A DNA stretch of 64,000 bases, taken from contig PLMA01000067.1 in assembly GCA_003141455.1 (NCBI GenBank), positions 17,340 to 81,339 on the forward strand, written 5' to 3'. Under the pieces are notes generated by a model that did no database searches, was not told where the DNA came from, and saw nothing but the letters and a program-made list of their open reading frames with translations. Positions within the stretch are counted from its first letter, which is position 1. Each line of letters starts with the position of its first letter. Shown here one piece after another: positions 1-64,000 of the stretch. A program made the translations under genes and the position numbers. Origin of the DNA: Chloroflexota bacterium. GTDB lineage: Bacteria; Chloroflexota; Limnocylindria; Limnocylindrales; CSP1-4.

Positions 1-204
1 CCTCCGGCCCAGGCGGAGTGGCACAGGCGCCTTATGGCAGGAACGCCATCCGCGTCGGAGAGCGCGGCCTCGACATCCGGTACCAGGACGATGGCTGCGA
101 CGGTCACGGCGAACCTCCTGCGGACGAGTTTACTTCCGCTCGTCGGCGGGGACGCGGGCCCGCGGCTGCCGTCCCGGCGCCCGTTCTCGCGCTACTGTGC
201 GACA

Positions 205-2139
205 ATGCCGCCGCCCATGAATGACTCGCTTCGTCTCGCCACGCCCACCAATCCCGCCGGGCACGCCGTTCGCCGCGACGTCCGGAACCTGGCCATCGTG
301 GCCCATGTCGACCACGGCAAGACCACGCTCGTAGACGCGATGCTGCGCCAGGCCGGCGCGTTCCGCGCCAATCAGGTCTTGGTGGATCGGGTCATGGACT
401 CGGGGGACCTGGAACGCGAGAAGGGGATCACGATCCTGGCCAAGCAGACTTCGGTCGACTACGACGGGATCCGCCTGAACATCGTCGATACCCCCGGCCA
501 TGCCGACTTCGGTGGCGAGGTCGAGCGCAGCCTGCTGATGGTCGATTCGATCCTCCTCCTGGTCGATGCTGCCGAGGGTCCGCTGCCGCAGACTCGCTAC
601 GTCCTCCAGAAGGCGATGGCGAGACACCTGCCTGTAGTCGTGGCGATCAACAAGATCGACCGCTCGGACGCTCGCGCCAGAGAGGTCCTGGACGCGGTCT
701 ACGAACTGTTCCTGGACCTAGGCGCGGACGCGACGCAGATAGATTTCCCCGTCGTCTTCACCAACGCCAAGCTCGGTACGGCGACGGTAGACCTGGACGT
801 CCCGGGAACGGACCTGCGACCACTCTTCGATCTCATGATCGCCCACACTCCGGCGCCGGCATACACGCCCGGCTACCCACTGCAGCTGCTCGTGACGAAT
901 CTGTCGGCCAACGACTACGTCGGCCGGATGGCGGTCGGGCGGCTCTGGAACGGCACCATCAAGATGGGCCAGAAGGTGTCCATCGTCCGAGAAGAGGCGG
1001 ACGATACCGCCGGCGCGATCGAGCCCGGACGGACGGTCACGCTGACCGGCACCGTGACGAGCCTGACTACGGCCCACGGCATCGAACGCGTGGACATCGC
1101 CGAAGCCGGGCCCGGCGACATCGTTGCGGTCGCCGGCATTCTCGACGTCACGATCGGCGACACCATCACCGATCCGACCGACCCACGCCCCCTGCCGCGT
1201 CTCGACGTCGATGCCCCGACGCTGCGTATGACCTTCGGGGCGAATACGTCGCCGCTCTCGGGACGCGAGGGCCGCTACGTGACCAGCCGGCATCTCAAGG
1301 CCCGCCTGGACAAGGAGGTCCTGGGCAACGTCTCGATCGAGGTCCTGCCGACGGACTCCGGCGACACGTTCGAGGTCCGCGGCCGTGGCGAGCTCCAGCT
1401 GGCGATCCTCATCGAGCAGATGAGGCGCGAAGGCTACGAACTCCAGGTCTCCAGACCCGAAGTTCTGCTGCGCGAAGTGAGCGGAGAGGTTCAAGAGCCC
1501 TACGAGCGGATCACGGTCGACATGCCGCCCGAGTTCATCGGCCCGGTTCAAGCAGCTCTGGCCGACCGCAAGGCACGTCTCGACCAGATGAGCACGGACG
1601 CCGACGGCCGGGTCCGCATGGAGTACGTCATTCCCGTGCGCGGCCTGATCGGCTTCCGCGGGCAGCTCCTGACAGAGACGCGCGGGACCGCGCTTCTTCA
1701 TCAGATCGGCGAGGGTTACGGCCCGTGGGCCGGCGAGGTCACCCACCGCATGACCGGCGTGCTGGTATCCGATCGATCGGGCGTCTCGAACGCCTACGGC
1801 CTGTTCAATCTGCAGGAGCGGGCCGAATTCTTCATCGGCTCGGGAGCGGACGTCTACGAGGGGATGGTCGTCGGCGAGAATAGCCGGCCGGACGACATGG
1901 ACGTGAACGCGACCAAGGAGAAGAAGCTCACCAACATGCGAACGCACTCCCACGACGAGGCCCTGCGGCTGACTCCGCCGCGCGAGCTGACGCTGGAGTC
2001 TGCGATCGAGTTCATCGGCGTCGACGAACTGGTTGAGGTGACGCCCAAGTCGATCCGCCTACGCAAGCGCGTCCTCTCCCAACACGATCGACGCCGCATC
2101 GCGGGACGCGAATTCGAGCGCACCGCCGCTGATCGCTAG
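205..2139 (+). CDS. typA: GTP-binding translational GTPase TypA/BipA
   Basis: Carries the G1 motif [20 protein letters not shown], an EF-G/TypA-like domain order and TypA-like length. The exact start is uncertain: ATG at 205 or 217; the track ORF from 34 is probably too long. Confidence 0.85.
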
Positions 2140-2227
2140 GTGGCCGATAGGACCGCCGAGTCGACGTGATGCCTGCCCCTCAGCCGGCGCCGAGGGGAGA
2201 TCGGGCCTGGTCGTCGTACAATCCAAG

Positions 2228-3448
2228 GTGATGCCGATCTACCTCGACCACGCCGCCACGACCCCGCTGCGGCGAGAAGCGCTCGAGGCGATGCAGCCCT
2301 GGCTGACCGAGGGGTTCGGCAATCCCTCCTCCGTCCACTCATTCGGCCGGCGGGCCCGGGCCGGGCTGGACGAGGCTCACGAGCGGGTGGCTCGATCCCT
2401 CGGCGCCGGGCCGCGCGAGATCGTCTTCACCTCAGGCGGGACCGAGGCGAACAACCTCGCGATCAAGGGCGCTGCCTGGGCCGGCAAGGGGCGGGGACAC
2501 CGGATCATCACCAGCTCGGTCGAGCATCATTCGGTGGGCCATACGGTCCGCTACCTGGAGAAGTTCGGGTTCGAGATCGTGGAGCTGCCCGTGGATCGCT
2601 ACGGCCGCGTCGATCCCGACGAGGTGGAAGCGGCTATCACGCCCAAGACGATCCTGGTCAGCATCATGCTCGCCAACAACGAGGTGGGCACGATCCAGCC
2701 GATCGCCGCGATCGCGGAACGGGTACGACGTCACCGGGGAATCCTGATCCACGCAGACGCGGTGCAGGCAGCCCCTTACCTCGACGTGGACGTCACGGCC
2801 CTGGGCGTCGACATGCTCTCGATTGCCGCTCACAAGTTCGAGGGCCCCAAGGGCGTCGGCGCCCTGTACGTGCGCCATGGCACCAACGTCCTGGCCCAGC
2901 AGCAGGGAGGGGCGCAGGAGCGCTATCGACGGGCCGGGACCGAGAACGTGGCCGGGGCCGTGGGGTTGGCGGCGGCGCTGGAGCTGGCGGTCGCCGAGCG
3001 CCCCGCTGTCGCCGCGCGGCTCCGCGAGCTCCGAGAGACCCTGGTGGGGCATTTGCGGACCCTCGATGACGTGCAGGAGACCGGCCACCCCACCGAGCGG
3101 CTGCCGGGCCTGCTATCGCTGGTGGCGGTGGGGCTTGACGGCAACGCCGTGACGATGGCGCTCGACCTGGCTGGTCTGGCCTGCTCCACCGGATCGGCGT
3201 GCGTCAGCGGCTCGGGCGAGATCAGCCACGTACTGGCGGCCATGGGGTTCCCGGAGGACGAGGCCGCGGGAGCGTTGCGGTTCTCGATCGGCCGGACCAC
3301 CACGGCCGAAGAGATCACGGAGGCGGCGCGCCTGATCGCCGCCACGATCGAGTCCCATCGAGAGGCGGCGGCGAGGCTCGAGGCCCAGCGGGCGGCGGCG
3401 CTCTCGCGGCCCGTAGAGGCCATCGCGGCGGAGGCGGCGAGCGAGTGA
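2228..3448 (+). CDS. class V aminotransferase-fold cysteine desulfurase (IscS/NifS family)
   Basis: N-terminus [13 protein letters not shown] region [18 protein letters not shown] and active-site SGSAC; about 406 aa. It lies immediately upstream of mnmA, with which it overlaps. Confidence 0.9.
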
Positions 3449-4557
3449 GGCGCGTTCTCGTGGCGATGTCCGGCGGCGTGGACTCGTCAGTCGCGGCGGC
3501 CCTGGTGAAGGCCGGCGGAGACGAGGCGATCGGCGTCTGGATGCGCCTGAGCGACGTCGCGGACAGCTCCTCGGAGTTCAACCGAAGCTGCTGCTCCCTG
3601 GACGCCGCCGAGGATGCGCGGCGCGTGGCCTCGCAGCTGGAGATCCCGTTCTTCGTGATGAATCTGGAGCGCGAGTTCGACGCGGGAGTCCTGCAGCCGT
3701 TCCTCGCGGCATACCTGGGTGGCCGCACGCCGAGCCCCTGCGTGGACTGCAACAGCGTCGTCAAGTTCGGAGCGCTTCTGGGACGGGCGCGGCTCCTGTA
3801 CGACTGCGAGGCGGTCGCCACCGGCCACTACGCGCGGGTTCTCGCCCTCGGCGAGAACGGCTCGGCCGGCTATGGTCTCCTGCGCGGCCGCGATCCCCAG
3901 AAGGACCAGAGCTACTTCCTGTACGGCCTGGGCCAGGAGCAGCTGGCTCATACGCGCTTCCCGCTCGGCGAGATGACCAAACCGCAGGTGCGTGACGCCG
4001 CTCGGGCTCTCGGGCTGGCAACGGCCGAGAAGCGCGACAGCCAGGAGATCTGTTTTGTGCCCCGCGGCGACTACCGCGACGTCTTGCGCGAGCGGGCCGG
4101 CTGGAAGGCCGAGCCGGGGCCGGTGATCGACGTGGACGGGAGGCGGATCGGCGAGCACTTCGGTGCGGCCTCGTACACGGTGGGGCAGCGGCAGGGGACC
4201 GGAGTGGCGGTGGGCGAGCCTCGCTACGTCTGGAAGATAGACGCCGACGCGAACACGATCAGGCTGGGCCGCCGCTCAGATCTGGCGACGCATGACTTCC
4301 AGGTCGAGGAGGTTCGGTTCGTGGCCGGCCATCCTCCGCCCGAGTCCGCGGACCGTTTGAGCGCGGAAGTCCAGATAAGGCACCGAGGTCGGGTCGCCGC
4401 GGCCACGATCATGCCCCTTGGCGACGGCAGGTGGGCCGTGCGGACCGAGGATCCGGTCTGGGCTGCCGCGCCCGGGCAGGCGGCGGTCTTCTACCGCGGC
4501 GACGTCGTTCTCGGCGGCGGCCGGATCGCCCGGTCGGAAGATCCAGCCCCCGGCTGA
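3445..4557 (+). CDS. mnmA: tRNA-specific 2-thiouridylase MnmA
   Basis: PP-loop [17 protein letters not shown] start at 3445 overlaps the desulfurase stop by 4 nt (GTGA). The upstream part of track ORF 3199..4557 is out-of-context read-through. Confidence 0.88.
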
Positions 4558-4631
4558 TCTACGACTCCGGGCTGAGTTGGCCCGGAGCGCTTCATGGTTC
4601 GGTCGATGGCCTGCCTCCGTATACTCGGGGC

Positions 4632-4919
4632 GTGGACATAGGCCCGGCTCCAGTACTCGCCCTCTTGGTTGGCGGCTTTCACACCGCGCTGTTCGTCCTC
4701 ATTCGGAAGAGAGCGGATGCTCGGGTCGTGATCGTCTTTCTGGCCGCGGCGCTTGGGGCGTGGGCCGGAGACGCGACCGGCGGCAGACTGGGGATCGATC
4801 CCGTCCGCATAGGCGACTTCCATCTGATCACGGCATCGATCGTGGCCTGGGCGGGGATCGGATTCGTGACCGTTCTCTCGATCCTGGGTCCCGCAAGCCA
4901 GGAGGAGCGTCGTCTGTGA
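4632..4919 (+). CDS. hypothetical small membrane protein (~95 aa, 3 predicted TM)
   Basis: Hydrophobic segments (PVLALLVGGFHTALFVLI, VVIVFLAAALGAWAG, ITASIVAWAGIGFVTVLSIL) in the mnmA–alaS gap; GTG start inferred. Weak support. Confidence 0.3.
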   Translation: MDIGPAPVLALLVGGFHTALFVLIRKRADARVVIVFLAAALGAWAGDATGGRLGIDPVRIGDFHLITASIVAWAGIGFVTVLSILGPASQEERRL

Positions 4920-5170
4920 TCGGGACCTTGCAGCGAATGGCGGCCCTTCGGAGGAAGCCCTCGCGATCCGCGGACCAGAGGCTCGTTGCGTTCGCCAGGG
5001 GAGTGGCCATGGGAGCCCTCCTGGGGGCGGCCATCGCCGGATCCACGATCTGGGGCCGTCGGCGGCGGGGAGGCTGACGAAGCGGCGAGGCCGGAGCGAC
5101 GGCGACAGCCACGCCGGCGCTCGCCGCGACGACCGCGCCCAAGGGGTCCGGTTTGGTACCGTTAGCAGCG

Positions 5171-7906
5171 ATGTCTGACTTGCCGATTCCCTATCTCTCC
5201 GCGGCCGAGATCCGGCGCCGCTTCGTTCAGTTCTTCGTGGAGCGCGGTCATACCCACGTGCCCAGCGCGTCGCTGGTCCCGGCGGGCGACCAGACCCTGC
5301 TCTTCACGAACTCCGGCATGGTGCAGTTCAAGGACGTGCTGACCGGGAGGGAGAAGCGCAGCTACGTCCGCGCCGTCGACTACCAGCGTGTCCTGCGGGT
5401 CGCCGGGAAGCACAACGACTTCGAGGAGGTAGGCCGCACGACGCGCCACAACACCTTCTTCGAGATGCTGGGCAACTGGAGCTTCGGCGACTACTTCAAG
5501 CGCGAGGCGATCCAACTGGCCTGGGAGTTCCTGACCAAGGATCTGGGGATCCCGCCCGAACGTCTGGCTGCCACGACGTACAAGGACGACGAGGTTGCCC
5601 GGGCGGTCTGGCGCGATGAGATCGGGCTGCCGCTCGAGCGGATGGCCGTCTGGGGCGACGTCGACGCCGGCGACGACGCCAATTTCTGGCGGATGGCCGA
5701 GACGGGGCCGTGCGGGCCGTGCAGCGAGATCCACTTCGACCGCGGCGCGCAGCTGTCGGAAGGGCCGGAGTGTATCCCCGACCACTCGGAGCATTGCCCG
5801 CGTTGGCTTGAGATCTGGAACCTCGTGTTCATGGAGTACGACCAGCGGCCGAACGGGGAGCGCATGCCGCTACCGTTCCAGAGCATCGACACTGGGATGA
5901 GCCTCGAGCGGCTCGCGAGCGTCCTCCAGCAGGTTCCCAGCAACTTCGATACGGACCTTTTCACCCCGATCCACGCCGCCATGCGCGAGCTGCTGGGCCA
6001 TGACCCGGAGGCCTTCGAGGCCGAGCGGTTTAGCTACCAGGTTATCGCCGACCATTCGCGCGCCGTCACGTTCCTCGTAGCCGACGGTGTGGCGCCCTCC
6101 AACGAGGGTCGCGGATACGTCCTGCGCCGCATCCTGCGTCGCGCCGTCCGGCACGGTCGTCTGCTGGGTCGCAAGCAGCCGTTCATGGACGTCACCGCCG
6201 GCGTCGTGATCGACACGATGAGCGATGCATACCCGTACCTGGCCGAGCGGCGCGAGAGGATTCTCAAGGTGGTCCGCCAGGAGGAGACCCAGTTCGCCAG
6301 AACCCTGGAGACGGGCACGGGACAGTTCGAGGCCGCGCTGGCTCCACTCACCACAGCCGAGCGGGTGATCGGACGCCGGCCCGAGAGCCTGGCGGCCGAC
6401 GCGCCGGTACTGGCGGGCGAGGTCGCCTTCCGCCTTCACGACACCTACGGATTTCCGGTGGACCTGACGGTCGACATGGCCGCCGAATACGGCGTTCGAG
6501 TCGACCGCGACGGCTTCACGGCGGCGATGGCTGAGCAGAAGGCACGCAGCCGCAAGGGCACCAAGGCTGATCTGGCGCGCAACGCCGAGCTCGGCGACAT
6601 GTACCAGTCGATCCAGCGGCTGGTGGGCGAGACGAAGTTCGTGGGCTACGACGGAATCGAGGCCGAGACCCGGGTCCTGGCGATCGTGCGCGACGGGACC
6701 GAGTATCAGGAGCTTACCGGAAACGGCGAGGCGGAGGTGGTGCTCGATGCCACTCCGTTCTACGCCGAGGGAGGTGGCCAGGTCGGCGACCGCGGAGAGC
6801 TGCTCGAGGCCGGCGGCGGCAGCGGGCTCTTCACCGTCGAGGACACCCAGATGCCCATCGCCGGGCTCTTCGTGCATCGCGGCAAGCTACACGGCCGGTT
6901 GCGGGTCGGTGAGACGGTGACCGCCCGCGTGGACGCCGAGCGGCGGGCCCGAACCATGCGGAATCACACGGCCACACACCTGCTTCACCGAGCCCTGCGC
7001 AACGTCGTCGGGCCGGAGGCGCATCAGGCCGGGTCGCTCGTCGCGCCGGACTATCTGCGGTTCGACTACCCGCTGGAGCGGGCGCTGACCGTGAATGAGA
7101 GGCAGGCCATCGAGGACGAGGTCCGGCGAGTGGTGCGCGAGAACCGGCCCGTGACCACGAAGGTCCAGCCCATGGCGGACGCGATCGCCGCCGGCGCGGA
7201 CGCCTTCTTCGACGAGAAGTACGGCGAGAAGGTCCGGACGGTTCGGGTCGAGGGCTACTCGCTCGAGCTGTGCGGAGGGACCCACTGTTCGGCATCCGGG
7301 CAGATCGGCGGCTTCGTCATCACGGCCGATCGCAGCATCGGCGCCGGCATCCGCCGCATCGAAGCCGTGACCGGCGATGGCGCGGATGCGCTGGTCCGGG
7401 CGCGCCTCACGCTTCTCGAACGCATCGCCGATGCGGTCGGAGCCACTTCCCCGGACTCGATCCCGGATCGCGTGGCGTCTCTTCAGGAAGAGCTTCGCGA
7501 GGCGCGCCACCGGCTCCGCGCCGGCGGAACCGGTCTGCCCAAGGCGGCGGAGGTGGCCGCCGGAGCCCAGGAGGTCGCTCCCGGCATCAAGTTCGTCGCC
7601 TATTCGGACTCCTTCGAATCGCCTGAGCAGTGGAAGGGCTACGTCCGGGAGCTTCGGTCGGCCCTGGGCAACGGCGTGATCGCCGTCGCAATGGATGCCG
7701 ACGTCCCCCAGATCTTCATCACCGTCAGCCCGGAGCTGGTAGCTCGCGGAGTCTCCGCGGGCGAACTGGTGAAGGTCGCCATGAATTCGATGGACGGGCG
7801 CGGCGGCGGTCGTCCGGAGATGGCCCAGGGCATGGGCAAGCGCCGAGACGGGATCGGCGCGGCCATGGCAGCGATCGCGGATACACTTAGGACGGCAGGC
7901 ACATAG
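5171..7906 (+). CDS. alaS: alanine--tRNA ligase
   Basis: N-terminus MSDLPIPYLSAAEIRRRFVQFF...FTNSGMVQFKD, the class II core and a C-terminal DHHA1-like region; about 911 aa. Confidence 0.95.
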   Translation: MSDLPIPYLSAAEIRRRFVQFFVERGHTHVPSASLVPAGDQTLLFTNSGMVQFKDVLTGREKRSYVRAVDYQRVLRVAGKHNDFEEVGRTTRHNTFFEMLGNWSFGDYFKREAIQLAWEFLTKDLGIPPERLAATTYKDDEVARAVWRDEIGLPLERMAVWGDVDAGDDANFWRMAETGPCGPCSEIHFDRGAQLSEGPECIPDHSEHCPRWLEIWNLVFMEYDQRPNGERMPLPFQSIDTGMSLERLASVLQQVPSNFDTDLFTPIHAAMRELLGHDPEAFEAERFSYQVIADHSRAVTFLVADGVAPSNEGRGYVLRRILRRAVRHGRLLGRKQPFMDVTAGVVIDTMSDAYPYLAERRERILKVVRQEETQFARTLETGTGQFEAALAPLTTAERVIGRRPESLAADAPVLAGEVAFRLHDTYGFPVDLTVDMAAEYGVRVDRDGFTAAMAEQKARSRKGTKADLARNAELGDMYQSIQRLVGETKFVGYDGIEAETRVLAIVRDGTEYQELTGNGEAEVVLDATPFYAEGGGQVGDRGELLEAGGGSGLFTVEDTQMPIAGLFVHRGKLHGRLRVGETVTARVDAERRARTMRNHTATHLLHRALRNVVGPEAHQAGSLVAPDYLRFDYPLERALTVNERQAIEDEVRRVVRENRPVTTKVQPMADAIAAGADAFFDEKYGEKVRTVRVEGYSLELCGGTHCSASGQIGGFVITADRSIGAGIRRIEAVTGDGADALVRARLTLLERIADAVGATSPDSIPDRVASLQEELREARHRLRAGGTGLPKAAEVAAGAQEVAPGIKFVAYSDSFESPEQWKGYVRELRSALGNGVIAVAMDADVPQIFITVSPELVARGVSAGELVKVAMNSMDGRGGGRPEMAQGMGKRRDGIGAAMAAIADTLRTAGT

Positions 7907-7927
7907 CGGGAAGCTAGGGGAGCGGCC

Positions 7928-9190
7928 GTGGCATTCTGGCGCAGGATCTGGGGCCATGAGACGGATTCGACCCTCGCCGCCTGCACCGCCCTGGACATCG
8001 GAACTGAGTTCGCCAAGGCCCTTGTCTTCGAGATGGACGAGGGCGGCATGGGCACGGTTCGCGGCGTCGGGCGCAAACGCCAGGGCCTCTCGCACATGCA
8101 GTCCGGCACGGTCACCGACATCAACGCCGTAGTCGACAACTGCTCGGTGGCGCTGCAGGAGGCCGAGGAGATGGCCGGCTTCCGCCCCACCCAATGCGTG
8201 ATCGGGATCGCCGGCGAGCTGGTCAAGGGCTTCACTACGGCTCATTCACAGGAACGCAAGCGCCCCAACGTGCCGATCACGGACGCCGAGCTCCAGAAGC
8301 TGATCAACGGCGTGCAGCGCGAGGCGCTGAGGGAGGCGGAACGGGCCATCACCTGGGAGACCGGCCTGCCGCAAGTGGACGTCCGGCTGGTCCATGCGGC
8401 GGTCACGGGAGCCCAGATCGACGGCTATCCCGTGACGAACCCGGTCAGCTTCAAAGGGCGGCACGTCAAGATCAGCATCTTCAACGCCTTCGCGCCCCTG
8501 GTCCACCTGGGGGCTCTGCAGACCGTGGCCCAGCAACTGGAGCTGGATCTCCTGGAGGTGGTCGCCGAGCCGTACGCCGTAGCGCGGGTTCTCGGCAGTG
8601 AGCAGGTCCAGCAGTCGGGCGCTCTCTTCATCGACATCGGCGGCGGCACGACGGACGTGGCGCTCGTCCGCCACGGTGGCATCGAGGGGACGCGCATGTT
8701 CGCCCTGGGTGGACGCGCATTCACAAAGTCCCTCGCGGACCGCCTGGACCTGCCCTTCCCGCGAGCCGAAGAGATCAAGGTTGACTACTCCCGGGGCCTG
8801 AAGGTGGCGCAACGCGCCGAGGTGGCGAAGATCATCTCGGAGGACGTGGACATCTGGTCAGCGGGCGTGGAACTGGTTCTGGAAGAGCTGGCCGCCGACG
8901 ACCTCCTGCCCGGCCGCGTATACCTGTGCGGCGGCGGATCGCATCTCCCGGAAATCGGAAAGGTGCTGTCCAGCGAGCCGTTCTGGAAGCGGCTGCCGTT
9001 CAGCCGCCCGCCGGAGGTTGCTGTGATGGCCCCCGAGCAGGTCGAGCGGATCAAGGACGGAACGCACTTGCTCGTGGATCAGCAGGACGTCACTCCGCTG
9101 GGTCTGGCGTACCAGGCCATCGAGCTGCAGACCAACGAAGACCCGCTGGATGTCGCTCTGCGGAAGGTCCTCCGTCTGATGAAGATGTAG
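7928..9190 (+). CDS. ftsA: FtsA-like actin-fold ATPase (cell-division FtsA family)
   Basis: LDIGTEFAKALVFE and VRGVGRKRQGL...AVVDNCSVALQEAEEMAG match FtsA domains 1A/1C. IDIGGGTTDVALV is the phosphate-2 motif. The C-terminal amphipathic helix LRKVLRLMKM resembles the FtsA membrane-targeting sequence. The protein is 420 aa. Confidence 0.75.
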   Translation: MAFWRRIWGHETDSTLAACTALDIGTEFAKALVFEMDEGGMGTVRGVGRKRQGLSHMQSGTVTDINAVVDNCSVALQEAEEMAGFRPTQCVIGIAGELVKGFTTAHSQERKRPNVPITDAELQKLINGVQREALREAERAITWETGLPQVDVRLVHAAVTGAQIDGYPVTNPVSFKGRHVKISIFNAFAPLVHLGALQTVAQQLELDLLEVVAEPYAVARVLGSEQVQQSGALFIDIGGGTTDVALVRHGGIEGTRMFALGGRAFTKSLADRLDLPFPRAEEIKVDYSRGLKVAQRAEVAKIISEDVDIWSAGVELVLEELAADDLLPGRVYLCGGGSHLPEIGKVLSSEPFWKRLPFSRPPEVAVMAPEQVERIKDGTHLLVDQQDVTPLGLAYQAIELQTNEDPLDVALRKVLRLMKM

Positions 9191-9193
9191 CCG

Positions 9194-10921
9194 ATGGCCA
9201 TCTACTACCTCGACGACCAGGACGAGATCACCTCGGCGGCCGCGCGAATCCGGGATTCCACCGACACCCGGATCGCCCTGGTGCTCTCCGGCGGGTCGCG
9301 CGTGGCCACGTCCCGGATCAACTTCCGGCTGCTTGCCGGTGAGGCGAAGCGTCGCAACAAGAAGCTGGCGATCGTGGCCGCGGATCCATCTGTGCAGTCG
9401 GTGGCACGGTCGGCCGGCCTGGCGGTCTTTGCCACGGTCGGGAGTTTTGAGAAGGCCGAGGCAGCCCGGGCCGGCGGAGGGTCGGAAGGGGCGACGGGAG
9501 AGAACTGGGAGGCGTTTGGCGAGCTCACAACGGCGGCTGGGCCGAGGGCATCGAGCGGGCGCCTGATCGGCGGTCCGACAGGCCCGAGTGGGTCCGCCGG
9601 GAAGCAACGCAGCCGGTCGGGGAGAGTTCCGCGATCGTTCGTGGCGGCGCTCGCCAGTGTCATTGTTCTCGTCGTGGGCCTGGGAGCATTCTTCTTCTAC
9701 CCCAGCGCAACCGTGGCGGTGACCCTGCGCGAGGAGCCCGTGGGGCCGATGAACCTGAGCGTCACCGTGGACCCGACGATCTCGACCTCGAACGATCAGA
9801 AGGCCACGGTACCGGGCGTGAAAGAGGCGTTCCCCGTTCAGGTGTCCGGATCCTTCCCGGCCACCGGCGAGAACGTGGTCGAGACGGCGGCGACCGGCAC
9901 GGTGACGTTCACAAGCATCAATACGGTGTTTGCCGTGCCGATAATCGCCGGCACCCAGGTCTCGACGACCGGCGCCATCGCATTCGTCACGACGAAGACC
10001 GTTACCGTGGCCATGGCGCCATTCGCCACCCGCACCACTGTGGATGCCCCGGTGCAGGCGGTTCAGAAAGGTCTTTCGGGTAACGTCCCCGCGGGCCGGA
10101 TTGTCAAGCTGCCCGCAGACCTCGTGGCCGCTCGGGTAACGGTGACAAATGCCGACCCCACGACCGGCGGCACGCACACGGTGACGCCGATGATCGTGCA
10201 GGCCGACATCGACGCGGCCGAGACCAGCCTCACCTCCGGGCTGCAGTCCAGCTTCCAGGCCGCTCTCGCGGCGCCTGGGGCAGTTCCGTCGGGGTCGAAC
10301 CTGTTCTCCGACACGGCGCGACTGGGGATCCCGACGTTCTCTCCGGATCCACAGGGATTGCTAGATCAGGCGGTCACCTCATTCGACCTCAGCGCCGCTG
10401 CCACCGGGACGGCCGTGATGGCGGACCTGTCCACCGTTCGGACGGTCGCCGAGGGCCGGATCAAGAGCGCCGTTCGAAGCGGCTACAGCCTGGTCGGCGG
10501 ATCGATCACGACACAATTGGGGACGGCGGCCACGCAAGGAGACGCGGTGGTCGTCCCGGTCACAGCCCTTGGCTTGCAGACGCCGATCGTCGACGCCAGT
10601 CAGCTTCGAGCGGCGGTGCAGGGCAGGTCGCTCGAGGAAGCGCGGACCTATCTGGCTAAGTACGGCAAGGTGGAGATCTCCGTGGACCCGGGCTGGGCCT
10701 CCACGATGCCCAGCTTCGACTTCCGGATCGATTTCCAGCTCCTCACCGCCAGCCCTAAGCCGACCGTAGGCGCATCACCAAGCGGAGTCGAGACGCCGTC
10801 GCCACCGGCAGCGACGCCCAGCGCGTCACCAACCGCCGAATCGCCCCCTCCGTTGCCCTCACCTTCGCTCTCACCCTCGCCGAGTCCGGGCGAGACTTCG
10901 CCGAGCCCGTCGGCGTCGTGA
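9194..10921 (+). CDS. hypothetical bitopic membrane protein with Pro/Ser-rich C-terminal tail
   Basis: An alpha/beta-like cytoplasmic N-domain of about 150 aa (MAIYYLDD...IALVLSGG...KKLAIVAADPSV) is followed by one TM helix (FVAALASVIVLVVGLGAFFFY), about 350 aa of Thr/Val-rich probably beta-rich ectodomain, and a PS-rich tail (SPSLSPSPSPGETSPSPSAS). The ATG lies 3 nt after the ftsA stop. I do not recognise the family. Confidence 0.6.
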   Translation: MAIYYLDDQDEITSAAARIRDSTDTRIALVLSGGSRVATSRINFRLLAGEAKRRNKKLAIVAADPSVQSVARSAGLAVFATVGSFEKAEAARAGGGSEGATGENWEAFGELTTAAGPRASSGRLIGGPTGPSGSAGKQRSRSGRVPRSFVAALASVIVLVVGLGAFFFYPSATVAVTLREEPVGPMNLSVTVDPTISTSNDQKATVPGVKEAFPVQVSGSFPATGENVVETAATGTVTFTSINTVFAVPIIAGTQVSTTGAIAFVTTKTVTVAMAPFATRTTVDAPVQAVQKGLSGNVPAGRIVKLPADLVAARVTVTNADPTTGGTHTVTPMIVQADIDAAETSLTSGLQSSFQAALAAPGAVPSGSNLFSDTARLGIPTFSPDPQGLLDQAVTSFDLSAAATGTAVMADLSTVRTVAEGRIKSAVRSGYSLVGGSITTQLGTAATQGDAVVVPVTALGLQTPIVDASQLRAAVQGRSLEEARTYLAKYGKVEISVDPGWASTMPSFDFRIDFQLLTASPKPTVGASPSGVETPSPPAATPSASPTAESPPPLPSPSLSPSPSPGETSPSPSAS

Positions 10922-11436
10922 TGCCGGTGGGCCCAAAGGCGGGCGCCGGGACGCCTCGCCGCGTCCTCGGCATCGATCTCGGGGAGCGCCGGATCGGAGT
11001 GGCGGTGGGCGACCTGGACGCACGCATCGCCACGCCGCTCATGACGTTGAGTCGAGCCAGAAGCATCGTGGCCGACGCGCGCGTCATATCCCGACTCGCC
11101 TCGGAACAACGAGCTACCGGTCTGGTCGTAGGATTGCCACTCGACATGGATGGCGGCGAAGGGCTTCAGGCGATCCGAACGCGCGAATGGGCAGTGGCGG
11201 TGGGGGGCGTCACGGGCCTGCCAGTGCGCTTCAGGGACGAGCGCCTCTCGAGCGAACGAGCCGAGCGCCGCGTCGGAACGCCCGCCAGAGGACGCTCCGG
11301 GGGGCCGCCTACGGCCGCGCAACGGGACGGCCATCGAGCTCGAATTGACAGAGAGGCGGCCGCGCTGATCCTCCAGGACGAGTTGGACGCCATGGTCACG
11401 GAGAACGGGAGCCAGAGACCTGATGACGGTTCGTGA
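10918..11436 (+). CDS. ruvX: Holliday-junction resolvase-like / pre-16S rRNA nuclease YqgF (RuvX)
   Basis: RVLGIDLGERRIGVAVGD motif; the start overlaps the upstream stop (GTGATG). Confidence 0.88.
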   Translation: MMPVGPKAGAGTPRRVLGIDLGERRIGVAVGDLDARIATPLMTLSRARSIVADARVISRLASEQRATGLVVGLPLDMDGGEGLQAIRTREWAVAVGGVTGLPVRFRDERLSSERAERRVGTPARGRSGGPPTAAQRDGHRARIDREAAALILQDELDAMVTENGSQRPDDGS

Positions 11437-12856
11437 CGGGGGGAGCCCGAGGTCGGGGGGACGCCAGGACCCGGAGGCAAATCAGGCCACGAGGCCGGTA
11501 ATCGACATGGGTTGGGACGACTTCGCTCCGCCGACTCCCGAAGACGTGGCCGAAGGTCGGCGTCCGGCCTCCCTGGATTCGCGGCGGGATTACCGCTCGG
11601 GTCGATCGAGTGGACCCGGCCACGTCATCCGCTTCGCGCTCTTCACTCTCCTGCTCGGGGGGCTCGTCGTCGGCGGCCTGTACTTCGTGGCGCGCCCCGT
11701 CGTCGTCGGCGGTATCGTCAACTGGGCCGCGGAGAACCCGACCGCGCTCGAGTTGCCGTTTGTCGCGGATGTAGTCCGCGACCAGCTGGGCTCGAGCCTG
11801 ACCCAGCCTGTCGATGCTCGCGATCAGAATCCCATCGTGATCATCATCGGACCCAACGAGACGCCACGGGAGATAGGAGAGCGGCTGGTCAAGGCCGGCG
11901 CCATAACGGAGGCTCGAGCCCTCGTCTTCCAGTCCATAGAACGGGGCGCAACCTCGGACTTCCAGATCGGTCGGCACGTGGTCAGCAAGTCGCTCACGGT
12001 AGACGAGATGATCTCCATCCTTACCCAGCCGCCCGTGGCCCCGCCGACCGTGCGCATCACCTTCCGCGAGGGGCTGAGGATCGAGCAGATGGTGGCCAAG
12101 CTCGAGTACCTCGAGGCCAATCCGGTCGACCCGACCGCGCCGCTCACGATGAACCCCAGCGAGTTCTACCAGCTGGCCACGAATCCGTCCGCCGAACTGC
12201 TCGCCAGCTACCTGTGGCTGAAGCTGCCTGCGGGGGCCTCACTGGAGGGCTTCCTCTTCCCAGCAACGTACGACGTTGCTCCGGACACAACGCCCAGCGA
12301 GCTGCTGAGCATGCTGCTCGACGCCTTCGCCAGCCATGCCCCGCCCGCGCTGCTGGCCCTGCCACCGGATCAGATCTATCAGAAGGTGCAGATAGCGGCG
12401 CTCGTGGAGAGCGAGGCGAAGGTCGACTCGGACCGGCCCCTGATCGCCGGCGTGTACATCAACCGGCTCAATCCGAAGATCTGGCCGACCGGGCTGCTCA
12501 ACGCCAACCCGACTCTCAACTATGCGAACGACTCCGTGTGGCTCGAGGATCCGGCGCACCCGATCGCGACATGGGTGGACTACGAGTTCTGGACCTCGAT
12601 CAAGACGACGGGCGCGCTCAGCAAGGTCGTGTTTCCGGGGAAGCTCGCCGGATACAACACCTACAGCCACGCCGGTCTCCCGCCGGAACCGATCTGTTCG
12701 CCCAGCGCGCCGTCTCTGTTGGCCGCCGTTGCGCCCGACACCGCGGACGGATACCTGTACTTCCTGGCCAAGAACGACGGCAGCGGGACGCACGCCTTCG
12801 CCAAGACGCAGGCCGAACAGGACGCCAACGCCAAGAAGTACGGGTATACGCCCTGA
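11423..12856 (+). CDS. mltG: endolytic murein transglycosylase MltG (YceG family)
   Basis: N-terminal TM, YceG core and the C-terminal signature YFLAKNDGSGTHAFAKTQAEQDANAKKY. Overlaps ruvX by 14 nt. Confidence 0.88.
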   Translation: MTVRDGGSPRSGGRQDPEANQATRPVIDMGWDDFAPPTPEDVAEGRRPASLDSRRDYRSGRSSGPGHVIRFALFTLLLGGLVVGGLYFVARPVVVGGIVNWAAENPTALELPFVADVVRDQLGSSLTQPVDARDQNPIVIIIGPNETPREIGERLVKAGAITEARALVFQSIERGATSDFQIGRHVVSKSLTVDEMISILTQPPVAPPTVRITFREGLRIEQMVAKLEYLEANPVDPTAPLTMNPSEFYQLATNPSAELLASYLWLKLPAGASLEGFLFPATYDVAPDTTPSELLSMLLDAFASHAPPALLALPPDQIYQKVQIAALVESEAKVDSDRPLIAGVYINRLNPKIWPTGLLNANPTLNYANDSVWLEDPAHPIATWVDYEFWTSIKTTGALSKVVFPGKLAGYNTYSHAGLPPEPICSPSAPSLLAAVAPDTADGYLYFLAKNDGSGTHAFAKTQAEQDANAKKYGYTP

Positions 12857-12948
12857 CTCTCCGGGATCGTGGGGCGGCCAGACAATTGCGTCGAGGCGAG
12901 GGCCGAGCTGGGCGTGGCATTGCGCGGCGGCCTCGCTAACATGAGGGG

Positions 12949-14178
12949 ATGACTCACCTCGTACGCGGGCTACCCCATCCGGCCGACTTCCCGCCGCCGC
13001 CGAACGCCGCCGATCGCGCCCGCTGGGCCGAGGCCGACAGGACCGCTCGGCCGGGCCGTCTGGCCAGACTCCGATCGCGTATGGCCGGCGAGGGAGTGGA
13101 TACCTATTTTGGGATTCGGCCCGAGAACTCGCGATACCTCACCGGCTTCGTTCTGGAAGACGGGGAGGATCGCGTGTCGGGCAACTCGGGTCGCTTCCTC
13201 GTGTCCGCCGACGAAGTCGTGGTCCTGGCCGACAGTCGGTACCGGCTGCAGGCAATCGCCGAGGCGGCAGACGCTCGAATCGAGGCCACGACTTACGATC
13301 TGCCGGCGATCTGGCCGGCTCTCCTGGGCAGTGTCGGCGCAAGACGGGTGGCGGTCGAGGCGGCGATGGTCAGCCACCAGCTCTGGCGGCAGCTGGAGCG
13401 TGCGGCGCCGGACGTGGAGCTCGTTGAGGTCGCCGGCTGGATCGAGAGCGATCGGGCCGTGAAAGAGCCGAGCGAGACCGAGCGAATTCGGGCGGCGTGC
13501 GCCGTCGGCGATAGAGCCCTGGCCTCGATCCTGCGGCGTATCAAGCCCGGTCAAACGGAACGCGATCTGGCCCTGATGCTCGAGTGGGAGATGAGGACGA
13601 GTGGCGGCGATGCCCTGGCCTTCGGGATCGCCTGCCTGGCAGGTGCCAACGCGGCGTTGCCGCACGGATCGCCGTCCGACAGCGAGGTCCGTTTCGGCCA
13701 GGTGCTCCTGTTCGACTTCGGGGCGATGGTGGATGGCTACCGAAGCGACATGACGCGGACGCTTTTCGTCGGAGAGCCGAATCCGCGGGACTTGCGAGTC
13801 TTCGGCATCGTGGCGGCGGCCCAGCAGGCCGTAATCGACCGAATCGCCGCCGCGGCCCGCGGCGATCTGCCCGTTCCGGGAGGGCGGGAAGCCGACGCCG
13901 TCGCTCGCCGGCTCATCGAAGAGGCCGGATACGGGGATCGCTTCGGCCACGGCACCGGACACGGCATCGGCCTGGCGACGCACGAACTTCCCACGCTCAG
14001 CACCCTCGGTAGCGGCGATGCGCTGCCGAGCCCGACGGTCTTCAGCGTGGAGCCTGGGATATACCTCGACGGCGAGACCGGCGTTCGAATCGAAGACCTG
14101 GTCCTCTTCGATCGAGGTGCCGGCCGGCTCGAGCGCCTGACGGGCTTCCCACGCGAGGTTCTCGTCGTCGGCGTGTGA
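12949..14178 (+). CDS. M24B Xaa-Pro aminopeptidase/dipeptidase
   Basis: Metal-ligand region DFGAMVDGYRSD...FGHGTGHGIGLATHE...SVEPGIY typical of pita-bread M24 peptidases. Confidence 0.85.
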   Translation: MTHLVRGLPHPADFPPPPNAADRARWAEADRTARPGRLARLRSRMAGEGVDTYFGIRPENSRYLTGFVLEDGEDRVSGNSGRFLVSADEVVVLADSRYRLQAIAEAADARIEATTYDLPAIWPALLGSVGARRVAVEAAMVSHQLWRQLERAAPDVELVEVAGWIESDRAVKEPSETERIRAACAVGDRALASILRRIKPGQTERDLALMLEWEMRTSGGDALAFGIACLAGANAALPHGSPSDSEVRFGQVLLFDFGAMVDGYRSDMTRTLFVGEPNPRDLRVFGIVAAAQQAVIDRIAAAARGDLPVPGGREADAVARRLIEEAGYGDRFGHGTGHGIGLATHELPTLSTLGSGDALPSPTVFSVEPGIYLDGETGVRIEDLVLFDRGAGRLERLTGFPREVLVVGV

Positions 14179-14320
14179 CCTGATCGGCGGAGCGAGACAC
14201 GGAGGGGCGTGATCGGCCCACCCGGGCAATCGTCCCGCCCGGCGCCTCGGCTACAATCGCGGTTCGAGCGGTGAGTTCGCTGTACGCCCAGCCGTCCAAG
14301 GTCAGGAGTTCTGCGCGACC

Positions 14321-14878
14321 ATGATTTCGACAAGCGACCTGCACAAGGGTGTGGTCATCGAGCTCGATGGCGATCTGTGGCAGATCCTCGACTACCACCA
14401 TCTGAAGATCGGGCGAGGCTCGGCGCAGGTCCGCATCAAGCTCCGGAACGTCAAGCGCGGCCAGACCGTCGAGCGGTCCTTCCAGGCTGGCGACAGGTGG
14501 CCCCGCGTTCAGCTGGAGCACCGCCAGATCCAGTTCCTCTACAGAGATGGCGGCGACTTCCACTTCATGGAGACGGAGAGTTACGAGCAGTTCAGCCTGC
14601 CTGAGGAACAGCTCGAGGACGCTGTGAACTACCTCAAGGAAAGCATGCTACTGGACCGGACCAGCTACGAGGACGAGACTATCGGCGTCGAGCTACCGGT
14701 CACGGTGGATCTCAAGGTCATGGAGACCGAGCCGGGCTTCGCCGGGGACACCCAGACCGGAGCACGGAAGGCGGCCAAGCTCGAATCGGGCCTAACCATC
14801 CAGGTGCCGATCTTCGTGAGTGAAGGCGACACCGTTCGGGTGGACACTCGAACCGGGGAGTACCAGACGCGTCTCTGA
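14321..14878 (+). CDS. efp: elongation factor P
   Basis: 185 aa; N-terminus MISTSDLHKGVVIELDGDLWQILDYHH and a KOW plus two OB-domain layout. Confidence 0.92.
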   Translation: MISTSDLHKGVVIELDGDLWQILDYHHLKIGRGSAQVRIKLRNVKRGQTVERSFQAGDRWPRVQLEHRQIQFLYRDGGDFHFMETESYEQFSLPEEQLEDAVNYLKESMLLDRTSYEDETIGVELPVTVDLKVMETEPGFAGDTQTGARKAAKLESGLTIQVPIFVSEGDTVRVDTRTGEYQTRL

Positions 14879-14924
14879 TCTCGGCTTGCGGGATCCTGGG
14901 CGCAGTCGAGCAGAGGAGCGGCCG

Positions 14925-16502
14925 TTGAGTCGCGGCGATCCGCCCGAGAGCGACATGCTGTGGGACGACCTGCCGCCCCCGGACCCCGAGGCCCGTCGCG
15001 GCCGTCGCGCCGACCCGCCCGACTGGGCGCTGCCGGCCTGGGACGCGATCGTCGATCCCTCCGTGCCCGTGGAGCGGCCCGTCGAACGGACCGTGGAACC
15101 GCTCTTGGAGGCGCCGGTAGCCGAAGCTCCGTCTGAGTCGCCGCGCGGCGAGTCCGGAGGGACGGCGCGGGTAACCCCCGCTTTCGGCCTCCGAATATTT
15201 GGAGTCAGCGAGGTCACTCGGGCGGTCCGGGACGCCGTTCGTTCCGAACCCGACCTGCGCGATCTCTGGGTCGAGGGCGAAGTCGGCCGGGTGACGGTCT
15301 CGTCCGCCGGCCACTGTTACTTCACATTGAAGGACGAGCGCAGCCAGCTGGCCTGCGTCTTCTTCCGGGACGAGCGACTGGCCTCGCCGTTCGAGGCGCG
15401 GACCGGGCTGCGTGTGGTCGTCCACGGGCGGGTCGACGTCTTCGAGTCCCAGGGCCTGTATCAGCTCTACGTCTCGAGCGTCCAGCCGGCCGGCTTCGGC
15501 GACCTCGCCCTGAGGTTCGAGGCCCTCAAGGCCAAGCTTGCGGCAGAGGGGCTCTTCGATTCGAGTCGAAAGCGGCCCCTTCCCTTCCGGCCGGCGGTGA
15601 TCGGTGTGGTCACCAGCGCCACGGGCGCCGTCTGGCACGACATCTGCCACGTCATAGGGCGTCGCTGGCCGCTGGCGCGGTTGGTGCTTTCCTCCTGTCA
15701 GGTCCAGGGCGAAGGGGCGCCCGCGAGCGTGGTGGCCGGGCTCGACCGGCTGGCCCGATGGGCCGACGCGCTCCGTGCGGAAGGCAGAGGGCAGGAAGCG
15801 CCGGCCGTGGTCATTCTGGCGCGTGGAGGAGGCTCGCTGGAGGACCTGTGGTCGTTCAACGACGAGCGGGTGGTGCGGGCCGTGGTCGCTCACCCCGTGC
15901 CGGTGGTTTGTGGAGTGGGCCATGAAGTGGACGTGACGCTCGCCGACTTCGCCGCGGATGTGCGTGCGCCCACGCCCTCGGCAGCCGCGGAGCTGGTCGT
16001 TCCGGATCGCGCGGAAGTGGCGGCGGGCGTAGCTGAGCTGGAACGGCGTGGCCGGAGTTGCGTTCTGGCGGCCGTGATCTCGGCGCGCAACGATCTGGCG
16101 GCGGAGGGCCGTGCACTGGACCGGTTGCGGCCGGGCGCTCAGCTGGCTCAGGCACGCGAACGGGCGGGCCAACTGCTGGATCGAGCGACTCGGGCGATGG
16201 GAGACGAGATGGCTCGCCGCCGGGTGTTGCAAGCGGGGGCTCTGGCGCGACTCGCGCCGGTCGCCGAGACGCGCCTGGCCGTGGCCCGGGCGGCCGTCGA
16301 GCGGAACGCCGCATCTCTCCAGGCTCTCGGGCCGCAAGCGACTTTGGACCGTGGCTACGCCATCGTTCGTCGCGCCGCGGATGGCCTGGTGGTCAGGGAC
16401 CCGGGGGAGGCGCCGGCCGGCGCCAGGCTGTCGATCAAGGTTGCCCGAGGCGACGTTGCCGCGCGTGTCGAGGACGCCCCCGCGCCTGGAGGACGGACTT
16501 GA
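14925..16502 (+). CDS. xseA: exodeoxyribonuclease VII large subunit
   Basis: OB-fold region VSEVTRAVRDAV...LWVEGEVGRVTVSSAGHCYFTLKDERSQLACVFF. A TTG start at 14925 sits 7 nt after an AGGAG; an ATG at 14955 is the alternative. The track ORF from 14820 overlaps efp and is probably too long. Confidence 0.85.
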   Translation: MSRGDPPESDMLWDDLPPPDPEARRGRRADPPDWALPAWDAIVDPSVPVERPVERTVEPLLEAPVAEAPSESPRGESGGTARVTPAFGLRIFGVSEVTRAVRDAVRSEPDLRDLWVEGEVGRVTVSSAGHCYFTLKDERSQLACVFFRDERLASPFEARTGLRVVVHGRVDVFESQGLYQLYVSSVQPAGFGDLALRFEALKAKLAAEGLFDSSRKRPLPFRPAVIGVVTSATGAVWHDICHVIGRRWPLARLVLSSCQVQGEGAPASVVAGLDRLARWADALRAEGRGQEAPAVVILARGGGSLEDLWSFNDERVVRAVVAHPVPVVCGVGHEVDVTLADFAADVRAPTPSAAAELVVPDRAEVAAGVAELERRGRSCVLAAVISARNDLAAEGRALDRLRPGAQLAQARERAGQLLDRATRAMGDEMARRRVLQAGALARLAPVAETRLAVARAAVERNAASLQALGPQATLDRGYAIVRRAADGLVVRDPGEAPAGARLSIKVARGDVAARVEDAPAPGGRT

Positions 16503-16507
16503 TCGAG

Positions 16508-16708
16508 ATGGCCGTCCTCGCGGCAGCCCTGCTGATAGGCGCCGCGATCGCGTTCGGGGTGTCGGTCCGTTTCGGTATGCTCCTCGGGCGACGTCTGGAC
16601 AGAACGGTGGAGGAACGAGCGTCGCTCGGCGGTCGGCCCGGCGAGAAATCTGCGAGTACCGCGGACGCCGGCGAGACCGCTCGATCCGGCGAGCGGACCG
16701 GTCCATGA
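16508..16708 (+). CDS. hypothetical small membrane protein (66 aa)
   Basis: MAVLAAALLIGAAIAFGVSVRFGMLLG is a single TM helix followed by a charged tail. The ORF fills the xseA–xseB gap and its ATG is 6 nt after the xseA stop. Confidence 0.3.
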   Translation: MAVLAAALLIGAAIAFGVSVRFGMLLGRRLDRTVEERASLGGRPGEKSASTADAGETARSGERTGP

Positions 16709-16757
16709 TGGCATCGAGACATGAGCGTCGGCAGCGCCGGCCAGGAGGAGATGCGCC

Positions 16758-17036
16758 GTGAGTGACGAACAAGCCCTCGATCCGGCCGCCGACATCGCCT
16801 CGCTTTCGTTCGACGAGGCTTTGGCGGAGCTGCAGCGAACCGTCGCCGAGCTCGAGCAGGGCGGATTGCCGCTGGAGCGTTCATTGGCTCTCTACGAGCG
16901 GGGAGTCGGCCTCCACGAGCGGTGCGCCACGCTCCTGGGCGAGGCGGATCTCCGTGTCCAACGGCTGCTGGAGCGGTCCTCGGGGGCTCTCGAAGTCGCG
17001 GAGGCGCGGGCCGGCGAGGCTCTGGACCAGGAGTAG
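16758..17036 (+). CDS. xseB: exodeoxyribonuclease VII small subunit
   Basis: LSFDEALAELQRTVAELEQGGLPLERSLALYERGVGL; GTG start with an AGGAGG 8 nt upstream. Confidence 0.88.
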   Translation: MSDEQALDPAADIASLSFDEALAELQRTVAELEQGGLPLERSLALYERGVGLHERCATLLGEADLRVQRLLERSSGALEVAEARAGEALDQE

Positions 17037-17195
17037 CGCGTCACGGTTCGCCCCTCGGAGCCGTCGGTTGTTCTCCGAGCGGCGGCGGGCAGGAGCGGTA
17101 GACTGCCGCCAGACAGACGAGGCGCGAGACCGCATCCACCCAGAAACGCCTCCCGCAGCAGGTGCGGACCGGGGACCGCCCAGGAGCAGACGAAT

Positions 17196-19343
17196 TTGGC
17201 CATCCTGCCCAGGCTGCAGGGCCCGAGCGACCTGCGCGGTCTCACCGACGCCGAACTCGAGGGGCTGGCGGCGGAGATCCGCGAGTACATCATCGAGACG
17301 GTCGCCAAGACGGGCGGCCACCTCGGGTCGTCTCTGGGCGTCGTGGAGTTGACGCTGGCCCTGCACCGCGTACTCGAGTCGCCGCGCGACAAGATCGTCT
17401 GGGACACGGGCCATCAGGCGTACGCCCACAAGCTCTTGACGGGCCGCTATTCGCGTTTCCCGACCTTGCGGCAGTTCGGTGGCATCAGCGGATTCCCCAG
17501 GCGTGAGGAGTCCGAGCACGACGTCTTCGACGGCGGCCATGCGGGCACCGGGTTGTCGATCGCTCAGGGTCTGGCCACGTCGCGGGACATGCGCCACTCG
17601 ATGGAGCGCATCGCGGTTGTCGTCGGCGACGCTGCGCTCATCAGCGGTCTATCGCTCGAGGCGCTGAACGACATCGGGCACCGCCAGACTCAGCTCCTGA
17701 TCGTGCTCAACGACAACGCCATGTCGATCAGCCCCACAGTCGGGGCGTTCAGCCAGTACTTCTCGACCCTGAAGCTCTCCACGGCCTGGAGGCAGAGCAA
17801 GACCGCCTACGACCGAATCGTCGAATCGCTCCCAGTGGTCGGCCGGCCCGCTCTCTCGCTGTCGCGGCGCATCCGGCGGATGGTGGTCAACTTCGCCCAA
17901 CCCGGCCAGCTGTTCGAGGATCTCGGGATCACCTATCTGGGCGTCATACCGGGCCACAACATGAGGGGTCTGGAGCACATCTTCCGGGCCGCTCTCGAGG
18001 TGCCGGGCCCGGTCCTGGTCCACGTCCGGACCCGCAAGGGGCGAGGCTACAGGCCTGCCGAGCGCGACCAGATCGGCTTCCATGGAGCCGCGCTTCCCCC
18101 CATGACCGATCTGCCCGAGCGCCCCGTTGCGGCCGCGACGCACGGCCTGGGCTCACAGCCGGTCCTGACCGGCCCCGCGCTTGCCCGCAAAGAGAGCGCG
18201 ATGCCGATCCCCGGCCGCTTCGACGAGGCCCCGGTGGAGCCCTCCGGCAACGGCAACACGTCCGCCGGGGGAGCGGACATGGGCACGCCGTCCGACGCGG
18301 CCAGGAAAGCGGCAGTCAGCCGGCCGCCCAACTACACCTATCACTTCGCCCGCGAGTTGATCGAACTGGCGGCCGCGGACCGGCGCATCGTCGCCGTCAC
18401 CGCGGGGATGCCGACCGGGACCGGCCTACACCTGTTCCAGGAAAGATTCCCAGACCGCTTCATCGACGTAGGGATCGCCGAGCAGCATGCCGTGGCACTC
18501 TCAGCGGGCATGGCCCTCGCCGGGGAGAGGCCCGTCGTGGCCTTGTATTCGACCTTCCTGCAGCGGGCCTTCGACCAGGAGGTCCACGACGTCTGCCAGA
18601 ACGACCTACCGGTGGTCATCGCCATCGATCGCGCCGGCCTCGTGGGCGAAGACGGAACCAGCCACCAGGGCATGTTCACCCTTCCGACCCAGCGCCAGCT
18701 ACCCAGGATGGTCATCGCCAGCCCCAAGGACGAGCAGGAGCTGCGGTCCCTCGTTCGGACCGCGTTCTCGCAGGATCACCCATTCGCGCTTCACTATCCG
18801 CGCGACCCCGGGTTCGGCGTGCCGGTCAGGGAGCCTGAGATCTTGCCGGTCGGCGTCGGCGAGCTGCTGCGGGAAGGACGCGACATCCTGGTCGTCGGCT
18901 TCGGCCCTATCGTCGAGAGAGGTAGACAGGCCGCCGAGATGCTCGAAGCGGAGGGCTGGTCGGTCGGCTTGATCAATGCCCGCTTCGCCAAGCCGCTCGA
19001 TCGGCAGCTGATCCTGGACCAGGCGCGGGGCAAGAAGCTGCTGGTCACACTCGAAGAGAGCGTCGTGACCGGTGGCTTCGGAACCGGAGTGCTGGAGATG
19101 CTCGAGGAGGCTCGTCTGGCCGATCCCGCGTATCGCGACGTCGCGGTTCGGATAGTCGGCATTCCCGCGGATCGTTTCATCGAGCATGGATCGGTCGATC
19201 AACTGCGGCGACTGCTTCGGCTCGACGGTCCGGGCATCGCGAAGCAGATTCGCGAGACTCTAGCCAGGCTAAAGGCCTCTCCGGAAGCCGCCGCCGTGGC
19301 TCCGACCTCGAACCTGGGGCGCCCCGACGCCCGCGCATCCTGA
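17196..19343 (+). CDS. dxs: 1-deoxy-D-xylulose-5-phosphate synthase
   Basis: TPP-binding GGHLGSSLGVVELTLALH, transketolase-like pyrimidine and C-terminal domains. About 90 extra residues sit in the inter-domain linker (…MTDLPERPVAAATHG…NYTYHFA…). Confidence 0.92.
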   Translation: MAILPRLQGPSDLRGLTDAELEGLAAEIREYIIETVAKTGGHLGSSLGVVELTLALHRVLESPRDKIVWDTGHQAYAHKLLTGRYSRFPTLRQFGGISGFPRREESEHDVFDGGHAGTGLSIAQGLATSRDMRHSMERIAVVVGDAALISGLSLEALNDIGHRQTQLLIVLNDNAMSISPTVGAFSQYFSTLKLSTAWRQSKTAYDRIVESLPVVGRPALSLSRRIRRMVVNFAQPGQLFEDLGITYLGVIPGHNMRGLEHIFRAALEVPGPVLVHVRTRKGRGYRPAERDQIGFHGAALPPMTDLPERPVAAATHGLGSQPVLTGPALARKESAMPIPGRFDEAPVEPSGNGNTSAGGADMGTPSDAARKAAVSRPPNYTYHFARELIELAAADRRIVAVTAGMPTGTGLHLFQERFPDRFIDVGIAEQHAVALSAGMALAGERPVVALYSTFLQRAFDQEVHDVCQNDLPVVIAIDRAGLVGEDGTSHQGMFTLPTQRQLPRMVIASPKDEQELRSLVRTAFSQDHPFALHYPRDPGFGVPVREPEILPVGVGELLREGRDILVVGFGPIVERGRQAAEMLEAEGWSVGLINARFAKPLDRQLILDQARGKKLLVTLEESVVTGGFGTGVLEMLEEARLADPAYRDVAVRIVGIPADRFIEHGSVDQLRRLLRLDGPGIAKQIRETLARLKASPEAAAVAPTSNLGRPDARAS

Positions 19344-19408
19344 TCTCGCTGACTCGACCCGCATGCCGGCGCAGCACGAGATGAGCCGGGTGTGCCACGA
19401 TTGATGTC

Positions 19409-20254
19409 ATGAGCCCTGCCGCACGCCGACCCACGCGCCAGCGCCTGGACCAGCTCCTTGTGGAGCGAGGCCTGGCCGAGACTCGGACTCGCGCCCAAGC
19501 CCTCGTGATGGGTGGCCACGTGCGTGTCGGCGAAGGGGCCGCCGCGCGCACCGACCGCAAGCCCGGCGATCTCGTCGAAACGACTATCGCCCTGGAGGTC
19601 GAGTCGCCGCCGCCGTTCGTGTCTCGGGGCGGATTGAAGCTCCGGGCCGCGCTGGACTTCTTCGGCGTGGAGCCGGTCGGCCTGGTGTGCCTGGACGTGG
19701 GATCTTCCACCGGCGGCTTCACGGACCTGCTGCTGCAGCGCGATGCCAGTCGCGTCTATTCCGTGGATGTCGGACGGGGTCAGCTGGCAGAGGCTCTGCG
19801 GCACGACGCCCGCGTCGTCTCGATGGAACGCACCAACGCTCGTGGCCTTGGCCCAGGCGTGCTTCCGACCGCCGTGGACCTCGCGGTCGTCGACGTCTCG
19901 TTCATCTCGCTGGACCGGATTCTGCGGCCCGTGGCGACGTGCTTTGGACCGCTCGGCGGCAGGATCGTCGCGCTGGTCAAGCCGCAGTTCGAAGCCGGGC
20001 GCAAGCAGGTCCGCGACGGGGTCGTTCGAGACCCCGAGATCCACCGCCAAACTCTCGAGACGGTCGCGCGCTACGCCGTCGGGATAGGCCTCAAGCTGCG
20101 GAACGCGATCGCCTCACCGCTGACCGGGCCCGCCGGGAATCGCGAGTTCTTCCTGGAGTTCGAGGTGCCGGCCGGTTACGCGGGGCCGGACGGCGAACCG
20201 GCCGACCTGCCGGACGAATGGTTGCGCAGATTCATAGAGCTGGCCGGGGCATGA
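19409..20254 (+). CDS. tlyA: TlyA-family rRNA 2'-O-methyltransferase (hemolysin-like)
   Basis: S4-like N-terminus RLDQLLVERGLAETRTRAQALVMGGHV followed by an FtsJ-like methyltransferase domain. Confidence 0.85.
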   Translation: MSPAARRPTRQRLDQLLVERGLAETRTRAQALVMGGHVRVGEGAAARTDRKPGDLVETTIALEVESPPPFVSRGGLKLRAALDFFGVEPVGLVCLDVGSSTGGFTDLLLQRDASRVYSVDVGRGQLAEALRHDARVVSMERTNARGLGPGVLPTAVDLAVVDVSFISLDRILRPVATCFGPLGGRIVALVKPQFEAGRKQVRDGVVRDPEIHRQTLETVARYAVGIGLKLRNAIASPLTGPAGNREFFLEFEVPAGYAGPDGEPADLPDEWLRRFIELAGA

Positions 20255-21096
20255 AGCTCAATCGTCTGGGGTTCGCCTACAACCCAACCAAGGAGGCGGC
20301 GCTCGACCTGCGCGAGCGTGCGGAGGGATGGTGCGAGGCCAGGGGGGTCGCCCATTGGGCGGCTCCGGCCGGCGAACGCCAGGGGCTGCTGGAGCGGCTT
20401 CCGGGAACCGACGCACTGATCGTTCTCGGCGGGGACGGCACCTTCCTCCGAGCGGCACGGGCCGTGGCTGAGGTGGACGTCCCACTCCTGGGCGTGAACC
20501 TGGGCAAAGTGGGGTTCCTATCCAAGGTGGAGACCCAGGGTCTGGAGGCCGTTCTGAACCAGCTCGTCGCCGGCGAGTTCGACCTGGAGAATCGAATGGC
20601 CCTGCAGGCCACGATCCATCCGGGCGGGCGCAGCGAGCCGGGCGAGACCTTCTTCGCCCTCAACGAGATTGCCGTGGCTCGTGGCTCTCTGGTTCGCGTC
20701 TGTAGGATCGAGGTGGAGATCGGCCCCTCGCACCTGGCCACCTTCGTTGCCGACGGGCTGGTCGTCGCCAGCCCCACCGGATCGACCGGGTACTCATTCT
20801 CCGCCGGCGGCCCAATCCTGGATCCGACGAGCCGGAACTTGATCGTGACGCCGATCGCCGGGTACCTCACGGCGATACGGTCCGTGGTGGTGAGCCCGCG
20901 GCACACCGTTCGATGCCGAGTGGTCGACGCGCATGACGTCTTGATGAGCGTCGACGGCCGTGAGGACCGCAGGCTTGCAATCGGAGACGTCGTTGCCGTG
21001 TGCGAACTGGGACGGCCGATCCGGTTCATCGAACCCCACGGAGCCCTGCCGTTCTGGGATCTGCTCCGGCAGAAGTCGGAGTTGCTCCCGTCATGA
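20251..21096 (+). CDS. nadK: NAD(+) kinase
   Basis: GGDGTFLRAARA and NLGKVGFLS motifs. The ATG overlaps the tlyA stop (ATGA). The track shows it only as the tail of ORF 19687..21096. Confidence 0.88.
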   Translation: MKLNRLGFAYNPTKEAALDLRERAEGWCEARGVAHWAAPAGERQGLLERLPGTDALIVLGGDGTFLRAARAVAEVDVPLLGVNLGKVGFLSKVETQGLEAVLNQLVAGEFDLENRMALQATIHPGGRSEPGETFFALNEIAVARGSLVRVCRIEVEIGPSHLATFVADGLVVASPTGSTGYSFSAGGPILDPTSRNLIVTPIAGYLTAIRSVVVSPRHTVRCRVVDAHDVLMSVDGREDRRLAIGDVVAVCELGRPIRFIEPHGALPFWDLLRQKSELLPS

Positions 21097-22898
21097 CGGG
21101 CGGGGTCGACACGGATCTCGGCACCGGGGGAATGGAAGGGGTTGCCGCCGGGTCGGCCGCCGCCGAAGCCTCCAGCGACTCCGATCCCGAGAGGCTGCCG
21201 GCCATCGCGGGTCGACTCACGGAACTCGGCGTGCACGATCTGGCCCTGATCGACAGGGTGAGGATCGCCTTCGAGCCGGGCCTGAACGTTCTGACAGGGG
21301 AGACCGGCGCCGGAAAGAGCCTGCTCATTGACGCTCTCGGTCTGGCCGTGGGCGCCAGGGCGGATTCGTCGCTGGTTCGTCACGGCTCGGAGGCGGCGCG
21401 GGTCGAGGCGCTTTTCGACCGCCTGCCGGAGCCGCTGATCTGCGCTCGTGAGGTCTCGGTTGCCGGCCGATCCACGGCGCGAATCGACGACGAAGCGGTG
21501 ACGGCGGCCCGTCTCTCCGACGTGGCCGGGCGTCTGGTCGAGATCCACGGGCAGCACGACCAGCAACGGCTCCTGGACGAGCGCTGGCAGCGGGAACTGC
21601 TCGATTCGTTCGGTCGCCTCGAGCGCGAACGAGCGGCGATGGCGGCGGCCGTGGAGGCGTGGCGCAAGAATCAGGCGGCTCTCGCGGAACTGGCCCTGGA
21701 TCCGCGCGAGCTGACGCGGCGGCTGGAGCTGCAGGAGCACCAGGCGGCGGAGATCGCCGGGGCGAGACTACGTGCGGGGGAGGCCGCGGAGCTCGTTGCC
21801 CGACTGGCCGCGGCCCAACACGGCGAGACCATCGCTCGCGGCAGTGTCGAGATCCATGAGGCGCTGGCGGGCGAGGGGAGCGGGGCGAGGGAGGTGACGG
21901 CCGGCGCCGCCCAACGGGCTCGCGAACTGGCCCGACTGGACGACCGGTACGGGCCGGTGGCGGAGCGGTTGCTCGGCCTGGCGGCGGAACTGGAAGATGC
22001 GGCAGCCGAGGCGCGCGACCTGGCGGAGACCGTGGAGCACGACCCGGCAGCTCTGGCTCGGATGGAAGAGCGGCTCTCCTCGATCTACTTGCTCGAGCGG
22101 AAGTACGGCGAAGACGAGACGGCCGTGATCGCGTACGGGGAGAAGGCCGCGCTGGAATCCTCTCGGTTGCGCGATCTGGATGTGTCGCGCGAGTCACGTC
22201 AGGCGGAGGCGGCGCGGTTGCTGGTGGAGGTGGCCGCGGCCGGGCGGGATCTCACGAGCGCCCGTACTGCCGCCGCCGGCAGGCTGGCGAGCGCCGTGGA
22301 GGCGACTCTGGGCGGACTCGGCTTCCGCCAGACCAAGTTCCAGGTCGCGGTTGCTCACCGGCCGGCGGGACCCGCCGAACCGGCGGTCGAGTCGGATGGC
22401 GAGCGCCTCGCGTTCGACGCGAGCGGCCTGGATTCGGTGGCCTTCCTGATTGCTCCCAATCCCGGCGAGCCTGCCCGGCCCCTGGCTCGAATAGCGTCGG
22501 GCGGCGAACTCTCTCGCGTCGCGCTGGCCATCAAGCAGATCCTGGCCGAGGCCGACCGCACCCCCACGCTGGTCTTCGACGAGATCGACAGCGGCATCGG
22601 TGGCCGCGGCGCCGAGCCGGTGGGCCGCAGCCTGTGGGAGCTGGCTCGGACGCACCAGGTGCTTTGCGTGACGCATCTGGGCCAGATCGCCGCGTACGCC
22701 GACGCGCAGTTCCGGATCGAGAAGCGCCAGCGCGACGGCCGAACTGTGACGGAAGTCCGCCGAGTAGAAGGATCGGAACGGGTCGTGGAGCTGGCGCAGA
22801 TGCTGGCCGGGGCCGAAGGCGGCGCAGCCGCCAGGGCGAGCGCGGAAGAGCTGCTCGAACGAGCCGACGCCTGGCGGCGCGCGACCGAGGGCAGGTGA
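21093..22898 (+). CDS. recN: DNA repair protein RecN
   Basis: Walker A LTGETGAGKSLLIDAL, long coiled coil and a C-terminal ABC-signature region. The ATG overlaps the nadK stop (ATGA). It has about 40 extra N-terminal residues relative to typical RecN. Confidence 0.88.
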   Translation: MTGGVDTDLGTGGMEGVAAGSAAAEASSDSDPERLPAIAGRLTELGVHDLALIDRVRIAFEPGLNVLTGETGAGKSLLIDALGLAVGARADSSLVRHGSEAARVEALFDRLPEPLICAREVSVAGRSTARIDDEAVTAARLSDVAGRLVEIHGQHDQQRLLDERWQRELLDSFGRLERERAAMAAAVEAWRKNQAALAELALDPRELTRRLELQEHQAAEIAGARLRAGEAAELVARLAAAQHGETIARGSVEIHEALAGEGSGAREVTAGAAQRARELARLDDRYGPVAERLLGLAAELEDAAAEARDLAETVEHDPAALARMEERLSSIYLLERKYGEDETAVIAYGEKAALESSRLRDLDVSRESRQAEAARLLVEVAAAGRDLTSARTAAAGRLASAVEATLGGLGFRQTKFQVAVAHRPAGPAEPAVESDGERLAFDASGLDSVAFLIAPNPGEPARPLARIASGGELSRVALAIKQILAEADRTPTLVFDEIDSGIGGRGAEPVGRSLWELARTHQVLCVTHLGQIAAYADAQFRIEKRQRDGRTVTEVRRVEGSERVVELAQMLAGAEGGAAARASAEELLERADAWRRATEGR

Positions 22899-22899
22899 G

Positions 22900-23844
22900 A
22901 TGAGCAGGGCGGCGTCCGGTTCCGTGGACCGATTGAGCGCCGCGATCGACGATTTCCTGCTCCATCTGCGAGTCGAGCGCGGGCTGTCGCCGGCGACGCT
23001 CTCTGCCTACCGCGCGGATCTGCTGGACTTCGCCGCGAGCCGGGGCGCATCGGCCGCGTGGGACACGACGGCCGAGGTGCCGATCCGCTACCTGAGCATG
23101 CTCGGGTCGCCCGGCCGCGGACGACGTCACGTTCTCCGACCGACCACTCTCCGGCGCCGGGCGGCCTCGCTGCGCGGCTTCTATCGATTCTGCTTCTCGG
23201 AGGGGCTCATCGAGGCGGACCTGGCGGCGCGCTTCGATCTGCCGCGCCAGCCACGCTTGCTCCCCGAGGTGTTGAGCGTCGAAGAGGTCGACGCCCTGCT
23301 GAGCGTGAAGAGCGACGACACGCCGGTCGGAATGCGGGATCGAGCGCTCCTCGAGCTTCTCTACGCCTCGGGGTTGCGCATATCGGAGGCCGTCGGTCTG
23401 GACCTGGAGGACATCTCACTGGACTCGGGTCTGGTGCGCGTCGTGGGCAAGGGCGATCGCGAGCGCCAGGTGCCGGTCGGCGAGGTGGCCGTCTCCTGGC
23501 TGCGGCGCTACATCGCCGAGGTCCGGCCTGGCTGGCTCACCGGGTCGCAAGGGGACGCACACCGCGGAGGGCCGGTCTTTCTCTCCGTGCGCGGAGATCG
23601 GCTGGACCGCAGGCGCGGCTGGGAGATACTTGTCGCGGCGGCCAGGAGCGCGGGTCTGCGGGACGGAATCAGCCCGCACACGCTCAGGCATTCGTTCGCA
23701 ACCCACCTGCTGGAGGGTGGAGCGGACCTGCGCATCGTTCAGGAGTTGCTCGGACATGCGAGCATCAGCACGACACAGCTCTACACACATCTGACTGGCG
23801 AACGGATCAAGGACGTATATGCTCGTGCCCATCCACGAGCGTGA
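22900..23844 (+). CDS. xerD: tyrosine recombinase XerD/XerC family (chromosome dimer resolution)
   Basis: C-terminal catalytic region HTLRHSFATHLLEGGADLRIVQELLGHASISTTQLYTHLT. It sits between recN and scpAB, as chromosomal xer genes do. Confidence 0.8.
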   Translation: MSRAASGSVDRLSAAIDDFLLHLRVERGLSPATLSAYRADLLDFAASRGASAAWDTTAEVPIRYLSMLGSPGRGRRHVLRPTTLRRRAASLRGFYRFCFSEGLIEADLAARFDLPRQPRLLPEVLSVEEVDALLSVKSDDTPVGMRDRALLELLYASGLRISEAVGLDLEDISLDSGLVRVVGKGDRERQVPVGEVAVSWLRRYIAEVRPGWLTGSQGDAHRGGPVFLSVRGDRLDRRRGWEILVAAARSAGLRDGISPHTLRHSFATHLLEGGADLRIVQELLGHASISTTQLYTHLTGERIKDVYARAHPRA

Positions 23845-23889
23845 CGGCGTGGAGAAGCCCGCAGGTGGGCGGGCCATGAAGGAGACGAG

Positions 23890-24558
23890 ATGAGCTACGC
23901 GGATACGTTGCTTGCGAAGGACGAGACGATCGTATACAGGGCCAGGCAGTTCTGGCTGGCGCCGGTTTCGGACGCCCGGAATGCCCTGCTCCTGCTGCTC
24001 CTCGGTATCGTTCTGGCGCTGATCGAGCACCAGGTCTTGAACTGGGGACTCCGGAGCATCGCCGGGATCGTAGACCTGATCCTCGTGCTCGTCGCGCTCG
24101 TTTGGATCGTGATCGTCTACCTCACCTGGAGGGCGGAGGAGTACATCATCACGTCGCGGCGCGTTCTCAAGGTCGAAGGGCTGCTCGACAAGAAGAGCGG
24201 TGACAGCTCCTTGGACAAGATCAACGACGCCGTCCTGAAGCAGGGCCTCCTGGCCAGGATGTTGCACTACGGCGATCTCGAGGTCCTGACGGCGAACGAA
24301 GAGGGCATCGACAGATACCAGATGCTGGCCAACGTCGTCGAGTTCAAGAAGGCCATGCTCAACGCCAAGAACTATCTCGACGATGGTTTTCGAGGGCAGG
24401 CCAGGACCGGCGCCGCGCCTGCAGCCCCGGTCGCGACGGCGGCGCAGTCCGACGACCCCACCGTGACCCTTGCGAAGCTCGCGGACCTGCGCGACAAGGG
24501 TGCGATCACACCGGCCGACTACGAGGCAAAGAAGGCCGAGCTGCTCGGCCGAATGTAG
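23890..24558 (+). CDS. membrane protein with bacterial PH (bPH_2/YdbT-like) domain and C-terminal SHOCT motif
   Basis: ETIVYRARQFWLAP followed by two TM helices and a PH-like segment; C-terminal LAKLADLRDKGAITPADYEAKKAELLG is SHOCT-like. Confidence 0.6.
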   Translation: MSYADTLLAKDETIVYRARQFWLAPVSDARNALLLLLLGIVLALIEHQVLNWGLRSIAGIVDLILVLVALVWIVIVYLTWRAEEYIITSRRVLKVEGLLDKKSGDSSLDKINDAVLKQGLLARMLHYGDLEVLTANEEGIDRYQMLANVVEFKKAMLNAKNYLDDGFRGQARTGAAPAAPVATAAQSDDPTVTLAKLADLRDKGAITPADYEAKKAELLGRM

Positions 24559-24612
24559 CTCCGGAGAGGCTGACGGGCGTGCGATCTCGCGACGGCGCCC
24601 TATCCGCTTCGA

Positions 24613-25293
24613 TTGTCATGGAATCGAGGTCCAGCTTTGTCTTCGCTTGACGTCGCCTCGGCCGTCATCTGGGTCCTGCTCTTCTTTCTGATCGCGGGAC
24701 CCGTCCACGAATGCGCGCATGCCGTGGCGGCCTGGCGACTCGGCGACGACACGGCCAAAGCAAACGGTCGGATCACTCTGAACCCGCTCGTCCACTTCGA
24801 TCCGATGGGCGGATCGCTGCTGGCGATCAGCGTGCTCCTCACCGGCCGCGGCTTCGGGTGGGCCAAACCCACGCCGGTGAACCCATACAACCTGCGCGGC
24901 CACCACGCCGATTCCATCGTGGCCGCGGCCGGCCCGCTCTCCAATCTCGTACTGGCCGCCCTATTCGCGATCCCGTTCCGGATCTTGTGGGCAAACGGCG
25001 TGGTGTGGGGCAACACCTCGGCGATCGAGATGGTGCAGCTCGTCTGCTACGTGGGCATATGGCTGAACGTGTTGCTGATGATCTTCAACTTCATCCCGAT
25101 ACCGCCTCTGGACGGGGCGCACGTGCTGTTCGATTTCCTCGACCCGCGCACATCTCGCGACCTCCAGGCGACCCTCAATCAGTACGGCCTACTCTTGCTG
25201 GTCGGGGTCATCCTCGTCGGGAGCCAGGTCATCTTTCCCATCGCTCGGCCAATCGTCAGTTTCCTCACCGGCCTTCCCATCCAGCTCCTCTAG
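24613..25293 (+). CDS. site-2 protease family (M50) small intramembrane metalloprotease
   Basis: HEXXH within a TM helix (PVHECAHAVAA) and the NxxPxxxLDG motif (NFIPIPPLDGAHV). TTG start per track. Confidence 0.7.
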   Translation: MSWNRGPALSSLDVASAVIWVLLFFLIAGPVHECAHAVAAWRLGDDTAKANGRITLNPLVHFDPMGGSLLAISVLLTGRGFGWAKPTPVNPYNLRGHHADSIVAAAGPLSNLVLAALFAIPFRILWANGVVWGNTSAIEMVQLVCYVGIWLNVLLMIFNFIPIPPLDGAHVLFDFLDPRTSRDLQATLNQYGLLLLVGVILVGSQVIFPIARPIVSFLTGLPIQLL

Positions 25294-25302
25294 CGTCACG
25301 GC

Positions 25303-25794
25303 ATGGGTGGATGGTGGGCGTCGAAGATCAGGCGAACCTGGGCTTATCTGCGCGCCGGGGTCTCGGTGGCTGAGAGAGACGAGCTGGCAGGCTGGTTGGA
25401 ACCACGGCAACTGGAGCTGTTCGATCGCATGCTCGTCAACGATCGGCGTCACGGCCTGGACGTCCTGGCCGAGTTGCGTGCGGCCGGCGTCGTCGACCCC
25501 GACCTGTTGACGGCCGGGCTCTTGCACGATTGCGGCAAGGGGTCCCGAGTCCGCCTCGTGCACCGCGTGGCGTGGTCGCTGGGCCAGCGCTACGGCGGCT
25601 GGATCTGGCGCGCCAGCGCTCACATGCCGACGTTCCGAGCGGGGCTCGCAACGCTGCGGAACCATGCCACCCGTTCGGCTGATCTGGCGGCGGAGGCCGG
25701 GTGCAGCCCCCGGACAATCGACCTGATCCGAAACCAGGAAGCTCCGATGGACGACGACGGACTCCTCCTGCTGGCCGCGGACGAGGCCCACTAG
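25303..25794 (+). CDS. HD-domain phosphohydrolase-like protein
   Basis: DRRHGLDV ... LLHDCGK resembles an H…HD metal-binding arrangement; 163 aa. Confidence 0.5.
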   Translation: MGGWWASKIRRTWAYLRAGVSVAERDELAGWLEPRQLELFDRMLVNDRRHGLDVLAELRAAGVVDPDLLTAGLLHDCGKGSRVRLVHRVAWSLGQRYGGWIWRASAHMPTFRAGLATLRNHATRSADLAAEAGCSPRTIDLIRNQEAPMDDDGLLLLAADEAH

Positions 25795-26688
25795 ATGGCA
25801 GCCACCGCCGCCGCCCGTAGCCTTGAGGCGAGCCGACACGGCGCCTCGGGTGTGCTGCCTAGGTCGGGCGTTGCCCCGCAAGTGGTCTTGGGAGAAGGCA
25901 GAGTCGAGGGCACCACGCACGTCCGCCTGGAGGAATTCGAGGGGCCGCTGGCGCTTCTCCTGGCCCTGATCGAAGCCCGTCAGTTCGACGTTCTGACCGT
26001 GCCTCTGGGAGGCCTGGCCGAGGCCTATCTGGATGCTCTGGCGAGCCTTCAGGGGGACCGGCTCGGCAACGTGTCGGGCTTCGTGGCCGTGGCCGCGCAG
26101 CTGATCCTCATCAAGAGCCGGGCAATCCTGCCGCGGGCGCCGGCGGTTTCGGCGATCCCTCTGGACGACACGCCCGATCCGGAGGCGGACTTGCGGGCCC
26201 GGCTCCTCGAATACCGGCGTTACCGCGACGCGGGCGTCTCGCTGGGCGAGCGGGACGGGGTGAGTCGCCTCTTCCGCCGCGATGCCGAGGCCGCAGCCAC
26301 AGCGGGCCGGGCCGGCGCCAGGCCACCGCAACGGGATCCGTTGCCCGTCTCCGCTCTGACTGGGGCCCTGGGCCGCCTTGCAAGCGTTGCTCCCGAGAAC
26401 CCGGTTCCGGCCCAGATCGTCCCTCGTACGATTACCCTGGCCGAGCGGACGGAGATCATCCGTGCGGCGCTGCGCGGCTCGGACACGATCGTGCTCCAGG
26501 AGCTGCTCGGCGGGGTCCGCGACCGGGTCGTGGTGGCGGTCACCTTCCTGGCGATGCTGGAACTCTCGAAACGCCGCGAGATCACCCTGGAGCAGGCCGA
26601 ACCGTGGGGACCGATCATCGTCAGGCGGCTGGTGGCAGCCGAAGAAAACGGGGTCAAGACCGCAGAGAGCCTGGAGCCGTTCGCGTGA
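25795..26688 (+). CDS. scpA: segregation and condensation protein A
   Basis: FEGPLALLLALIEARQFDVLTVPLGGLAEAYLDAL N-terminal kleisin motif. Placed before scpB. Confidence 0.85.
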   Translation: MAATAAARSLEASRHGASGVLPRSGVAPQVVLGEGRVEGTTHVRLEEFEGPLALLLALIEARQFDVLTVPLGGLAEAYLDALASLQGDRLGNVSGFVAVAAQLILIKSRAILPRAPAVSAIPLDDTPDPEADLRARLLEYRRYRDAGVSLGERDGVSRLFRRDAEAAATAGRAGARPPQRDPLPVSALTGALGRLASVAPENPVPAQIVPRTITLAERTEIIRAALRGSDTIVLQELLGGVRDRVVVAVTFLAMLELSKRREITLEQAEPWGPIIVRRLVAAEENGVKTAESLEPFA

Positions 26689-27389
26689 CGCACCAAGACC
26701 ACGAGCCGACACCGAGCCGAGCGACGGACGCCCTCGCCGCCGCAGGCGGTGCGACGGAGACCGAGGCTGAGACCTCGGACGCGCAGCCGGGTGAGCTGAC
26801 CGAGACTCAGCTCGAGGCGCTGCTGTTCGTCGCGGAGCGGCCTCTTGGACGGTCCGAGATAGCCCAGCTCGCGGGTGTCGATCGCGAGACGGTCGACGCT
26901 CGCATCGGAGACCTCGCGGTGAGCCTGGCTGGGAGGGGGATTCGGCTGGTGGAGTCCGGGGAACGCCTGGAACTCGCGACGGCCCCTGAGGCGGGCCGTC
27001 TGATCGCCCGCTATGTCGGCGCCGATGCGCCACACCTGTCCACTCCCTCGCTGGAGACGCTGGCGATCGTGGCGTACCGGCAGCCGTGCACCCGCGCCAC
27101 CATCGAGAGGATCCGGGGCGTGGATTCTGACTACACGCTCCGGTCCCTGCTGCATCGTCGTCTGCTCGCCGAGCTCGGCCGCTCGGAGGCCCCGGGCCGG
27201 CCGTTCCTCTACGGCACAGGGTTCGATTTCCTGGAACGGTTCGGCCTGACCAGCCTCGACGAACTGCCGCCCCTCGAGCCCGACGTCGCCGCGCGCCTCT
27301 TCGACGGAATGGAGGCCGGCGAGGCCGCATCGGCCGACAAGCGACGAGAAGGCGCGGACGCCGGCGAAGGCGAGACGGAGGCCGGCTGA
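26685..27389 (+). CDS. scpB: segregation and condensation protein B
   Basis: LEALLFVAERPLGRSEIAQLAGVD winged-helix repeats. GTG at 26685 overlaps the scpA stop (GTGA). The track ORF from 26604 is probably too long. Confidence 0.85.
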   Translation: MTHQDHEPTPSRATDALAAAGGATETEAETSDAQPGELTETQLEALLFVAERPLGRSEIAQLAGVDRETVDARIGDLAVSLAGRGIRLVESGERLELATAPEAGRLIARYVGADAPHLSTPSLETLAIVAYRQPCTRATIERIRGVDSDYTLRSLLHRRLLAELGRSEAPGRPFLYGTGFDFLERFGLTSLDELPPLEPDVAARLFDGMEAGEAASADKRREGADAGEGETEAG

Positions 27390-28229
27390 GTGGCACGGGC
27401 GCGGCTGCAGAAAGTCATGGCCGACGCGGGCATCGGATCGCGGCGCGGCAACGAGGACTTGATCCGGGCGGGGCGCGTGAGGGTGGACGGCCGGCCGGCC
27501 ATGATCGGCGAGAAGGTCGATCCGGGAGTGCAGCGCGTGGAGATCGACGGCAAGGCGATGCCGGCGGTTGCGAGATCGCGGTCCTATTGGGCGCTGAACA
27601 AACCCGCGGGCGTTGTCTCGACCGTTCGAGATCGTCATGCCGAGCGGACGGTGATGGAGCTGCTTCCGGCGCAGGCACGCGGCACGCGCCTATACCCGGT
27701 CGGGCGCCTGGACGAGGAATCGGAGGGGCTCCTGCTCTTCACAGACGACGGCAAGTGGGCGGATCTGCTGCTCCATCCGCGCTACGGAGTCGAACGCGAG
27801 TACATGGTCGGCCTGGATCGGTCCGTGACCAAGGTCCAGCGAACAGCCCTCCGGGGCGGCATCGAACTGGAGGAGGGCCTGGCGCGCCTGGATCGACTGG
27901 AAGACGCAACTCCGGCCCAGGTCCGGAGCCTGCTCGACCTCCTCGATCCGCCCCATCCCGAGCTGCGCTGGTATCGCGTGGTGCTGGCCCAGGGTTGGAA
28001 GCGTCAGATCAGGCGCATGTTCGAGTCCACGGGCGCCCCCGTTCGGCGCCTCGTGAGGGTCAGGGTCGGGACGCTGAAGCTCACCGACCTCCACTCCGGC
28101 GAGGCCAGGGCGCTGACCCACCAGGAGGTGACTCAGCTGGCGTCTCGGGCACGGGCCGAGACGGGCAGCGCGGCGGCCCGCTCGACGAAAGGGTCCGCGA
28201 ACAGCGAAGGCTCGCCTCCGGACGCCTGA
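27390..28229 (+). CDS. rluB: pseudouridine synthase RluB/RsuA family
   Basis: S4 N-terminus ARLQKVMADAGIGSRRGNEDLIRAGRVRVDG and catalytic region LYPVGRLDEESEGLLLFTDDG; GTG start immediately after the scpB stop. Confidence 0.85.
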   Translation: MARARLQKVMADAGIGSRRGNEDLIRAGRVRVDGRPAMIGEKVDPGVQRVEIDGKAMPAVARSRSYWALNKPAGVVSTVRDRHAERTVMELLPAQARGTRLYPVGRLDEESEGLLLFTDDGKWADLLLHPRYGVEREYMVGLDRSVTKVQRTALRGGIELEEGLARLDRLEDATPAQVRSLLDLLDPPHPELRWYRVVLAQGWKRQIRRMFESTGAPVRRLVRVRVGTLKLTDLHSGEARALTHQEVTQLASRARAETGSAAARSTKGSANSEGSPPDA

Positions 28230-28324
28230 CCCGGCGGCCTCGAGCGTCTGACCGGACGCCTGACCGGGCGCCTGGCGCCGGGACGCGGAGATCGGCTGCG
28301 ACGCGTCACGCTATCCTGCGAGGC

Positions 28325-29098
28325 GTGAGCAGCGACCGTCGGCCTATCGCCACCCCGCCCGCACGACTCCCCGTCGTCGCCATCGATGGGCCCAGCTCCA
28401 GCGGCAAGAGCACCGTCGGAGCGGAGGCGGCTCTCCGGCTGCGCTACCGTTTCTGCGACACGGGCCTGCTCTACCGGGCCGTGACCTGGCTGGCGTTGGA
28501 GCGCGGCGTGCCGGCCACGGACACCGCGGCGGTCGTCCCACTCGCGGCCGAGGTTCGTCTCCAGGCAGACCCGCAGGGACGTCTTCAGCGAGTGGAGGCA
28601 GACGGTCGGGACGTCACGACCGAGGTCTGCGGCGCTCCGGTGGACCGGTCCGTCTCCGCGTATTCGATGGTGCCTGAGCTGCGAGCGGCTCTCGTGGGGC
28701 GCCAGCGCGACATCGCCGCCGGCGGCGGCATCATCATGGCCGGGCGCGACATCGGCACGGTCATCCTGCCCGACGCGGACCTGAAGATCTTCCTGGACGC
28801 GTCGGCCGAGGAGCGGGCCAGACGGCGAGCCGCGGAACGAGGGGCCGCTCCTCCGGAGGCCGAGCGAATCCTCGATGAGTTGCGGCGCCGCGATGCGATC
28901 GACTCTAGCCGTGAGGTCGCCCCCCTCCGGGCGGCGCCGGACGCGATGATCCTGAAGACCGACGGCAAGACGTTCGATCAGGCGGTGGCGGCCGTCCTTC
29001 AGGAGATTCGGAAGGCGGAAAGGCGGCTCGCCGGAGGCAACCGGGCGGCCGACGGAGGCAACCGGCCGGCCGTCCCAGGAGAACCGCATGGCCGCTAG
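28325..29098 (+). CDS. cmk: cytidylate kinase
   Basis: P-loop VVAIDGPSSSGKSTVGAEAALRLRYRFCDTGLLYRAVT. GTG at 28325 is inferred. The track ORF 27587..29098 begins far upstream, out of context over rluB. Confidence 0.8.
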   Translation: MSSDRRPIATPPARLPVVAIDGPSSSGKSTVGAEAALRLRYRFCDTGLLYRAVTWLALERGVPATDTAAVVPLAAEVRLQADPQGRLQRVEADGRDVTTEVCGAPVDRSVSAYSMVPELRAALVGRQRDIAAGGGIIMAGRDIGTVILPDADLKIFLDASAEERARRRAAERGAAPPEAERILDELRRRDAIDSSREVAPLRAAPDAMILKTDGKTFDQAVAAVLQEIRKAERRLAGGNRAADGGNRPAVPGEPHGR

Positions 29099-29780
29099 GC
29101 ACCTTCCGTTCTGGCCGCGCTTCAGCGGAGCCGTCCTGCGAGCGATCATCGCTTGCCTGACTCGAGTCCGGCTGGAGGGCCTCCAGAACGTCCCGGTGGA
29201 CGGGCCCGTGCTGGTTGTCTGCAACCATGCCTCCAACGCGGACGGCGGCCTCCTCATCGCCTACATCGTGCCGAGGTTCGGGCGGCCGATGCGCTGGCTA
29301 GGCAAAGAAGAAGCTCTGCGCTGGCCCTTCTTCGGCTGGGGATTGCGCCAGAACGGGGTCTTCGGCGTTCGTCGTGGCGCCGGCGATCTGGAGGCTTTCA
29401 AGCTGGCCAAGAGCGTGCTGGACGAGGGCGGCGTGCTGACGATATTCCCGGAGGGAACTCGCTCGCCGGACGGGGCGCTTCGCGAAGTCAAGGAAGGGGC
29501 TACGGTCCTGGCCGTTCGCAGCGCGGCGCCCATCCTCCCCATCGCGATCGTCGGCTCGCAGCGTTTCTGGCCGAAAGGCAAGCTGTTCTTTCGGCCCGGT
29601 CGGCGAATGACGGTCAGGGTGGGGGAGACCTTCATGCTCTCGATGCCCAAGGGCGCCGACCGCCACCAATCCCTGCATCTCGCAACGGTGGAGCTGATGC
29701 GCCACATCGCGGAGCTTCTTCCACCCGAGCAGCAGGGCGTCTACGCCGAAGCCGTTGCCGCGGCTGATCGGGACCGATAG
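29088..29780 (+). CDS. plsC: 1-acyl-sn-glycerol-3-phosphate acyltransferase
   Basis: HX4D acyltransferase motif VVCNHASNADGGLL plus FPEGTRS. Confidence 0.82.
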   Translation: MAARHLPFWPRFSGAVLRAIIACLTRVRLEGLQNVPVDGPVLVVCNHASNADGGLLIAYIVPRFGRPMRWLGKEEALRWPFFGWGLRQNGVFGVRRGAGDLEAFKLAKSVLDEGGVLTIFPEGTRSPDGALREVKEGATVLAVRSAAPILPIAIVGSQRFWPKGKLFFRPGRRMTVRVGETFMLSMPKGADRHQSLHLATVELMRHIAELLPPEQQGVYAEAVAAADRDR

Positions 29781-29858
29781 GGGTGGCGGTCGCGGCGGCT
29801 GACGCGACGGATCCACCCCAATGAGCCTCGGCTGCCCTTCGTGGGATACTGAAGCGAA

Positions 29859-30818
29859 ATGGGTAACGTTCAAGAAGTCCGAATAGCCAGGCGCACCGGG
29901 TTCTGCTACGGCGTCCGCGAGGCCATCGACAAGGCCAAGGAGTCCGCCGCCGCCGGGAAGCACACTCACACGCTCGGCCAGGTCGTCCACAACGAGGGCG
30001 TCATCGCCGCGTTGGCGGCCCAGGGGATAGAGACCGTAGACACCCTGGACGACGTCCACGCCGGGTCCGCGGTCGTGATCCGCGCCCACGGCGTCCGGCC
30101 CGAAGTGCTGGCCAGGGCCGATGCGCGCGGGCTCGACGTCATCGACGGCACGTGCACCTGGGTGATCCAGGAACAGCGCGAGATCACCCGGCTCGTGGAA
30201 GAGGGGTACTCGATCGTCCTGCTGGGCACGCCCCGCCATCCGGAAGTCGTGGGCCTGCTCGGTTTCGCGCCCGATGCGATCGTCGTCGACGAAGAGGCCG
30301 ACTGGGAGCAGATCCCGCGCCGCAAGAAGATGGCGCTGCTCAGCCAGAGCACGCAGCCGCCCTGGAAGTTCGAGAAGCTGGCCGCCTTCATGGTGGGGCG
30401 ATGCCACGAGCTGAAGATCGTCAACACAGTCTGCCCGGTCACGATCCGCCGCCAGCAGGACACCGTGGAAGCCGCCTCCGAGGTCGATCTGATGGTCGTG
30501 GTGGGCGGCCGTTCGAGCGCGAACACCAAGGAGCTGACCCGACTCTGCGAGATCGTCGGGACGCGTGCCGTCCAGATCGAATCCGAGGATGACCTGACCG
30601 ACGCGTCCGTCTTCGAGGGAGCGCGCGTCGTCGGCGTCACCGGCGGCACCTCCACGCCGATCGAGGATCTGCGCAGTGTCGCCGAGCGCATCCTGCGCGT
30701 TGCCGGGACGCCGGAAGCCGCCGCCCGTGCCCAGGAACTGGCCACGGCCGCTCTCGCCGCCGCGGCCACTCCGGCCGGCCGGACCACGTCGCTGCCCCTC
30801 GTCGCCGGGGCCGCTTGA
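29859..30818 (+). CDS. ispH: 4-hydroxy-3-methylbut-2-enyl diphosphate reductase
   Basis: [18 protein letters not shown]-terminus with the conserved Cys; three-repeat IspH/LytB architecture; about 319 aa. Confidence 0.88.
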
Positions 30819-30861
30819 CGCCGCTCACCGGGGCTCGGTCCTGATCGGCCATAATCCCGCG

Positions 30862-32493
30862 GTGACCTCACTGCCCATCGTCGCTATCGTCGGCCGTCCG
30901 AACGTCGGCAAGAGCACCCTGTTCAACCGCATCGTCGGCCACCGGACGGCCATCGTCGAGGACCGAGCCAGAACCACGCGCGACCGGATCTACGGCGACG
31001 CGGATTGGAATGGCCGGCGCTTCATCGCGGTCGACACGGGGGGCCTCGAGATCCACCCCGGCGACCCGATCGAGGAGAGGGTCCAGGAGCAGGCGCGACT
31101 GGCGATCCGCGAAGCCGACGTGATCGTATTCGTCGTCGACTCCATCTCCGGCATGACGCCGGCGGACGAGGAGGCTGCCGACCTGCTCCGAACGGCCAAG
31201 GCGCCGGTCCTGGTGGCCGCGAACAAGGCCGATAACGAGAAGCGCGAGCTTGAGGCCGCGGAGTTCTACTCTCTCGGCTGGGACGAGACGTACCCGATCA
31301 GCGCCGCCCACGGCAGGGGAGTGGCGGATCTGCTGGACGCGATCGTGTGGGGCCTCCCGCCGGAAAGCGAGAAGGAGCTGGTTCGCAAGCGCCGCCAGGC
31401 GGAAGCGGACGAGTTGGCGCGCGAGATGGCCTCCAGTCGCCGCTCCCGCCGCCACGGCGGTGAGGAAGAGCCCGTCGAGCCGGTCCCCGGAGAGGGTGAT
31501 GAGCTGCTGGCGGCTCTCGAGGACGAGGAGCAGTCGGTCTCGATCGCCCTGGTGGGAAGGCCCAACGTGGGCAAGTCGAGCCTGCTCAACTCGCTCCTGG
31601 GAGAGGACCGGGCGATCGTGAGCGAGATCCCCGGGACTACCCGCGATGCCATCGACACCCACCTGCAGTGGGGCCGCGGCGAGATCGTGCTCATCGACAC
31701 GGCAGGCGTCAGGCGGCCGGGGAAGGTGGCCAGCGGCGCGGATGCCGAGCGGTACTCCACGCTGCGGGCACTGAAGGCCGTGGACCGGGCGGACGTGGCC
31801 GTACTCGTGGTGGATGCCTTTGAGGGCCTGACGGCCCAGGACGCGCATGTCGCAGGCTTCGTGTCGGAAGAGGGCCGAGGCCTGGTCATCGCCCTGAACA
31901 AGTGGGATCTGCTGGCGGAGAAGACGGACCGCACCTTCGACGAGTACGTAACCGACATGCGCCGCGAGGTGCCGTTCCTGGATTTCGCGCCGGTCGTCTC
32001 CATAAGTGCCAAGACCGGCCAGCGGGTCAGCCGCGTGCTGGAACTGGCCGTCGACGTCTGGGGCGAGCGCCGCAAGCGCATCCCGACGCCGGAGCTGAAC
32101 CGTCTCGTACGCGCGGCCTCTCTGCGCCAGGCGCCGCCGGCGGGGAAGCTCGGCCCGCCCAAGATCTTCTACGCCACACAGGTGTCTGTGGCGCCGCCGA
32201 CCTTCGTCTTCTTTGCCCGCCATGCGGACCAGGTCCACTTCAGCTACAAGCGCTTCCTGGAGAACCAGCTGCGCGAGGAGTTCGGGTTCGACGGCACGCC
32301 GATCCGACTCATCTTCCGCGAACGGGCCAGCGGACGATCGGATGGCCCAACCAGAGGCGGCGACGGAAGCCACGCGCCTCGAGCGGGGGCCCCCAGGTCT
32401 GGCTCGCCATCCGGTCCGGGTTCGAGAACGGCGCGCAGGGGGACCAGCGGTTCCAAGCGACTCACCACCGGCAAGCGCAAGCCGCAGCGCTGA
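30862..32493 (+). CDS. der: ribosome-biogenesis GTPase Der (EngA)
   Basis: Tandem GTPase domains ([19 protein letters not shown] and [18 protein letters not shown]) plus a KH-like C-domain. It also has an inter-domain acidic insert and about 70 aa of Arg/Gly/Ser-rich C-terminal tail. The GTG start at 30862 is inferred. Confidence 0.85.
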
Positions 32494-32552
32494 GCCGGGC
32501 GGAAGGAGTCGCGGGCGGGGCCGCTTCTGGCGTCTGGTATTCTGTCGGGCGT

Positions 32553-32629
32553 CGGGGCGTGGCGCAGCCTGGTAGCGCACCTGAATGGGGTTCAGGAGGC
32601 CGAGCGTTCGAATCGCTCCGCCCCGACCA
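32553..32629 (+). tRNA. tRNA-Pro (anticodon GGG)
   Basis: Cloverleaf read by hand. Acceptor CGGGGCG/CGCCCCG. D-arm GCGC…GCGC. Anticodon stem CCTGA/TCAGG with loop ATGGGGT. T-arm GAGCG-TTCGAAT-CGCTC, discriminator A and encoded CCA. Confidence 0.8.
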
Positions 32630-32903
32630 TCTCCTCAGCATGCACGGGCCCCCGGAGGCGACTCCGAGGGCCTTCTAATTCGACTCGTACTCGCCGATGC
32701 GAACGGCTCTGGAGCTTGCGGCCAACGTTCGGGCCTAACCAGCCGACGCGGGGTAAACTCGGGCGTGATCCAAGGCTCGCGCACGCGGCCGGATCTGGGG
32801 GAGCCTGGACGAGTGACGAATGGCGACCGGACGCACGGGTGATCCGCGGCGACTTCCCCTAAAGGCTGAGCTGGACGCTCAGCAACGGTCCGGCACGGCC
32901 GAC

Positions 32904-34364
32904 ATGGAGGTCGCCGATTTCCGCGCCGCCGCTCACGCCGCCGTCGACATCATGGCCGACTATCTGAGCGGGGTCGGCGACAGACCCGTCATGCCGCAGA
33001 TAGAGCCGGGCTCGTTGCGCCCGTTGTTTCCGGCGCAGCCCCCCGAGCAGCCCGAGCCGATCGCGACGATCCTCGAGGACTACCGCCGTCTCTTCGAACC
33101 CAACGTCACCCACTGGCAGCACCCGCGGTTCCTGGCCTACTTCAGCAGTTCCGCCTCCGGGCCCGGCATCATTGGCGAGATGCTGACGGCCGTTCTCAAC
33201 TCGAACCCGATGCTGTGGCGGACCAGCCCCGCCGGCACGGAGCTCGAGATGGTGGTCGTCGACTGGCTGCGCCAGGGGCTAGGCCTGCCGCCCGAATTCG
33301 ACGGCCTGCTGACCGACACCGCGTCGACCTCGTCGCTGCTGGCCCTCGCCGCGGCCCGACAGGCGGCGGGTCTCGACGCGGCGGCCATGGGCCTGCCGGG
33401 CCGAGCGGACGTACCCCAGCTACGGGTATACGCGTCGGCCGAGGCTCACTCGTCTATCGAGAAGGCCTGCATGACTCTGGGCCTCGGGCGAGCCGGGCTC
33501 TCGAAGATCCCCACGAACGAGCGCTTCGAGATGCGGATAGACGCGCTGGAAGAGGCGATCGCGCTCGACCGAAAGGCGGGCGTTCGACCCATCGCCCTTG
33601 TCGGCACGGTCGGCACTACATCGACGACGTCGTCGGATTCGATCGCCGAGCTGGTTCGCATCGCCCGGCGCGAAGGGATCTGGCTGCACGTGGATGCGGC
33701 GTACGCCGGTGCCGTGGCCCTGATTCCGGAGCGGCGCAGCCCGTTCGGCGGCTGGGAAGAAGCCGACTCCATCGTCACCAATCCGCACAAATGGTTCTTC
33801 ACGCCCGTCGACGCCTCGCTGCTTCTGACCCGCAGGATGCAGGTCTTGCGCGACGCTTTCAGCCTCGTGCCGGAGTACCTGCGAACGCTCGACCGGGACG
33901 GCCCGATCCGCGACTACAACGAGTACACACCGACCCTGGGTCGAAGGCTGCGCGCCCTCAAGCTGTGGATGAACCTTCGGTACTTCGGCCTGGAAGGCAT
34001 GCGCCGCCGCATCCAGCGGCATCTGGCCATGGCTCAGCGGTTCGCCGGCTGGGTCGACGCCGATCCCGAGTTCGAACGCCTGGCTCCGGCGCCGTTCTCG
34101 ACCATCTGCCTCCGCTACGTCCCAGCGGCCCTGGCGGCCGATCGGGGCGACCCGTCGGTGGGAGACCGGCTGGACGCGCTCAACCTCCGGCTCATGGATT
34201 CGATCAATCGCACCGGCAAGGTCTTCCTGTCGCACACGAGACTCAACGGCCGCTTCGCGATTCGAGTGGCGATCAACAACCTCAGGACGGAGGATTCGGA
34301 CCTGGATCTGGTGTGGGAGATCGTCCGCCGCGAAGCCGCCGCACTGGCGTCTTCGCCTGATTAG
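32904..34364 (+). CDS. PLP-dependent group II decarboxylase (aromatic-L-amino-acid / L-2,4-diaminobutyrate decarboxylase family)
   Basis: Lys-containing motif SIVTNPHKWFFTPVDASLL and typical length (~486 aa); ATG at 32904 inferred (MEVADFRAAAH…). Confidence 0.8.
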   Translation: MEVADFRAAAHAAVDIMADYLSGVGDRPVMPQIEPGSLRPLFPAQPPEQPEPIATILEDYRRLFEPNVTHWQHPRFLAYFSSSASGPGIIGEMLTAVLNSNPMLWRTSPAGTELEMVVVDWLRQGLGLPPEFDGLLTDTASTSSLLALAAARQAAGLDAAAMGLPGRADVPQLRVYASAEAHSSIEKACMTLGLGRAGLSKIPTNERFEMRIDALEEAIALDRKAGVRPIALVGTVGTTSTTSSDSIAELVRIARREGIWLHVDAAYAGAVALIPERRSPFGGWEEADSIVTNPHKWFFTPVDASLLLTRRMQVLRDAFSLVPEYLRTLDRDGPIRDYNEYTPTLGRRLRALKLWMNLRYFGLEGMRRRIQRHLAMAQRFAGWVDADPEFERLAPAPFSTICLRYVPAALAADRGDPSVGDRLDALNLRLMDSINRTGKVFLSHTRLNGRFAIRVAINNLRTEDSDLDLVWEIVRREAAALASSPD

Positions 34365-34422
34365 TCGCCCGCCCCGAGGCGCCGGCTCGGGCGATCATGC
34401 GCCGGGGCGCTACGATGAGGGC

Positions 34423-35112
34423 GTGAGACTTTCACCCCCGGAGCGCATTGCCGCGGTTGCCGCGGCCGTGGCCACCCCGTTCGTCATCGTCGCGGCGGCG
34501 GTCCTGTTGTTCCTCAACCCGATCTGGGTCGGCTTCGACCAGGACCGCAGCGACGTTGCGGGGCTGACCGGCTATGCGCCGTCGCAGGTACGGCAGGTCA
34601 CCGGAAGCATCCTCTCGGACCTCGTGTTCGGCCCTCCGACCTTCGACGTGGCGATTGACGGCCAGCCCGTGCTCGATCAGCGCTCACGAGTCCACATGGC
34701 GGACGTCCGTTCCGTCCTCACCGGTCTGGGAGTCGTGGCCCTGGTCGCGGCCCTGGTGCTGGCTGCGATCGGCGCAGCGGGTCGCGGGCGGCGCTGGTTC
34801 TGGCAGGCCACGGAGGCAGGGGCGTCCGTGTCAGCGGGCGGTGTCGTCGTCGTGGGGCTGGCCTTCACGGTCTTCTTCGACCAGGCCTTCGAAATCTTCC
34901 ATCGAATCTTCTTTCCGCCTGGCACCTACACGTTTGATCCGCGGACTGAGAAGCTGGTTCAGCTCTTCCCGGACCAGTTCTGGTCGGAGACCAGCCTCGC
35001 ACTGGCCGTCGCCGTTCTGGTCCTGTCACTGGGCGTGAGATCCGGCGCAAGGCGCCTCGGCCGGGCCGCCGTTGCCGCGGAGATATCCGGCGCTCCGGAG
35101 GCTGGCCGATGA
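34423..35112 (+). CDS. DUF1461-family integral membrane protein (Lit-like)
   Basis: Multi-TM; C-terminal signature FDQAFEIFHRIFFPPGTYTFDPRTEKLVQLFPDQFW resembles the DUF1461 family motif as I recall it. Confidence 0.5.
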   Translation: MRLSPPERIAAVAAAVATPFVIVAAAVLLFLNPIWVGFDQDRSDVAGLTGYAPSQVRQVTGSILSDLVFGPPTFDVAIDGQPVLDQRSRVHMADVRSVLTGLGVVALVAALVLAAIGAAGRGRRWFWQATEAGASVSAGGVVVVGLAFTVFFDQAFEIFHRIFFPPGTYTFDPRTEKLVQLFPDQFWSETSLALAVAVLVLSLGVRSGARRLGRAAVAAEISGAPEAGR

Positions 35113-36302
35113 ACGTGCCGCTCGGACGAATCTTCGGGACGGAGATCCGCGCCCACTGGACCTGGGTCCCGATCCTGGCGTTCATCGCCGTGGTCTTCAG
35201 CCTCGATCTCACTGCCGGCGGCGGCTCCGACTGGCCGCCGTCGCTGGCGTGGGCAGCCTCCATCGGCACGGCTGTGCTCGTCTTCGTCTCGGTGACGGCC
35301 CACGAGCTTGCTCACGTAGCGGTCGCGCGAAGGAACGGGATGGAGGGGCCCGTGGTGGTGATCCAGCTGCTCGGTGGTACGTTCGTGACCGGCGTGAGCC
35401 CCAAGACGCCGGGCCAGGAGTTCCGAATCGCAGCCGCCGGCCCGGCCTTGACGCTCGTCGTCACAGCTGTCCTTGGCGCCATCGTCGCGATCCTCACGGT
35501 TGGTCCGATCGACATCAACCGAGCGCCCCAGGGGCTGCAGGCGCTCCAATTCGTGGTTGTCATGCTGTGCGTGTTCAATTCCTTCCTGGCTTTCGTCAAT
35601 CTCATCCCGGGCTACCCGCTCGATGGCGCGCGGATCGTCCACGCGCTGGCCTGGCGCCAGAGCGGCCAGGAAGCAGCCGCGACCGCGGCCGCCGTTCGCG
35701 TAGGTCGCTACGTTGGCCTGGTGCTCATGGCGGCGGGAGCCTTGACGATGGTCTTCCTGGACGTGTTCGGCGGCCTTGGGCTGGTGGTCGCCGGCTGGCT
35801 GATCGTGGGGTCCAGCCGCTTGCTCGCTCGGCGAACGGTTCTCCAGGGCCTCGTTGCCGGGCTGGTGGCAGGCGACGCCACCGACTCGGAGCAGGCACGG
35901 GTGCCACCTCAGCTGACCCTGGACGTGTTCGCCGGGGAGTACCTCGGCGAGCGTCTCGGCACGGCCGCGCTCGTCGAACGGGGAGCGGAACTGATAGGCC
36001 TTCTGGGGTCGGCCCAGATCCGCCGGATCCCGCGGCGGTCGTGGCCGAACACGCGGACTGAGCAGGCGATGGTTCCAATCGCCAACGTCCCCCGCATAAG
36101 TGGGGACACCGGCCTGTGGACGGCGCTGGAGATGCTGGAGCGTTCTGGCCTCGACGCCCTGCTGCTCGCCCCGGCCGGAGCCGACCAGGCGCTCGTCACG
36201 CGTCGTTCCGCGGCCCGCCTGATACATGCGAGGGCAGAGGAGCATCAGCGTGAGATGCTCGTGACAGGGCGGGGGAAGCGGGGCAGATTCGGTGGGTTCT
36301 AG
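35109..36302 (+). CDS. site-2 protease (M50) with C-terminal CBS-domain pair
   Basis: HEXXH in TM (AHELAHVAV), LDG motif (NLIPGYPLDGARIVHA) and a C-terminal CBS-like pair; overlaps the upstream gene by 4 nt. Confidence 0.75.
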   Translation: MNVPLGRIFGTEIRAHWTWVPILAFIAVVFSLDLTAGGGSDWPPSLAWAASIGTAVLVFVSVTAHELAHVAVARRNGMEGPVVVIQLLGGTFVTGVSPKTPGQEFRIAAAGPALTLVVTAVLGAIVAILTVGPIDINRAPQGLQALQFVVVMLCVFNSFLAFVNLIPGYPLDGARIVHALAWRQSGQEAAATAAAVRVGRYVGLVLMAAGALTMVFLDVFGGLGLVVAGWLIVGSSRLLARRTVLQGLVAGLVAGDATDSEQARVPPQLTLDVFAGEYLGERLGTAALVERGAELIGLLGSAQIRRIPRRSWPNTRTEQAMVPIANVPRISGDTGLWTALEMLERSGLDALLLAPAGADQALVTRRSAARLIHARAEEHQREMLVTGRGKRGRFGGF

Positions 36303-36425
36303 AGCCGTGGCTGCCAGAGTGGTCTTTGAGCCCGTGGCCGCCGTCGTTTCCTCTGACCCCACGGATTTGATCGTGGCCGCGCTCCATCCAACCGTCGGCC
36401 GACTGACAGTCGAGGAGGACCAGGC

Positions 36426-37076
36426 ATGGCGTCCCAGATGAAGCCCGGCGACGGCGACATCTTCGAGGATGGGTCGCGCTCGGAACGGCGGAGGCCCGGG
36501 CACATCGATAGGATGGCGCGGCCGCGCATGCCAGGCCTGACCGATCGTCCGCTGACTGTCCACCGCGCGGTCGCCGAGGCCGAGGTTGCGCTCTCCCAGG
36601 AGACCCTGAGCGCCATCGTCGACGGAACGAACCCAAAGGGCGACGTGCTTGGCGTGGCCGAGCTGGCGGGCGTCATGGCCGGCAAACGGGCCAGCGACCT
36701 GATCCCGCTCCTCCATACCGCCGGGCTCACGGAACTGCTGGTCAACGCCGTTCCCGACCGGGCGGCGGGTGCCGTGCGGATCCGCAGCGAGACCGCCGCC
36801 GTGGGCGCGAGCGGCGTGGAGATGGAGGCGATGACCGCGGCCGCAGTTGCCGCACTGACGGTCTACGACATGATCAGAGACCTGGAGCCCGCGGCCGCGA
36901 TCCGATCGATCAGGCTGGTATCCAGCACGGTGGGCGAGCAGGATGCGTGGCGGCGCCAGAGCGAATCCGGAAGCGGCCAGAAGCCGCCCAGAGGGGCCCG
37001 GATCGCGGGTAGAGTCGGCGGCGGTTCGGGTCGCGATCCCGGGACGCGACCACCCGCACGCAGGGGAACGCCCTAG
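36426..37076 (+). CDS. moaC: cyclic pyranopterin monophosphate synthase accessory protein MoaC
   Basis: KGDVLGVAELAGVMAGKRASDLIPLLH...GVEMEAMTAAAVAALTVYDM aligns with MoaC; AGGAGG 6 nt upstream of the ATG. About 40 aa Arg/Gly-rich C-terminal extension. No other moa genes in the window. Confidence 0.82.
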   Translation: MASQMKPGDGDIFEDGSRSERRRPGHIDRMARPRMPGLTDRPLTVHRAVAEAEVALSQETLSAIVDGTNPKGDVLGVAELAGVMAGKRASDLIPLLHTAGLTELLVNAVPDRAAGAVRIRSETAAVGASGVEMEAMTAAAVAALTVYDMIRDLEPAAAIRSIRLVSSTVGEQDAWRRQSESGSGQKPPRGARIAGRVGGGSGRDPGTRPPARRGTP

Positions 37077-37254
37077 ACCGCCCCAGAGTGCCCCAGAACG
37101 CCCGGGGCAACATGACCTGGCACTTCGGGGGCCTCGCCGCCAGGCCCGCCATTCGCTAGAGTGAGCGCGTCGCTCCACCCTGAGGATGCCCTACTTGGCT
37201 GTTTCGATGCACGGCCGGTCCCGTCTCCCGGCTGTTCGAGCCTGAGGCAGAGAA

Positions 37255-37797
37255 ATGTCGGCCGGCGTGATGGTCCCGCTCATCATCTTCTTTGCCATGG
37301 GCGTGGTCGTCGTCTACGTGCTGTGGCGGGTGATGGTGGTCGGCGGAGAGTTGCGCCGCAGCGCGCAGCGTGAGAGAGCCGCAGTCGACATCGCTCATCG
37401 CGCCGTCACCTCGCTCTCGGAGCTGTGCGAGATCGTCGACGACCTGCGCCGCAGGAAGTCCGAACCTGAATCGGGTGCGCCGAGCCTGCGCGCCTCGACC
37501 GATGCACTGCGGCGATATGCCCAGGAGGCGCAAGCGGTTGACCTCGGAGGCCCGGACGACGAGCTCGGAACGGGCCTGGTTGCCGAGATCGAGCGAGCCC
37601 AGCGTGCCGTCGCTCTGGTCGAGCACGGCCGGCAGCTTATGCTCGGCAGGACGGTCGACCGCGTCAGCGAAGGCGAGACCTCGATCAAGCGAGGCTACCT
37701 GAACCTGGTCCACGCCAGAGAAGCGATCCGCGCTCGGGGCGAACAGCTGGCCCGAGAGGCCGGCAGCGACAGCGGCAGCTTGGCGCGGCGCCGCTGA
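37255..37797 (+). CDS. hypothetical membrane-anchored coiled-coil protein
   Basis: N-terminal TM (VPLIIFFAMGVVVVYVLWRVMVV) followed by a charged helical region; no recognisable family. Confidence 0.45.
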   Translation: MSAGVMVPLIIFFAMGVVVVYVLWRVMVVGGELRRSAQRERAAVDIAHRAVTSLSELCEIVDDLRRRKSEPESGAPSLRASTDALRRYAQEAQAVDLGGPDDELGTGLVAEIERAQRAVALVEHGRQLMLGRTVDRVSEGETSIKRGYLNLVHAREAIRARGEQLAREAGSDSGSLARRR

Positions 37798-37933
37798 GGC
37801 CGAGCCGCTGAGGCCGAGCGGTTGAGGCCGGGTCGGTGAGTCCGGTTCTACGAGGACGGATCGGTGAGGTCGACGGCGGCCGGTGCTATCCTCGCCGGGA
37901 CGTTCGGCGCTCGTGCGTGAGGAGTCGGAATCG

Positions 37934-38407
37934 ATGCGTTGTCCGCGATGCGGAGAGCGAGAGACGCGGGTTGTCGATTCTCGCGATCTCGACGAGGCGA
38001 GTATCCGGCGCCGGCGCGAGTGTGAGACCTGCGGTGCGCGCTTCACGACCTACGAGCGGATCGAGGCGCCACGGCTGGTCGTCGTCAAGCGAGACGGCTC
38101 GCGCCAGGATTTCGACCGTGAGAAGCTCGTCTCGGGATTCCGCAAGGCCCTGACCCGGCGGCCCCTGCCGGACGACAGCGCCGAGCAGGCCGCCGATCAG
38201 ATAGAAGCCCAGTTGCGGGCAGGAGGCGCCACGGAGGTGGAGTCTTCGGAGGTCGGCCGCCTGGCGATGGATAAGCTCCGAGGGCTGGACCAGATCGCGT
38301 ACATCAGATTCGCCAGCGTCTACCAGAGCTTCGAGGACCTCGAGACGCTCAAGCGGGAGGTGGACAACCTGTACGCACAGCGCGAGAGCGGAGCCACGGT
38401 CAAGTGA
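37934..38407 (+). CDS. nrdR: transcriptional repressor NrdR
   Basis: Zinc ribbon [18 protein letters not shown]…[15 protein letters not shown] followed by an ATP-cone. ATG at 37934 inferred; the track ORF starts earlier. Confidence 0.9.
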
Positions 38408-39012
38408 GTGTCCTGTCCGATCGCGACATCGGCATTGCGCTGGCAGGCGGCCGGGTCAAGGTCGAGCCCTACGACAAAGCCGACCTTCAGCCATCCTCCA
38501 TCGACCTTCATCTCGATCGCAGCTTCCGCGTCTTCCGGAACAACCGCTACGCGTTCATCGACGTGCGGGCGCCTCAGGCGGACCTGACCGAGTTGCTCAC
38601 CGTCACCGACGACGAACCCTTCGTGCTCCATCCTGGTGAGTTCGTGCTGGGCCAGACCCTGGAATGGGTCGAGTTGCCGAACGATCTGGTGGCTCGCCTC
38701 GAAGGGAAGTCGTCGCTCGGCCGGCTGGGTCTGCTCATCCATTCGACTGCCGGCTACGTCGACCCCGGCTGGAAGGGCAAGCTGACGCTCGAGTTGTCGA
38801 ACGTCGCCAATCTCCCGATTGCGCTGTACTTCGGGATGAAGATCGGTCAGATCAGCTTCTTCGAGATGTCGAGCCCGGTGGATCGACCGTACGGCTCGGC
38901 CGGCCTCGGGTCCAAGTACCAGGGTCAGTCCGAGCCGACGGCCTCGGCGTACTTCGAGGACTTCGAGCGGGGCCGCAGAGGCGCTGAACCACCCCGGCGG
39001 TCCATGCGGTGA
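38404..39012 (+). CDS. dcd: dCTP deaminase
   Basis: LSDRDI…PSSIDLHLD…[25 protein letters not shown]; about 200 aa; overlaps the nrdR stop by 4 nt. Confidence 0.88.
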
Positions 39013-39872
39013 CCACCCTCAACGACAGCGTCGCCTGGTCCGCCGAGCTCGGCGGCGGGACGCGTGTGGCCCTGATCCAGGCAGGCACATTCCGTTCGGA
39101 CGCGGGGGCGCTCCTGGGGGTTGTCCCGCGAATTCTGTGGAACAAGCTGGTGGTCGACGAGATAGACGCCGACCACCGCCTCTTGCAGGCGCTCAACTGC
39201 CTGCTGGTCGAGACACCGTCGGGGCGGGTCCTGGTCGAGACGGGGATCGGCGACCGGATCGACGACAAAGGCCGCCAGATGCGGCGTTACGAGGGGCCCT
39301 GGATCCTGCCGGCGCTGGAATCGGCCGGATTCAGCCCGGACACGGTCGACGTCGTTGCGGTCAGCCACCTCCACTACGACCACGCCGGCGGAGTGTTGCG
39401 AGCGGACGGCTCGCGCGCCTTCCCGAGGGCGAGCTTCGTGGCCCAGCTGGCCGAGTGGGAGATAGCGCTCGGCGAGAATCCCCGCCTCGTTGCGAGCTAC
39501 GATCAGCCTGAGCTAAGGCTCGTCCGCGATCTGGGTCTATCGGGAGCGGTGGATGGCGAGACGGAGATACTGCCGGGGGTCTCCGTTATCCCCACCGGCG
39601 GCCACTCGGCCGGCCACCAGGGAGTGCTGATTCGTGGCCGCAGCAGGACGGTGGCCTTCTTCGGCGACCTGTGCATGAGGCCGTGGAGCGCCAACCCCAA
39701 ATGGGTCACGGCCTTCGACGACTTTCCGCTGGACTCCGTCATCGTCAAGGCATCGCTGTTCGCGCGCGCCGCGGACGAGGGCTGGACGGTCGCCCTATCC
39801 CACGAACCGATCCACCCGGTGGGGCGCCTGACGCGCGATCGAGACCGCTTCCGTTTCGAGCCGGACTCGTAG
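39009..39872 (+). CDS. MBL-fold metallo-hydrolase
   Basis: [13 protein letters not shown] metal-binding motif; overlaps the dcd stop. Confidence 0.75.
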
Positions 39873-39916
39873 TCGACCGACCTCAACGCGCCCCGGACGC
39901 GGTAACATCGAGGCGA

Positions 39917-39992
39917 GCCCCCGTAGCTCAGTGGACAGAGCGCCGCCGTCCTAAGGCGGGCGTCGTCGGTTCGAGTCCGGCCGGGGGCGCCA
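39917..39992 (+). tRNA. tRNA-Arg (anticodon CCT)
   Basis: Acceptor GCCCCCG/CGGGGGC. D-arm GCTC…GAGC. Anticodon stem CCGCC/GGCGG with loop GTCCTAA. T-arm GTCGG-TTCGAGT-CCGGC, discriminator G and encoded CCA. Confidence 0.8.
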
Positions 39993-40022
39993 CGCTTGCG
40001 TCAGCCGAGGAGGGATACCGCT

Positions 40023-40397
40023 ATGCCGCGGTTCTACTACCAGGAGTCGGCCATCACCTCCGCCGGCCCGCAGCAGTGCATCGAGGCCGCCTGCAGGACG
40101 CTCGGGGCCAGGGGCGGCAAGCCGGTGGTCATGGGCGCTCGGGTCACCGGCAAGCTCGGGTCACGGCTCAAGTCGCGGATCGTCGGCGGCGCATTCGTGC
40201 CCCTGGACTGGCTTCCCACGGACATCGTGATCGACGTCATCGAGGGCCCGGGAGGGCGCCAGGTGACCGTCAGCGTGGCGGAGCGGGTCGGTTTCGGGAT
40301 TGCGCTCGGGATGGAAACCCGTATGAAGCAGCAGTGCTACAACACCGCGGTCGGCCTGCGAAACGCCATCGCGCAGCAGCTCCCCGCCGCCCAGTAG
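40023..40397 (+). CDS. hypothetical protein (124 aa)
   Basis: GAGGAGGGA 7 nt upstream of the ATG (MPRFYYQE…). Coding-like composition and no recognisable motif. Confidence 0.45.
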   Translation: MPRFYYQESAITSAGPQQCIEAACRTLGARGGKPVVMGARVTGKLGSRLKSRIVGGAFVPLDWLPTDIVIDVIEGPGGRQVTVSVAERVGFGIALGMETRMKQQCYNTAVGLRNAIAQQLPAAQ

Positions 40398-40515
40398 GTC
40401 GCAGATCGCGAGCCGCTCGATCGCGCCCGAGGCCGCCCACCGCATCGGCGATGGAGAAGAGCGGTCGGGCGAGCTGCCATCCGGTAGTCTGACGCCCGCC
40501 AACCAGGAGACGCCG

Positions 40516-41181
40516 ATGCGGTTTCGAACGCTGACCGTCAGTGTCGTGATCTTCGCCGTTGCCATGGCGTACGTTGAGTCGGCGTCCGTCGTGTATCTGC
40601 AGCGCGCACTTTCGATCTCGCCGGACCGGCTCTTTCCTCTACGCGGGCCGGACGTCGTGGGCAGCCTGGCGGCCATCGAGGTGGGCCGCGAGCTGGCGAC
40701 GCTCGTGATGCTCGTGTCGATCGGATGCCTGGCAGGGAGGAGCTGGGTAGATCGACTGGCCTGGACCGCGGTCGCGTTCGGCGTCTGGGACATCTCCTAC
40801 TACGGCTGGTTGTGGGTCTTCATTGGCTGGCCCCATTCCCCGGGAACATGGGACGTGCTGTTCCTCATCCCTGTCCCGTGGGCCGGGCCCGTCTGGGCGC
40901 CGGCGGTCGTAAGCCTGGCACTGGTCGGCTTCGGACTGGCTGCCGCTTACTCGAATCACGTCGGGCGCCCCGCGAGAGTTGGCGTCGGCCGCATCGCGGT
41001 TGCTCTTGCCGGAGGTCTGCTCGTCGTCCTGAGCTTCACGCTGGACGCCCCGGCTCTCATGGACGGTCACACACCGGGGTGGTATCCGTGGCCGGTGTTC
41101 GTGGCCGGGATGACCCTCGCCGGCTGGGCCGCCTGGACGGCGCTTCGTGCAGTCGAGCCCGAAGGGCGCGAGGGTACCTAG
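40516..41181 (+). CDS. hypothetical polytopic membrane protein (221 aa, Trp-rich)
   Basis: Six or more hydrophobic helices (VSVVIFAVAMAYV…, LATLVMLVSIGCLAG, AFGVWDISYYGWLWVFIGW…); family unknown. Confidence 0.5.
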   Translation: MRFRTLTVSVVIFAVAMAYVESASVVYLQRALSISPDRLFPLRGPDVVGSLAAIEVGRELATLVMLVSIGCLAGRSWVDRLAWTAVAFGVWDISYYGWLWVFIGWPHSPGTWDVLFLIPVPWAGPVWAPAVVSLALVGFGLAAAYSNHVGRPARVGVGRIAVALAGGLLVVLSFTLDAPALMDGHTPGWYPWPVFVAGMTLAGWAAWTALRAVEPEGREGT

Positions 41182-41213
41182 CGGTCCCGCCGGCCGACGA
41201 GGCGTCCGGCCGT

Positions 41214-41714
41214 CTACTCCTGACAGCCCTGGCAGCGACCGGCAATCGTCACGTGTGTCAGGTCCACGGAAAACCCCAGGTCGGCCGCCAGAGCATCCAC
41301 GATCAAGGCTCCGGTCTCCGGCCTGATCTCCCACGTGGCGCCGCAGCCAACGCAGTGGAGATGGCCGTGAACGTGTTCAGGGAGAACGTGGTACTCCTCG
41401 CGGCCGTCCGCGGCGTGTCCATGCCTGACCAGACCGAGGTTCTCCAGAACGTCGAGCGTCCGATACACGGTTGAGGGAGTGGTGGTTCTATCCAGCTCCC
41501 GACAGCGAGCGATCAGATCGGTCGCGGTGACGTGGCCCTCGTGCTCGCGCAGAACCTCGACGAGGGTCCGCCGCTGGGGAGTCCAGCGCAGCCCGCTGGC
41601 GCGCAGCCGATCGGCGACGCCGTCCCATGGGCTTGCGACGGAGCCTCGCGCAGGATTTGGTGAGTCGGGCTGTGGCAGCGTGCGGTCCTCGTTGCTCGCT
41701 CGATTGTGGCGCAT
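41214..41714 (-). CDS. Fur-family metalloregulator (Nur/Zur/Fur type)
   Basis: On the minus strand: LRWTPQRRTLVEVL DNA-binding helix, HGH…H…HCVGCG…CQGCQ metal sites. Transcribed divergently from the nikMN/cbiMN operon. Confidence 0.85.
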   Translation of the reverse strand: MRHNRASNEDRTLPQPDSPNPARGSVASPWDGVADRLRASGLRWTPQRRTLVEVLREHEGHVTATDLIARCRELDRTTTPSTVYRTLDVLENLGLVRHGHAADGREEYHVLPEHVHGHLHCVGCGATWEIRPETGALIVDALAADLGFSVDLTHVTIAGRCQGCQE

Positions 41715-41799
41715 TGCCGATGCGCCTTAGAATAGGGTCGTAGCGCAACGCGTTGCAATAGCCACGAGTCTCGACAGGCGCAACGGAGGAAGCGGACCA

Positions 41800-43083
41800 G
41801 TGCACATCCCCGATGGCTATCTGGCGCCCGCAGTCTCGATTGCCCTCGCCGTGCCTACGATCCCCATGTGGGCCATCGCCACACAGAGAGTCAAGAAGGT
41901 ACTGAACAACCGGACCGTGCCGCTCCTGGCCATCTTCTCCGCCTTGAGCTTCACGATCATGATGTTCAACATCCCCGTCCCGGGCGGCACGACGGCTCAC
42001 GGAGTAGGGGGGACGCTGATCGCGGTCGTTCTGGGCCCATGGGCCGCGGCCATCGCTGTGAGCACGGCGCTGATACTCCAGGCTCTCTTCTTTGGCGACG
42101 GTGGTGTCCTGGCGATCTTCGCCAACTGCCTGAATATGGGAATCATCTTGCCCTTCGTGGGCTACGTCACCTACAGATTGCTCGCGGCCGGATCACCCGT
42201 GCTATCGACCCGCCGGGCTGTCGCCGCCGGGATCGGCGCTTACGTCGGGATCACCACCGCTGCTCTCGCTGTCGGCATCGAGCTTGGCATCGAACCGGCG
42301 CTCTTCTCGCAGAACGGTCACGCTCTCTACAGCCCGTACGGTCTCTCCGAGGCGATACCGGCGATGCTGGCGGCTCACGTCTTCGGCGCCTCGATCGTCG
42401 AGGGTCTGATCACGGGGCTGGGAGTCTCCTACCTCCAGCGCCGCCATCCGGAGTACCTGACGAGCCTGCGCGGCATCTTCGCCCCGGACGCGGCCACTGA
42501 AGGGACCGCGGCGCGTCGCCCGCTGTGGCAGGTCGTGACGGCCGCGGCAGCCGTCGCCGCGGCCCTGCTTGCGATCGTGGGTCTGGTGGAGGGTGGGGGC
42601 AATCCGAATCGGATGTTCGGCGCCGATTGGTCTCGGGTCGACTGGCCGTCCGTTGCGACGATGCTCCTCGTGACCGCCGTCATCGGCATTGTGCTCGTCC
42701 CGGCGGCATACCTCGTGTTGCCCCGCGGTCTGAAACGAATCGGCGCGGCCTTCACGGCGATTGCGGTGATAGCGCCGATCGGGCTCATCGCCCCAGGCTT
42801 CGCGTATGGGGAGGGGAGCACGGGGAACGTGAAGGCGGCGTTCGGTTATGTCCCGTCGGGGCTGCAGGATCTGTCAGGCATCTTCGGCGCGCCTCTGTCG
42901 GGCTACAACTTGCCCCTGCCGTTCTTCTCACACGCCAGCGCGCCGCTCTGGCATGCGGCGGTCGGCTATGAGATATCCGGCATCCTCGGCGTGCTGCTCG
43001 TGGGCGGAGCGGTCTACGTCCTGGCCCGCGCCCTGCGACGAAACGGATCTGCTGACACGGCCCCGGAGGGAGTCGGAGCATGA
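41800..43083 (+). CDS. cbiM: ECF-transporter substrate component CbiM/NikM fused to a NikN/PDGLE-like C-terminal module
   Basis: Hallmark N-terminus MHIPDGYL (GTG start) and the CbiM/NikM helices. The protein is 427 aa, with an extra C-terminal membrane module containing …AFGYVPSGLQD… (PDGLE-like). Confidence 0.82.
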   Translation: MHIPDGYLAPAVSIALAVPTIPMWAIATQRVKKVLNNRTVPLLAIFSALSFTIMMFNIPVPGGTTAHGVGGTLIAVVLGPWAAAIAVSTALILQALFFGDGGVLAIFANCLNMGIILPFVGYVTYRLLAAGSPVLSTRRAVAAGIGAYVGITTAALAVGIELGIEPALFSQNGHALYSPYGLSEAIPAMLAAHVFGASIVEGLITGLGVSYLQRRHPEYLTSLRGIFAPDAATEGTAARRPLWQVVTAAAAVAAALLAIVGLVEGGGNPNRMFGADWSRVDWPSVATMLLVTAVIGIVLVPAAYLVLPRGLKRIGAAFTAIAVIAPIGLIAPGFAYGEGSTGNVKAAFGYVPSGLQDLSGIFGAPLSGYNLPLPFFSHASAPLWHAAVGYEISGILGVLLVGGAVYVLARALRRNGSADTAPEGVGA

Positions 43084-43105
43084 CCGGGCGCAAGAGGGAC
43101 AGGTC

Positions 43106-43981
43106 ATGACCACGGCCGCGCCCGCCGTCGGTAGGGGCCGGCGTCTCGAAGGGCGGATCGGCTGGCTCGAGCAGACGCTGGGCGGCATCACCGGCAACAT
43201 CGAGCAAGCGATCTTCACCGAGCACCACGCCAGATCCGCCGGCTGGCTGCAGCGGCGCGACCCGCGGGCGAAGATGATCGGCCTGCTGGTGGCGATCCTG
43301 GCGGCCAGCTTGACCACCTCGCTTGCCGGTCTGGCGATCCTCTATGCGGGCACTCTGGGCGCGGCGCGGGCCAGCCGGGTTCCGTTCGGCTTCTTCGTGA
43401 AGCGCGTCTGGCTCGGCATCCCGTTCTTCGCCGGAATCGTGGTGCTGCCGGCCATCTTCTTCGTCCCCGGCCCGCGGGTCTTCGATCTGGCCCTCGGACC
43501 GGCCCATCTGGCGCCTTCGTGGAACGGACTGGCAGGAGCGTTCATCTTCGTCAGCCGTGTCGGCGTCTCGGTCTCGCTGGCCGTGCTCCTGGTGGTGACC
43601 ACGCCCTGGGCCGACGTCCTCAAGAGCCTGCGGGCGCTCAAGGTGCCGCAGGTCTTCGTGCTCGTGTTGTCGATGACCTACCGCTACATCTTCCTCTTCC
43701 TGCACACGGCCAACGGGATCCTCCTGGCGCGCAAGAGCCGCGTCGTGGGCCGGACGAGCGGTGGGGAGCAGCGGCGCTGGATAACCGGCACCATGGGCAA
43801 CCTGATGAGCCGGGCATTCAAGATGAGCAATGACGTTTACGCCGCGATGCTCTCGCGTGGCTTCGCGGGCGAGATCCGGAGCTACGCCACGTACCGGCTC
43901 CGCGCCTCGGACGTGGCGGCGCTGGGGGGAGTGGCCGTCGTCGCCGCGGCCGCGGTGCTGGTCGGGCGGCTGCTGCCATGA
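43106..43981 (+). CDS. cbiQ: ECF-transporter T component CbiQ
   Basis: RDPRAKMIGLLVAILAA… CbiQ family N-terminus and 5–6 TM helices. ATG at 43106 inferred; the track ORF from 42848 overlaps cbiM out of context. Confidence 0.8.
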   Translation: MTTAAPAVGRGRRLEGRIGWLEQTLGGITGNIEQAIFTEHHARSAGWLQRRDPRAKMIGLLVAILAASLTTSLAGLAILYAGTLGAARASRVPFGFFVKRVWLGIPFFAGIVVLPAIFFVPGPRVFDLALGPAHLAPSWNGLAGAFIFVSRVGVSVSLAVLLVVTTPWADVLKSLRALKVPQVFVLVLSMTYRYIFLFLHTANGILLARKSRVVGRTSGGEQRRWITGTMGNLMSRAFKMSNDVYAAMLSRGFAGEIRSYATYRLRASDVAALGGVAVVAAAAVLVGRLLP

Positions 43982-44844
43982 CCGCCGGACTCCAACCTGC
44001 TGTCGCCGCGGGCCCGGTTGGGCCGGGCGAGCCACTCTACGACCTGCGCGGCGTCCGGTATGTCTACGCCGGTCGGCAGGTGGCGCTCGATGGCATCGAC
44101 CTCCAGATATGGCCCGGAGAGAGAGTCGTCCTGCTCGGGGCGAACGGCAGTGGGAAGTCGACGTTGCTCAAGCTGCTGGACGGGGTCGTGGGCCCAACCG
44201 GCGGAACCATGCGGGCTCTCGGTCGAGACGTGGCCGCCGTCGCCCAGGGCGAGGATGGCTTCCGCTTCCATCGCGAAGTGGGCCTCGTGTTCCAGGACCC
44301 GGACATCCAGCTGTTCAGCGCAACTGTGCTTGACGACGTGGCTTTCGGCCCGCTCCAGCTCGGCTTGAGCCAGGAAGAGGTCAAGCAGCGCTGCGAGGAA
44401 GCCCTGGCCGCGATGGAGATCGCGCATCTCGCCGATCGAGCCCCGTTCGAGCTGTCCGGGGGCGAGAAGAAGCGGGCGTCGATCGCGTCGGTGCTATCGC
44501 TGCGTCCGGATGTACTCCTCCTGGACGAGCCCACGGCCTCGCTGGATCCGCGGACCAAGTGGCTTCTGGTGGACTTGATCCAGCGTTTGTCGGCGTCCGG
44601 GCGGACCCTTGTCGTCGCCACGCACGAGCTCGACATCGTGCCGATCATCGCGGACAGAGTCGTGGTCCTCGGAGAGGATCGACGAATCATCGCCGACGGA
44701 CCTCCAGCAACGGTACTGGCCGATACGGCTCTGCTCGTGCGGGCGAACCTCATCCACGAGCATCTCCACGGCCACGGGGCAGTGGCCCACTCGCACCCGC
44801 ACGAGGCGGACGACACGCATCACGGCGCAGATCGCGAGGCGTAA
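43978..44844 (+). CDS. cbiO: ECF-transporter ATPase CbiO with His-rich C-terminal tail
   Basis: Walker A GANGSGKSTLLKLL, signature LSGGEKKRASIA, Walker B LLLDEPTASLD. C-tail HEHLHGHGAVAHSHPHEADDTHHG. Overlaps the cbiQ stop. Confidence 0.88.
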   Translation: MTAGLQPAVAAGPVGPGEPLYDLRGVRYVYAGRQVALDGIDLQIWPGERVVLLGANGSGKSTLLKLLDGVVGPTGGTMRALGRDVAAVAQGEDGFRFHREVGLVFQDPDIQLFSATVLDDVAFGPLQLGLSQEEVKQRCEEALAAMEIAHLADRAPFELSGGEKKRASIASVLSLRPDVLLLDEPTASLDPRTKWLLVDLIQRLSASGRTLVVATHELDIVPIIADRVVVLGEDRRIIADGPPATVLADTALLVRANLIHEHLHGHGAVAHSHPHEADDTHHGADREA

Positions 44845-44985
44845 GCGCCGCTTTGGCTGATGTCCTCTCGAGCGGCAGCGGCCGGAACGACTGACTCGAC
44901 CCATCGGTCGCGCCTCGGACGCACCCAGGACCCTTGCGCACAGGACCCTACCGAGGCGACTGAGACGCGCCACAATTGACCGGCT

Positions 44986-47676
44986 ATGGAGAGCCCCCAC
45001 TCCGGGCACGATTCCCGTCGATCTGAGCACGGACGGGCGCACCAAGGCGAAGCCAACCGTGCGGCCGAAGCTCTGTCTCTCAGCCGCGACTTGCTCGACG
45101 GCGAGGCCGAAATGGCCGCGCGCCAGCGCGTCTTCGACCAGGTTCTGGCCTCGGTGGAGCTCGTCCTGGCCACCGACGGAGCGGCATTCTGGCGCGAGGA
45201 GGCCGACCACTCGCTCGTTCTGACGGCGAGCCGGTTCGTCTCGGAGGGCGTACTCGAGGTGCTGGATCGCCACGCGACCATGCCCCTCCAGTCGATCATG
45301 CAGCGCTGGCCGGAGACCCCGCTCGTCGCGGTGCCGCTCGACGATCTGGCCAACCCGATAACCGAGGAGATTCGGTCCGTCACGGAAGCCGAGGAGATCG
45401 TCGGGCTGGCGGGCGTCCCGTGCCGCATCCCCGGTGAGATGCTCGGGATGCTGATCGTGATCCATCGCAGGCCCCACTCCTGGACGGCCCGCGACATTGG
45501 CCTGGCCACCGGCCTGGCCGGCCAGCTGGCCTTGGCATTGCAGAACGCACGCCTCTACGCCTCCGTGAGATCGCTGGCCAATCGGTTGACGGCGATCCAC
45601 GAACTGAGCTTGAGGTTGACTCAGCTCCGGGACGTCGACGCCATCGGCCGAGCGATCGTGGCCGAGGTAGGTCTCCTGGTCGACTGCGACACGGTCCGTG
45701 TCTATCGACTCGATTCCCAGGGCCAATTCTTCAGGCCCGTGGCCGCGTCGGGGACCTTCGCCGGCATCGAGTCGCCGCCGCTCGAAACCCTGATGGCCGG
45801 TCAGACCGAGACACTGCCGGGCTGGGTCGCGAAGCGCAACGAGCCGTTGATCATCCCCGACGCTTCCGTGGAACGGCGCTCCATATTTCGCTCGAGCCCA
45901 GGTCCTGAATCGTTGCTGCTTGTGCCGATGTCTTACGGCGATACCGTCCAGGGGGTCCTGGTCGTTTCCAAGCAGGGCGTCGGCAAGTACGGCTCCGACG
46001 ACGAACGCGCCCTCTCGATCTTCGGGCGGTACGCGGCGCAGGCGATGGTCAACGCCGACAACATCGAGCAGCTGGAACATCAGCACGCCTTGCTCGAGCG
46101 CCAACTTGCCGCCCAGCGAAGACTCCTCGACCTCAGCGAGAAGTTGGTCTCGACCTTGGATCCGCGCAGAGTCCTGGAGCAGATTGCGGACACGATCGGG
46201 ATGGTCGTCCGCTACGACCGTCTGACGATCTACCGCCTTGAGAGTCAGGCCGGCGGGATCGAACCGGTCCTGTCCCGGGCGAAGTCGGGCGAAATCGCCG
46301 ATCCAACGCCGGACCGCGCCTTCTTCGACGAAGGACTCACGAGTTGGGTCATTGGGCGCGGCGACGCCGTCTGCGCCAACGATGTGGGCCAGGGCGCCCT
46401 GGCCGTCGGGCTCGACAACGCGGTTCGGGCCGGGCCGGCCTCTGAGGAATCTGTTCTGGCGGCCGGCCGCCGAGCCGACCAGGACGAGCGGATCACGCAG
46501 AACATGATCGTGGTCCCGCTAAGGGTCCACGGCAACGTGGTCGGCAGCCTGAACCTGACGCGGGTCGGCCGTCAGGAGGCCCACTTCAGCGAGCACGAGT
46601 TCGAGCTCTGCAAGCTGTTCGCCGGCCAGGCGTCGATCGCCCTGCAGAACGCCGAGGCCCACGTCACCATGGCCACCCGAGCCGACCTGGACGCTCTGAC
46701 CGGACTGCGGAACCACGGCACGTTCCAGCGCGACCTCACGTCGGTAATCCAAGCGGGCAAGCCGTTCTCCTTACTGATGATGGATCTTGACTCGTTCAAG
46801 GCCTTCAACGACGCCTATGGCCATCCCGCCGGAGACACGCTGCTGGCGGCGGTGGCAAAAGCGATCGTCAGTGCCATTCGCCAGAACGACAGTGCGTATC
46901 GTTACGGCGGCGACGAGTTCGCTCTGCTCCTCATCGGGGCATCCAGCGACCACGTCGAGGAGGTGGCGGCCCGTGTCCGCGTGGCCGTTCGCGAAGGCGT
47001 CATGGCCTCGCCAGTCGGCGGCATGGGGCTCGACGTCGGCGTATCCATTGGGGCCGCCCACTGGCCGGCCGATGGGCCGGGGAACACCGCACTCGTGGAG
47101 GCGGCCGACGCGGCCCTGTACAGAGCGAAGCGGCTTCGGAGCGACCCGTTCGCAGCCGGGGCCGCGGCCGCGGAGCCCGCTCGTTCGGCCCGCTCCGCGT
47201 CCGACGCCCTGGTGGAGGCCGCCCATGATCTGGCTGGGGCAGCGACACCCAGCGAGGTAGCCCAGATGACTGCCCGCCACGCGGCCACGTTCTGCGGGGC
47301 TACCGACGCGTTCGTGGCCTACCTGCAGCCCGAGCCGGCCGCGGCCGTGCCAAGTCCGGCCTCTCGGCGGCCTTCAGCCGAGACATCGAAGCCACGGCTG
47401 CGGATTCTGGCCGCATCCGGACGATTCAAACGGCGCGCCCCCACACTCCGCTCCGACGGCGGCTTCTGGCGGCGCGTTCTCGACGCGGGCTCGCTCCAGG
47501 AGGACGCAGGCCCAGAGGTCTGTCTTGTCGGAGCGCCGCTGTGCGTCGTTGGCAGCGTCGCGGGATTAGTCGGCCTCGTCGTTCCGGCGGCGGCGTCCGC
47601 AAGTTGCAGGACAGCCTTGGGTCAGCTGACGGCAGTCGCGTCGGCGGCCCTGGAGCGCGCGAGCCGGCCCGCGTAG
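44986..47676 (+). CDS. multi-GAF sensor diguanylate cyclase (GGDEF)
   Basis: Several GAF-like segments followed by GGDEF (RADLDALTGLRNHGTFQ…MMDLDSFKAFNDAYGHPAGD…YRYGGDEFALLL) and a further C-terminal region of about 180 aa. Confidence 0.85.
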   Translation: MESPHSGHDSRRSEHGRAHQGEANRAAEALSLSRDLLDGEAEMAARQRVFDQVLASVELVLATDGAAFWREEADHSLVLTASRFVSEGVLEVLDRHATMPLQSIMQRWPETPLVAVPLDDLANPITEEIRSVTEAEEIVGLAGVPCRIPGEMLGMLIVIHRRPHSWTARDIGLATGLAGQLALALQNARLYASVRSLANRLTAIHELSLRLTQLRDVDAIGRAIVAEVGLLVDCDTVRVYRLDSQGQFFRPVAASGTFAGIESPPLETLMAGQTETLPGWVAKRNEPLIIPDASVERRSIFRSSPGPESLLLVPMSYGDTVQGVLVVSKQGVGKYGSDDERALSIFGRYAAQAMVNADNIEQLEHQHALLERQLAAQRRLLDLSEKLVSTLDPRRVLEQIADTIGMVVRYDRLTIYRLESQAGGIEPVLSRAKSGEIADPTPDRAFFDEGLTSWVIGRGDAVCANDVGQGALAVGLDNAVRAGPASEESVLAAGRRADQDERITQNMIVVPLRVHGNVVGSLNLTRVGRQEAHFSEHEFELCKLFAGQASIALQNAEAHVTMATRADLDALTGLRNHGTFQRDLTSVIQAGKPFSLLMMDLDSFKAFNDAYGHPAGDTLLAAVAKAIVSAIRQNDSAYRYGGDEFALLLIGASSDHVEEVAARVRVAVREGVMASPVGGMGLDVGVSIGAAHWPADGPGNTALVEAADAALYRAKRLRSDPFAAGAAAAEPARSARSASDALVEAAHDLAGAATPSEVAQMTARHAATFCGATDAFVAYLQPEPAAAVPSPASRRPSAETSKPRLRILAASGRFKRRAPTLRSDGGFWRRVLDAGSLQEDAGPEVCLVGAPLCVVGSVAGLVGLVVPAAASASCRTALGQLTAVASAALERASRPA

Positions 47677-47779
47677 GCGAACGCGGGGTCGCCCCTCCCG
47701 TGTCTGCGGCCGGACGAACCTATACTCCCGCCATGTCAGGCCTGACCCTCGATCTGGTCGCGTCGCCGCGGATCGCTGC

Positions 47780-49405
47780 GTGATGTACGCGCGTCCATGG
47801 CCCGTGCCCGCCGGGTCGCGCAACGACAGGCTGGGCCGTCTCGTCCTCGCCTCCGCAACCGCCGTGCTGGCGGTCATCGTGATCGTCGGGATGGCCTGGC
47901 ACCCCTCGACTGCAGTTGCCGCTCGCAACAGCGTCTCTATCCTGGGCCCCGCCGCCGCCTCACTGGATCCGGCAGTCCAATCCGACGCGGGCAGCGCTCA
48001 GGTGGTGGCGCAGCTGTTCGAGTCGCTGACGGCCGTCGACTCGAACCAGCACCTGCAACCGGCGCTGGCTGCCAGCTGGGAGACGCAGGCGGACGGGAAG
48101 CGCGTGGTCTTCCATCTGAGGCCCGGCCTGACGTTCTCGGATGGCACAGCTCTCACTGCCGATGACGTCGTCAAGAGCTGGATGCGGGTCCTCGCGCCGG
48201 CCAATCCGAGTCAGCTGGCATCGCTCCTCGATGACGTCGTCGGCGCCCGAGCGTATCGAGAGGGGAGCGGGCCCTCGTCATCCGTCGGCATCAGCGCACC
48301 GAGCTCCACACAGGTCCAGGTTGACCTGACGAACCCCGCGGCCGACTTCGCGGCGATCGCCTCCAGCCCCACTCTGGCAGTGGTTCCACCTGATCTGGAC
48401 TCGAAGTCGAGCCTCCTGAAGCCCGGCAGCTTCGTCGGAAGCGGCGCGTACGTCCTCAGCGGCCTCTCAGACACCGAAACCACACTTGCGGCCAACCCCC
48501 ACTACTGGGCGGGCAAGCCAACGATCGGCATCGTCCACCTTCTCAGCTCTACGGGTGGCAAGAGCTCGGTGGACATGTTCCAGACCGGCGATCTCGACTA
48601 CACGCCTATCTCCAGCGGGGACGCCACCTGGGTCGCCTACGACAAGACGCTCGGCCCGTCGCTTCGCATCGAGCCGTCGCCCTCAGTCGAGTTCTACGGC
48701 TTCAACACCACCAAGGCACCCTTCAACGACGTTCACGTGCGCCGAGCCTTTGCGCTCGGCATTGACTGGAACCGCATCGTGGCTCTGCTCTCGAATCCCC
48801 TCACCGTGCCGGCCACCGGCATGGTGCCCGACGGCGTGCCGGGCCACAGCGCCACGGACTTCGGGCCCAAGCTGGATCTGGTCAAGGCCAAGTCCGAGCT
48901 TGCGGCGGCCGGCTATCCCAACGGCGCAGGCTTCCCGAGAGTCACTCTGGTGACCGGCGGCGGCAGTGTGGACGGCGCGATCGTACGTCAGCTCCACGAC
49001 AATCTGGGCATCGACATCTCCTTCGAGGCACTCGACTGGGCGAGCTACAACCGGCGACTGCTCACGGATCCACCTGCCTTCTGGGAGATGGATTGGGTTG
49101 CCGACTACCCGGGCGGCAACGATTTCCTGGGGCTTCTTCTCGGTTCCGGCCAGACCAACAACTTCGGCCGGTGGACGAACGCCGATTTCGATGCGGCCGT
49201 CTCGCGAGCCGGGTCGGCCACCGACGCCGCGTCGATGCAGCAGGCACTCGATCAGGCTCAGGCGATCGTTGCGGATCAGGCGCCGGTGATCCCGGTTGAC
49301 TACGGAGCCGGATACTCTCTCGCGGCCGAGGGTCTGCTGGGCGCATTCCCGAACAGCCAGGGCCTGGTGCGATACGCGGGCCTGGCGTGGGCTTCGGGGT
49401 CATGA
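47780..49405 (+). CDS. ABC-type solute-binding protein, family 5 (DppA/OppA/NikA-like), membrane-anchored
   Basis: N-terminal anchor LVLASATAVLAVIVIVG, then the SBP_bac_5 core (QLFESLTAVDSNQHLQPALAASWETQADGKRVVFHLRPGLTFSDG). No permease or ATPase genes adjacent. Confidence 0.8.
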   Translation: MMYARPWPVPAGSRNDRLGRLVLASATAVLAVIVIVGMAWHPSTAVAARNSVSILGPAAASLDPAVQSDAGSAQVVAQLFESLTAVDSNQHLQPALAASWETQADGKRVVFHLRPGLTFSDGTALTADDVVKSWMRVLAPANPSQLASLLDDVVGARAYREGSGPSSSVGISAPSSTQVQVDLTNPAADFAAIASSPTLAVVPPDLDSKSSLLKPGSFVGSGAYVLSGLSDTETTLAANPHYWAGKPTIGIVHLLSSTGGKSSVDMFQTGDLDYTPISSGDATWVAYDKTLGPSLRIEPSPSVEFYGFNTTKAPFNDVHVRRAFALGIDWNRIVALLSNPLTVPATGMVPDGVPGHSATDFGPKLDLVKAKSELAAAGYPNGAGFPRVTLVTGGGSVDGAIVRQLHDNLGIDISFEALDWASYNRRLLTDPPAFWEMDWVADYPGGNDFLGLLLGSGQTNNFGRWTNADFDAAVSRAGSATDAASMQQALDQAQAIVADQAPVIPVDYGAGYSLAAEGLLGAFPNSQGLVRYAGLAWASGS

Positions 49406-50766
49406 GGCCGCTCACTCGCCGGCGGATCGTCCGCCACAGCACTGCCGTGCTCCTGTGTGCCGTCGTCGCACTGCTGATGGCTCCGGGCGTGGTTGCCGGC
49501 GCGTCTGTCTCGTTCGGCACTCCCTCGGCCAAGTCCACGTTCGGGAAAGGCATCGTCTTCACCCAGCCCTATAGCGGCGGCCGGATCGAGGAGGCGCAGA
49601 TCGTCATCGACCTGCCCGGCGATATCGGTCCCTCGGTGTCCGCGCTCCAGAGTCTGGGATCGACCGCGCTCACCTACACCTTGGACACATCCAGCGGCGA
49701 TCTGTCTCCTTTCCAGCCGCTGACGGCGCACTTCCAGGCCATTTTTTCCGACGGCACGGTCCAGGCCGGCCCGGACATTCACGTCACCTACGCCGACGAT
49801 CGGTTCACCTGGAAAGCGAAGTCCGGCAAGCTGGTCACGATCCACTGGTTCCAGGGAACTGATGCTTACGCCCAGCAACTGCTGGCATACGGCGAGCAGG
49901 GCGTCGCCAAGTCGGCCGCCTTCCTGGGCATCAATGAGACCAAGCCGGTCGACTTCTACATCTACCCGAGTCAGAGCGCCTTCCAGGCCGGCCTGAGCGT
50001 CCCTGAGACGATCGGCGGACAAACCCAGCCGACCTATCGCACCTGCTTCGCCCTCGTGGCCCCCAACGACCTCGCCTACGGCAGCACAGTCGTTCCCCAC
50101 GAGCTGACCCACATCGTCTTCAACGACATCACCGACAACCCATACCACTCGCCGCCTCGGTGGCTGAACGAAGGTCTGGCGGTCTACCTCTCCGAAGGCT
50201 ATGGCGGCGACAACCGCCAGCTGGTCTCCCGGGCGGTCAAAGACGGTAGCCTCGTTCCGCTTCCAGCCCTGGCCGGGTACTTCGCTCTCGACCAGGCTCG
50301 GATCTACCTCTCGTACGCCGAGTCCGTCTCGGCGGTGGACCTCATGGTTCGCAAGTACGGCAAGTCCGCGATCCAGAAGCTCGTCAAGACATACGGCAAC
50401 GGCGCTACCGACGACGAAGCGTTCACGGCCGCGTTCGGCATCGATACGGCCGCGTTCAACAAGGCATGGCTGGCCGACAACAGCGTCGCCGCCTCCGCCA
50501 CTTACGGCCCGCGGCCGGCCCCGACGGGCCCGATCCCGCCAGGCTGGACGGGCTCGTCGCAGACCGTCCCTCCAGTCGAACCCCCGTCGCCGAGTCCGAC
50601 CGGCTCGAGCTCGCCAGGCGGTCAAGCGAACCTGCCGACCCGGCCCGACTCGACCGCCCTGGCTGGCTTCATCGCCCTGGTGGGCCTGATCCTGCTTGGA
50701 GCCGGCATATTCCTGCATCTGCAGTCCCAGGGCGAGCGAACGCCGCAGGCCTGGCCGCCGTCTTAG
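49402..50766 (+). CDS. putative secreted/membrane-anchored zinc metallopeptidase (MA clan, Peptidase_MA_2-like)
   Basis: Signal/TM, HELTHIVFND (HEXXH) with a downstream NEGLAVYLSEGY (third ligand Glu), a Pro-rich linker and a C-terminal TM anchor. The ATG overlaps the SBP stop (ATGA). Confidence 0.65.
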   Translation: MRPLTRRRIVRHSTAVLLCAVVALLMAPGVVAGASVSFGTPSAKSTFGKGIVFTQPYSGGRIEEAQIVIDLPGDIGPSVSALQSLGSTALTYTLDTSSGDLSPFQPLTAHFQAIFSDGTVQAGPDIHVTYADDRFTWKAKSGKLVTIHWFQGTDAYAQQLLAYGEQGVAKSAAFLGINETKPVDFYIYPSQSAFQAGLSVPETIGGQTQPTYRTCFALVAPNDLAYGSTVVPHELTHIVFNDITDNPYHSPPRWLNEGLAVYLSEGYGGDNRQLVSRAVKDGSLVPLPALAGYFALDQARIYLSYAESVSAVDLMVRKYGKSAIQKLVKTYGNGATDDEAFTAAFGIDTAAFNKAWLADNSVAASATYGPRPAPTGPIPPGWTGSSQTVPPVEPPSPSPTGSSSPGGQANLPTRPDSTALAGFIALVGLILLGAGIFLHLQSQGERTPQAWPPS

Positions 50767-50915
50767 GCCCCGCGCAGGGACCGGCGCCGCGTTCCGGTCC
50801 GTTGCCGCCGGCCAACCGCCGCGGCCCAGATGCCGCGACGCGGGCCCCCGGCTCTGATAGATTGAGCGGCCTCGATGAGCAATCCGATCACGACCCATCG
50901 TCGCAGGCCGGCCTA

Positions 50916-51194
50916 GTGTCTCCGTCTGGGCCCGAGGTCGTCGAATTCAGGCTCGGTGACGTGCTGACCCTCCGGCGCGCCCATCCGTGCGGCAGCCGCG
51001 AGTGGCTCGTGGACCGGCTGGGAGCCGACATAGGGCTACGCTGCCGCGGTTGCGATCGTCACGTCATGCTGGATCGCAGGACGCTGGAACGTCGCCTCAT
51101 GGGCTTCGTGTCGCGCGGCGATCTGGCCATCAGCCATGCCGTCGCGCCTCAGGCTCGCGACGGAAGACCCGCCGGCCCGGGCACCGACCGATGA
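50916..51194 (+). CDS. DUF951-family small protein
   Basis: FRLGDVLTLRRAHPCGSREWLVDRLGADIGLRCRGCDRHVMLDRRTLERRL matches the DUF951 pattern (HPCG…W…R.GADI…C..C.…R…E) as I recall it. GTG start inferred. The upstream part of the track ORF is rejected. Confidence 0.5.
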   Translation: MSPSGPEVVEFRLGDVLTLRRAHPCGSREWLVDRLGADIGLRCRGCDRHVMLDRRTLERRLMGFVSRGDLAISHAVAPQARDGRPAGPGTDR

Positions 51195-51283
51195 AGGGCA
51201 CCCTATCTCCGAAGAGGGTTCGCAAGACCACGAACCCAAGCTCGAAGCGCCGGACCACGCAACCGGCCGCCGAGCCGGGCGGC

Positions 51284-52744
51284 ATGGCCGTACTTCAAAA
51301 CAGGCCGTTCCTGCTGCTTTGGCTGGCCCAGCTCTCGACGCAGGTGGGCGGCAACACGGTCATCTACGGCCTGACGATCCTGATCAGGGAGCTCACGCAC
51401 TCCAACACGGCGGTCAGTGTGCTCTTCCTGAGCTTCCTTGTGCCGGCGATCGTCTTCTCGGCCATCGCAGGGGTCTTCGTCGATCGAGTCGACAAGCGGC
51501 ACATGCTGGTCGTCACGAACGTACTCCGGGGTCTCGCGTTCCTGGCGATCGTCCTGGTCGGCGACAACCTGCTCCTTCTCTACACGCTGATGGTGCTGGT
51601 GGCGACGATCACGACCTTCTTCGGGCCGGCGGAAGCCTCCATGATCCCGTTCCTCGTCCCGCGCCCCCAACTGGTGGCCGCGAACGGCTTCTTCACGCTG
51701 ACGTCGAACGTGGCGTTTGCCCTTGGCTTCGCCCTGGTCGGCCCATTCCTGATCGCTCTGGCGAATCCTCAGGCGCTGGTGGCCATAGTCGCCGCCCTCT
51801 ACTTCGTGGCAGCGGCCTTCTGCTGGACGCTGCCCTCCGACCCGCCCGTGGAAGACGGTGCGGAGACTGCCGGTCAGGCCGTCGCGGACGCGGAGCGAGC
51901 GGTCGAGACGATGCTCGGCGAACTCGGCGAGGGAATGGCCTACATTCGCGACCATCGAGGGGTCCGTTGGACGCTCTCGTTCCTGGGGATCACCGGGGCG
52001 CTGGTCGGGATCCTGGGCGTGCTGGGCGTGGGATTTGCAGAGACCACACTCGCTCTCGGTGAGAAAGACTTCGTCGTGGTGGTTCTGCCGCTCGGGCTGG
52101 GCATCGTGACCGGGATCGTCGGCCTGAACTACTTCGGGCGGCTCGCTCCACGCCGGCGCGCCATCGAGGTTGGGATGATCAGCCTCGGCATTCTCGTGGC
52201 GCTGCTTTCGGTCGCCGGGCCGATCTCTCACTTCCTCGAGAACAACGTCGCGGCCCAATTCCGTGAGGCGAGCCGGGTCGTTTCGGTCCTGTCCCTGGTG
52301 ATCGTCATCGCCTACCTGATCGGCTGCGCCTACGCGGTCGTGGCCATATCGGCCCAGACGCAGCTCCAGGAGGATCTGCCGGAAGAAGTCAGGGGCCGTG
52401 TCTTCGGCGTTCTGAACATGCTCGTCTCCATCTCCAGCCTCGCCCCTATCCTCGTCGTGGGGTTCATCGCCGACCTCGTTCAGCCTGAGGGGGTGATCCT
52501 CGTCGCCGGGATCGTGACCGCACTTTGGGGGGTCGCCAGCGTCGTGAATCGCGGTTCCCTCCGACCGGCCGAGGTGGAGGCTCGGGCGGGTGCGCCGATG
52601 ACCGGTTCGCCGGCGGACCCCATCACCGTCGCTCTATCCCCCAGCGATCTGACGGCGGGCCCCGCCGCAGGTACGGACGACGATGCGGATCCCGCCGTGC
52701 ACCACGCGTCGAGGCGGGGTCTTAAAGACGGAGAGTCATCCTGA
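51284..52744 (+). CDS. MFS transporter (12–14 TM)
   Basis: MAVLQNRPFLLLWLAQLSTQVGGNTVIYGLTILI… typical MFS N-terminus. An alternative start at ATG 51191 overlaps the DUF951 stop (ATGA) and adds a Lys/Arg-rich 31-aa leader. Confidence 0.8.
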   Translation: MAVLQNRPFLLLWLAQLSTQVGGNTVIYGLTILIRELTHSNTAVSVLFLSFLVPAIVFSAIAGVFVDRVDKRHMLVVTNVLRGLAFLAIVLVGDNLLLLYTLMVLVATITTFFGPAEASMIPFLVPRPQLVAANGFFTLTSNVAFALGFALVGPFLIALANPQALVAIVAALYFVAAAFCWTLPSDPPVEDGAETAGQAVADAERAVETMLGELGEGMAYIRDHRGVRWTLSFLGITGALVGILGVLGVGFAETTLALGEKDFVVVVLPLGLGIVTGIVGLNYFGRLAPRRRAIEVGMISLGILVALLSVAGPISHFLENNVAAQFREASRVVSVLSLVIVIAYLIGCAYAVVAISAQTQLQEDLPEEVRGRVFGVLNMLVSISSLAPILVVGFIADLVQPEGVILVAGIVTALWGVASVVNRGSLRPAEVEARAGAPMTGSPADPITVALSPSDLTAGPAAGTDDDADPAVHHASRRGLKDGESS

Positions 52745-54153
52745 TGGCGAGTGCGCCCGAGGCCGGAATGGAGCCCAGAGAGAGCACGCCCGCCCAATGG
52801 CGCGCCGCCGCGATGGGGATCCTCTTCGGTGGTTTTGCCGTGGGGCTCATGGCCAGCGGCAAGCGGATGAGCCGCGCGGTCCCGCTGATCACGGCCGGAG
52901 TCGCCCTCGGCTGCGCCGTTCCGGTGGCGCTGGCCTCGCGGCGGCCGCCCATCTCGCCGGAGGAGGCCGCCGACGCGCTAGTCGACGCTCCTGATCCGCC
53001 CACGTTCAGCATCGTCGTCGCCGCCCGCGACGAGGCTGCCGTTCTCCGACAGCTGGTCGCCGACGTCAGCCGGCAACACTATCGGAGAAGGGACGGCCGG
53101 CCGCTCTTCGAGCTCATCGTCGTGGACGACAGGTCGACCGACGGCACCGCCGACGCCGTCATCGCGGCAGCCGCGGACGGGGGCATCGAGGCCGTCACAC
53201 GCGTCGTCCCAAGACGCGGAGAGGGCCTTCCGGATGGGAAAGGCGCGGCACTCACGGCGGCCCAACCCGACGAGTGCGGCGGCGACGTGATCCTCGTGCT
53301 CGACGCGGACGCGCGCCTGGAGCCCTGGTTTCTTCGCAGAGCGGCCGGGTACTTCGCGGCCGGGGCCAATGCCGTCACGGCACGGCGGCGGATACTGGAA
53401 TCGGACCACGGCTGGCTGGAGGGTGCGCAGGCCGATGAGCAGACGCTCGACGGGGAGCTGAACCGAGGGCGCTGGGCGCTCGGAGGATGTTCCGAGTTCC
53501 GCGGCAACGGCATCATGGTTCGTCGCGAGCTTCTGGCGCGGGTCGGAGGATGGCGCGCCTCGGCGCTGACCGAGGACATCGATCTGTCGAGCCGGATCGC
53601 TGCCGTGGCAGGGGAACGCGTCGCCTGGGCCCTGGACGTGGAGGTATGGGAGGAGCCCGTTCGAAGCGGAGAGCGCCTTTGGAGCCAGCGGTTGCGCTGG
53701 GCGGAAGGCGCGCTGAGGCGGGCCTTCGAGCACGGGCCGGCGGTAGTGGCGAGCCCGCGTCTCTCAGCCGGCGCTCGACTCGACTTCGTAACCTACGTCG
53801 GGCAGCTGGCCGTTCCGCCGATCGTCCTGGGGGCTGCGGCATCGGCCGTTGTGACCGGACGGCGCCGGGCACTGGCCTCGATCGTCGGCGGTTACCTCGG
53901 CACAAGCGCCCTGCTCGGCTGGGACGCTCTTCGCTGGGAGAGCCACACCGACGGCGGAGCGCTTTCCACGAGCGAGCGACTGAGGCGTACGTTCCGGGTA
54001 TCGCTCTTCGGGGGCCTGTGGCTCGTAGCCGTGCCGCGAGCACTCGCCGCCCTGGCCTTCCGACGTGGACCTATCCGCTACGTGAAGATGGAGCATCGCG
54101 GCGCGAGCGAGCCCGAGTCCGATCCCTCGGCAACGAGACGGTCCGAGGCCTAG
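52744..54153 (+). CDS. membrane-embedded family-2 glycosyltransferase, processive type (QxxRW)
   Basis: FSIVVAARDEAAVL…LIVVDDRSTDGT (DXD region), LVLDADARL, and WSQRLRWAEG (the QxxRW motif of processive beta-glycosyltransferases). N- and C-terminal TM segments. The start overlaps the MFS stop (TGATG). Confidence 0.78.
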   Translation: MASAPEAGMEPRESTPAQWRAAAMGILFGGFAVGLMASGKRMSRAVPLITAGVALGCAVPVALASRRPPISPEEAADALVDAPDPPTFSIVVAARDEAAVLRQLVADVSRQHYRRRDGRPLFELIVVDDRSTDGTADAVIAAAADGGIEAVTRVVPRRGEGLPDGKGAALTAAQPDECGGDVILVLDADARLEPWFLRRAAGYFAAGANAVTARRRILESDHGWLEGAQADEQTLDGELNRGRWALGGCSEFRGNGIMVRRELLARVGGWRASALTEDIDLSSRIAAVAGERVAWALDVEVWEEPVRSGERLWSQRLRWAEGALRRAFEHGPAVVASPRLSAGARLDFVTYVGQLAVPPIVLGAAASAVVTGRRRALASIVGGYLGTSALLGWDALRWESHTDGGALSTSERLRRTFRVSLFGGLWLVAVPRALAALAFRRGPIRYVKMEHRGASEPESDPSATRRSEA

Positions 54154-54447
54154 ATCTGCTGGGCAGAATCGGTGCGGCAGGTACGGCGGTCCGTGATAAG
54201 CCCGAGATAAGCGGGACCACGTAGAGTCGGTTCGCCAGCGCTGCCGTTGCCGAGCCATCCGGTTGGACTTGAGCGGTCGCAGCGTTGGGGCCGGCTGCCG
54301 TCGGCCTTCGTGACGGCGCGCTTTGCCAGGAGGGGCCATCGACTAGCCGCGTTTCTCCGGGGACGCGCACGGCGGTTCGCCATTCGCGCCTCGCACCCAC
54401 CGCTTCCCGCCGCAGGTTGCTTTCCGCCCGCCTCTACAGGAGGTCCC

Positions 54448-55206
54448 ATGAAACGAGCGGAAGTGTTGCTCGTTTCCATCTTGCTTGCGGCGTCGACGCT
54501 CGGTGCGACGGCACAGGCCGTGTCCGCCCACAGGGGCGACGTCTGGTCCAACTCAGACGGGTTCAGTTCAAACTGCCTGGGGTTCACCGACACGTACCCC
54601 CAGCAGCTGTACAACCTCGCCAACGCTCAATTGCCCAAGCTCGGGTACAGCCCGTTGCGTGGCGACCTCGGGCCGGCTTTCACGACATCGGCATTCCTCG
54701 GCAACGTGGCGTACCCCTGGGCGGTGTACGCGCACACGCATGGTGACAACTACTGGGCGGCGTCCGGCTATCCGAACGTCGACTCGGCCATTCTCCAGGA
54801 CCCCGGCTCGGGCGGGTGCAACGACTCCGGGCGGGACAAGATCCGGTCGAGCGCGATCAAGTCGGCCACTCATGGCGGGGTGTTCAACCTGGTGATCATG
54901 TCGACATGCATGCTCGGCGCGAATTCGAGCACCATGCCCGACGCGTTCCAGATCGAGAAGACCAAGTCATCGACCCAGCGCGAGTTCTACCTCGGCTACG
55001 TGAACTCCACCTACGACAGCGCCGCCTTCCGGTTCGAGCAGGCGTTCTGGAGCTACCTCAACGCCAACGTCCTCCATCTCAGAACCGCATACCAGGCCTT
55101 CACCTACGCGATGAGCATTGGCGGGTACCCCTATCCGGACTCCGCCAATCCGTTCCAGGCCAATTGGTGGGGCAACCCCAACTTCAACGGCGTTCCGGGG
55201 TGGTGA
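54448..55206 (+). CDS. hypothetical secreted protein (253 aa)
   Basis: Signal peptide MKRAEVLLVSILLAASTLGATAQA, AGGAGG 4 nt upstream; family not recognised (YAHTHGDNYW … NLVIMSTCMLG). Confidence 0.55.
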   Translation: MKRAEVLLVSILLAASTLGATAQAVSAHRGDVWSNSDGFSSNCLGFTDTYPQQLYNLANAQLPKLGYSPLRGDLGPAFTTSAFLGNVAYPWAVYAHTHGDNYWAASGYPNVDSAILQDPGSGGCNDSGRDKIRSSAIKSATHGGVFNLVIMSTCMLGANSSTMPDAFQIEKTKSSTQREFYLGYVNSTYDSAAFRFEQAFWSYLNANVLHLRTAYQAFTYAMSIGGYPYPDSANPFQANWWGNPNFNGVPGW

Positions 55207-56174
55207 TGATGACTAGAAGGAAGACAGCTGCAACCTTCACGACGAGTGGAGCTTTCAAGGCGGTCCTGGCCGCTGCCGTCGTGGTATTCGGTCTGGCCGC
55301 CACGGCCGATCGGATGATCGCTACCAGCACCGGCGGCTCGGACACGGTCGTCGGCGTCGGCGGCGTCGACGCCGCGAAAGTCGGCCCGCCGGTCATGACC
55401 GCCACAGTTCTCAATGCCGACGACAGCCCCGACGTGTTCCGTCGTGCGGCGTCGGCCAGGGATGCCTTCGGCTTCCCGGTCGGTGCGACACGCACAGGCA
55501 AGCATATCCGTGACACCTACAGACCAACCGACTACGACGAGGTGGAAGAGGTCGACGGCACGGGCCAGCCTCTGGCCCTGACGCAGTTCGATCCGGCAGG
55601 CCGCCTGGTCTCGGCGGTGCGTTTCGACCGACCCTCTGCGACTTCGCCGAAGGTCGATAGGGACGCGGCTACGAAGGCGGCCACGCGCGGTCTCTCCGCT
55701 TCCGGTGTCGCCGTGGCGGGCCAGTACCAGGCCGATGCCGATGCGGTCCTGGGCGGCTGGAACGTCCATTGCGATCGCTCGCAGGACGGCTTCAAGGTTC
55801 GCGGGGACGAAACCCGCGTCCACGTATGGCCCGACGGCCGCATCCAGAGCGTCGCCCACGTCGAGCACCAGCTGGCGGCCGCGCCGGCTGAGCGGCTCGG
55901 GATCGACGACGCGAGGAAAGTGGTCAGCGGTCAGTTCGATCGCTGGTTCGCCGGTCGTGCCTCGAGCTACGCGGTACAGCAGATGACCCTCGAGTGGGTC
56001 GAGCCAAATGCGGCGTTCGACGCCGCCAAGCTATCCGCTGCTCCTGCTCCGTATCGGCTGGCTTGGGTCGCCAATGTCAAGCCGTCGGGCGTCGCGGCAG
56101 GCTACGTTTCGCTGGTAACCCTGTACGTGGACGCCGCAAACGGCACCATTCTTGGCGGTGACGTGGTCGAGTAG
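55206..56174 (+). CDS. membrane-anchored protein with tandem PepSY-like domains
   Basis: N-terminal anchor FKAVLAAAVVVFGLAA. Two segments carry a PepSY-like pattern (…RDAATKAATRGL…, …ARKVVSGQF…YVDAANGTILGG). The ATG overlaps the upstream stop (TGATG). Confidence 0.5.
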   Translation: MMTRRKTAATFTTSGAFKAVLAAAVVVFGLAATADRMIATSTGGSDTVVGVGGVDAAKVGPPVMTATVLNADDSPDVFRRAASARDAFGFPVGATRTGKHIRDTYRPTDYDEVEEVDGTGQPLALTQFDPAGRLVSAVRFDRPSATSPKVDRDAATKAATRGLSASGVAVAGQYQADADAVLGGWNVHCDRSQDGFKVRGDETRVHVWPDGRIQSVAHVEHQLAAAPAERLGIDDARKVVSGQFDRWFAGRASSYAVQQMTLEWVEPNAAFDAAKLSAAPAPYRLAWVANVKPSGVAAGYVSLVTLYVDAANGTILGGDVVE

Positions 56175-56272
56175 ACTCGACCGTCACTGACTGTTCGTCC
56201 GTGGCCGTCGATATGGCGGCCACGGAGGACTGAGCAAAGGAACTCCTACGAGGCAACGGGGAAGGGGATTAC

Positions 56273-57217
56273 ATGACGGACGATCGACGCTGCATCAGGG
56301 TCGCGGCGGTCGCTGCGGCGCTATGTCTGTTCGCCTCAGCCTGTGCGGGGTCGCCGGTTTCGACTTCGATTTCGACGACTGCCGCATCGGGCACGCCTCA
56401 GTTGGTCGTTCTGGGAGACGGGGTGAGCGGCGGATTCGGGCTGTGGAGCTTCGAAGCACCCGATCGCTGGGCGGCGCTGGCGCCGCTCTCTTCGGCGACG
56501 GGAATCGCTCGGTTTGGCAACAGCCTGGCTATAGCCAGCCGCGGATCCGTCGAGGTCCGATCTGCCGGGACGCCGGCCACCGCGGGGACGGCGCTTCCGA
56601 TGAAATGGCAGGCACCGGCTCCGACGACGCCCATCGTCGCTCTGGCTCAGTCGCCCAACGGCAAAGTCGCCCTCTCTACGTCGGACGGGGAGTCCCATAG
56701 CTACTGGCTCGTCGCCGCCGATGGCAGCGTCGAGCCCCTGGAGCCAACCCCGTCGCAGTCGTTTACCGCACTCGTGGCCTGGTTGGACGACTCGCGATTG
56801 CTCGTCCTGACTACCGACAAGCAGCAGGTTTCCAGGCTCGCGGTCGTGGATGTGACAGCCCGGACGATCGAGCCGTCGCCGGTCCTGGCGGGGATCCGTG
56901 TCTTCGCCGTGTCCCACGACAGACGCTACCTGTCGGTTGCGACCGAGACAACCGTCTACGCCGGACCGGTCGAGGCGTTCCTGGGGACCGGCCAGCCGGC
57001 GACGGTCGCCACGGTCGATCCTTCCGCGGTGGTGTGGGGCCTCGCCCTGGACGACGCCGGGACGCGGTTGGCGATGCTATCGGGGACGGTGTCCGCCGAC
57101 GGACTGGTCACCTCGGTGCGAGAGATCGGGTATGCGAAGGGCTCGGAGTCATGGGTCAAGGAGTTCGACTCGCCCGCGCCATTCGGCAAGGCCACAGCTC
57201 AGGTGTGGATGCCCTGA
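56273..57217 (+). CDS. hypothetical lipoprotein (probable beta-propeller-like)
   Basis: Lipobox-like LCLFASAC after a basic N-terminus, then Ser/Thr/Val-rich repeats. Confidence 0.5.
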   Translation: MTDDRRCIRVAAVAAALCLFASACAGSPVSTSISTTAASGTPQLVVLGDGVSGGFGLWSFEAPDRWAALAPLSSATGIARFGNSLAIASRGSVEVRSAGTPATAGTALPMKWQAPAPTTPIVALAQSPNGKVALSTSDGESHSYWLVAADGSVEPLEPTPSQSFTALVAWLDDSRLLVLTTDKQQVSRLAVVDVTARTIEPSPVLAGIRVFAVSHDRRYLSVATETTVYAGPVEAFLGTGQPATVATVDPSAVVWGLALDDAGTRLAMLSGTVSADGLVTSVREIGYAKGSESWVKEFDSPAPFGKATAQVWMP

Positions 57218-57309
57218 GGCTCTCGCTGGAGCGCCACGGATCGTCACGCTGATGCTTCGACCGCAACTCCGCGCTGGTGGGCAGGCCTGTGCTACGATCC
57301 GCCCCGCTC

Positions 57310-57386
57310 GGGCGGTTAGCTCAGTTGGTTAGAGCGCATGCTTGACATGCATGAGGTCAGAGGTTCAAGTCCTCTACCGCCCACCA
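57310..57386 (+). tRNA. tRNA-Val (anticodon GAC)
   Basis: Acceptor GGGCGGT/ACCGCCC. D-arm GCTC-AGTTGGTTA-GAGC. Anticodon stem CATGC/GCATG with loop TTGACAT. T-arm AGAGG-TTCAAGT-CCTCT, discriminator A and encoded CCA. Confidence 0.8.
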
Positions 57387-57389
57387 TTC

Positions 57390-57675
57390 GGGGCCACGCA
57401 AGTGGCGCCGGCCAACTCCATAACGAAAGCGATGAGCGGGACACTCCGCGCCGGATCGATCCAAGAGAGCCGCCGCCGCGAAAAGCGGCTGAGAGCGACG
57501 GCATCACACCCGGCCACGACACCACCCGCGAGCGACCGGTCAACCGGTCCGGGTCCGCCCGTTAGCGCGGACAAGAGCGCGCGGCGACGCCGAAAGCGAA
57601 CGGCGCCGGTGCGAAGGCGGGTGGAACCGCGAGAGATGCCTCTCGTCCTGTCGGACGGGAGGCTTTGTATTCGGC
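57390..57675 (+). promoter_or_regulatory. T-box riboswitch leader of thrS (with terminator/antiterminator)
   Basis: Conserved T-box sequence GGCGGGTGGAACCGCGAG at 57617–57634 (consensus AGGGUGGNACCGCG). It is followed by a GC-rich hairpin CCTCTCGTCC-TGTC-GGACGGGAGG and a U-rich CTTTGTATTC. Upstream AGAGAG…TGAGAG segments are GA-motif-like. The specifier loop could not be parsed by eye. Confidence 0.6.
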
Positions 57676-57715
57676 GGGGGCGGCGGGAGCCGCAAGCGGC
57701 GAGTCGGGAGACGAG

Positions 57716-59584
57716 ATGAGCAACGACGATCAGACAGGAGCGCAAGTCGCGCCCGCCCCAAGCGGCGCCGCAGCCGGGCCGGACGAGCAATTCGAAGCCG
57801 CGGTGCGCGGCTCGGTCGAAGAGCTCCTGGACGCCGGTGCGCACACCGACCTGGACGCAATGCGCCACTCCGCGGCTCACGTCATGGCGGAGGCTGTGGT
57901 TGGGCTCTTCCCGGACGCGCAGCTGGGTATCGGCCCCTCGATCGACGACGGCTTCTACTACGACTTCCTCCTCTCCCGGCCTCTCACACCGGACGACCTG
58001 GCGGCCATCGAGGCCCGCATGAGCGCTTCGATTGCTGCCGACCACCCCTTCGTCCGCAAAGAGGTCCCATTCGCAGAGGGCCGCGCCTTCTTCGAGGCTC
58101 GGCGGCAGCCCTTCAAGGTCGAGATCCTCGACGACCTGGCTGCGAAGGCGAGCGAGACGGGCGAGCCACTGTCTCCGACTTCAACCTACGAACACGGGCA
58201 ATTCATCGACTTGTGCAAGGGACCGCACGTCGCCAGCACCGGCAAGATCGGCCCGTTCAAGCTGATGACGGTGGCCGGAGCCTACTGGCGCGGTTCCGAG
58301 AAGCGGCCGATGTTGCAGCGCATATACGGGACGGTCTGGCCCACCCAGAACGAGCTGGACCTCTACCTCCAGAGGCGCGAAGAGGCCAAGAAGCGCGACC
58401 ATCGCCGCCTCGGCGTGCAGCTGGATCTGTACAGCTTCCACGACGTCTCGCCCGGTGCCGCGTTCTGGCACCCCAAGGGCTGGACGCTCTACCGGACGCT
58501 CGAGAACGCCATGCGCGAGCTGCAGGCGGACCGAGGCTATCAGGAGATCTACACGCCGCCGATGGTGGCCAAGAAGCTGTGGGAACAGTCGGGCCACTGG
58601 GACCTCTATCGCGAGCACATGTTCCTGATCGAGACGGAGGAGCAGACGTTCAGCCTCAAACCGATGAACTGCCCCGAGAGCACGTTCATCTACAAGAGCC
58701 GCACCCGCTCCTACCGCGATCTACCGCTGCGCCTGTCCGAGTACGGCAAGCTTCACCGCAACGAGCTGTCCGGCGTCCTGGCCGGGCTCACGCGCGTACG
58801 CCATTTCGTCACGGACGACGCCCACATATACGTCCGGCCGGACCAGATCGGTTCGGAGATCGAGGCACTGTTGGGCGAGGTGCGCACGTCCTACTCGTGG
58901 TTCGGGCTGGAGCCCCACTTCACCTTCGGCACGCGCCCCGAGAAGGCGTTGGGCGACCCCGCGTTGTGGGAACGCGCCGAGAAGCTCATGCGCGACGCGC
59001 TCGAGAGCTCAGGTATGCGCTACCGCACGAAGGAAGGCGACGGAGCCTTCTACGCGCCCAAGATCGACATTCAGGTGGAGGACGCCCTGGGGCGCGAGTG
59101 GCAGACGGCCACAATCCAGGTGGACCTGGTGATGTTGCCCGAGCGCTTCGACCTCACTTACGTGGACGAGAACGGCGACCACGTTCGGCCGGTGGCTATC
59201 CACCGCGCCATCTACGGCTCGCTGGAGCGCTTCATCGGCGTCCTGGTCGAGCACTTCGCGGGAGCCTTCCCGGTCTGGTGTGCCCCGGTCCAGGTCGTCG
59301 TTATTCCGATTGCCGATCGCCATGTCGCCGCCGCTGAAGAGCTGGCGGGGCTGCTCAGGGCCCGCAAGCTGCACGTGGAGGTAGATGGCTCCGACAGTCG
59401 AATGCAGAACAAGATCCGTCTCGCCCAGGAGCAGAAAGTCCCGTACATGCTCGTCCTGGGCGACCGTGAGGTCGAGGCCCGGACGGTGGCGATCCGCAAT
59501 CGCGCTGGCGAGCAGGAGAATGGCGTGACGTGGGACGCCTTCATCGATCGATTGGCGGAAGAGACGGCTGCCCGGCGGCCCTAG
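57716..59584 (+). CDS. thrS: threonine--tRNA ligase
   Basis: TGS/editing region HSAAHVMAEAV, class II motifs and the C-terminal anticodon-binding region …HRAIYGSLERFIGVLVEHFAGAFPVWCAPVQVVVIP. ATG at 57716 inferred. Confidence 0.93.
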   Translation: MSNDDQTGAQVAPAPSGAAAGPDEQFEAAVRGSVEELLDAGAHTDLDAMRHSAAHVMAEAVVGLFPDAQLGIGPSIDDGFYYDFLLSRPLTPDDLAAIEARMSASIAADHPFVRKEVPFAEGRAFFEARRQPFKVEILDDLAAKASETGEPLSPTSTYEHGQFIDLCKGPHVASTGKIGPFKLMTVAGAYWRGSEKRPMLQRIYGTVWPTQNELDLYLQRREEAKKRDHRRLGVQLDLYSFHDVSPGAAFWHPKGWTLYRTLENAMRELQADRGYQEIYTPPMVAKKLWEQSGHWDLYREHMFLIETEEQTFSLKPMNCPESTFIYKSRTRSYRDLPLRLSEYGKLHRNELSGVLAGLTRVRHFVTDDAHIYVRPDQIGSEIEALLGEVRTSYSWFGLEPHFTFGTRPEKALGDPALWERAEKLMRDALESSGMRYRTKEGDGAFYAPKIDIQVEDALGREWQTATIQVDLVMLPERFDLTYVDENGDHVRPVAIHRAIYGSLERFIGVLVEHFAGAFPVWCAPVQVVVIPIADRHVAAAEELAGLLRARKLHVEVDGSDSRMQNKIRLAQEQKVPYMLVLGDREVEARTVAIRNRAGEQENGVTWDAFIDRLAEETAARRP

Positions 59585-59692
59585 GGCTCGGGCCGACCGG
59601 TGTCTGGCTGGCGCCGCCTGGCCGCTCGTCGTGGTCGCTAGACTCGTCGCGGCAGGTCGGAATTCCGGACGCAGTTAGGTTGGAGGATCTGG

Positions 59693-59899
59693 GTGGAGCG
59701 GCTGCACGACGTCGACGTGGGGAGGGTACTGATCGGGCTGCTCGTCGCCGGCGTCGGTTTCTATTACTTCCTCACGAACACGCTGGGATTGGCGCTGCCG
59801 CAGCTCGACTGGGATCGAGTCTGGCCGCTCTTCGTCATGGCCATCGGCCTTGGCATCGTGTCCGCCAATTTGCTCCGTCATAGAGGCTCCGGTTCTTGA
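59693..59899 (+). CDS. hypothetical small membrane protein (68 aa, 2 TM)
   Basis: GGAGGA 7 nt upstream of the GTG; LIGLLVAGVGFYYFL and LFVMAIGLGIVSANLL hydrophobic helices. Confidence 0.4.
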   Translation: MERLHDVDVGRVLIGLLVAGVGFYYFLTNTLGLALPQLDWDRVWPLFVMAIGLGIVSANLLRHRGSGS

Positions 59900-59934
59900 C
59901 GCTCTGGCGGAATCGACGGAAGCGCGTCGCCGAC

Positions 59935-61155
59935 TCAGACGCTATCCGCCTGGCTCGCAGCGGGGTCTGACACCGGAACCGTCAGGGCGGCACGCCGGCG
60001 GGCCCTGAATAGGACGATCGCGCCGAAGGCAAGGGCAGTGGCGACCATGCTGGCCAGCACCAGCTTTGTCATCGCCTCCGGGCCGGCCCGTTCCATGAAC
60101 AGTCCCGTCAGCCCGGGCAGCACCATGCCGCCGATGCTGTCGCCGAGCATGATCACCGCGCCGAGGCGGGCCGTCAGGTGAATTGACTGGACCGCAAGGT
60201 TGTAGCCGCTCGGCCATATCGGAGCCATGGAGAACCCAACACCGGCCGCCGAAAGCCACATGACCTCGGGCGTGGTCGGGAAGACGACGAGCAAGGCGAG
60301 GAACGCGGCAGAGCCGATCAGAGCCGCTACGAGTACGTGAGCGGATGAGAAGCGCACAGCGACCGGGATGGAAATCAGCCGTCCGAGGGTGAAGGCCAGC
60401 CAGAACAGGGAGGTCAGGTAGGCCGCTCGTGCGGCATCCGCCAGTCCAAGCTTCACCGCGTACGTGTACAGCCAGCCACCGAATGTGATCTCGGCGCTGA
60501 CGTAGAAGAAGAGGAAAAGCATCGCCGCGACCACGATCGGCGCCAGATAAGACCTTTGATTCCCCGTCGCGCCGGCCTCGCGATGCGCCAACTGCGGAGG
60601 CTGCGGTGGCGATAGCCGGACGAGGACCGCCGCGCCGACCGAGATGTCGAATAGCGCCAGCAGGGTGTACATATCCGAGTAGACCGCGCCCGCACTCAAG
60701 AGCAGCCCCAGGATGAACGGACTGAGGAAGGCGCCCAGCCCGAAGAAGAAATGGAGTGCGTTGACGAAGGGGCCGGCCTTCGCGCCATGTGTCCACTGGA
60801 GGAGCGTGTTCGCGCCGGTGCCGACTACGCCGCCGGCGATGCCCTTGACCACGAAGAGCGCCAGCAGGAGCACATACCATCGGACATGCGGGGCGAGGAA
60901 GAGCAGCGACCCAGAGAGGATCTGAGCGCCTCCCAGTACTAGACGGCCCGAGGTTCTGTCCAGGGTCCAGCCCCCCAGGAGTGTGCCCAGCGAGACGCCG
61001 CCGGCTCCCAGGAAGAAGATCAGGCCGATCTCGCCCAGGGTGCTGCCTGTCTGTCCGGCCAGATTGTGCAGGGTTGGCCCGATCACCGACATGTCCAGTC
61101 CCAGGCACAAGAACAGGGCGAAATACCCGACGGACCGCCGAAACGCGAGGGGCAT
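59935..61155 (-). CDS. MFS transporter
   Basis: Minus strand, 406 aa, 12 hydrophobic helices with an MFS-like pattern (…LDRTSGRLVLG…). No competing plus-strand gene. Confidence 0.75.
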   Translation of the reverse strand: MPLAFRRSVGYFALFLCLGLDMSVIGPTLHNLAGQTGSTLGEIGLIFFLGAGGVSLGTLLGGWTLDRTSGRLVLGGAQILSGSLLFLAPHVRWYVLLLALFVVKGIAGGVVGTGANTLLQWTHGAKAGPFVNALHFFFGLGAFLSPFILGLLLSAGAVYSDMYTLLALFDISVGAAVLVRLSPPQPPQLAHREAGATGNQRSYLAPIVVAAMLFLFFYVSAEITFGGWLYTYAVKLGLADAARAAYLTSLFWLAFTLGRLISIPVAVRFSSAHVLVAALIGSAAFLALLVVFPTTPEVMWLSAAGVGFSMAPIWPSGYNLAVQSIHLTARLGAVIMLGDSIGGMVLPGLTGLFMERAGPEAMTKLVLASMVATALAFGAIVLFRARRRAALTVPVSDPAASQADSV

Positions 61156-61308
61156 TCAGTCCTCCGAATTGGAACGTGGAAGGGTAACGACGATCGCCGC
61201 GACCGGAGACGCCGCGGCAGCGGCGTCAGCGCCATATTGGCATCGCTGGAACTACCCGGCTTGCCGGAGCCGGCCTACTATCCGCTCTCCAGGCCACCCG
61301 GCGGGGGT

Positions 61309-61338
61309 TTGCCGCTCGTGGAATCCCTGTGCTATAGT
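61309..61338 (+). promoter_or_regulatory. candidate sigma-70-type promoter for infC–rpmI–rplT
   Basis: TTGCCG (−35), an 18-nt spacer, then TGcTATAGT (extended −10) about 90–110 nt upstream of infC. This stands out in otherwise 70% GC sequence. Confidence 0.45.
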
Positions 61339-61426
61339 CCCGCGGGCGACCGCCCGGCGCATCAGCGCGCCGAGTTGGGCCGCTCGTCTGCTTTCGGAGT
61401 CAGAATCCCGAATAGCCGGCAACTGG

Positions 61427-62131
61427 ATCACAGAGAAGGGATTCGCCATTAGCCGAGACCTGCGCATCAATCAGATGATCCGCGTCCTCGACGTTAGGGT
61501 CGTCGATGAAGACGGTAGCCAGCTGGGTGTCATGCGAACGGCCGACGCTCTGCGGCTTGCGCAGGAGCGAGGGCTCGACCTGGTCGAGGTTGCACCTCTG
61601 GCCAGCCCCCCGGTGGCGCGCCTCCTCGACTTCGGCCAGTACAAGTACGAGCTGACCAAACGCGAGAAGGAAGCCAAGCGAAAGCAGCGCTCGATTACCT
61701 TCAAGGAAGTCAGGCTCAAGCCGAAGATCGGCGTCGGCGATTTCGACACAAAGGTAAGGCGGGCGATCGAGTTCCTGGAGGATGGCGACCGCGTCAAGAT
61801 CGCAGTCCAATTCCGGGGACGGGAACTGACCCATCCACAGATCGGGCGCGATCTTCTGGATAAGTTTGCGGATCAAATCAAGGAACATGGCGTGGTCGAG
61901 CGGGCTCCGCTGCTCGAGGGAAAGTCGATGCACATCAGCGTCGCCTCCACCCACAAACCGAAGCAGCACGAGCCAACTCCTGCCGCCGCGGCTAAGAGCC
62001 ACGCTAGAACGGTTGAAGATGCGGCACCCGAAGACGGGGCCGCGCAAGAAGATACGAACGAGTCGCCGCCGGCTCCACCGGCTGCGCCGAGACCCGAGCC
62101 GGATACCGGCTCGGCGTCGACTGGAGTGTGA
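61427..62131 (+). CDS. infC: translation initiation factor IF-3 (non-AUG start)
   Basis: RINQMIRVLDVRVVDEDGSQLGV…KQRSITFKEVRLKPKIGVGDFDTK matches IF-3. No in-frame ATG/GTG/TTG lies at the expected N-terminus. The likely start is ATC 61427 or ATT 61448 (a GAAGGGA lies 6 nt upstream of the latter). Unusual AUU/AUC starts are a known autoregulatory feature of infC. It has about 60 aa of low-complexity C-terminal tail. Confidence 0.8.
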   Translation: MTEKGFAISRDLRINQMIRVLDVRVVDEDGSQLGVMRTADALRLAQERGLDLVEVAPLASPPVARLLDFGQYKYELTKREKEAKRKQRSITFKEVRLKPKIGVGDFDTKVRRAIEFLEDGDRVKIAVQFRGRELTHPQIGRDLLDKFADQIKEHGVVERAPLLEGKSMHISVASTHKPKQHEPTPAAAAKSHARTVEDAAPEDGAAQEDTNESPPAPPAAPRPEPDTGSASTGV

Positions 62132-62138
62132 GACCGAC

Positions 62139-62342
62139 GTGCCGAAGATGAAGAGCCACAAAGGTGCCCAGAAGCGGATAGGGGTCACCGGCGGTGGCAA
62201 GGCGGTTCGCGTCAAGTCATGGCGCGGCCACCACCTGGAGCTCAAGTCCTCGCGGCGAACTCGCCGCTATGCCGGCAAAGCCATCGTGACCGGGGAGTCC
62301 CTCGATCAGGTACGCCGGCTGCTGCCGTACCTGGGAGCCTGA
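62139..62342 (+). CDS. rpmI: 50S ribosomal protein L35
   Basis: (M)PKMKSHKGAQKRI…; GTG start 7 nt after the infC stop. Confidence 0.85.
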   Translation: MPKMKSHKGAQKRIGVTGGGKAVRVKSWRGHHLELKSSRRTRRYAGKAIVTGESLDQVRRLLPYLGA

Positions 62343-62348
62343 TCGTCG

Positions 62349-62699
62349 ATGGCACGCGTCAAGCGGGGCGTCACCGCCCATCACCGTCACAAGCGCCTAC
62401 TCGACAGGGCGGAGGGCCGCGAAGGCACCAACTCGCGCCTCATCAGGCGAGCGCACGAGTCGGAGCTCCACTCGCTGGCCTACGCGACACGAGATCGCAA
62501 GCAGCGCAAGCGCCAGATGCGCCAGCTTTGGATCATTCGCATCAACGCCGCCGCTCGGCTGAACGGCCTTTCCTACGCCAAGTTCATCGCGGGACTCAAG
62601 ACCGCCCGGATCGAGCTCGATCGCAAGATCCTTGCGGACCTGGCTATTCGGGACGCGGCCGCCTTCGCCCGGGTCGCCGCCATCGCCGGCAAGGCCTAG
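62349..62699 (+). CDS. rplT: 50S ribosomal protein L20
   Basis: [18 protein letters not shown]…; 116 aa. Confidence 0.92.
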
Positions 62700-62786
62700 G
62701 ACACGGGCGACCGGCGGCGGCTCTTCCGGTCACCGACGGCCGCAATCCGGCCGGGACCGCGGGGTAGGGAAGCGGGGCGGCACCAC

Positions 62787-62837
62787 GAACCCTCGAATCG
62801 TCTGCACGCCCGATGGGACGCGCACGGTCGAGGGTTC
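62787..62837 (+). terminator. long perfect hairpin (10-bp stem GAACCCTCGA/TCGAGGGTTC, 31-nt loop) between rplT and pheS
   Basis: A perfect inverted repeat is visible in the sequence. It is followed by TCTAGATTCAC, a weak U-tract. It is either the operon terminator or an attenuator of pheST. Confidence 0.4.
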
Positions 62838-62894
62838 TAGATTCACAGCGGACGGAATGGCGGGCCAGACCCGCACCTCACGAGGAACCGAGGC

Positions 62895-63932
62895 GTGGAC
62901 TTCGAAAGCCTGAGCGCAGATCTCAGGGCTCTGCAGCAACGAGCGCTGGACGAGGCCGCCGCGGCACCGGACCCGGAGTCGCTCGAGCTGCTGCAGATCC
63001 GGTATCTGAGCAAGAAGGGCGAGATCACCACGGTGCTGCGCGGCATCGGCGCGCTGCCCGCGGAGGACCGTCCGCGCGTAGGGGCTATTGCCAACGCGGT
63101 CAGCGAGGCGGTCAAGGCCGCGCTGGCGGCCCGCGAAGCCGAGTTGCATGCCGAGGTTCAGACATTCCGCCTCGCCGGGGAGCGAGTCGACGTGACGCTG
63201 CCGGGACGGCCCCGTTCGCGTGGCACGCTCCATCCCATCCCCGAGACGATGGCCGCGATCGCCGAAGTCTTCGGCCGGTTCGGCTTCGTGGTCTATGAGG
63301 GGCCCGAGGTCGAGGATGACCTCACCAACTTCCAGATGCTCAACATGCCGCCGGACCATCCGGCTCGGGACCTGTGGGACACGCTCTACGTCGACATTCC
63401 TGGCCGCCTGCTGCGGACTCACACCAGCCCCGGCCAGATGCGCGTGATGCAATCGACCAAACCGCCGATCCGCGCCCTCCTGCCGGGCCGTTGCTTTCGC
63501 TACGAGGCTGTCGACGCCAGCCATGGTTTCGAGTTCTTCCAGGTCGAAGGCTTGATGGTCGACGAGGGAACTTCCCTGGCGGACCTCAAAGGCCTCCTGG
63601 ACGAATTCGCCCACGCGTTGTTCGGACCACGCAAGACCCGCTTCCGTCCCGGCTATTACCCGTTCACCGAGCCGTCGGTCGCCTTCGACGTCGAGTGCGT
63701 GGTCTGCGACGGGGTCGGTTGCCCGGCCTGTTCCAGGTCGGGTTGGATGACCATTCTGGGAGCGGGCATGGTCCATCCCGTAGTGCTCCAGTACGGCGGC
63801 ATCGATCCCGAGCGCTACCAGGGCTTCGCCTTCGGAATGGGCGTCGAACGCATCGCCAACCTGCGTCACGCGGTGCCGGACCTGCGGTACTACCTCGAGA
63901 ACGATCTGCGGTTCCTGGAGCAGTTCCGATGA
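62895..63932 (+). CDS. pheS: phenylalanine--tRNA ligase alpha subunit
   Basis: Class II core …FRYEAVDASHGFEFFQVEGLMVDEG…FTEPS…; GTG start; 345 aa. Confidence 0.92.
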   Translation: MDFESLSADLRALQQRALDEAAAAPDPESLELLQIRYLSKKGEITTVLRGIGALPAEDRPRVGAIANAVSEAVKAALAAREAELHAEVQTFRLAGERVDVTLPGRPRSRGTLHPIPETMAAIAEVFGRFGFVVYEGPEVEDDLTNFQMLNMPPDHPARDLWDTLYVDIPGRLLRTHTSPGQMRVMQSTKPPIRALLPGRCFRYEAVDASHGFEFFQVEGLMVDEGTSLADLKGLLDEFAHALFGPRKTRFRPGYYPFTEPSVAFDVECVVCDGVGCPACSRSGWMTILGAGMVHPVVLQYGGIDPERYQGFAFGMGVERIANLRHAVPDLRYYLENDLRFLEQFR

Positions 63933-64000
63933 GAGTCCCTCTCGCATGGCTGCGCGAGTACGTCGACGTCCAGCTGACGCCTGAGCAGCTAGCCGAGCGC
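63929..64000 (+). CDS. pheT: phenylalanine--tRNA ligase beta subunit (5' fragment, runs off the window)
   Basis: MRVPLAWLREYVDVQLTPEQLAER matches the PheT N-terminus. The ATG overlaps the pheS stop (ATGA). Confidence 0.8.
   Translation, partial: MRVPLAWLREYVDVQLTPEQLAER

Follow-up and report, generated by a model that had tools for sequence, protein, structure and literature searches.

A Nur-like Fur-family regulator and its conserved operator beside a Nik(MN)QO-type importer in Chloroflexota

Locus organization and the importer genes

The window, a 64-kb stretch of DNA from a metagenome genome of Candidatus Limnocylindria (Chloroflexota), carries a Nur-like Fur-family metalloregulator gene on the minus strand (41214–41714; 166 aa; PF01475, E=5e-22) that diverges from nik(MN)-cbiQ-cbiO across an 85-bp intergenic region (41715–41799). 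This arrangement, as well as every coordinate given in the original prediction, agrees with the sequence and the ORF list. The plus-strand nik(MN) gene (41800–43083, GTG start) encodes a 427-aa protein comprising a NikM S-component (PF01891, E=9e-55), two extra transmembrane (TM) helices and a PDGLE/NikN-like module, and a Shine-Dalgarno sequence GGAGG (41785–41789, plus strand), GGAGG-like in most orthologues, lies 10 nt ahead of its start codon. It is followed on the same strand by cbiQ/nikQ (43106–43981), encoding a 291-aa ECF T-component (TIGR02454, 152 bits versus a cutoff of 111.8; PF02361, E=1e-30), and cbiO/nikO (43978–44844), encoding a 288-aa ECF ATPase (PF00005 (ABC_tran), E=1e-31) that scores just below the cutoff of TIGR01166 (203.8 versus 211.8 bits).

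The NikM part contains MHIPDGYL (M1-H2) and GTTAH67G in the window protein and in 39 of 39 orthologues examined; M1-H2 and H67 are the nickel ligands in TtNikM2 (PMC3945884). The PDGLE-like module predicted to be fused to CbiM proves to be divergent, its match in the window protein spanning the full profile but remaining sub-threshold (E=0.03–0.036), and PDGLE matches 22 of 25 Nik(MN) orthologues (best E=4.9e-5) while CbiN matches neither the window protein nor any of these 25. The description of the transporter as NikMN(fused)-CbiQ-CbiO stands; it is an ECF system of the Nik(MN)QO type whose PDGLE/NikN-like module is divergent. With Nik(MN)QO of Rhodobacter capsulatus and TtNikM2 (PMC3945884) it shares the natural fusion of NikM to a putative N-type module, the MHIPDG N-terminus, the His67 metal ligand and the order of Q then O in the operon; it differs in the length of the 427-aa protein, in which two further predicted TM helices separate NikM from the divergent PDGLE module, and in the conserved His-rich tail of its ATPase. 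Nine relatives carry a further in-frame fusion, joining Nik(MN) to Q.

We interpret the transporter as a probable nickel importer, the preference for nickel over cobalt being suggested by the Nur-like regulator, the NikN-like module and the absence of a B12 riboswitch. Alternatively, the locus could encode a cobalt-specific CbiMNQO importer feeding B12 synthesis, controlled through the same operator logic by a cobalt-responsive Fur-family repressor. The Pfam and NCBIfam names (CbiM, CbiQ, CbiO, 'cobalt') are in keeping with this alternative, as are the ability of the NikM/CbiM metal site to accommodate Co(II) (PMC3945884), the transport of either Ni or Co by the NiCoT permeases that partner the regulator family elsewhere, and an earlier scoring of Chloroflexi Cbi/NikMNQO systems as cobalt-specific or unassigned (PMC2667541). 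However, Rfam gave no match throughout the 64-kb window except three tRNAs, so that the locus has no cobalamin riboswitch, and it has no B12 genes either; the fused module looks more like PDGLE/NikN than CbiN, and the regulator retains the three nickel-site histidines of Nur, which is specific for nickel. We therefore consider a cobalt-specific system rather improbable. No nickel enzymes are evident among the neighbours of the locus in the annotated part of the window.

The CbiO protein was also predicted to end in a His-rich sequence, IHEHLHGHGAVAHSHPHEADDTHHGADREA, that binds Ni/Co. The tail is real and conserved (H260–H282; HEHLHGHGAVAHSHPHEADDTHH; 44755–44823, plus strand), and a metal-binding role may be proposed. 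Its motif, NL[IV]HEHxHxH-x3-4-H[SA]HxH, is conserved in ~47 orthologues and recurs in two representatives of 55% identity, the two informative relatives in a CbiO search against 1.84 billion representatives dominated by tandem-ATPase fusions; in Anaerolineae operons the tail is vestigial or absent. His-rich nickel-handling tails occur on UreE, HypB, SlyD and similar proteins; like this tail, they are cytoplasmic runs of alternating histidines that terminate a protein of a nickel pathway. Unlike those, the present tail sits on an importer ABC ATPase and has a fixed motif (NLIHEHxHxH...HSHPH), and we found no report of His-rich CbiO/NikO tails in the literature. The conserved motif could be a metal-sensing element of the ECF ATPase.

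A conserved operator in the intergenic region

The original prediction singled out a perfect, GC-rich 12-bp palindrome, GCAACGCGTTGC (41745–41756), with a TTGCAA half-site (41753–41758). Both are present, and the palindrome is the core of a conserved operator with TTGCAA half-sites, but its central CGCG varies freely among orthologues, so that neither its perfection nor its GC-richness is conserved. The operator, TAGCGCAA-CGCG-TTGCAATA(GC) (41741–41762), is an 8-4-8 inverted repeat with a 6-4-6 Nur-like core that scores 36.6 bits with a position weight matrix (PWM), and its conserved unit, TAnnGCAA-N4-TTGCnnTA, corresponds to the 20 bp at 41741–41760. The proposed likeness to the Streptomyces Nur box holds for the half-sites (nnGCAA/TTGCAA) but not for their spacing, which is 6-4-6 instead of the published 6-5-6; the 6-5-6 register does not fit, and a 4-bp spacer separates the half-sites in all 45 sites from which the PWM was built as well as in those that it identified afterwards.

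The significance of the operator lies in its conservation across genomes and not in the palindrome itself. The window contains 46 perfect 12-bp palindromes. Chance predicts 0.94 occurrences per window of GCAA-N4-TTGCAA with at most one mismatch, and the simple pattern is no rarer in the 64 kb than chance would have it; the 101 bp at 41700–41800 hold three inverted repeats with 6-bp arms versus 0.22 expected, which is mildly unusual (p ~0.01). The PWM finds a single match above 12 bits in the 64-kb window, the 36.6-bit site, and a search for the same motif elsewhere in the window thus yielded no second operator. Across 80 related loci, the set used for synteny and operator counts, 72 contain exactly one site, compared with 0.33 matches per 775 kb of shuffled sequence, and 27 of these 72 sites are independent of the building of the PWM. 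Sixty-three lie upstream of the regulator ORF at a distance of no more than 350 bp; the remaining nine are upstream of transporter genes that precede the regulator. The simpler pattern nGC[AG]A-N4-TnGCA likewise occurs at exactly one intergenic site in all 45 divergent loci scanned.

A divergent nik(MN)QO adjoins the regulator at 46 of the 80 loci, and nik(MN)QO lies upstream on the same strand at two; other neighbours are a different CbiM-QO system (six loci), a canonical NiCoT (two loci; PF03824, 339 bits) or a NiCoT-like permease with an RHGxDWDH motif (~11 loci). Whichever Ni/Co importer adjoins, the operator motif accompanies the regulator or its transporter, and it is kept at two loci (L017 and L024) that have lost the nik operon. 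A blind scan with the idealised sequence TATTGCAA-N4-TTGCAATA returned at least 120 stretches, most of them probably chance matches in AT-rich contigs, and only those adjoining a Fur-family gene were used, at least 23 having such a gene within ~60 bp. Among the listed matches with such a gene, the gene order is mostly operator, regulator, cbiM/nikM, Q and O, and the regulators beside these operators also match Nur best.

We assigned the nik(MN)QO promoter from conservation only. The putative -10-like hexamer TAGAAT (41728–41733, plus strand), which reads TAGACT in most orthologues, belongs to a TAnnnT box; an alignment of 35 intergenic regions shows no variation at its T, A and final T. A candidate -35-like TTGTGG (41704–41709, plus strand) lies 18 nt upstream of it, over codons 2–4 of the regulator and within the conserved block GATTGTGGCGCAT; because this -35 is weak, the promoter failed a generic sigma-70 consensus scan, and the promoter and terminator scan of 41550–41950 found nothing. 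No promoter of the regulator itself was identified. In a more distant clade, TAGACT has a -35-like position 17 nt upstream, over which the right half of the operator extends. Between operator and Shine-Dalgarno sequence, the 5'-UTR contains a further conserved block, GTCTCGACAGGCGCAAC (41768–41784, plus strand; family consensus GTnnCGnCAGGYGnnAC), with invariant or near-invariant columns. A hairpin at this position was rejected, as the sequence is conserved but its covariation is no better than in shuffles.

A second inverted repeat, GCGCAT-N5-ATGCGC (41709–41725), had been proposed to mediate autoregulation, in which case the intergenic region would hold two operators, the one over the start codon being a separate autoregulatory site. 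The repeat does exist over the regulator ATG (CAT at 41712–41714), adds to the mild enrichment of inverted repeats within 41700–41800, and is kept in one relative (L001), in two others with a 6-nt spacer (L008 and L036, the latter with one arm mismatch) and, shortened to 5 bp and altered on both arms (CCCAT...ATGGG), in L038. It is not conserved beyond these closest relatives, being absent from this position in most orthologues; its sequence is unlike the operator of the family, its right arm falls in the spacer that is the least conserved stretch of the intergenic alignment, and its left arm is accounted for by the conserved start codon and the -35-like block. Because the right arm is unconserved and only the closest relatives retain the repeat, its role as an autoregulatory operator is unsupported and a second operator very unlikely. 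Autoregulation through the single conserved operator is plausible.

Relationship of the regulator to Nur

The Fur-family domain (PF01475), made up of a winged-helix DNA-binding domain and a dimerisation domain, spans residues 40–150 of the regulator (E=5.3e-22). Among solved structures, Nur (SCO4180, 3EYY) is its closest relative by bit score, with 82.3 bits versus at most 58.6 for any other Fur-family structure in a single-sequence PDB search and 100.6 versus at most 75.5 bits with the family profile. Regulator residues H61, H98, H100, H109, H114, H116, H118, E129 and H154 align with Nur H33, H70, H72, H81, H86, H88, H90, E101 and H126, respectively. In Nur, H70, H72 and H126 are conserved only among orthologues and are essential for DNA binding (PMC2691836); of their equivalents here, compared across 26 family members, H98 and H100 never vary and H154 reaches at least 90% conservation. 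The M-site ligands (Nur H33, H86, H88 and H90) are also present, as H61, H114, H116 and H118, and the H86-equivalent position is Q, H or E across the regulator family; an H86A substitution is tolerated in Nur (PMC2691836). The recognition-helix YR residues are identical (STVYRTL), and the two systems share the Fur-family fold, TTGCAA-type half-sites with a multi-base spacer and an association with a nikM-type ECF nickel importer. They differ in host (Limnocylindria of the Chloroflexota versus Actinomycetota) and are only ~35% identical; the present regulator has a ~30-residue N-terminal extension and does not conserve Nur D37, and its operator is 6-4-6 (extended to 8-4-8, TAnnGCAA-N4-TTGCnnTA) rather than the tTGCaa-N5-ttGCAA (6-5-6) of the Nur box. 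DNA-binding geometry cannot match that of Nur exactly, given the N4 spacing in place of N5.

The top position of 3EYY (82 versus 59 and 100.6 versus 75.5 bits) and the retention of H98, H100 and H154 mark the regulator as Nur-like rather than an iron-Fur, PerR or Zur, and by the PDB scores Mur and Irr are more distant from it than Nur as well. That it is instead an ordinary Fur, Zur or PerR sensor merely standing beside a transporter, the palindrome being fortuitous or bound by some other factor, for instance NikR, is strongly disfavoured: source annotations of homologues do read 'ferric uptake' or 'Fe2+ or Zn2+ uptake' regulator, the best NCBIfam matches are the Fur and Zur models (no equivalog reaches its cutoff for the regulator, and these fall far below theirs) and 12-bp palindromes are common in the window, but Nur leads the solved relatives by 24–25 bits, the 4-bp spacer differs from the 7-1-7 boxes of Fur, Zur and PerR, the motif tracks the regulator gene across importers and persists after importer loss, and the blind collection scan finds it beside Fur-family genes. 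The regulator is, as far as its sequence tells, a Nur-like, putative repressor, which takes an already described regulatory system into a new phylum; this conclusion is well supported and unsurprising.

Related regulators in Anaerolineae lack the H70/H72 pair and share this operator, indicating that the triad is not needed to recognise it and may not determine metal specificity. The nickel site of Nur has been suspected as a possible crystallisation artefact (PMC7055735).

Proposed regulation and relation to known systems

We put the probability that the locus serves nickel uptake and is controlled by a Nur-type repressor at about three in four. By analogy with Nur, which supplies both the effector metal and the direction of regulation in this scheme, the regulator, a homologue of the S. 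coelicolor protein, would be a dimeric metal sensor. Sufficient cytoplasmic Ni(II) would fill the triad (H98/H100/H154) and the common site (H61/H114/H116/H118), and the metal-filled repressor would then bind the 20-bp inverted repeat TAGCGCAA-N4-TTGCAATA. As the operator starts 7 bp downstream of the putative -10 hexamer, it should cover positions ~+1 to +20 of the nik(MN)-cbiQ-cbiO transcript, and repressor binding over the transcript start would block transcription of the importer. At low nickel, the repressor would release the DNA and the importer would be made. The operator is also 26 bp upstream of the regulator ATG, so that expression of the regulator is probably modulated as well. A precedent is the nickel-dependent binding of S. 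coelicolor Nur to the nikM promoter (PMC2691836). Nur is also a regulator of sodF and sodN.

The proposed scheme has the logic of NikR systems (E. coli nikABCDE-nikR; predicted NikR sites at nikMNQO), in which a nickel-loaded repressor encoded beside an importer stops uptake, but employs a winged-helix Fur-family protein instead of the ribbon-helix-helix NikR, and a different operator. To our knowledge, Nur has been characterised in one organism only, S. coelicolor. Its nickel site and unusual 6-5-6 box underlie ideas on how the Fur family evolves new metal and DNA specificities. None of the present results overturns current understanding.

In a broader reading, which we regard as tentative and on balance unlikely, Nur-type sensing would not be an actinobacterial speciality: Chloroflexota (Limnocylindria and Anaerolineae) would carry a widespread, undescribed Nur-related family with its own operator, TATTGCAA-N4-TTGCAATA, whose half-sites are 1 bp closer than in the Streptomyces Nur box, and in Limnocylindria cytoplasmic nickel would bind to the CbiO tail (NLIHEHxHxH...HSHPH), which would then trans-inhibit the ECF transporter or else pass the metal to chaperones, providing a second, post-translational layer of control.

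The regulator family found here is large and phylogenetically distant; the triad is complete in some members (Limnocylindria) and incomplete in others (Anaerolineae), with the same 8-4-8 operator throughout. This variation of the triad against a constant operator makes a natural comparison set for separating the residues that govern metal selectivity from those that govern half-site spacing, and the operator model is usable for annotating nickel regulons in the abundant uncultured Chloroflexota of soil and peat.

Regulator and its metal ligands

The Fur-family gene (41214-41714, minus strand; 166 aa by sequence and ORF list) lies across an 85-bp intergenic region (41715-41799) from a divergent operon comprising a CbiM-family ORF, nik(MN) (41800-43083, plus strand; 427 aa, GTG start), cbiQ (43106-43981, plus strand) and cbiO (43978-44844, plus strand; His-rich C-terminus). 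The sequence and ORF list bear out every coordinate of the original prediction, and the His-rich CbiO end it quoted is present. We judge it about three-to-one likely that a Nur-type nickel-responsive repressor controls the adjacent Nik(MN)QO importer via a single conserved operator; our confidence that the metal is nickel rather than cobalt is somewhat lower. To our knowledge, and in the literature searched, Nur-type regulation has not been described before in Chloroflexota. The result holds little surprise, but the inference is clean and can be tested.

The regulator matches Pfam FUR (E=5e-22) and comes nowhere near any cutoff of the NCBIfam equivalogs Fur, Zur, PerR and Irr. Its best match among solved structures is Streptomyces coelicolor Nur (PDB 3EYY), both as a single sequence (82.3 bits; next, a Fur entry, 58.6) and as a 26-sequence family profile (100.6 bits; next 75.5). 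These comparisons place it as Nur-like rather than iron-Fur or PerR, in line with what had been proposed. Nur nickel-site residues H70, H72 and H126 align with regulator H98, H100 and H154, M-site residues H33, H86, H88 and H90 with H61, H114, H116 and H118, and H81 and E101 with H109 and E129. Within the regulator family H61, H98, H100, H109, H116 and H118 are invariant and at least 90% of members keep H154 and E129, the sole variable ligand position being the equivalent of Nur H86 (Q, H or E), at which H86A is tolerated in Nur (PMC2691836). An et al. 2009 reported that Nur loses DNA binding in each of the mutants H70A, H72A and H126A, that the triad is conserved in Nur orthologues only, and that binding of Nur to the nikM promoter depends on nickel (PMC2691836); a later review holds that the nickel site might reflect crystallisation conditions (PMC7055735). 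The regulator is like Nur in its predicted function and its set of ligands. All homologues with 60-96% identity to it belong to Chloroflexota MAGs, assigned to Candidatus Limnocylindrales/Limnocylindria or not classified further; JGI metagenome contigs as long as 192 kb carry the identical protein.

Operator sequence and promoter geometry

The operator had been proposed to be the perfect 12-bp palindrome GCAACGCGTTGC (41745-41756), with a TTGCAA half-site at 41753-41758. A 12-bp palindrome alone is unremarkable, the window (68% G+C) containing 46 perfect ones, and about one GCAA-N4-TTGCAA match with at most one mismatch is expected per window; the three 6-bp-arm inverted repeats within 101 bp, against 0.22 expected, are mildly unusual (p ~0.01). 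Among relatives, the pattern nGC[AG]A-N4-TnGCA has exactly one intergenic match in each of the 45 divergent loci scanned (45/45). Column counts over these 45 sites, which take in the window's own, give the consensus T-A-n-(C/T)-G-C-A-A-N4-T-T-G-C-A-(A/G)-(T/C)-A-G-C, in which positions outside the search pattern are also conserved with two-fold symmetry (T 34/45, A 32/45; A 45/45 at mirror positions). The operator is an 8-4-8 inverted repeat, TAnnGCAA-N4-TTGCnnTA, with the ideal half-site TATTGCAA. The palindrome survives as the core of this conserved site, but its perfection does not: the four central bases vary, including the CGCG behind it in the window. A position weight matrix scores one window site at 36.6 bits (41741-62) and no other above 12 bits; it finds exactly one site per locus in 72 of 80 loci, compared with 0.33 matches per 775 kb of shuffled sequence; 27 of the sites lie outside the training set. 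Of the 72, 63 fall no more than 350 bp upstream of the regulator ORF; the other nine fall upstream of transporter genes located ahead of the regulator on its own strand. The motif follows the regulator, not any particular transporter.

Comparison with the published Nur box (tTGCaa-N5-ttGCAA, 17 bp, 6-5-6; footprinted at sodF, sodF2, nikA and nikM; PMC2691836) yields a split answer: the half-sites agree, but every site here has a 4-bp spacer, bringing the half-sites one base pair closer, and a 6-5-6 register does not fit. The operator thus departs from the Nur box in spacing. Fur, Zur and PerR boxes have a single central base, in contrast to the multi-base, non-conserved spacer of the Chloroflexota operator, a feature that An et al. 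attribute to an S1-S2 sheet tethered by the nickel site (PMC2691836). In this respect the operator architecture is Nur-like.

Alignment of 35 orthologous intergenic regions reveals five conserved blocks: GATTGTGGCGCAT, which holds regulator codons 1-4 and a -35-like TTGTGG (41704-09); GTAGACT, in which T, A and the last T never vary, represented in the window by TAGAAT (41728-33), 18 nt after the -35-like hexamer; the operator; a 5'-UTR element GTnnCGnCAGGYGnnAC (41768-84) between the operator and the Shine-Dalgarno sequence; and the GGAGG Shine-Dalgarno itself. The operator begins 7 bp after the inferred -10 hexamer and should therefore cover approximately +1 to +20. Its position differs in a more distant clade (L042, L043, L066 and others), where it lies upstream, with its right half TTGCAG 17 nt before TAGACT, at the inferred -35 position. 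Both geometries, downstream of the -10 or at the -35, would predict repression. A generic sigma-70 scan of the region found no promoter, and a search for the regulator's own promoter did not locate one. In the two loci that have lost the nik operon, the gene opposite the regulator is now GAF-GGDEF in L017 and SBP_bac_5 in L024. Both retain the full operator (L017 4899-4920, 33 bits; L024 4900-4921, 32 bits), and their -10 box has decayed (TGGACT and TGGCTC), from which we argue that the operator also serves the regulator's own expression; its retention is consistent with autoregulation.

Autoregulation had originally been assigned to a different element, the GCGCAT-N5-ATGCGC inverted repeat (41709-41725) spanning the regulator ATG. 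Its left arm is the conserved start-codon region and its right arm falls where the alignment is least conserved. The repeat is present in L001, has a 6-nt spacer in L008 and L036 (the latter with one arm mismatch), has both arms changed in L038 (CCCAT/ATGGG), and is absent from most other orthologues, leaving it unsupported as an operator. The 5'-UTR block is an imperfect inverted repeat that can be drawn as a small hairpin, but by pair counts it covaries no more than shuffled controls do.

Partners of the regulator in related genomes and metagenomes

Searching a genome collection with the alignment of the regulator family gave the 80 loci, in which the neighbours of the regulator were identified by tblastn with four window proteins, followed by ORF and Pfam inspection. 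Divergent nik(MN)-Q-O, as in the window, accounts for 46 loci; nik(MN)QO lies upstream on the same strand in 2, and a different CbiM (35% identity) with Q and O is divergent in 6. A canonical NiCoT permease (PF03824, ~339 bits) occupies 2 loci. In about 11 the partner is a 340-aa NiCoT-like permease carrying RHGxDWDHIAAITD, placed either divergently or upstream on the regulator's strand. Nickel/cobalt importers are therefore the consistent partners of the regulator family, and they come from several unrelated classes. The ~340-aa membrane protein of these ~11 loci (for example, L040 3961-4986, L046 3922-4965 and L067 3879-4907) has the motif RHG(F/I)DWDHIAAITDITST and His-rich loops; its similarity to NiCoT is confined to the TM2 signature (PF03824, 23 bits, below cutoff), and it is probably a distinct nickel/cobalt permease family.

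An independent scan of a metagenome collection for the exact idealised palindrome TATTGCAA-N4-TTGCAATA, which differs in sequence from the window's own site, returned at least 120 stretches. Among the matches listed, the motif lies within ~60 bp of a Fur-family gene with 29-60% identity to the query in 23 of 120 (motif at, for example, L141 7205-7224, L123 4427-4446 and L196 129-148), usually in the order operator, regulator, cbiM/nikM (MHIPDG...), Q, O. One such regulator type was traced to homologues annotated as Anaerolineae or Anaerolineales. Two representative regulators have Nur as their best solved relative (79 and 119 bits) and carry HPSH or NQTD in place of the HxH of the H70/H72 pair. 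The operator type is therefore that of a broad Chloroflexota family related to Nur, and the full nickel-site triad characterises the Limnocylindria branch and Streptomyces Nur.

Importer architecture and the CbiO tail

The nik(MN) ORF encodes a CbiM/NikM protein (PF01891, E=9e-55). Read from the GTG, it has the N-terminus MHIPDGYL and a histidine at position 67 (GTTAH67G), matching the nickel ligands of TtNikM2 (Met1 amine, His2 and His67; PMC3945884), and an MHIPDGYL-type M1-H2 with His67 is common to 39 of 39 orthologues examined. Public gene calls on two contigs with an identical locus start NikMN at M23 (405 aa; window 41800-41866); these starts are wrong, since only the GTG at 41800 gives both the M1-H2 N-terminus and the histidine at 67. 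In the C-terminal 190 residues, two extra TM helices are predicted from hydrophobic stretches inspected by eye. The TM-loop-TM module that follows matches PDGLE over the entire profile, at a sub-threshold score in the window protein (E=0.03); 22 of 25 orthologues match PDGLE (best E=4.9e-5), and no family member matches CbiN. Nik(MN) also occurs naturally fused in R. capsulatus (PMC3945884). CbiQ scores above its TIGRFAM cutoff and CbiO is a standard ECF ATPase.

The CbiO tail motif NL[IV]HEHxHxH-x(3-4)-H[SA]HxH-x(3-5)-HH is kept in ~47 orthologues and in two cluster representatives at 55% identity, one with an extra ~170-residue C-terminal extension; in Anaerolineae operons the tail is at most vestigial (NLAHYHSH). 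A motif so constant in its spacing, and conserved throughout the lineage, points to a specific metal-binding element on the cytoplasmic ATPase. A role in sensing nickel (trans-inhibition) or in passing it on is speculative. A literature search found no such His-rich tail in CbiO or NikO.

Rfam detects no riboswitch in the whole window, its sole matches being three tRNA genes (32553-32626, 39917-39989 and 57310-57383), and no B12 genes flank the locus. Two neighbours keep their positions in related loci, a 221-aa membrane protein adjoining the regulator (40516-41181, plus strand; no Pfam match) and an 896-aa multi-GAF-GGDEF protein directly downstream of cbiO (44986-47676, plus strand); no nickel link was established for either. 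In the window, nik(MN) and cbiQ are parted by a stop codon and 22 nt (43081-43106). In nine related genomes (L005, L006, L007, L018, L042, L053, L054, L066 and L068; nikMN ORFs of 712-752 aa), Nik(MN) is fused in frame to CbiQ through a low-complexity linker, forming a single Nik(MNQ) polypeptide.

Follow-up and report, generated by a model that had tools for sequence, protein, structure and literature searches.

The DNA that we analysed is a 64-kb stretch (hereafter the window) of a MAG from a soil/peat bacterium of the Limnocylindria (Chloroflexota). It carries two overlapping genes which, like their parts and the three genes listed after them, are read from the + strand. The first (47783..49405) encodes an OppA/MppA-like family-5 solute-binding protein (SBP) of 540 residues. 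Its reading frame can open at GTG 47780 or at ATG 47783 and ends at 49405, and public gene calls of identical sequence use the 540-residue form. The second gene (49402..50766, start ATG 49402) encodes a predicted membrane-tethered, extracytoplasmic gluzincin metallopeptidase of 454 residues. As read directly from the sequence, stop and start overlap in an ATGA at 49402..49405: within ggggtcATGAggcc (49396-49409), the TGA of the SBP gene occupies 49403-49405 and the ATG of the peptidase gene 49402-49404. A G-rich, Shine-Dalgarno-like run lies immediately 5' of this putative site of translational coupling. Further downstream follow a gene for a small DUF951 protein (50916..51194; PF06107, E 6e-20), a gene for an MFS_3/DHA3-like transporter that is ATGA-coupled to it (51191..52744; PF07690 and PF05977; TIGR00900, 2e-36) and a membrane GT2 glycosyltransferase gene (52744..54153; PF13641, E 1e-23) that overlaps the MFS gene by 1 nt. 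An Rfam scan of 40000-58000 revealed no regulatory RNA close to the SBP-peptidase pair, and a scan for promoter and terminator consensus sequences returned counts at or below those of shuffled sequences.

The SBP matched PF00496 (SBP_bac_5) with an E-value of 5.5e-69 and 233.5 bits (cutoff 32.4), over profile positions 2-367 of 368. In a profile search of the PDB the best matches were B. subtilis OppA (9e-66), E. coli MppA (6e-57) and DppE (5e-56), the general peptide binder OppA thus outscoring MppA and DppE. The protein contains a W438-V-A-D441-Y motif (49094..49108) that aligns with the W-x-x-D-Y stretch of these binders ('WLGDF' in B. subtilis OppA, 'WVGDY' in MppA), and W438, V439, A440 and D441 are invariant among 58 homologues. 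From the OppA and DppA structures, we take the Asp of this stretch to form a salt bridge with the N-terminal amine of the bound peptide. By sequence, the SBP is a member of the OppA/MppA/DppE subgroup in which the α-amine-binding Asp is kept. The residues of OppA that hold the other end of the peptide are not retained. R413 and H371 of S. typhimurium OppA presumably grip the peptide C-terminus; the position of R413 is E435 in the SBP and variable in the family, and the H371 region carries a four-residue deletion relative to MppA and OppA. Against NCBIfam equivalog models the protein remained below every cutoff (OppA 139 of 947 bits, DppA 76 of 1005, PRK09755 196 of 1098), which marks it as a relative of these named binders and a predicted equivalog of none. 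Matches to the nickel binder NikA were weaker still: TIGR02294 gave 67.6 bits (cutoff 393) and Opp5A_nikA 70.4 bits (cutoff 600), these models matched just the N-terminal 65-80 residues or so, and NikA structures were hit at E 1.6e-9 to 4.6e-9 as against 1e-46 for OppA. Since an AF2 model of the SBP (58 close homologues) had a pLDDT of 50, the pocket was judged by sequence alignment only. At the N-terminus, a Kyte-Doolittle scan located a hydrophobic helix at residues 16-41 (47828..47905), and the 58 aligned homologues share an Arg-rich n-region, a hydrophobic core and then a conserved 'AWHP…AAAR', with no lipobox Cys in the region. This helix may stay on as a signal anchor or be cleaved off as a signal peptide.

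The peptidase matched PF13485 (Peptidase_MA_2) with an E-value of 7.7e-40 and 137 bits (cutoff 32.4), so that both family calls of the initial annotation hold. Its parts are arranged as a signal peptide, an FN3-like β-sandwich domain (residues 36-149; 49507..49848), a catalytic domain (residues 154-359; 49861..50478), a Pro/Ser/Thr/Gly-rich stalk (residues 360-417; 50479..50652) and a C-terminal transmembrane helix (residues 418-443; 50653..50730). The helix is seen in the AF2 model and by hydropathy, which marked residues 8-40 and 415-442 as the hydrophobic segments; it is kept in distant relatives and has basic residues after it there. The catalytic domain has a thermolysin-like gluzincin fold, with HELTH at residues 233-237 (50098-50112) and the third zinc ligand, E257, in WLNEGLAVY (50170-50172). 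Among homologues, H233 was conserved in 72 of 73 and E234, H237 and E257 in all 73, Y305 and E307 were invariant, and HExxH was present in 130 of 131 copies of the locus. No M1, M9 or M30 model of Pfam or NCBIfam was matched at threshold, PF01433 included, and a sequence search of the PDB gave a chance match only. The GxMEN exopeptidase motif of M1 is absent; the equivalent strand reads 'TIGGQTQ', of which only the GG is conserved. The active site is thus complete for a zinc gluzincin, and proteolytic activity is predicted. The stalk is defined by its composition (15 Pro, 10 Ser, 7 Gly and 6 Thr among 58 residues) and has a pLDDT below 50 at residues 382-416. It opens with a YGPxPAPTGPxPPGW motif that varies little or not at all among close relatives and is degenerate further afield. 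We considered this motif as a docking site for the SBP and found the idea unsupported, as the motif is degenerate in L089/P0391, where the SBP is still present. As regards topology, the initial annotation was right that the peptidase is secreted, stalked and anchored by a transmembrane helix; its membrane-anchored SBP stands as one of two options, uncleaved anchor or cleaved signal peptide.

The association of SBP_bac_5 and Peptidase_MA_2 genes recurred in all the closer relatives examined. The SBP gene lay directly 5' of the peptidase gene in 74 of 74 genome loci (41-91% identity, and down to 41% for the peptidase), and reciprocally the peptidase gene followed the SBP gene in all 59 metagenome loci with an SBP identity of at least 44%. 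The coupling by overlapping stop and start that had been proposed for the window was equally widespread: stop and start shared 4 nt (NTGA) in 57 of 79 related loci, 1 nt in 6 and 13 nt in 8, so that some overlap was present in 71 of the 79. Conservation is in keeping with purifying selection, and the SBP was the more conserved of the two in 78 of 79 loci (median identity 54% vs 46%). All paired loci belong to one class, throughout which the pair is single-copy and embedded among housekeeping genes. Its upstream flank undergoes complete gene turnover from locus to locus. Insertions occur after the peptidase gene (two DUF881 genes, TldD/PmbA), never between SBP and peptidase; the DUF881 genes directly follow the peptidase in 52 of 80 loci and are absent in the window and its subclade. 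DUF951 lay downstream of the pair in 70 of 70 loci and MFS_3 in 69 of 69; these are the truly conserved downstream partners, which had previously been missed. The GT2 gene was frequent near the pair, not universal (32 of 63 loci).

More distant relatives of each protein are organised differently. SBP_bac_5 proteins at 31% identity or less reside in ordinary oppABC(DF) operons, and for those sharing a WVADYPG motif the next genes encode OppB/OppC or OppD/F. Peptidase relatives at about 200 bits stand alone, with no SBP. Because of these two arrangements, we envisage that the peptidase came first, as a stand-alone ecto-enzyme, and that a binder of the Opp type was recruited to it later. A permease is missing from the neighbourhood of the pair. 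By profile search there are no OppB/C permease or OppD/F ATPase genes in the window, where the only ABC components are the ECF CbiM, CbiQ and ATPase genes at 41800-44844. Searches with tblastn for OppB and OppC found no match in 2.09 Mb (the window plus the fetched loci), and there were no dppBCDF-like genes within ±10 kb of the pair on contigs of up to 1.1 Mb. When OppB from a motif-sharing locus was traced, its Opp operon proved to belong to Dehalococcoidia. The lack of a nearby ABC permease or ATPase, first remarked upon for the window, is therefore true clade-wide, and longer contigs did not bring a dpp-type operon to light.

Literature searches (on the pair, Peptidase_MA_2, PF13485, DUF881, DUF951 and Limnocylindria transporters) returned nothing about this pair, and the evidence points to an undescribed cell-surface unit with the predicted function of cutting and capturing peptides. 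We tentatively favour the reading, to which we give somewhat less than an even chance, that the two proteins process peptides and capture them at the cell surface for hand-off to a permease encoded elsewhere; the capture-and-processing pair suggested by the initial annotation thus survives as the best account, helped by the OppA/MppA/DppE-like character of the binder and its retained Asp. The two proteins are predicted to come from a single message in coupled amounts and, by their sequences, to be exported so that their globular parts lie beyond the cytoplasmic membrane, with the SBP held there, at least initially, by its N-terminal hydrophobic helix. Hung from its C-terminal helix on a Pro-rich stalk of some 55 residues, the peptidase would act near the membrane, where it may cut extracellular or envelope-derived polypeptides. 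Short products would be picked up by the SBP, probably in contact with the peptidase, and passed to an Opp/Dpp-type ABC permease encoded elsewhere, much as E. coli MppA delivers to OppBCDF. Being single-copy, class-wide and set amid housekeeping genes, the pair probably meets a core need rather than acting as an accessory trait, the need being either the supply of peptides and amino acids or the turnover of wall and secreted peptides. For the family Limnocylindraceae, the loss of six amino-acid pathways has been reported and a requirement for external amino acids or peptides inferred (PMC13212565). Several observations sit less well with this reading: a nutrient-scavenging module is seldom conserved throughout a class and kept in synteny with housekeeping genes, a pattern that suits a role in the envelope no less well; the DUF951 and MFS_3 genes, invariably linked as they are, find no explanation in it; no partner permease turned up in the 2.09 Mb searched; and the residues that serve the peptide C-terminus in OppA are not retained.

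Envelope maintenance is the alternative that fares best, and we rate it as rather unlikely. Here the peptidase would trim peptides that the cell itself builds into its wall or secretes, such as the stem peptides of peptidoglycan or used-up signal peptides, and an MppA/DppE-like binder would recover them for recycling. Its appeal lies in the murein-tripeptide binders MppA and DppE being among the closest solved relatives of the SBP, in the class-wide, single-copy, housekeeping setting of the pair, in the downstream MFS transporter together with the membrane GT2 gene found in half of the loci, and in the two DUF881 genes that so often follow the peptidase, since Bacillus members of that family sit in a division/cell-wall cluster. 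However, the DUF881 genes are lacking in this very window and its subclade, OppA scores above MppA and DppE, and M1/M9/M30-like gluzincins are not a known type of peptidoglycan peptidase; those known to us are of the M15, M23, M14 and NlpC/P60 types.

It is unlikely, in our estimation, that the SBP has left transport altogether, as mycobacterial LpqW has, and become a dedicated subunit of the protease whose task is to bring in or present the substrate, to gate the enzyme or to sense a peptide. Such a role would accord with the strict one-to-one genetic coupling across the clade and its conserved start/stop overlap, with the complete separation from permease genes in the 2.09 Mb searched, with a binder better conserved than its enzyme, and with the constant presence of DUF951 and MFS_3 downstream; in one variant the substrate might come through the linked MFS_3 exporter, which would close a cycle of export, processing and recapture. 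Against it, the SBP has fully kept both the Asp that clamps the ligand and its OppA-like sequence overall, as a working transporter component would. Orphan SBP genes with a distant permease are moreover common, MppA and the Borrelia OppA paralogues being examples, and the block shows no gene for a precursor peptide or a synthetase. The most specific form of this proposal is in our view doubtful: the SBP would recognise the substrate of, or gate, a protease complex of two proteins at the cell surface, possibly while docked on YGPxPAPTGPxPPGW, and would take part with DUF951-MFS_3 in a Limnocylindria-specific cycle of export, processing and recapture or of envelope maintenance.

That SBP and peptidase are functionally unrelated and adjacent merely by descent we regard as very unlikely. 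The loci all come from one class, so shared ancestry adds to the conservation seen; against this, the upstream flank turns over and the insertions spare the junction of the two genes, whose stop/start overlap is still kept at 41% identity. Hardly any credence can be given to the two neighbour-based ideas of the initial annotation, an extracytoplasmic sensor for the upstream GGDEF protein and a nickel- or cobalt-handling accessory of the ECF transporter, because both kinds of neighbour are subclade-specific: they adjoin the pair in the window and its close relatives only (GGDEF in 12 of 64 loci, ECF ATPase in 19 of 63, CbiM in 18 of 60), the pair persists in locus L003 with neither, the GGDEF protein is a GAF-GAF-GGDEF protein with no extracytoplasmic domain by profiles and hydropathy, the NikA models score far under their cutoffs, and ECF transporters use a membrane S-component and no SBP.

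The Limnocylindria, uncultured Chloroflexota that abound in soils, peat and lakes, are little known as to envelope and nutrition, and the coupled surface peptidase and peptide binder offer a concrete candidate for their acquisition or recycling of peptides. The SBP is also a natural example of an ABC-type binder detached from transporter genes and attached to an enzyme. Should it act without a permease, one more use outside transport would be added to those known for the binding-protein fold, and a part as recognition or gating subunit of a protease would, if true, be a new use of the family-5 fold; should it borrow a distant permease, the pair would be an ordinary, though neatly organised, peptide-harvesting device.

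Comparison with known systems brings out which features are shared. The gluzincin endopeptidases of M9 (Vibrio and Clostridium collagenases) and M30 (hyicolysin and lugdulysin) and the aminopeptidases of M1, including a two-domain M1 protein of Deinococcus radiodurans, are only 11-17% identical to the peptidase. The likeness to M9 and M30 is structural only (13-14% identity), the HEXXH-to-Glu spacing is 19 residues instead of 18, and the Pro-rich stalk and C-terminal transmembrane anchor are additional here. Mycobacterial LpqW, compared by description, is likewise an orphan protein of the family-5 SBP fold without transporter genes, on the outer face of the membrane. It is a lipoprotein that acts in glycolipid biosynthesis and not in transport; it has lost its peptide-binding features and has no link to a peptidase, whereas the SBP keeps these features. 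In Lactococcus lactis, the wall proteinase PrtP produces oligopeptides that an OppA-type binder captures, and there is an oppDFBCA-pepO operon. Both this operon and B. subtilis dppA-E link a metallopeptidase gene to an SBP_bac_5 gene, yet they include the permease and ATPase, and their peptidases, PepO (M13) and DppA (M55), are cytoplasmic; here the peptidase is predicted to be extracytoplasmic, stop and start overlap, and transporter genes are absent locally. E. coli MppA is an OppA paralogue with no adjacent permease or ATPase genes that borrows OppBCDF. It shares with the SBP membership in the OppA subgroup of SBP_bac_5, a match over nearly the full length (6e-57) and the conserved W-x-x-D-Y stretch. 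Whereas MppA is soluble in the periplasm of a diderm and has no coupling to a peptidase, the SBP carries a putative hydrophobic anchor at its N-terminus, and its translation is coupled to that of an ecto-peptidase.

The window has a G+C content of 64-70% and carries nearly all of its genes on the + strand. Its character is that of a housekeeping region, with typA, mnmA, alaS, yceG, efp, xseA, dxs, recN, xerD, der, nrdR, dcd and thrS. Between alaS and yceG/mltG, this otherwise housekeeping stretch contains an FtsA/MreB-like ATPase ORF (7928-9187) and, just downstream of it, an ORF (9194-10918) that matches a Baseplate_J-like domain at E 1.7e-9. The gene pair under study consists of an SBP_bac_5 ORF (47783-49405, +, with an alternative GTG start at 47780), which matches the whole profile at E 5.5e-69 and is termed SBP below, and a Peptidase_MA_2 gene (49402-50766, +, E 7.7e-40). 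Around position 49402 the sequence reads ggggtcATGAggcc; three bases are common to the SBP stop TGA and the peptidase ATG, and a G-rich run lies upstream. The peptidase protein is 100% identical on NCBI contig PLMR01000025.1 (assembly GCA_003142555.1), and several close homologues carry the NCBI name 'peptidase MA family metallohydrolase [Candidatus Limnocylindrales bacterium]', which places the organism in the class Limnocylindria (Chloroflexota).

The peptidase was modeled with AlphaFold2 using an alignment of 73 homologues, which gave a mean pLDDT of 84 and values above 90 in the folded parts. The model contains an N-terminal hydrophobic helix (residues 4-25) assigned as a signal peptide whose end lies near 'VAGAS', then a β-sandwich (36-149) and an α/β catalytic domain (154-359). 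Next come a disordered segment (360-417), whose 58 residues include 15 Pro, 10 Ser, 7 Gly and 6 Thr, and a C-terminal helix (418-443) with the hydropathy of a membrane segment. A gluzincin zinc site is formed by H233-E-L-T-H237 and E257, the latter within WLNEGLAVY. E234, H237, E257, Y305 and E307 are each kept in 73/73 aligned homologues and H233 in 72. The sole departure is the cluster representative P0112, in which Leu replaces the first His of HEXXH; either faulty sequencing or loss of activity in this copy may explain it. Among the copies in the fetched loci, HExxH is unbroken in 130 of 131, the lone exception being a frameshifted read. The top Foldseek matches were M1 enzymes, including a two-domain Deinococcus M1, at a sequence identity of merely 11-17%, and a sequence search against the PDB gave no match. 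The GxMEN motif of M1 enzymes, which fixes the free N-terminus of the substrate, was not found in the peptidase; the corresponding strand retains 'GG' alone. From the zinc site, the M1-like fold, the low identity and the missing GxMEN, we conclude that the initial annotation of an MA-clan zinc peptidase stands and that the protein is a gluzincin not belonging to the named families. An endopeptidase is more likely than an aminopeptidase.

Scanning one genome per species yielded at least 276 peptidase relatives, and the best 80 of these (41-91% identity) were used for locus comparison. All but two were labelled Chloroflexota, Chloroflexi, Chloroflexia or Limnocylindria/-ales, and the other two contigs have probably been mis-binned. 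Using the window proteins as tblastn queries, we found SBP immediately 5' of the peptidase in all 74 loci having 1.5 kb of upstream sequence; the sole locus without a match had just 110 nt there. The stop/start overlap, scored in 79 loci, was 4 nt (NTGA) in 57, 1 nt in 6 and 13 nt in 8, the remainder being mostly long-read assemblies with apparent frameshifts. The reverse test on metagenome contigs placed the peptidase after SBP in 59/59 loci (SBP identity at least 44%, adequate downstream sequence). SBP5 proteins 27-31% identical to SBP share the WVADYPG motif, and none was followed by the peptidase in the metagenome scan; the next genes were OppB and OppC permeases in four cases, OppD/F ATPases in one and a second SBP5 in one. 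An exhaustive peptidase profile search (E ≤1e-30) returned 947 clusters at 50% identity. A relative at 223 bits (locus L089) retains SBP upstream, and two at ~200 bits keep the domain layout without SBP, their upstream genes being ubiA and prfA. The obligate pairing, the opp-linked distant SBP5 proteins and the unpaired distant peptidases together indicate that the arrangement is derived, clade-specific and strictly kept. The pair is robustly real and lineage-defining for Limnocylindria. Judged from sequence relationships, an Opp-type binder lost the permease genes from beside it and became coupled to an older stand-alone ecto-peptidase.

Upstream neighbours change between loci: a GGDEF gene adjoins the pair in only 12/64, an ECF ATPase in 19/63 and CbiM in 18/60, and unbiased ORF clustering of the loci revealed no further conserved upstream neighbour. 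In the window, the GGDEF protein (44986-47676) contains three regions of GAF type, and its residues 843-874, close to the C-terminus, are hydrophobic; public gene calls give it shorter starts (854-861 aa). Further upstream, a FUR-family regulator (41214-41714, -) diverges from the genes of a cobalt/nickel transporter of the ECF type (CbiM/CbiQ/ATPase, 41800-44844); at 427 aa, its CbiM is a long form, extended at the C-terminus. Downstream, where enough sequence was available, DUF951 was present in 70/70 loci and an MFS_3/DHA3-like transporter in 69/69, with a membrane GT2 in 32/63. These three genes (window 50916-54153) form a second translationally coupled set, with an ATGA overlap between DUF951 and MFS at 51191 and a one-base overlap between MFS and GT2 at 52744. 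Two DUF881 genes separate the peptidase from DUF951 in 52 of 80 loci (for example at 11245-12701 of locus L052), and L089 (9377-13576) additionally has a TldD/PmbA pair inserted there; the window's subclade is without either. All insertions lie 3' of the peptidase and never between it and SBP. The initial annotation had noted no permease genes near SBP, and indeed no OppB/C-like gene was found in the window and fetched loci (2.09 Mb together). Beyond the second set, three successive ORFs (54448-57217; 252, 322 and 314 aa) each carry a signal-like hydrophobic segment at the N-terminus, match no Pfam family and are conserved solely in the window's subclade; in locus L003, the counterpart of the 252-aa ORF gives a weak Peptidase_C39_2 match. 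These are followed by tRNA-Val(GAC) (57310-57386) and a weak T-box-like leader (57423-57653), which scores 29 bits where the gathering score is 93 (E 0.004) and lies directly 5' of the co-oriented thrS (57665-59584).

SBP matched B. subtilis OppA at 5.6e-46 as a single sequence and 9e-66 as a family profile, E. coli MppA at 6e-57, B. subtilis DppE at 5e-56 and enterobacterial OppA at ~1e-55. NikA structures reached about 1e-9 at best, and the NikA NCBIfam models scored 68-70 bits against cutoffs of 393-600. On sequence grounds, its nearest relatives are peptide binders. W438-V-A-D441-Y, unchanged across 58 homologues, aligns with 'WLGDF'/'WVGDY' of OppA/MppA, whose Asp forms a salt bridge with the ligand α-amino group in the complex structures of OppA and DppA. 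R413 and the H371 region of Salmonella OppA hold the ligand C-terminus. In SBP the former corresponds to a variable E435 and the latter is deleted, so ligand length or chemistry may differ from that of OppA. The N-terminus comprises an Arg-rich stretch, a hydrophobic core of ~20 residues and the conserved 'AWHP…AAAR'; no lipobox cysteine was found in it, and it would act either as a signal anchor or as a cleaved signal peptide. An AlphaFold model of SBP reached a pLDDT of only 50 because the homologues used were all at least 66% identical.

The data support a unit of two extracytoplasmic proteins produced in coupled amounts, a zinc endopeptidase tethered to the membrane and a peptide-binding protein. 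In the most economical mechanism, the peptidase would yield short peptides at the cell surface, SBP would bind these by their free N-terminus, and SBP would then pass them on to an Opp/Dpp permease whose genes lie elsewhere, by analogy with MppA. We favour this cut-capture-deliver reading tentatively, at somewhat short of even confidence, because the permease step is predicted and the pair's behaviour as core genes suits an envelope role about equally well. Class-wide retention of the pair is consistent with the amino-acid auxotrophies reported for Limnocylindraceae (PMC13212565, covering one family). That envelope role, turnover of wall or secreted peptides by the pair, is unlikely but deserves consideration. 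It is doubtful that SBP is now a non-transport protease subunit, perhaps tied to the MFS exporter. An association by synteny only, with the two proteins functionally unlinked, is improbable. The initial proposal of a GGDEF sensor or nickel-related module is contradicted by the locus distribution and profile scores and is very improbable.

The literature searched yielded no description of an extracytoplasmic MA-clan peptidase in translational coupling with an SBP5. The two families themselves are well established, and precedents exist for orphan SBP5 genes and for opp-linked peptidases. The orphan binder MppA of E. coli delivers peptides to a distant Opp/Dpp-type permease, and for SBP, on the cut-capture-deliver reading, we propose the same route.
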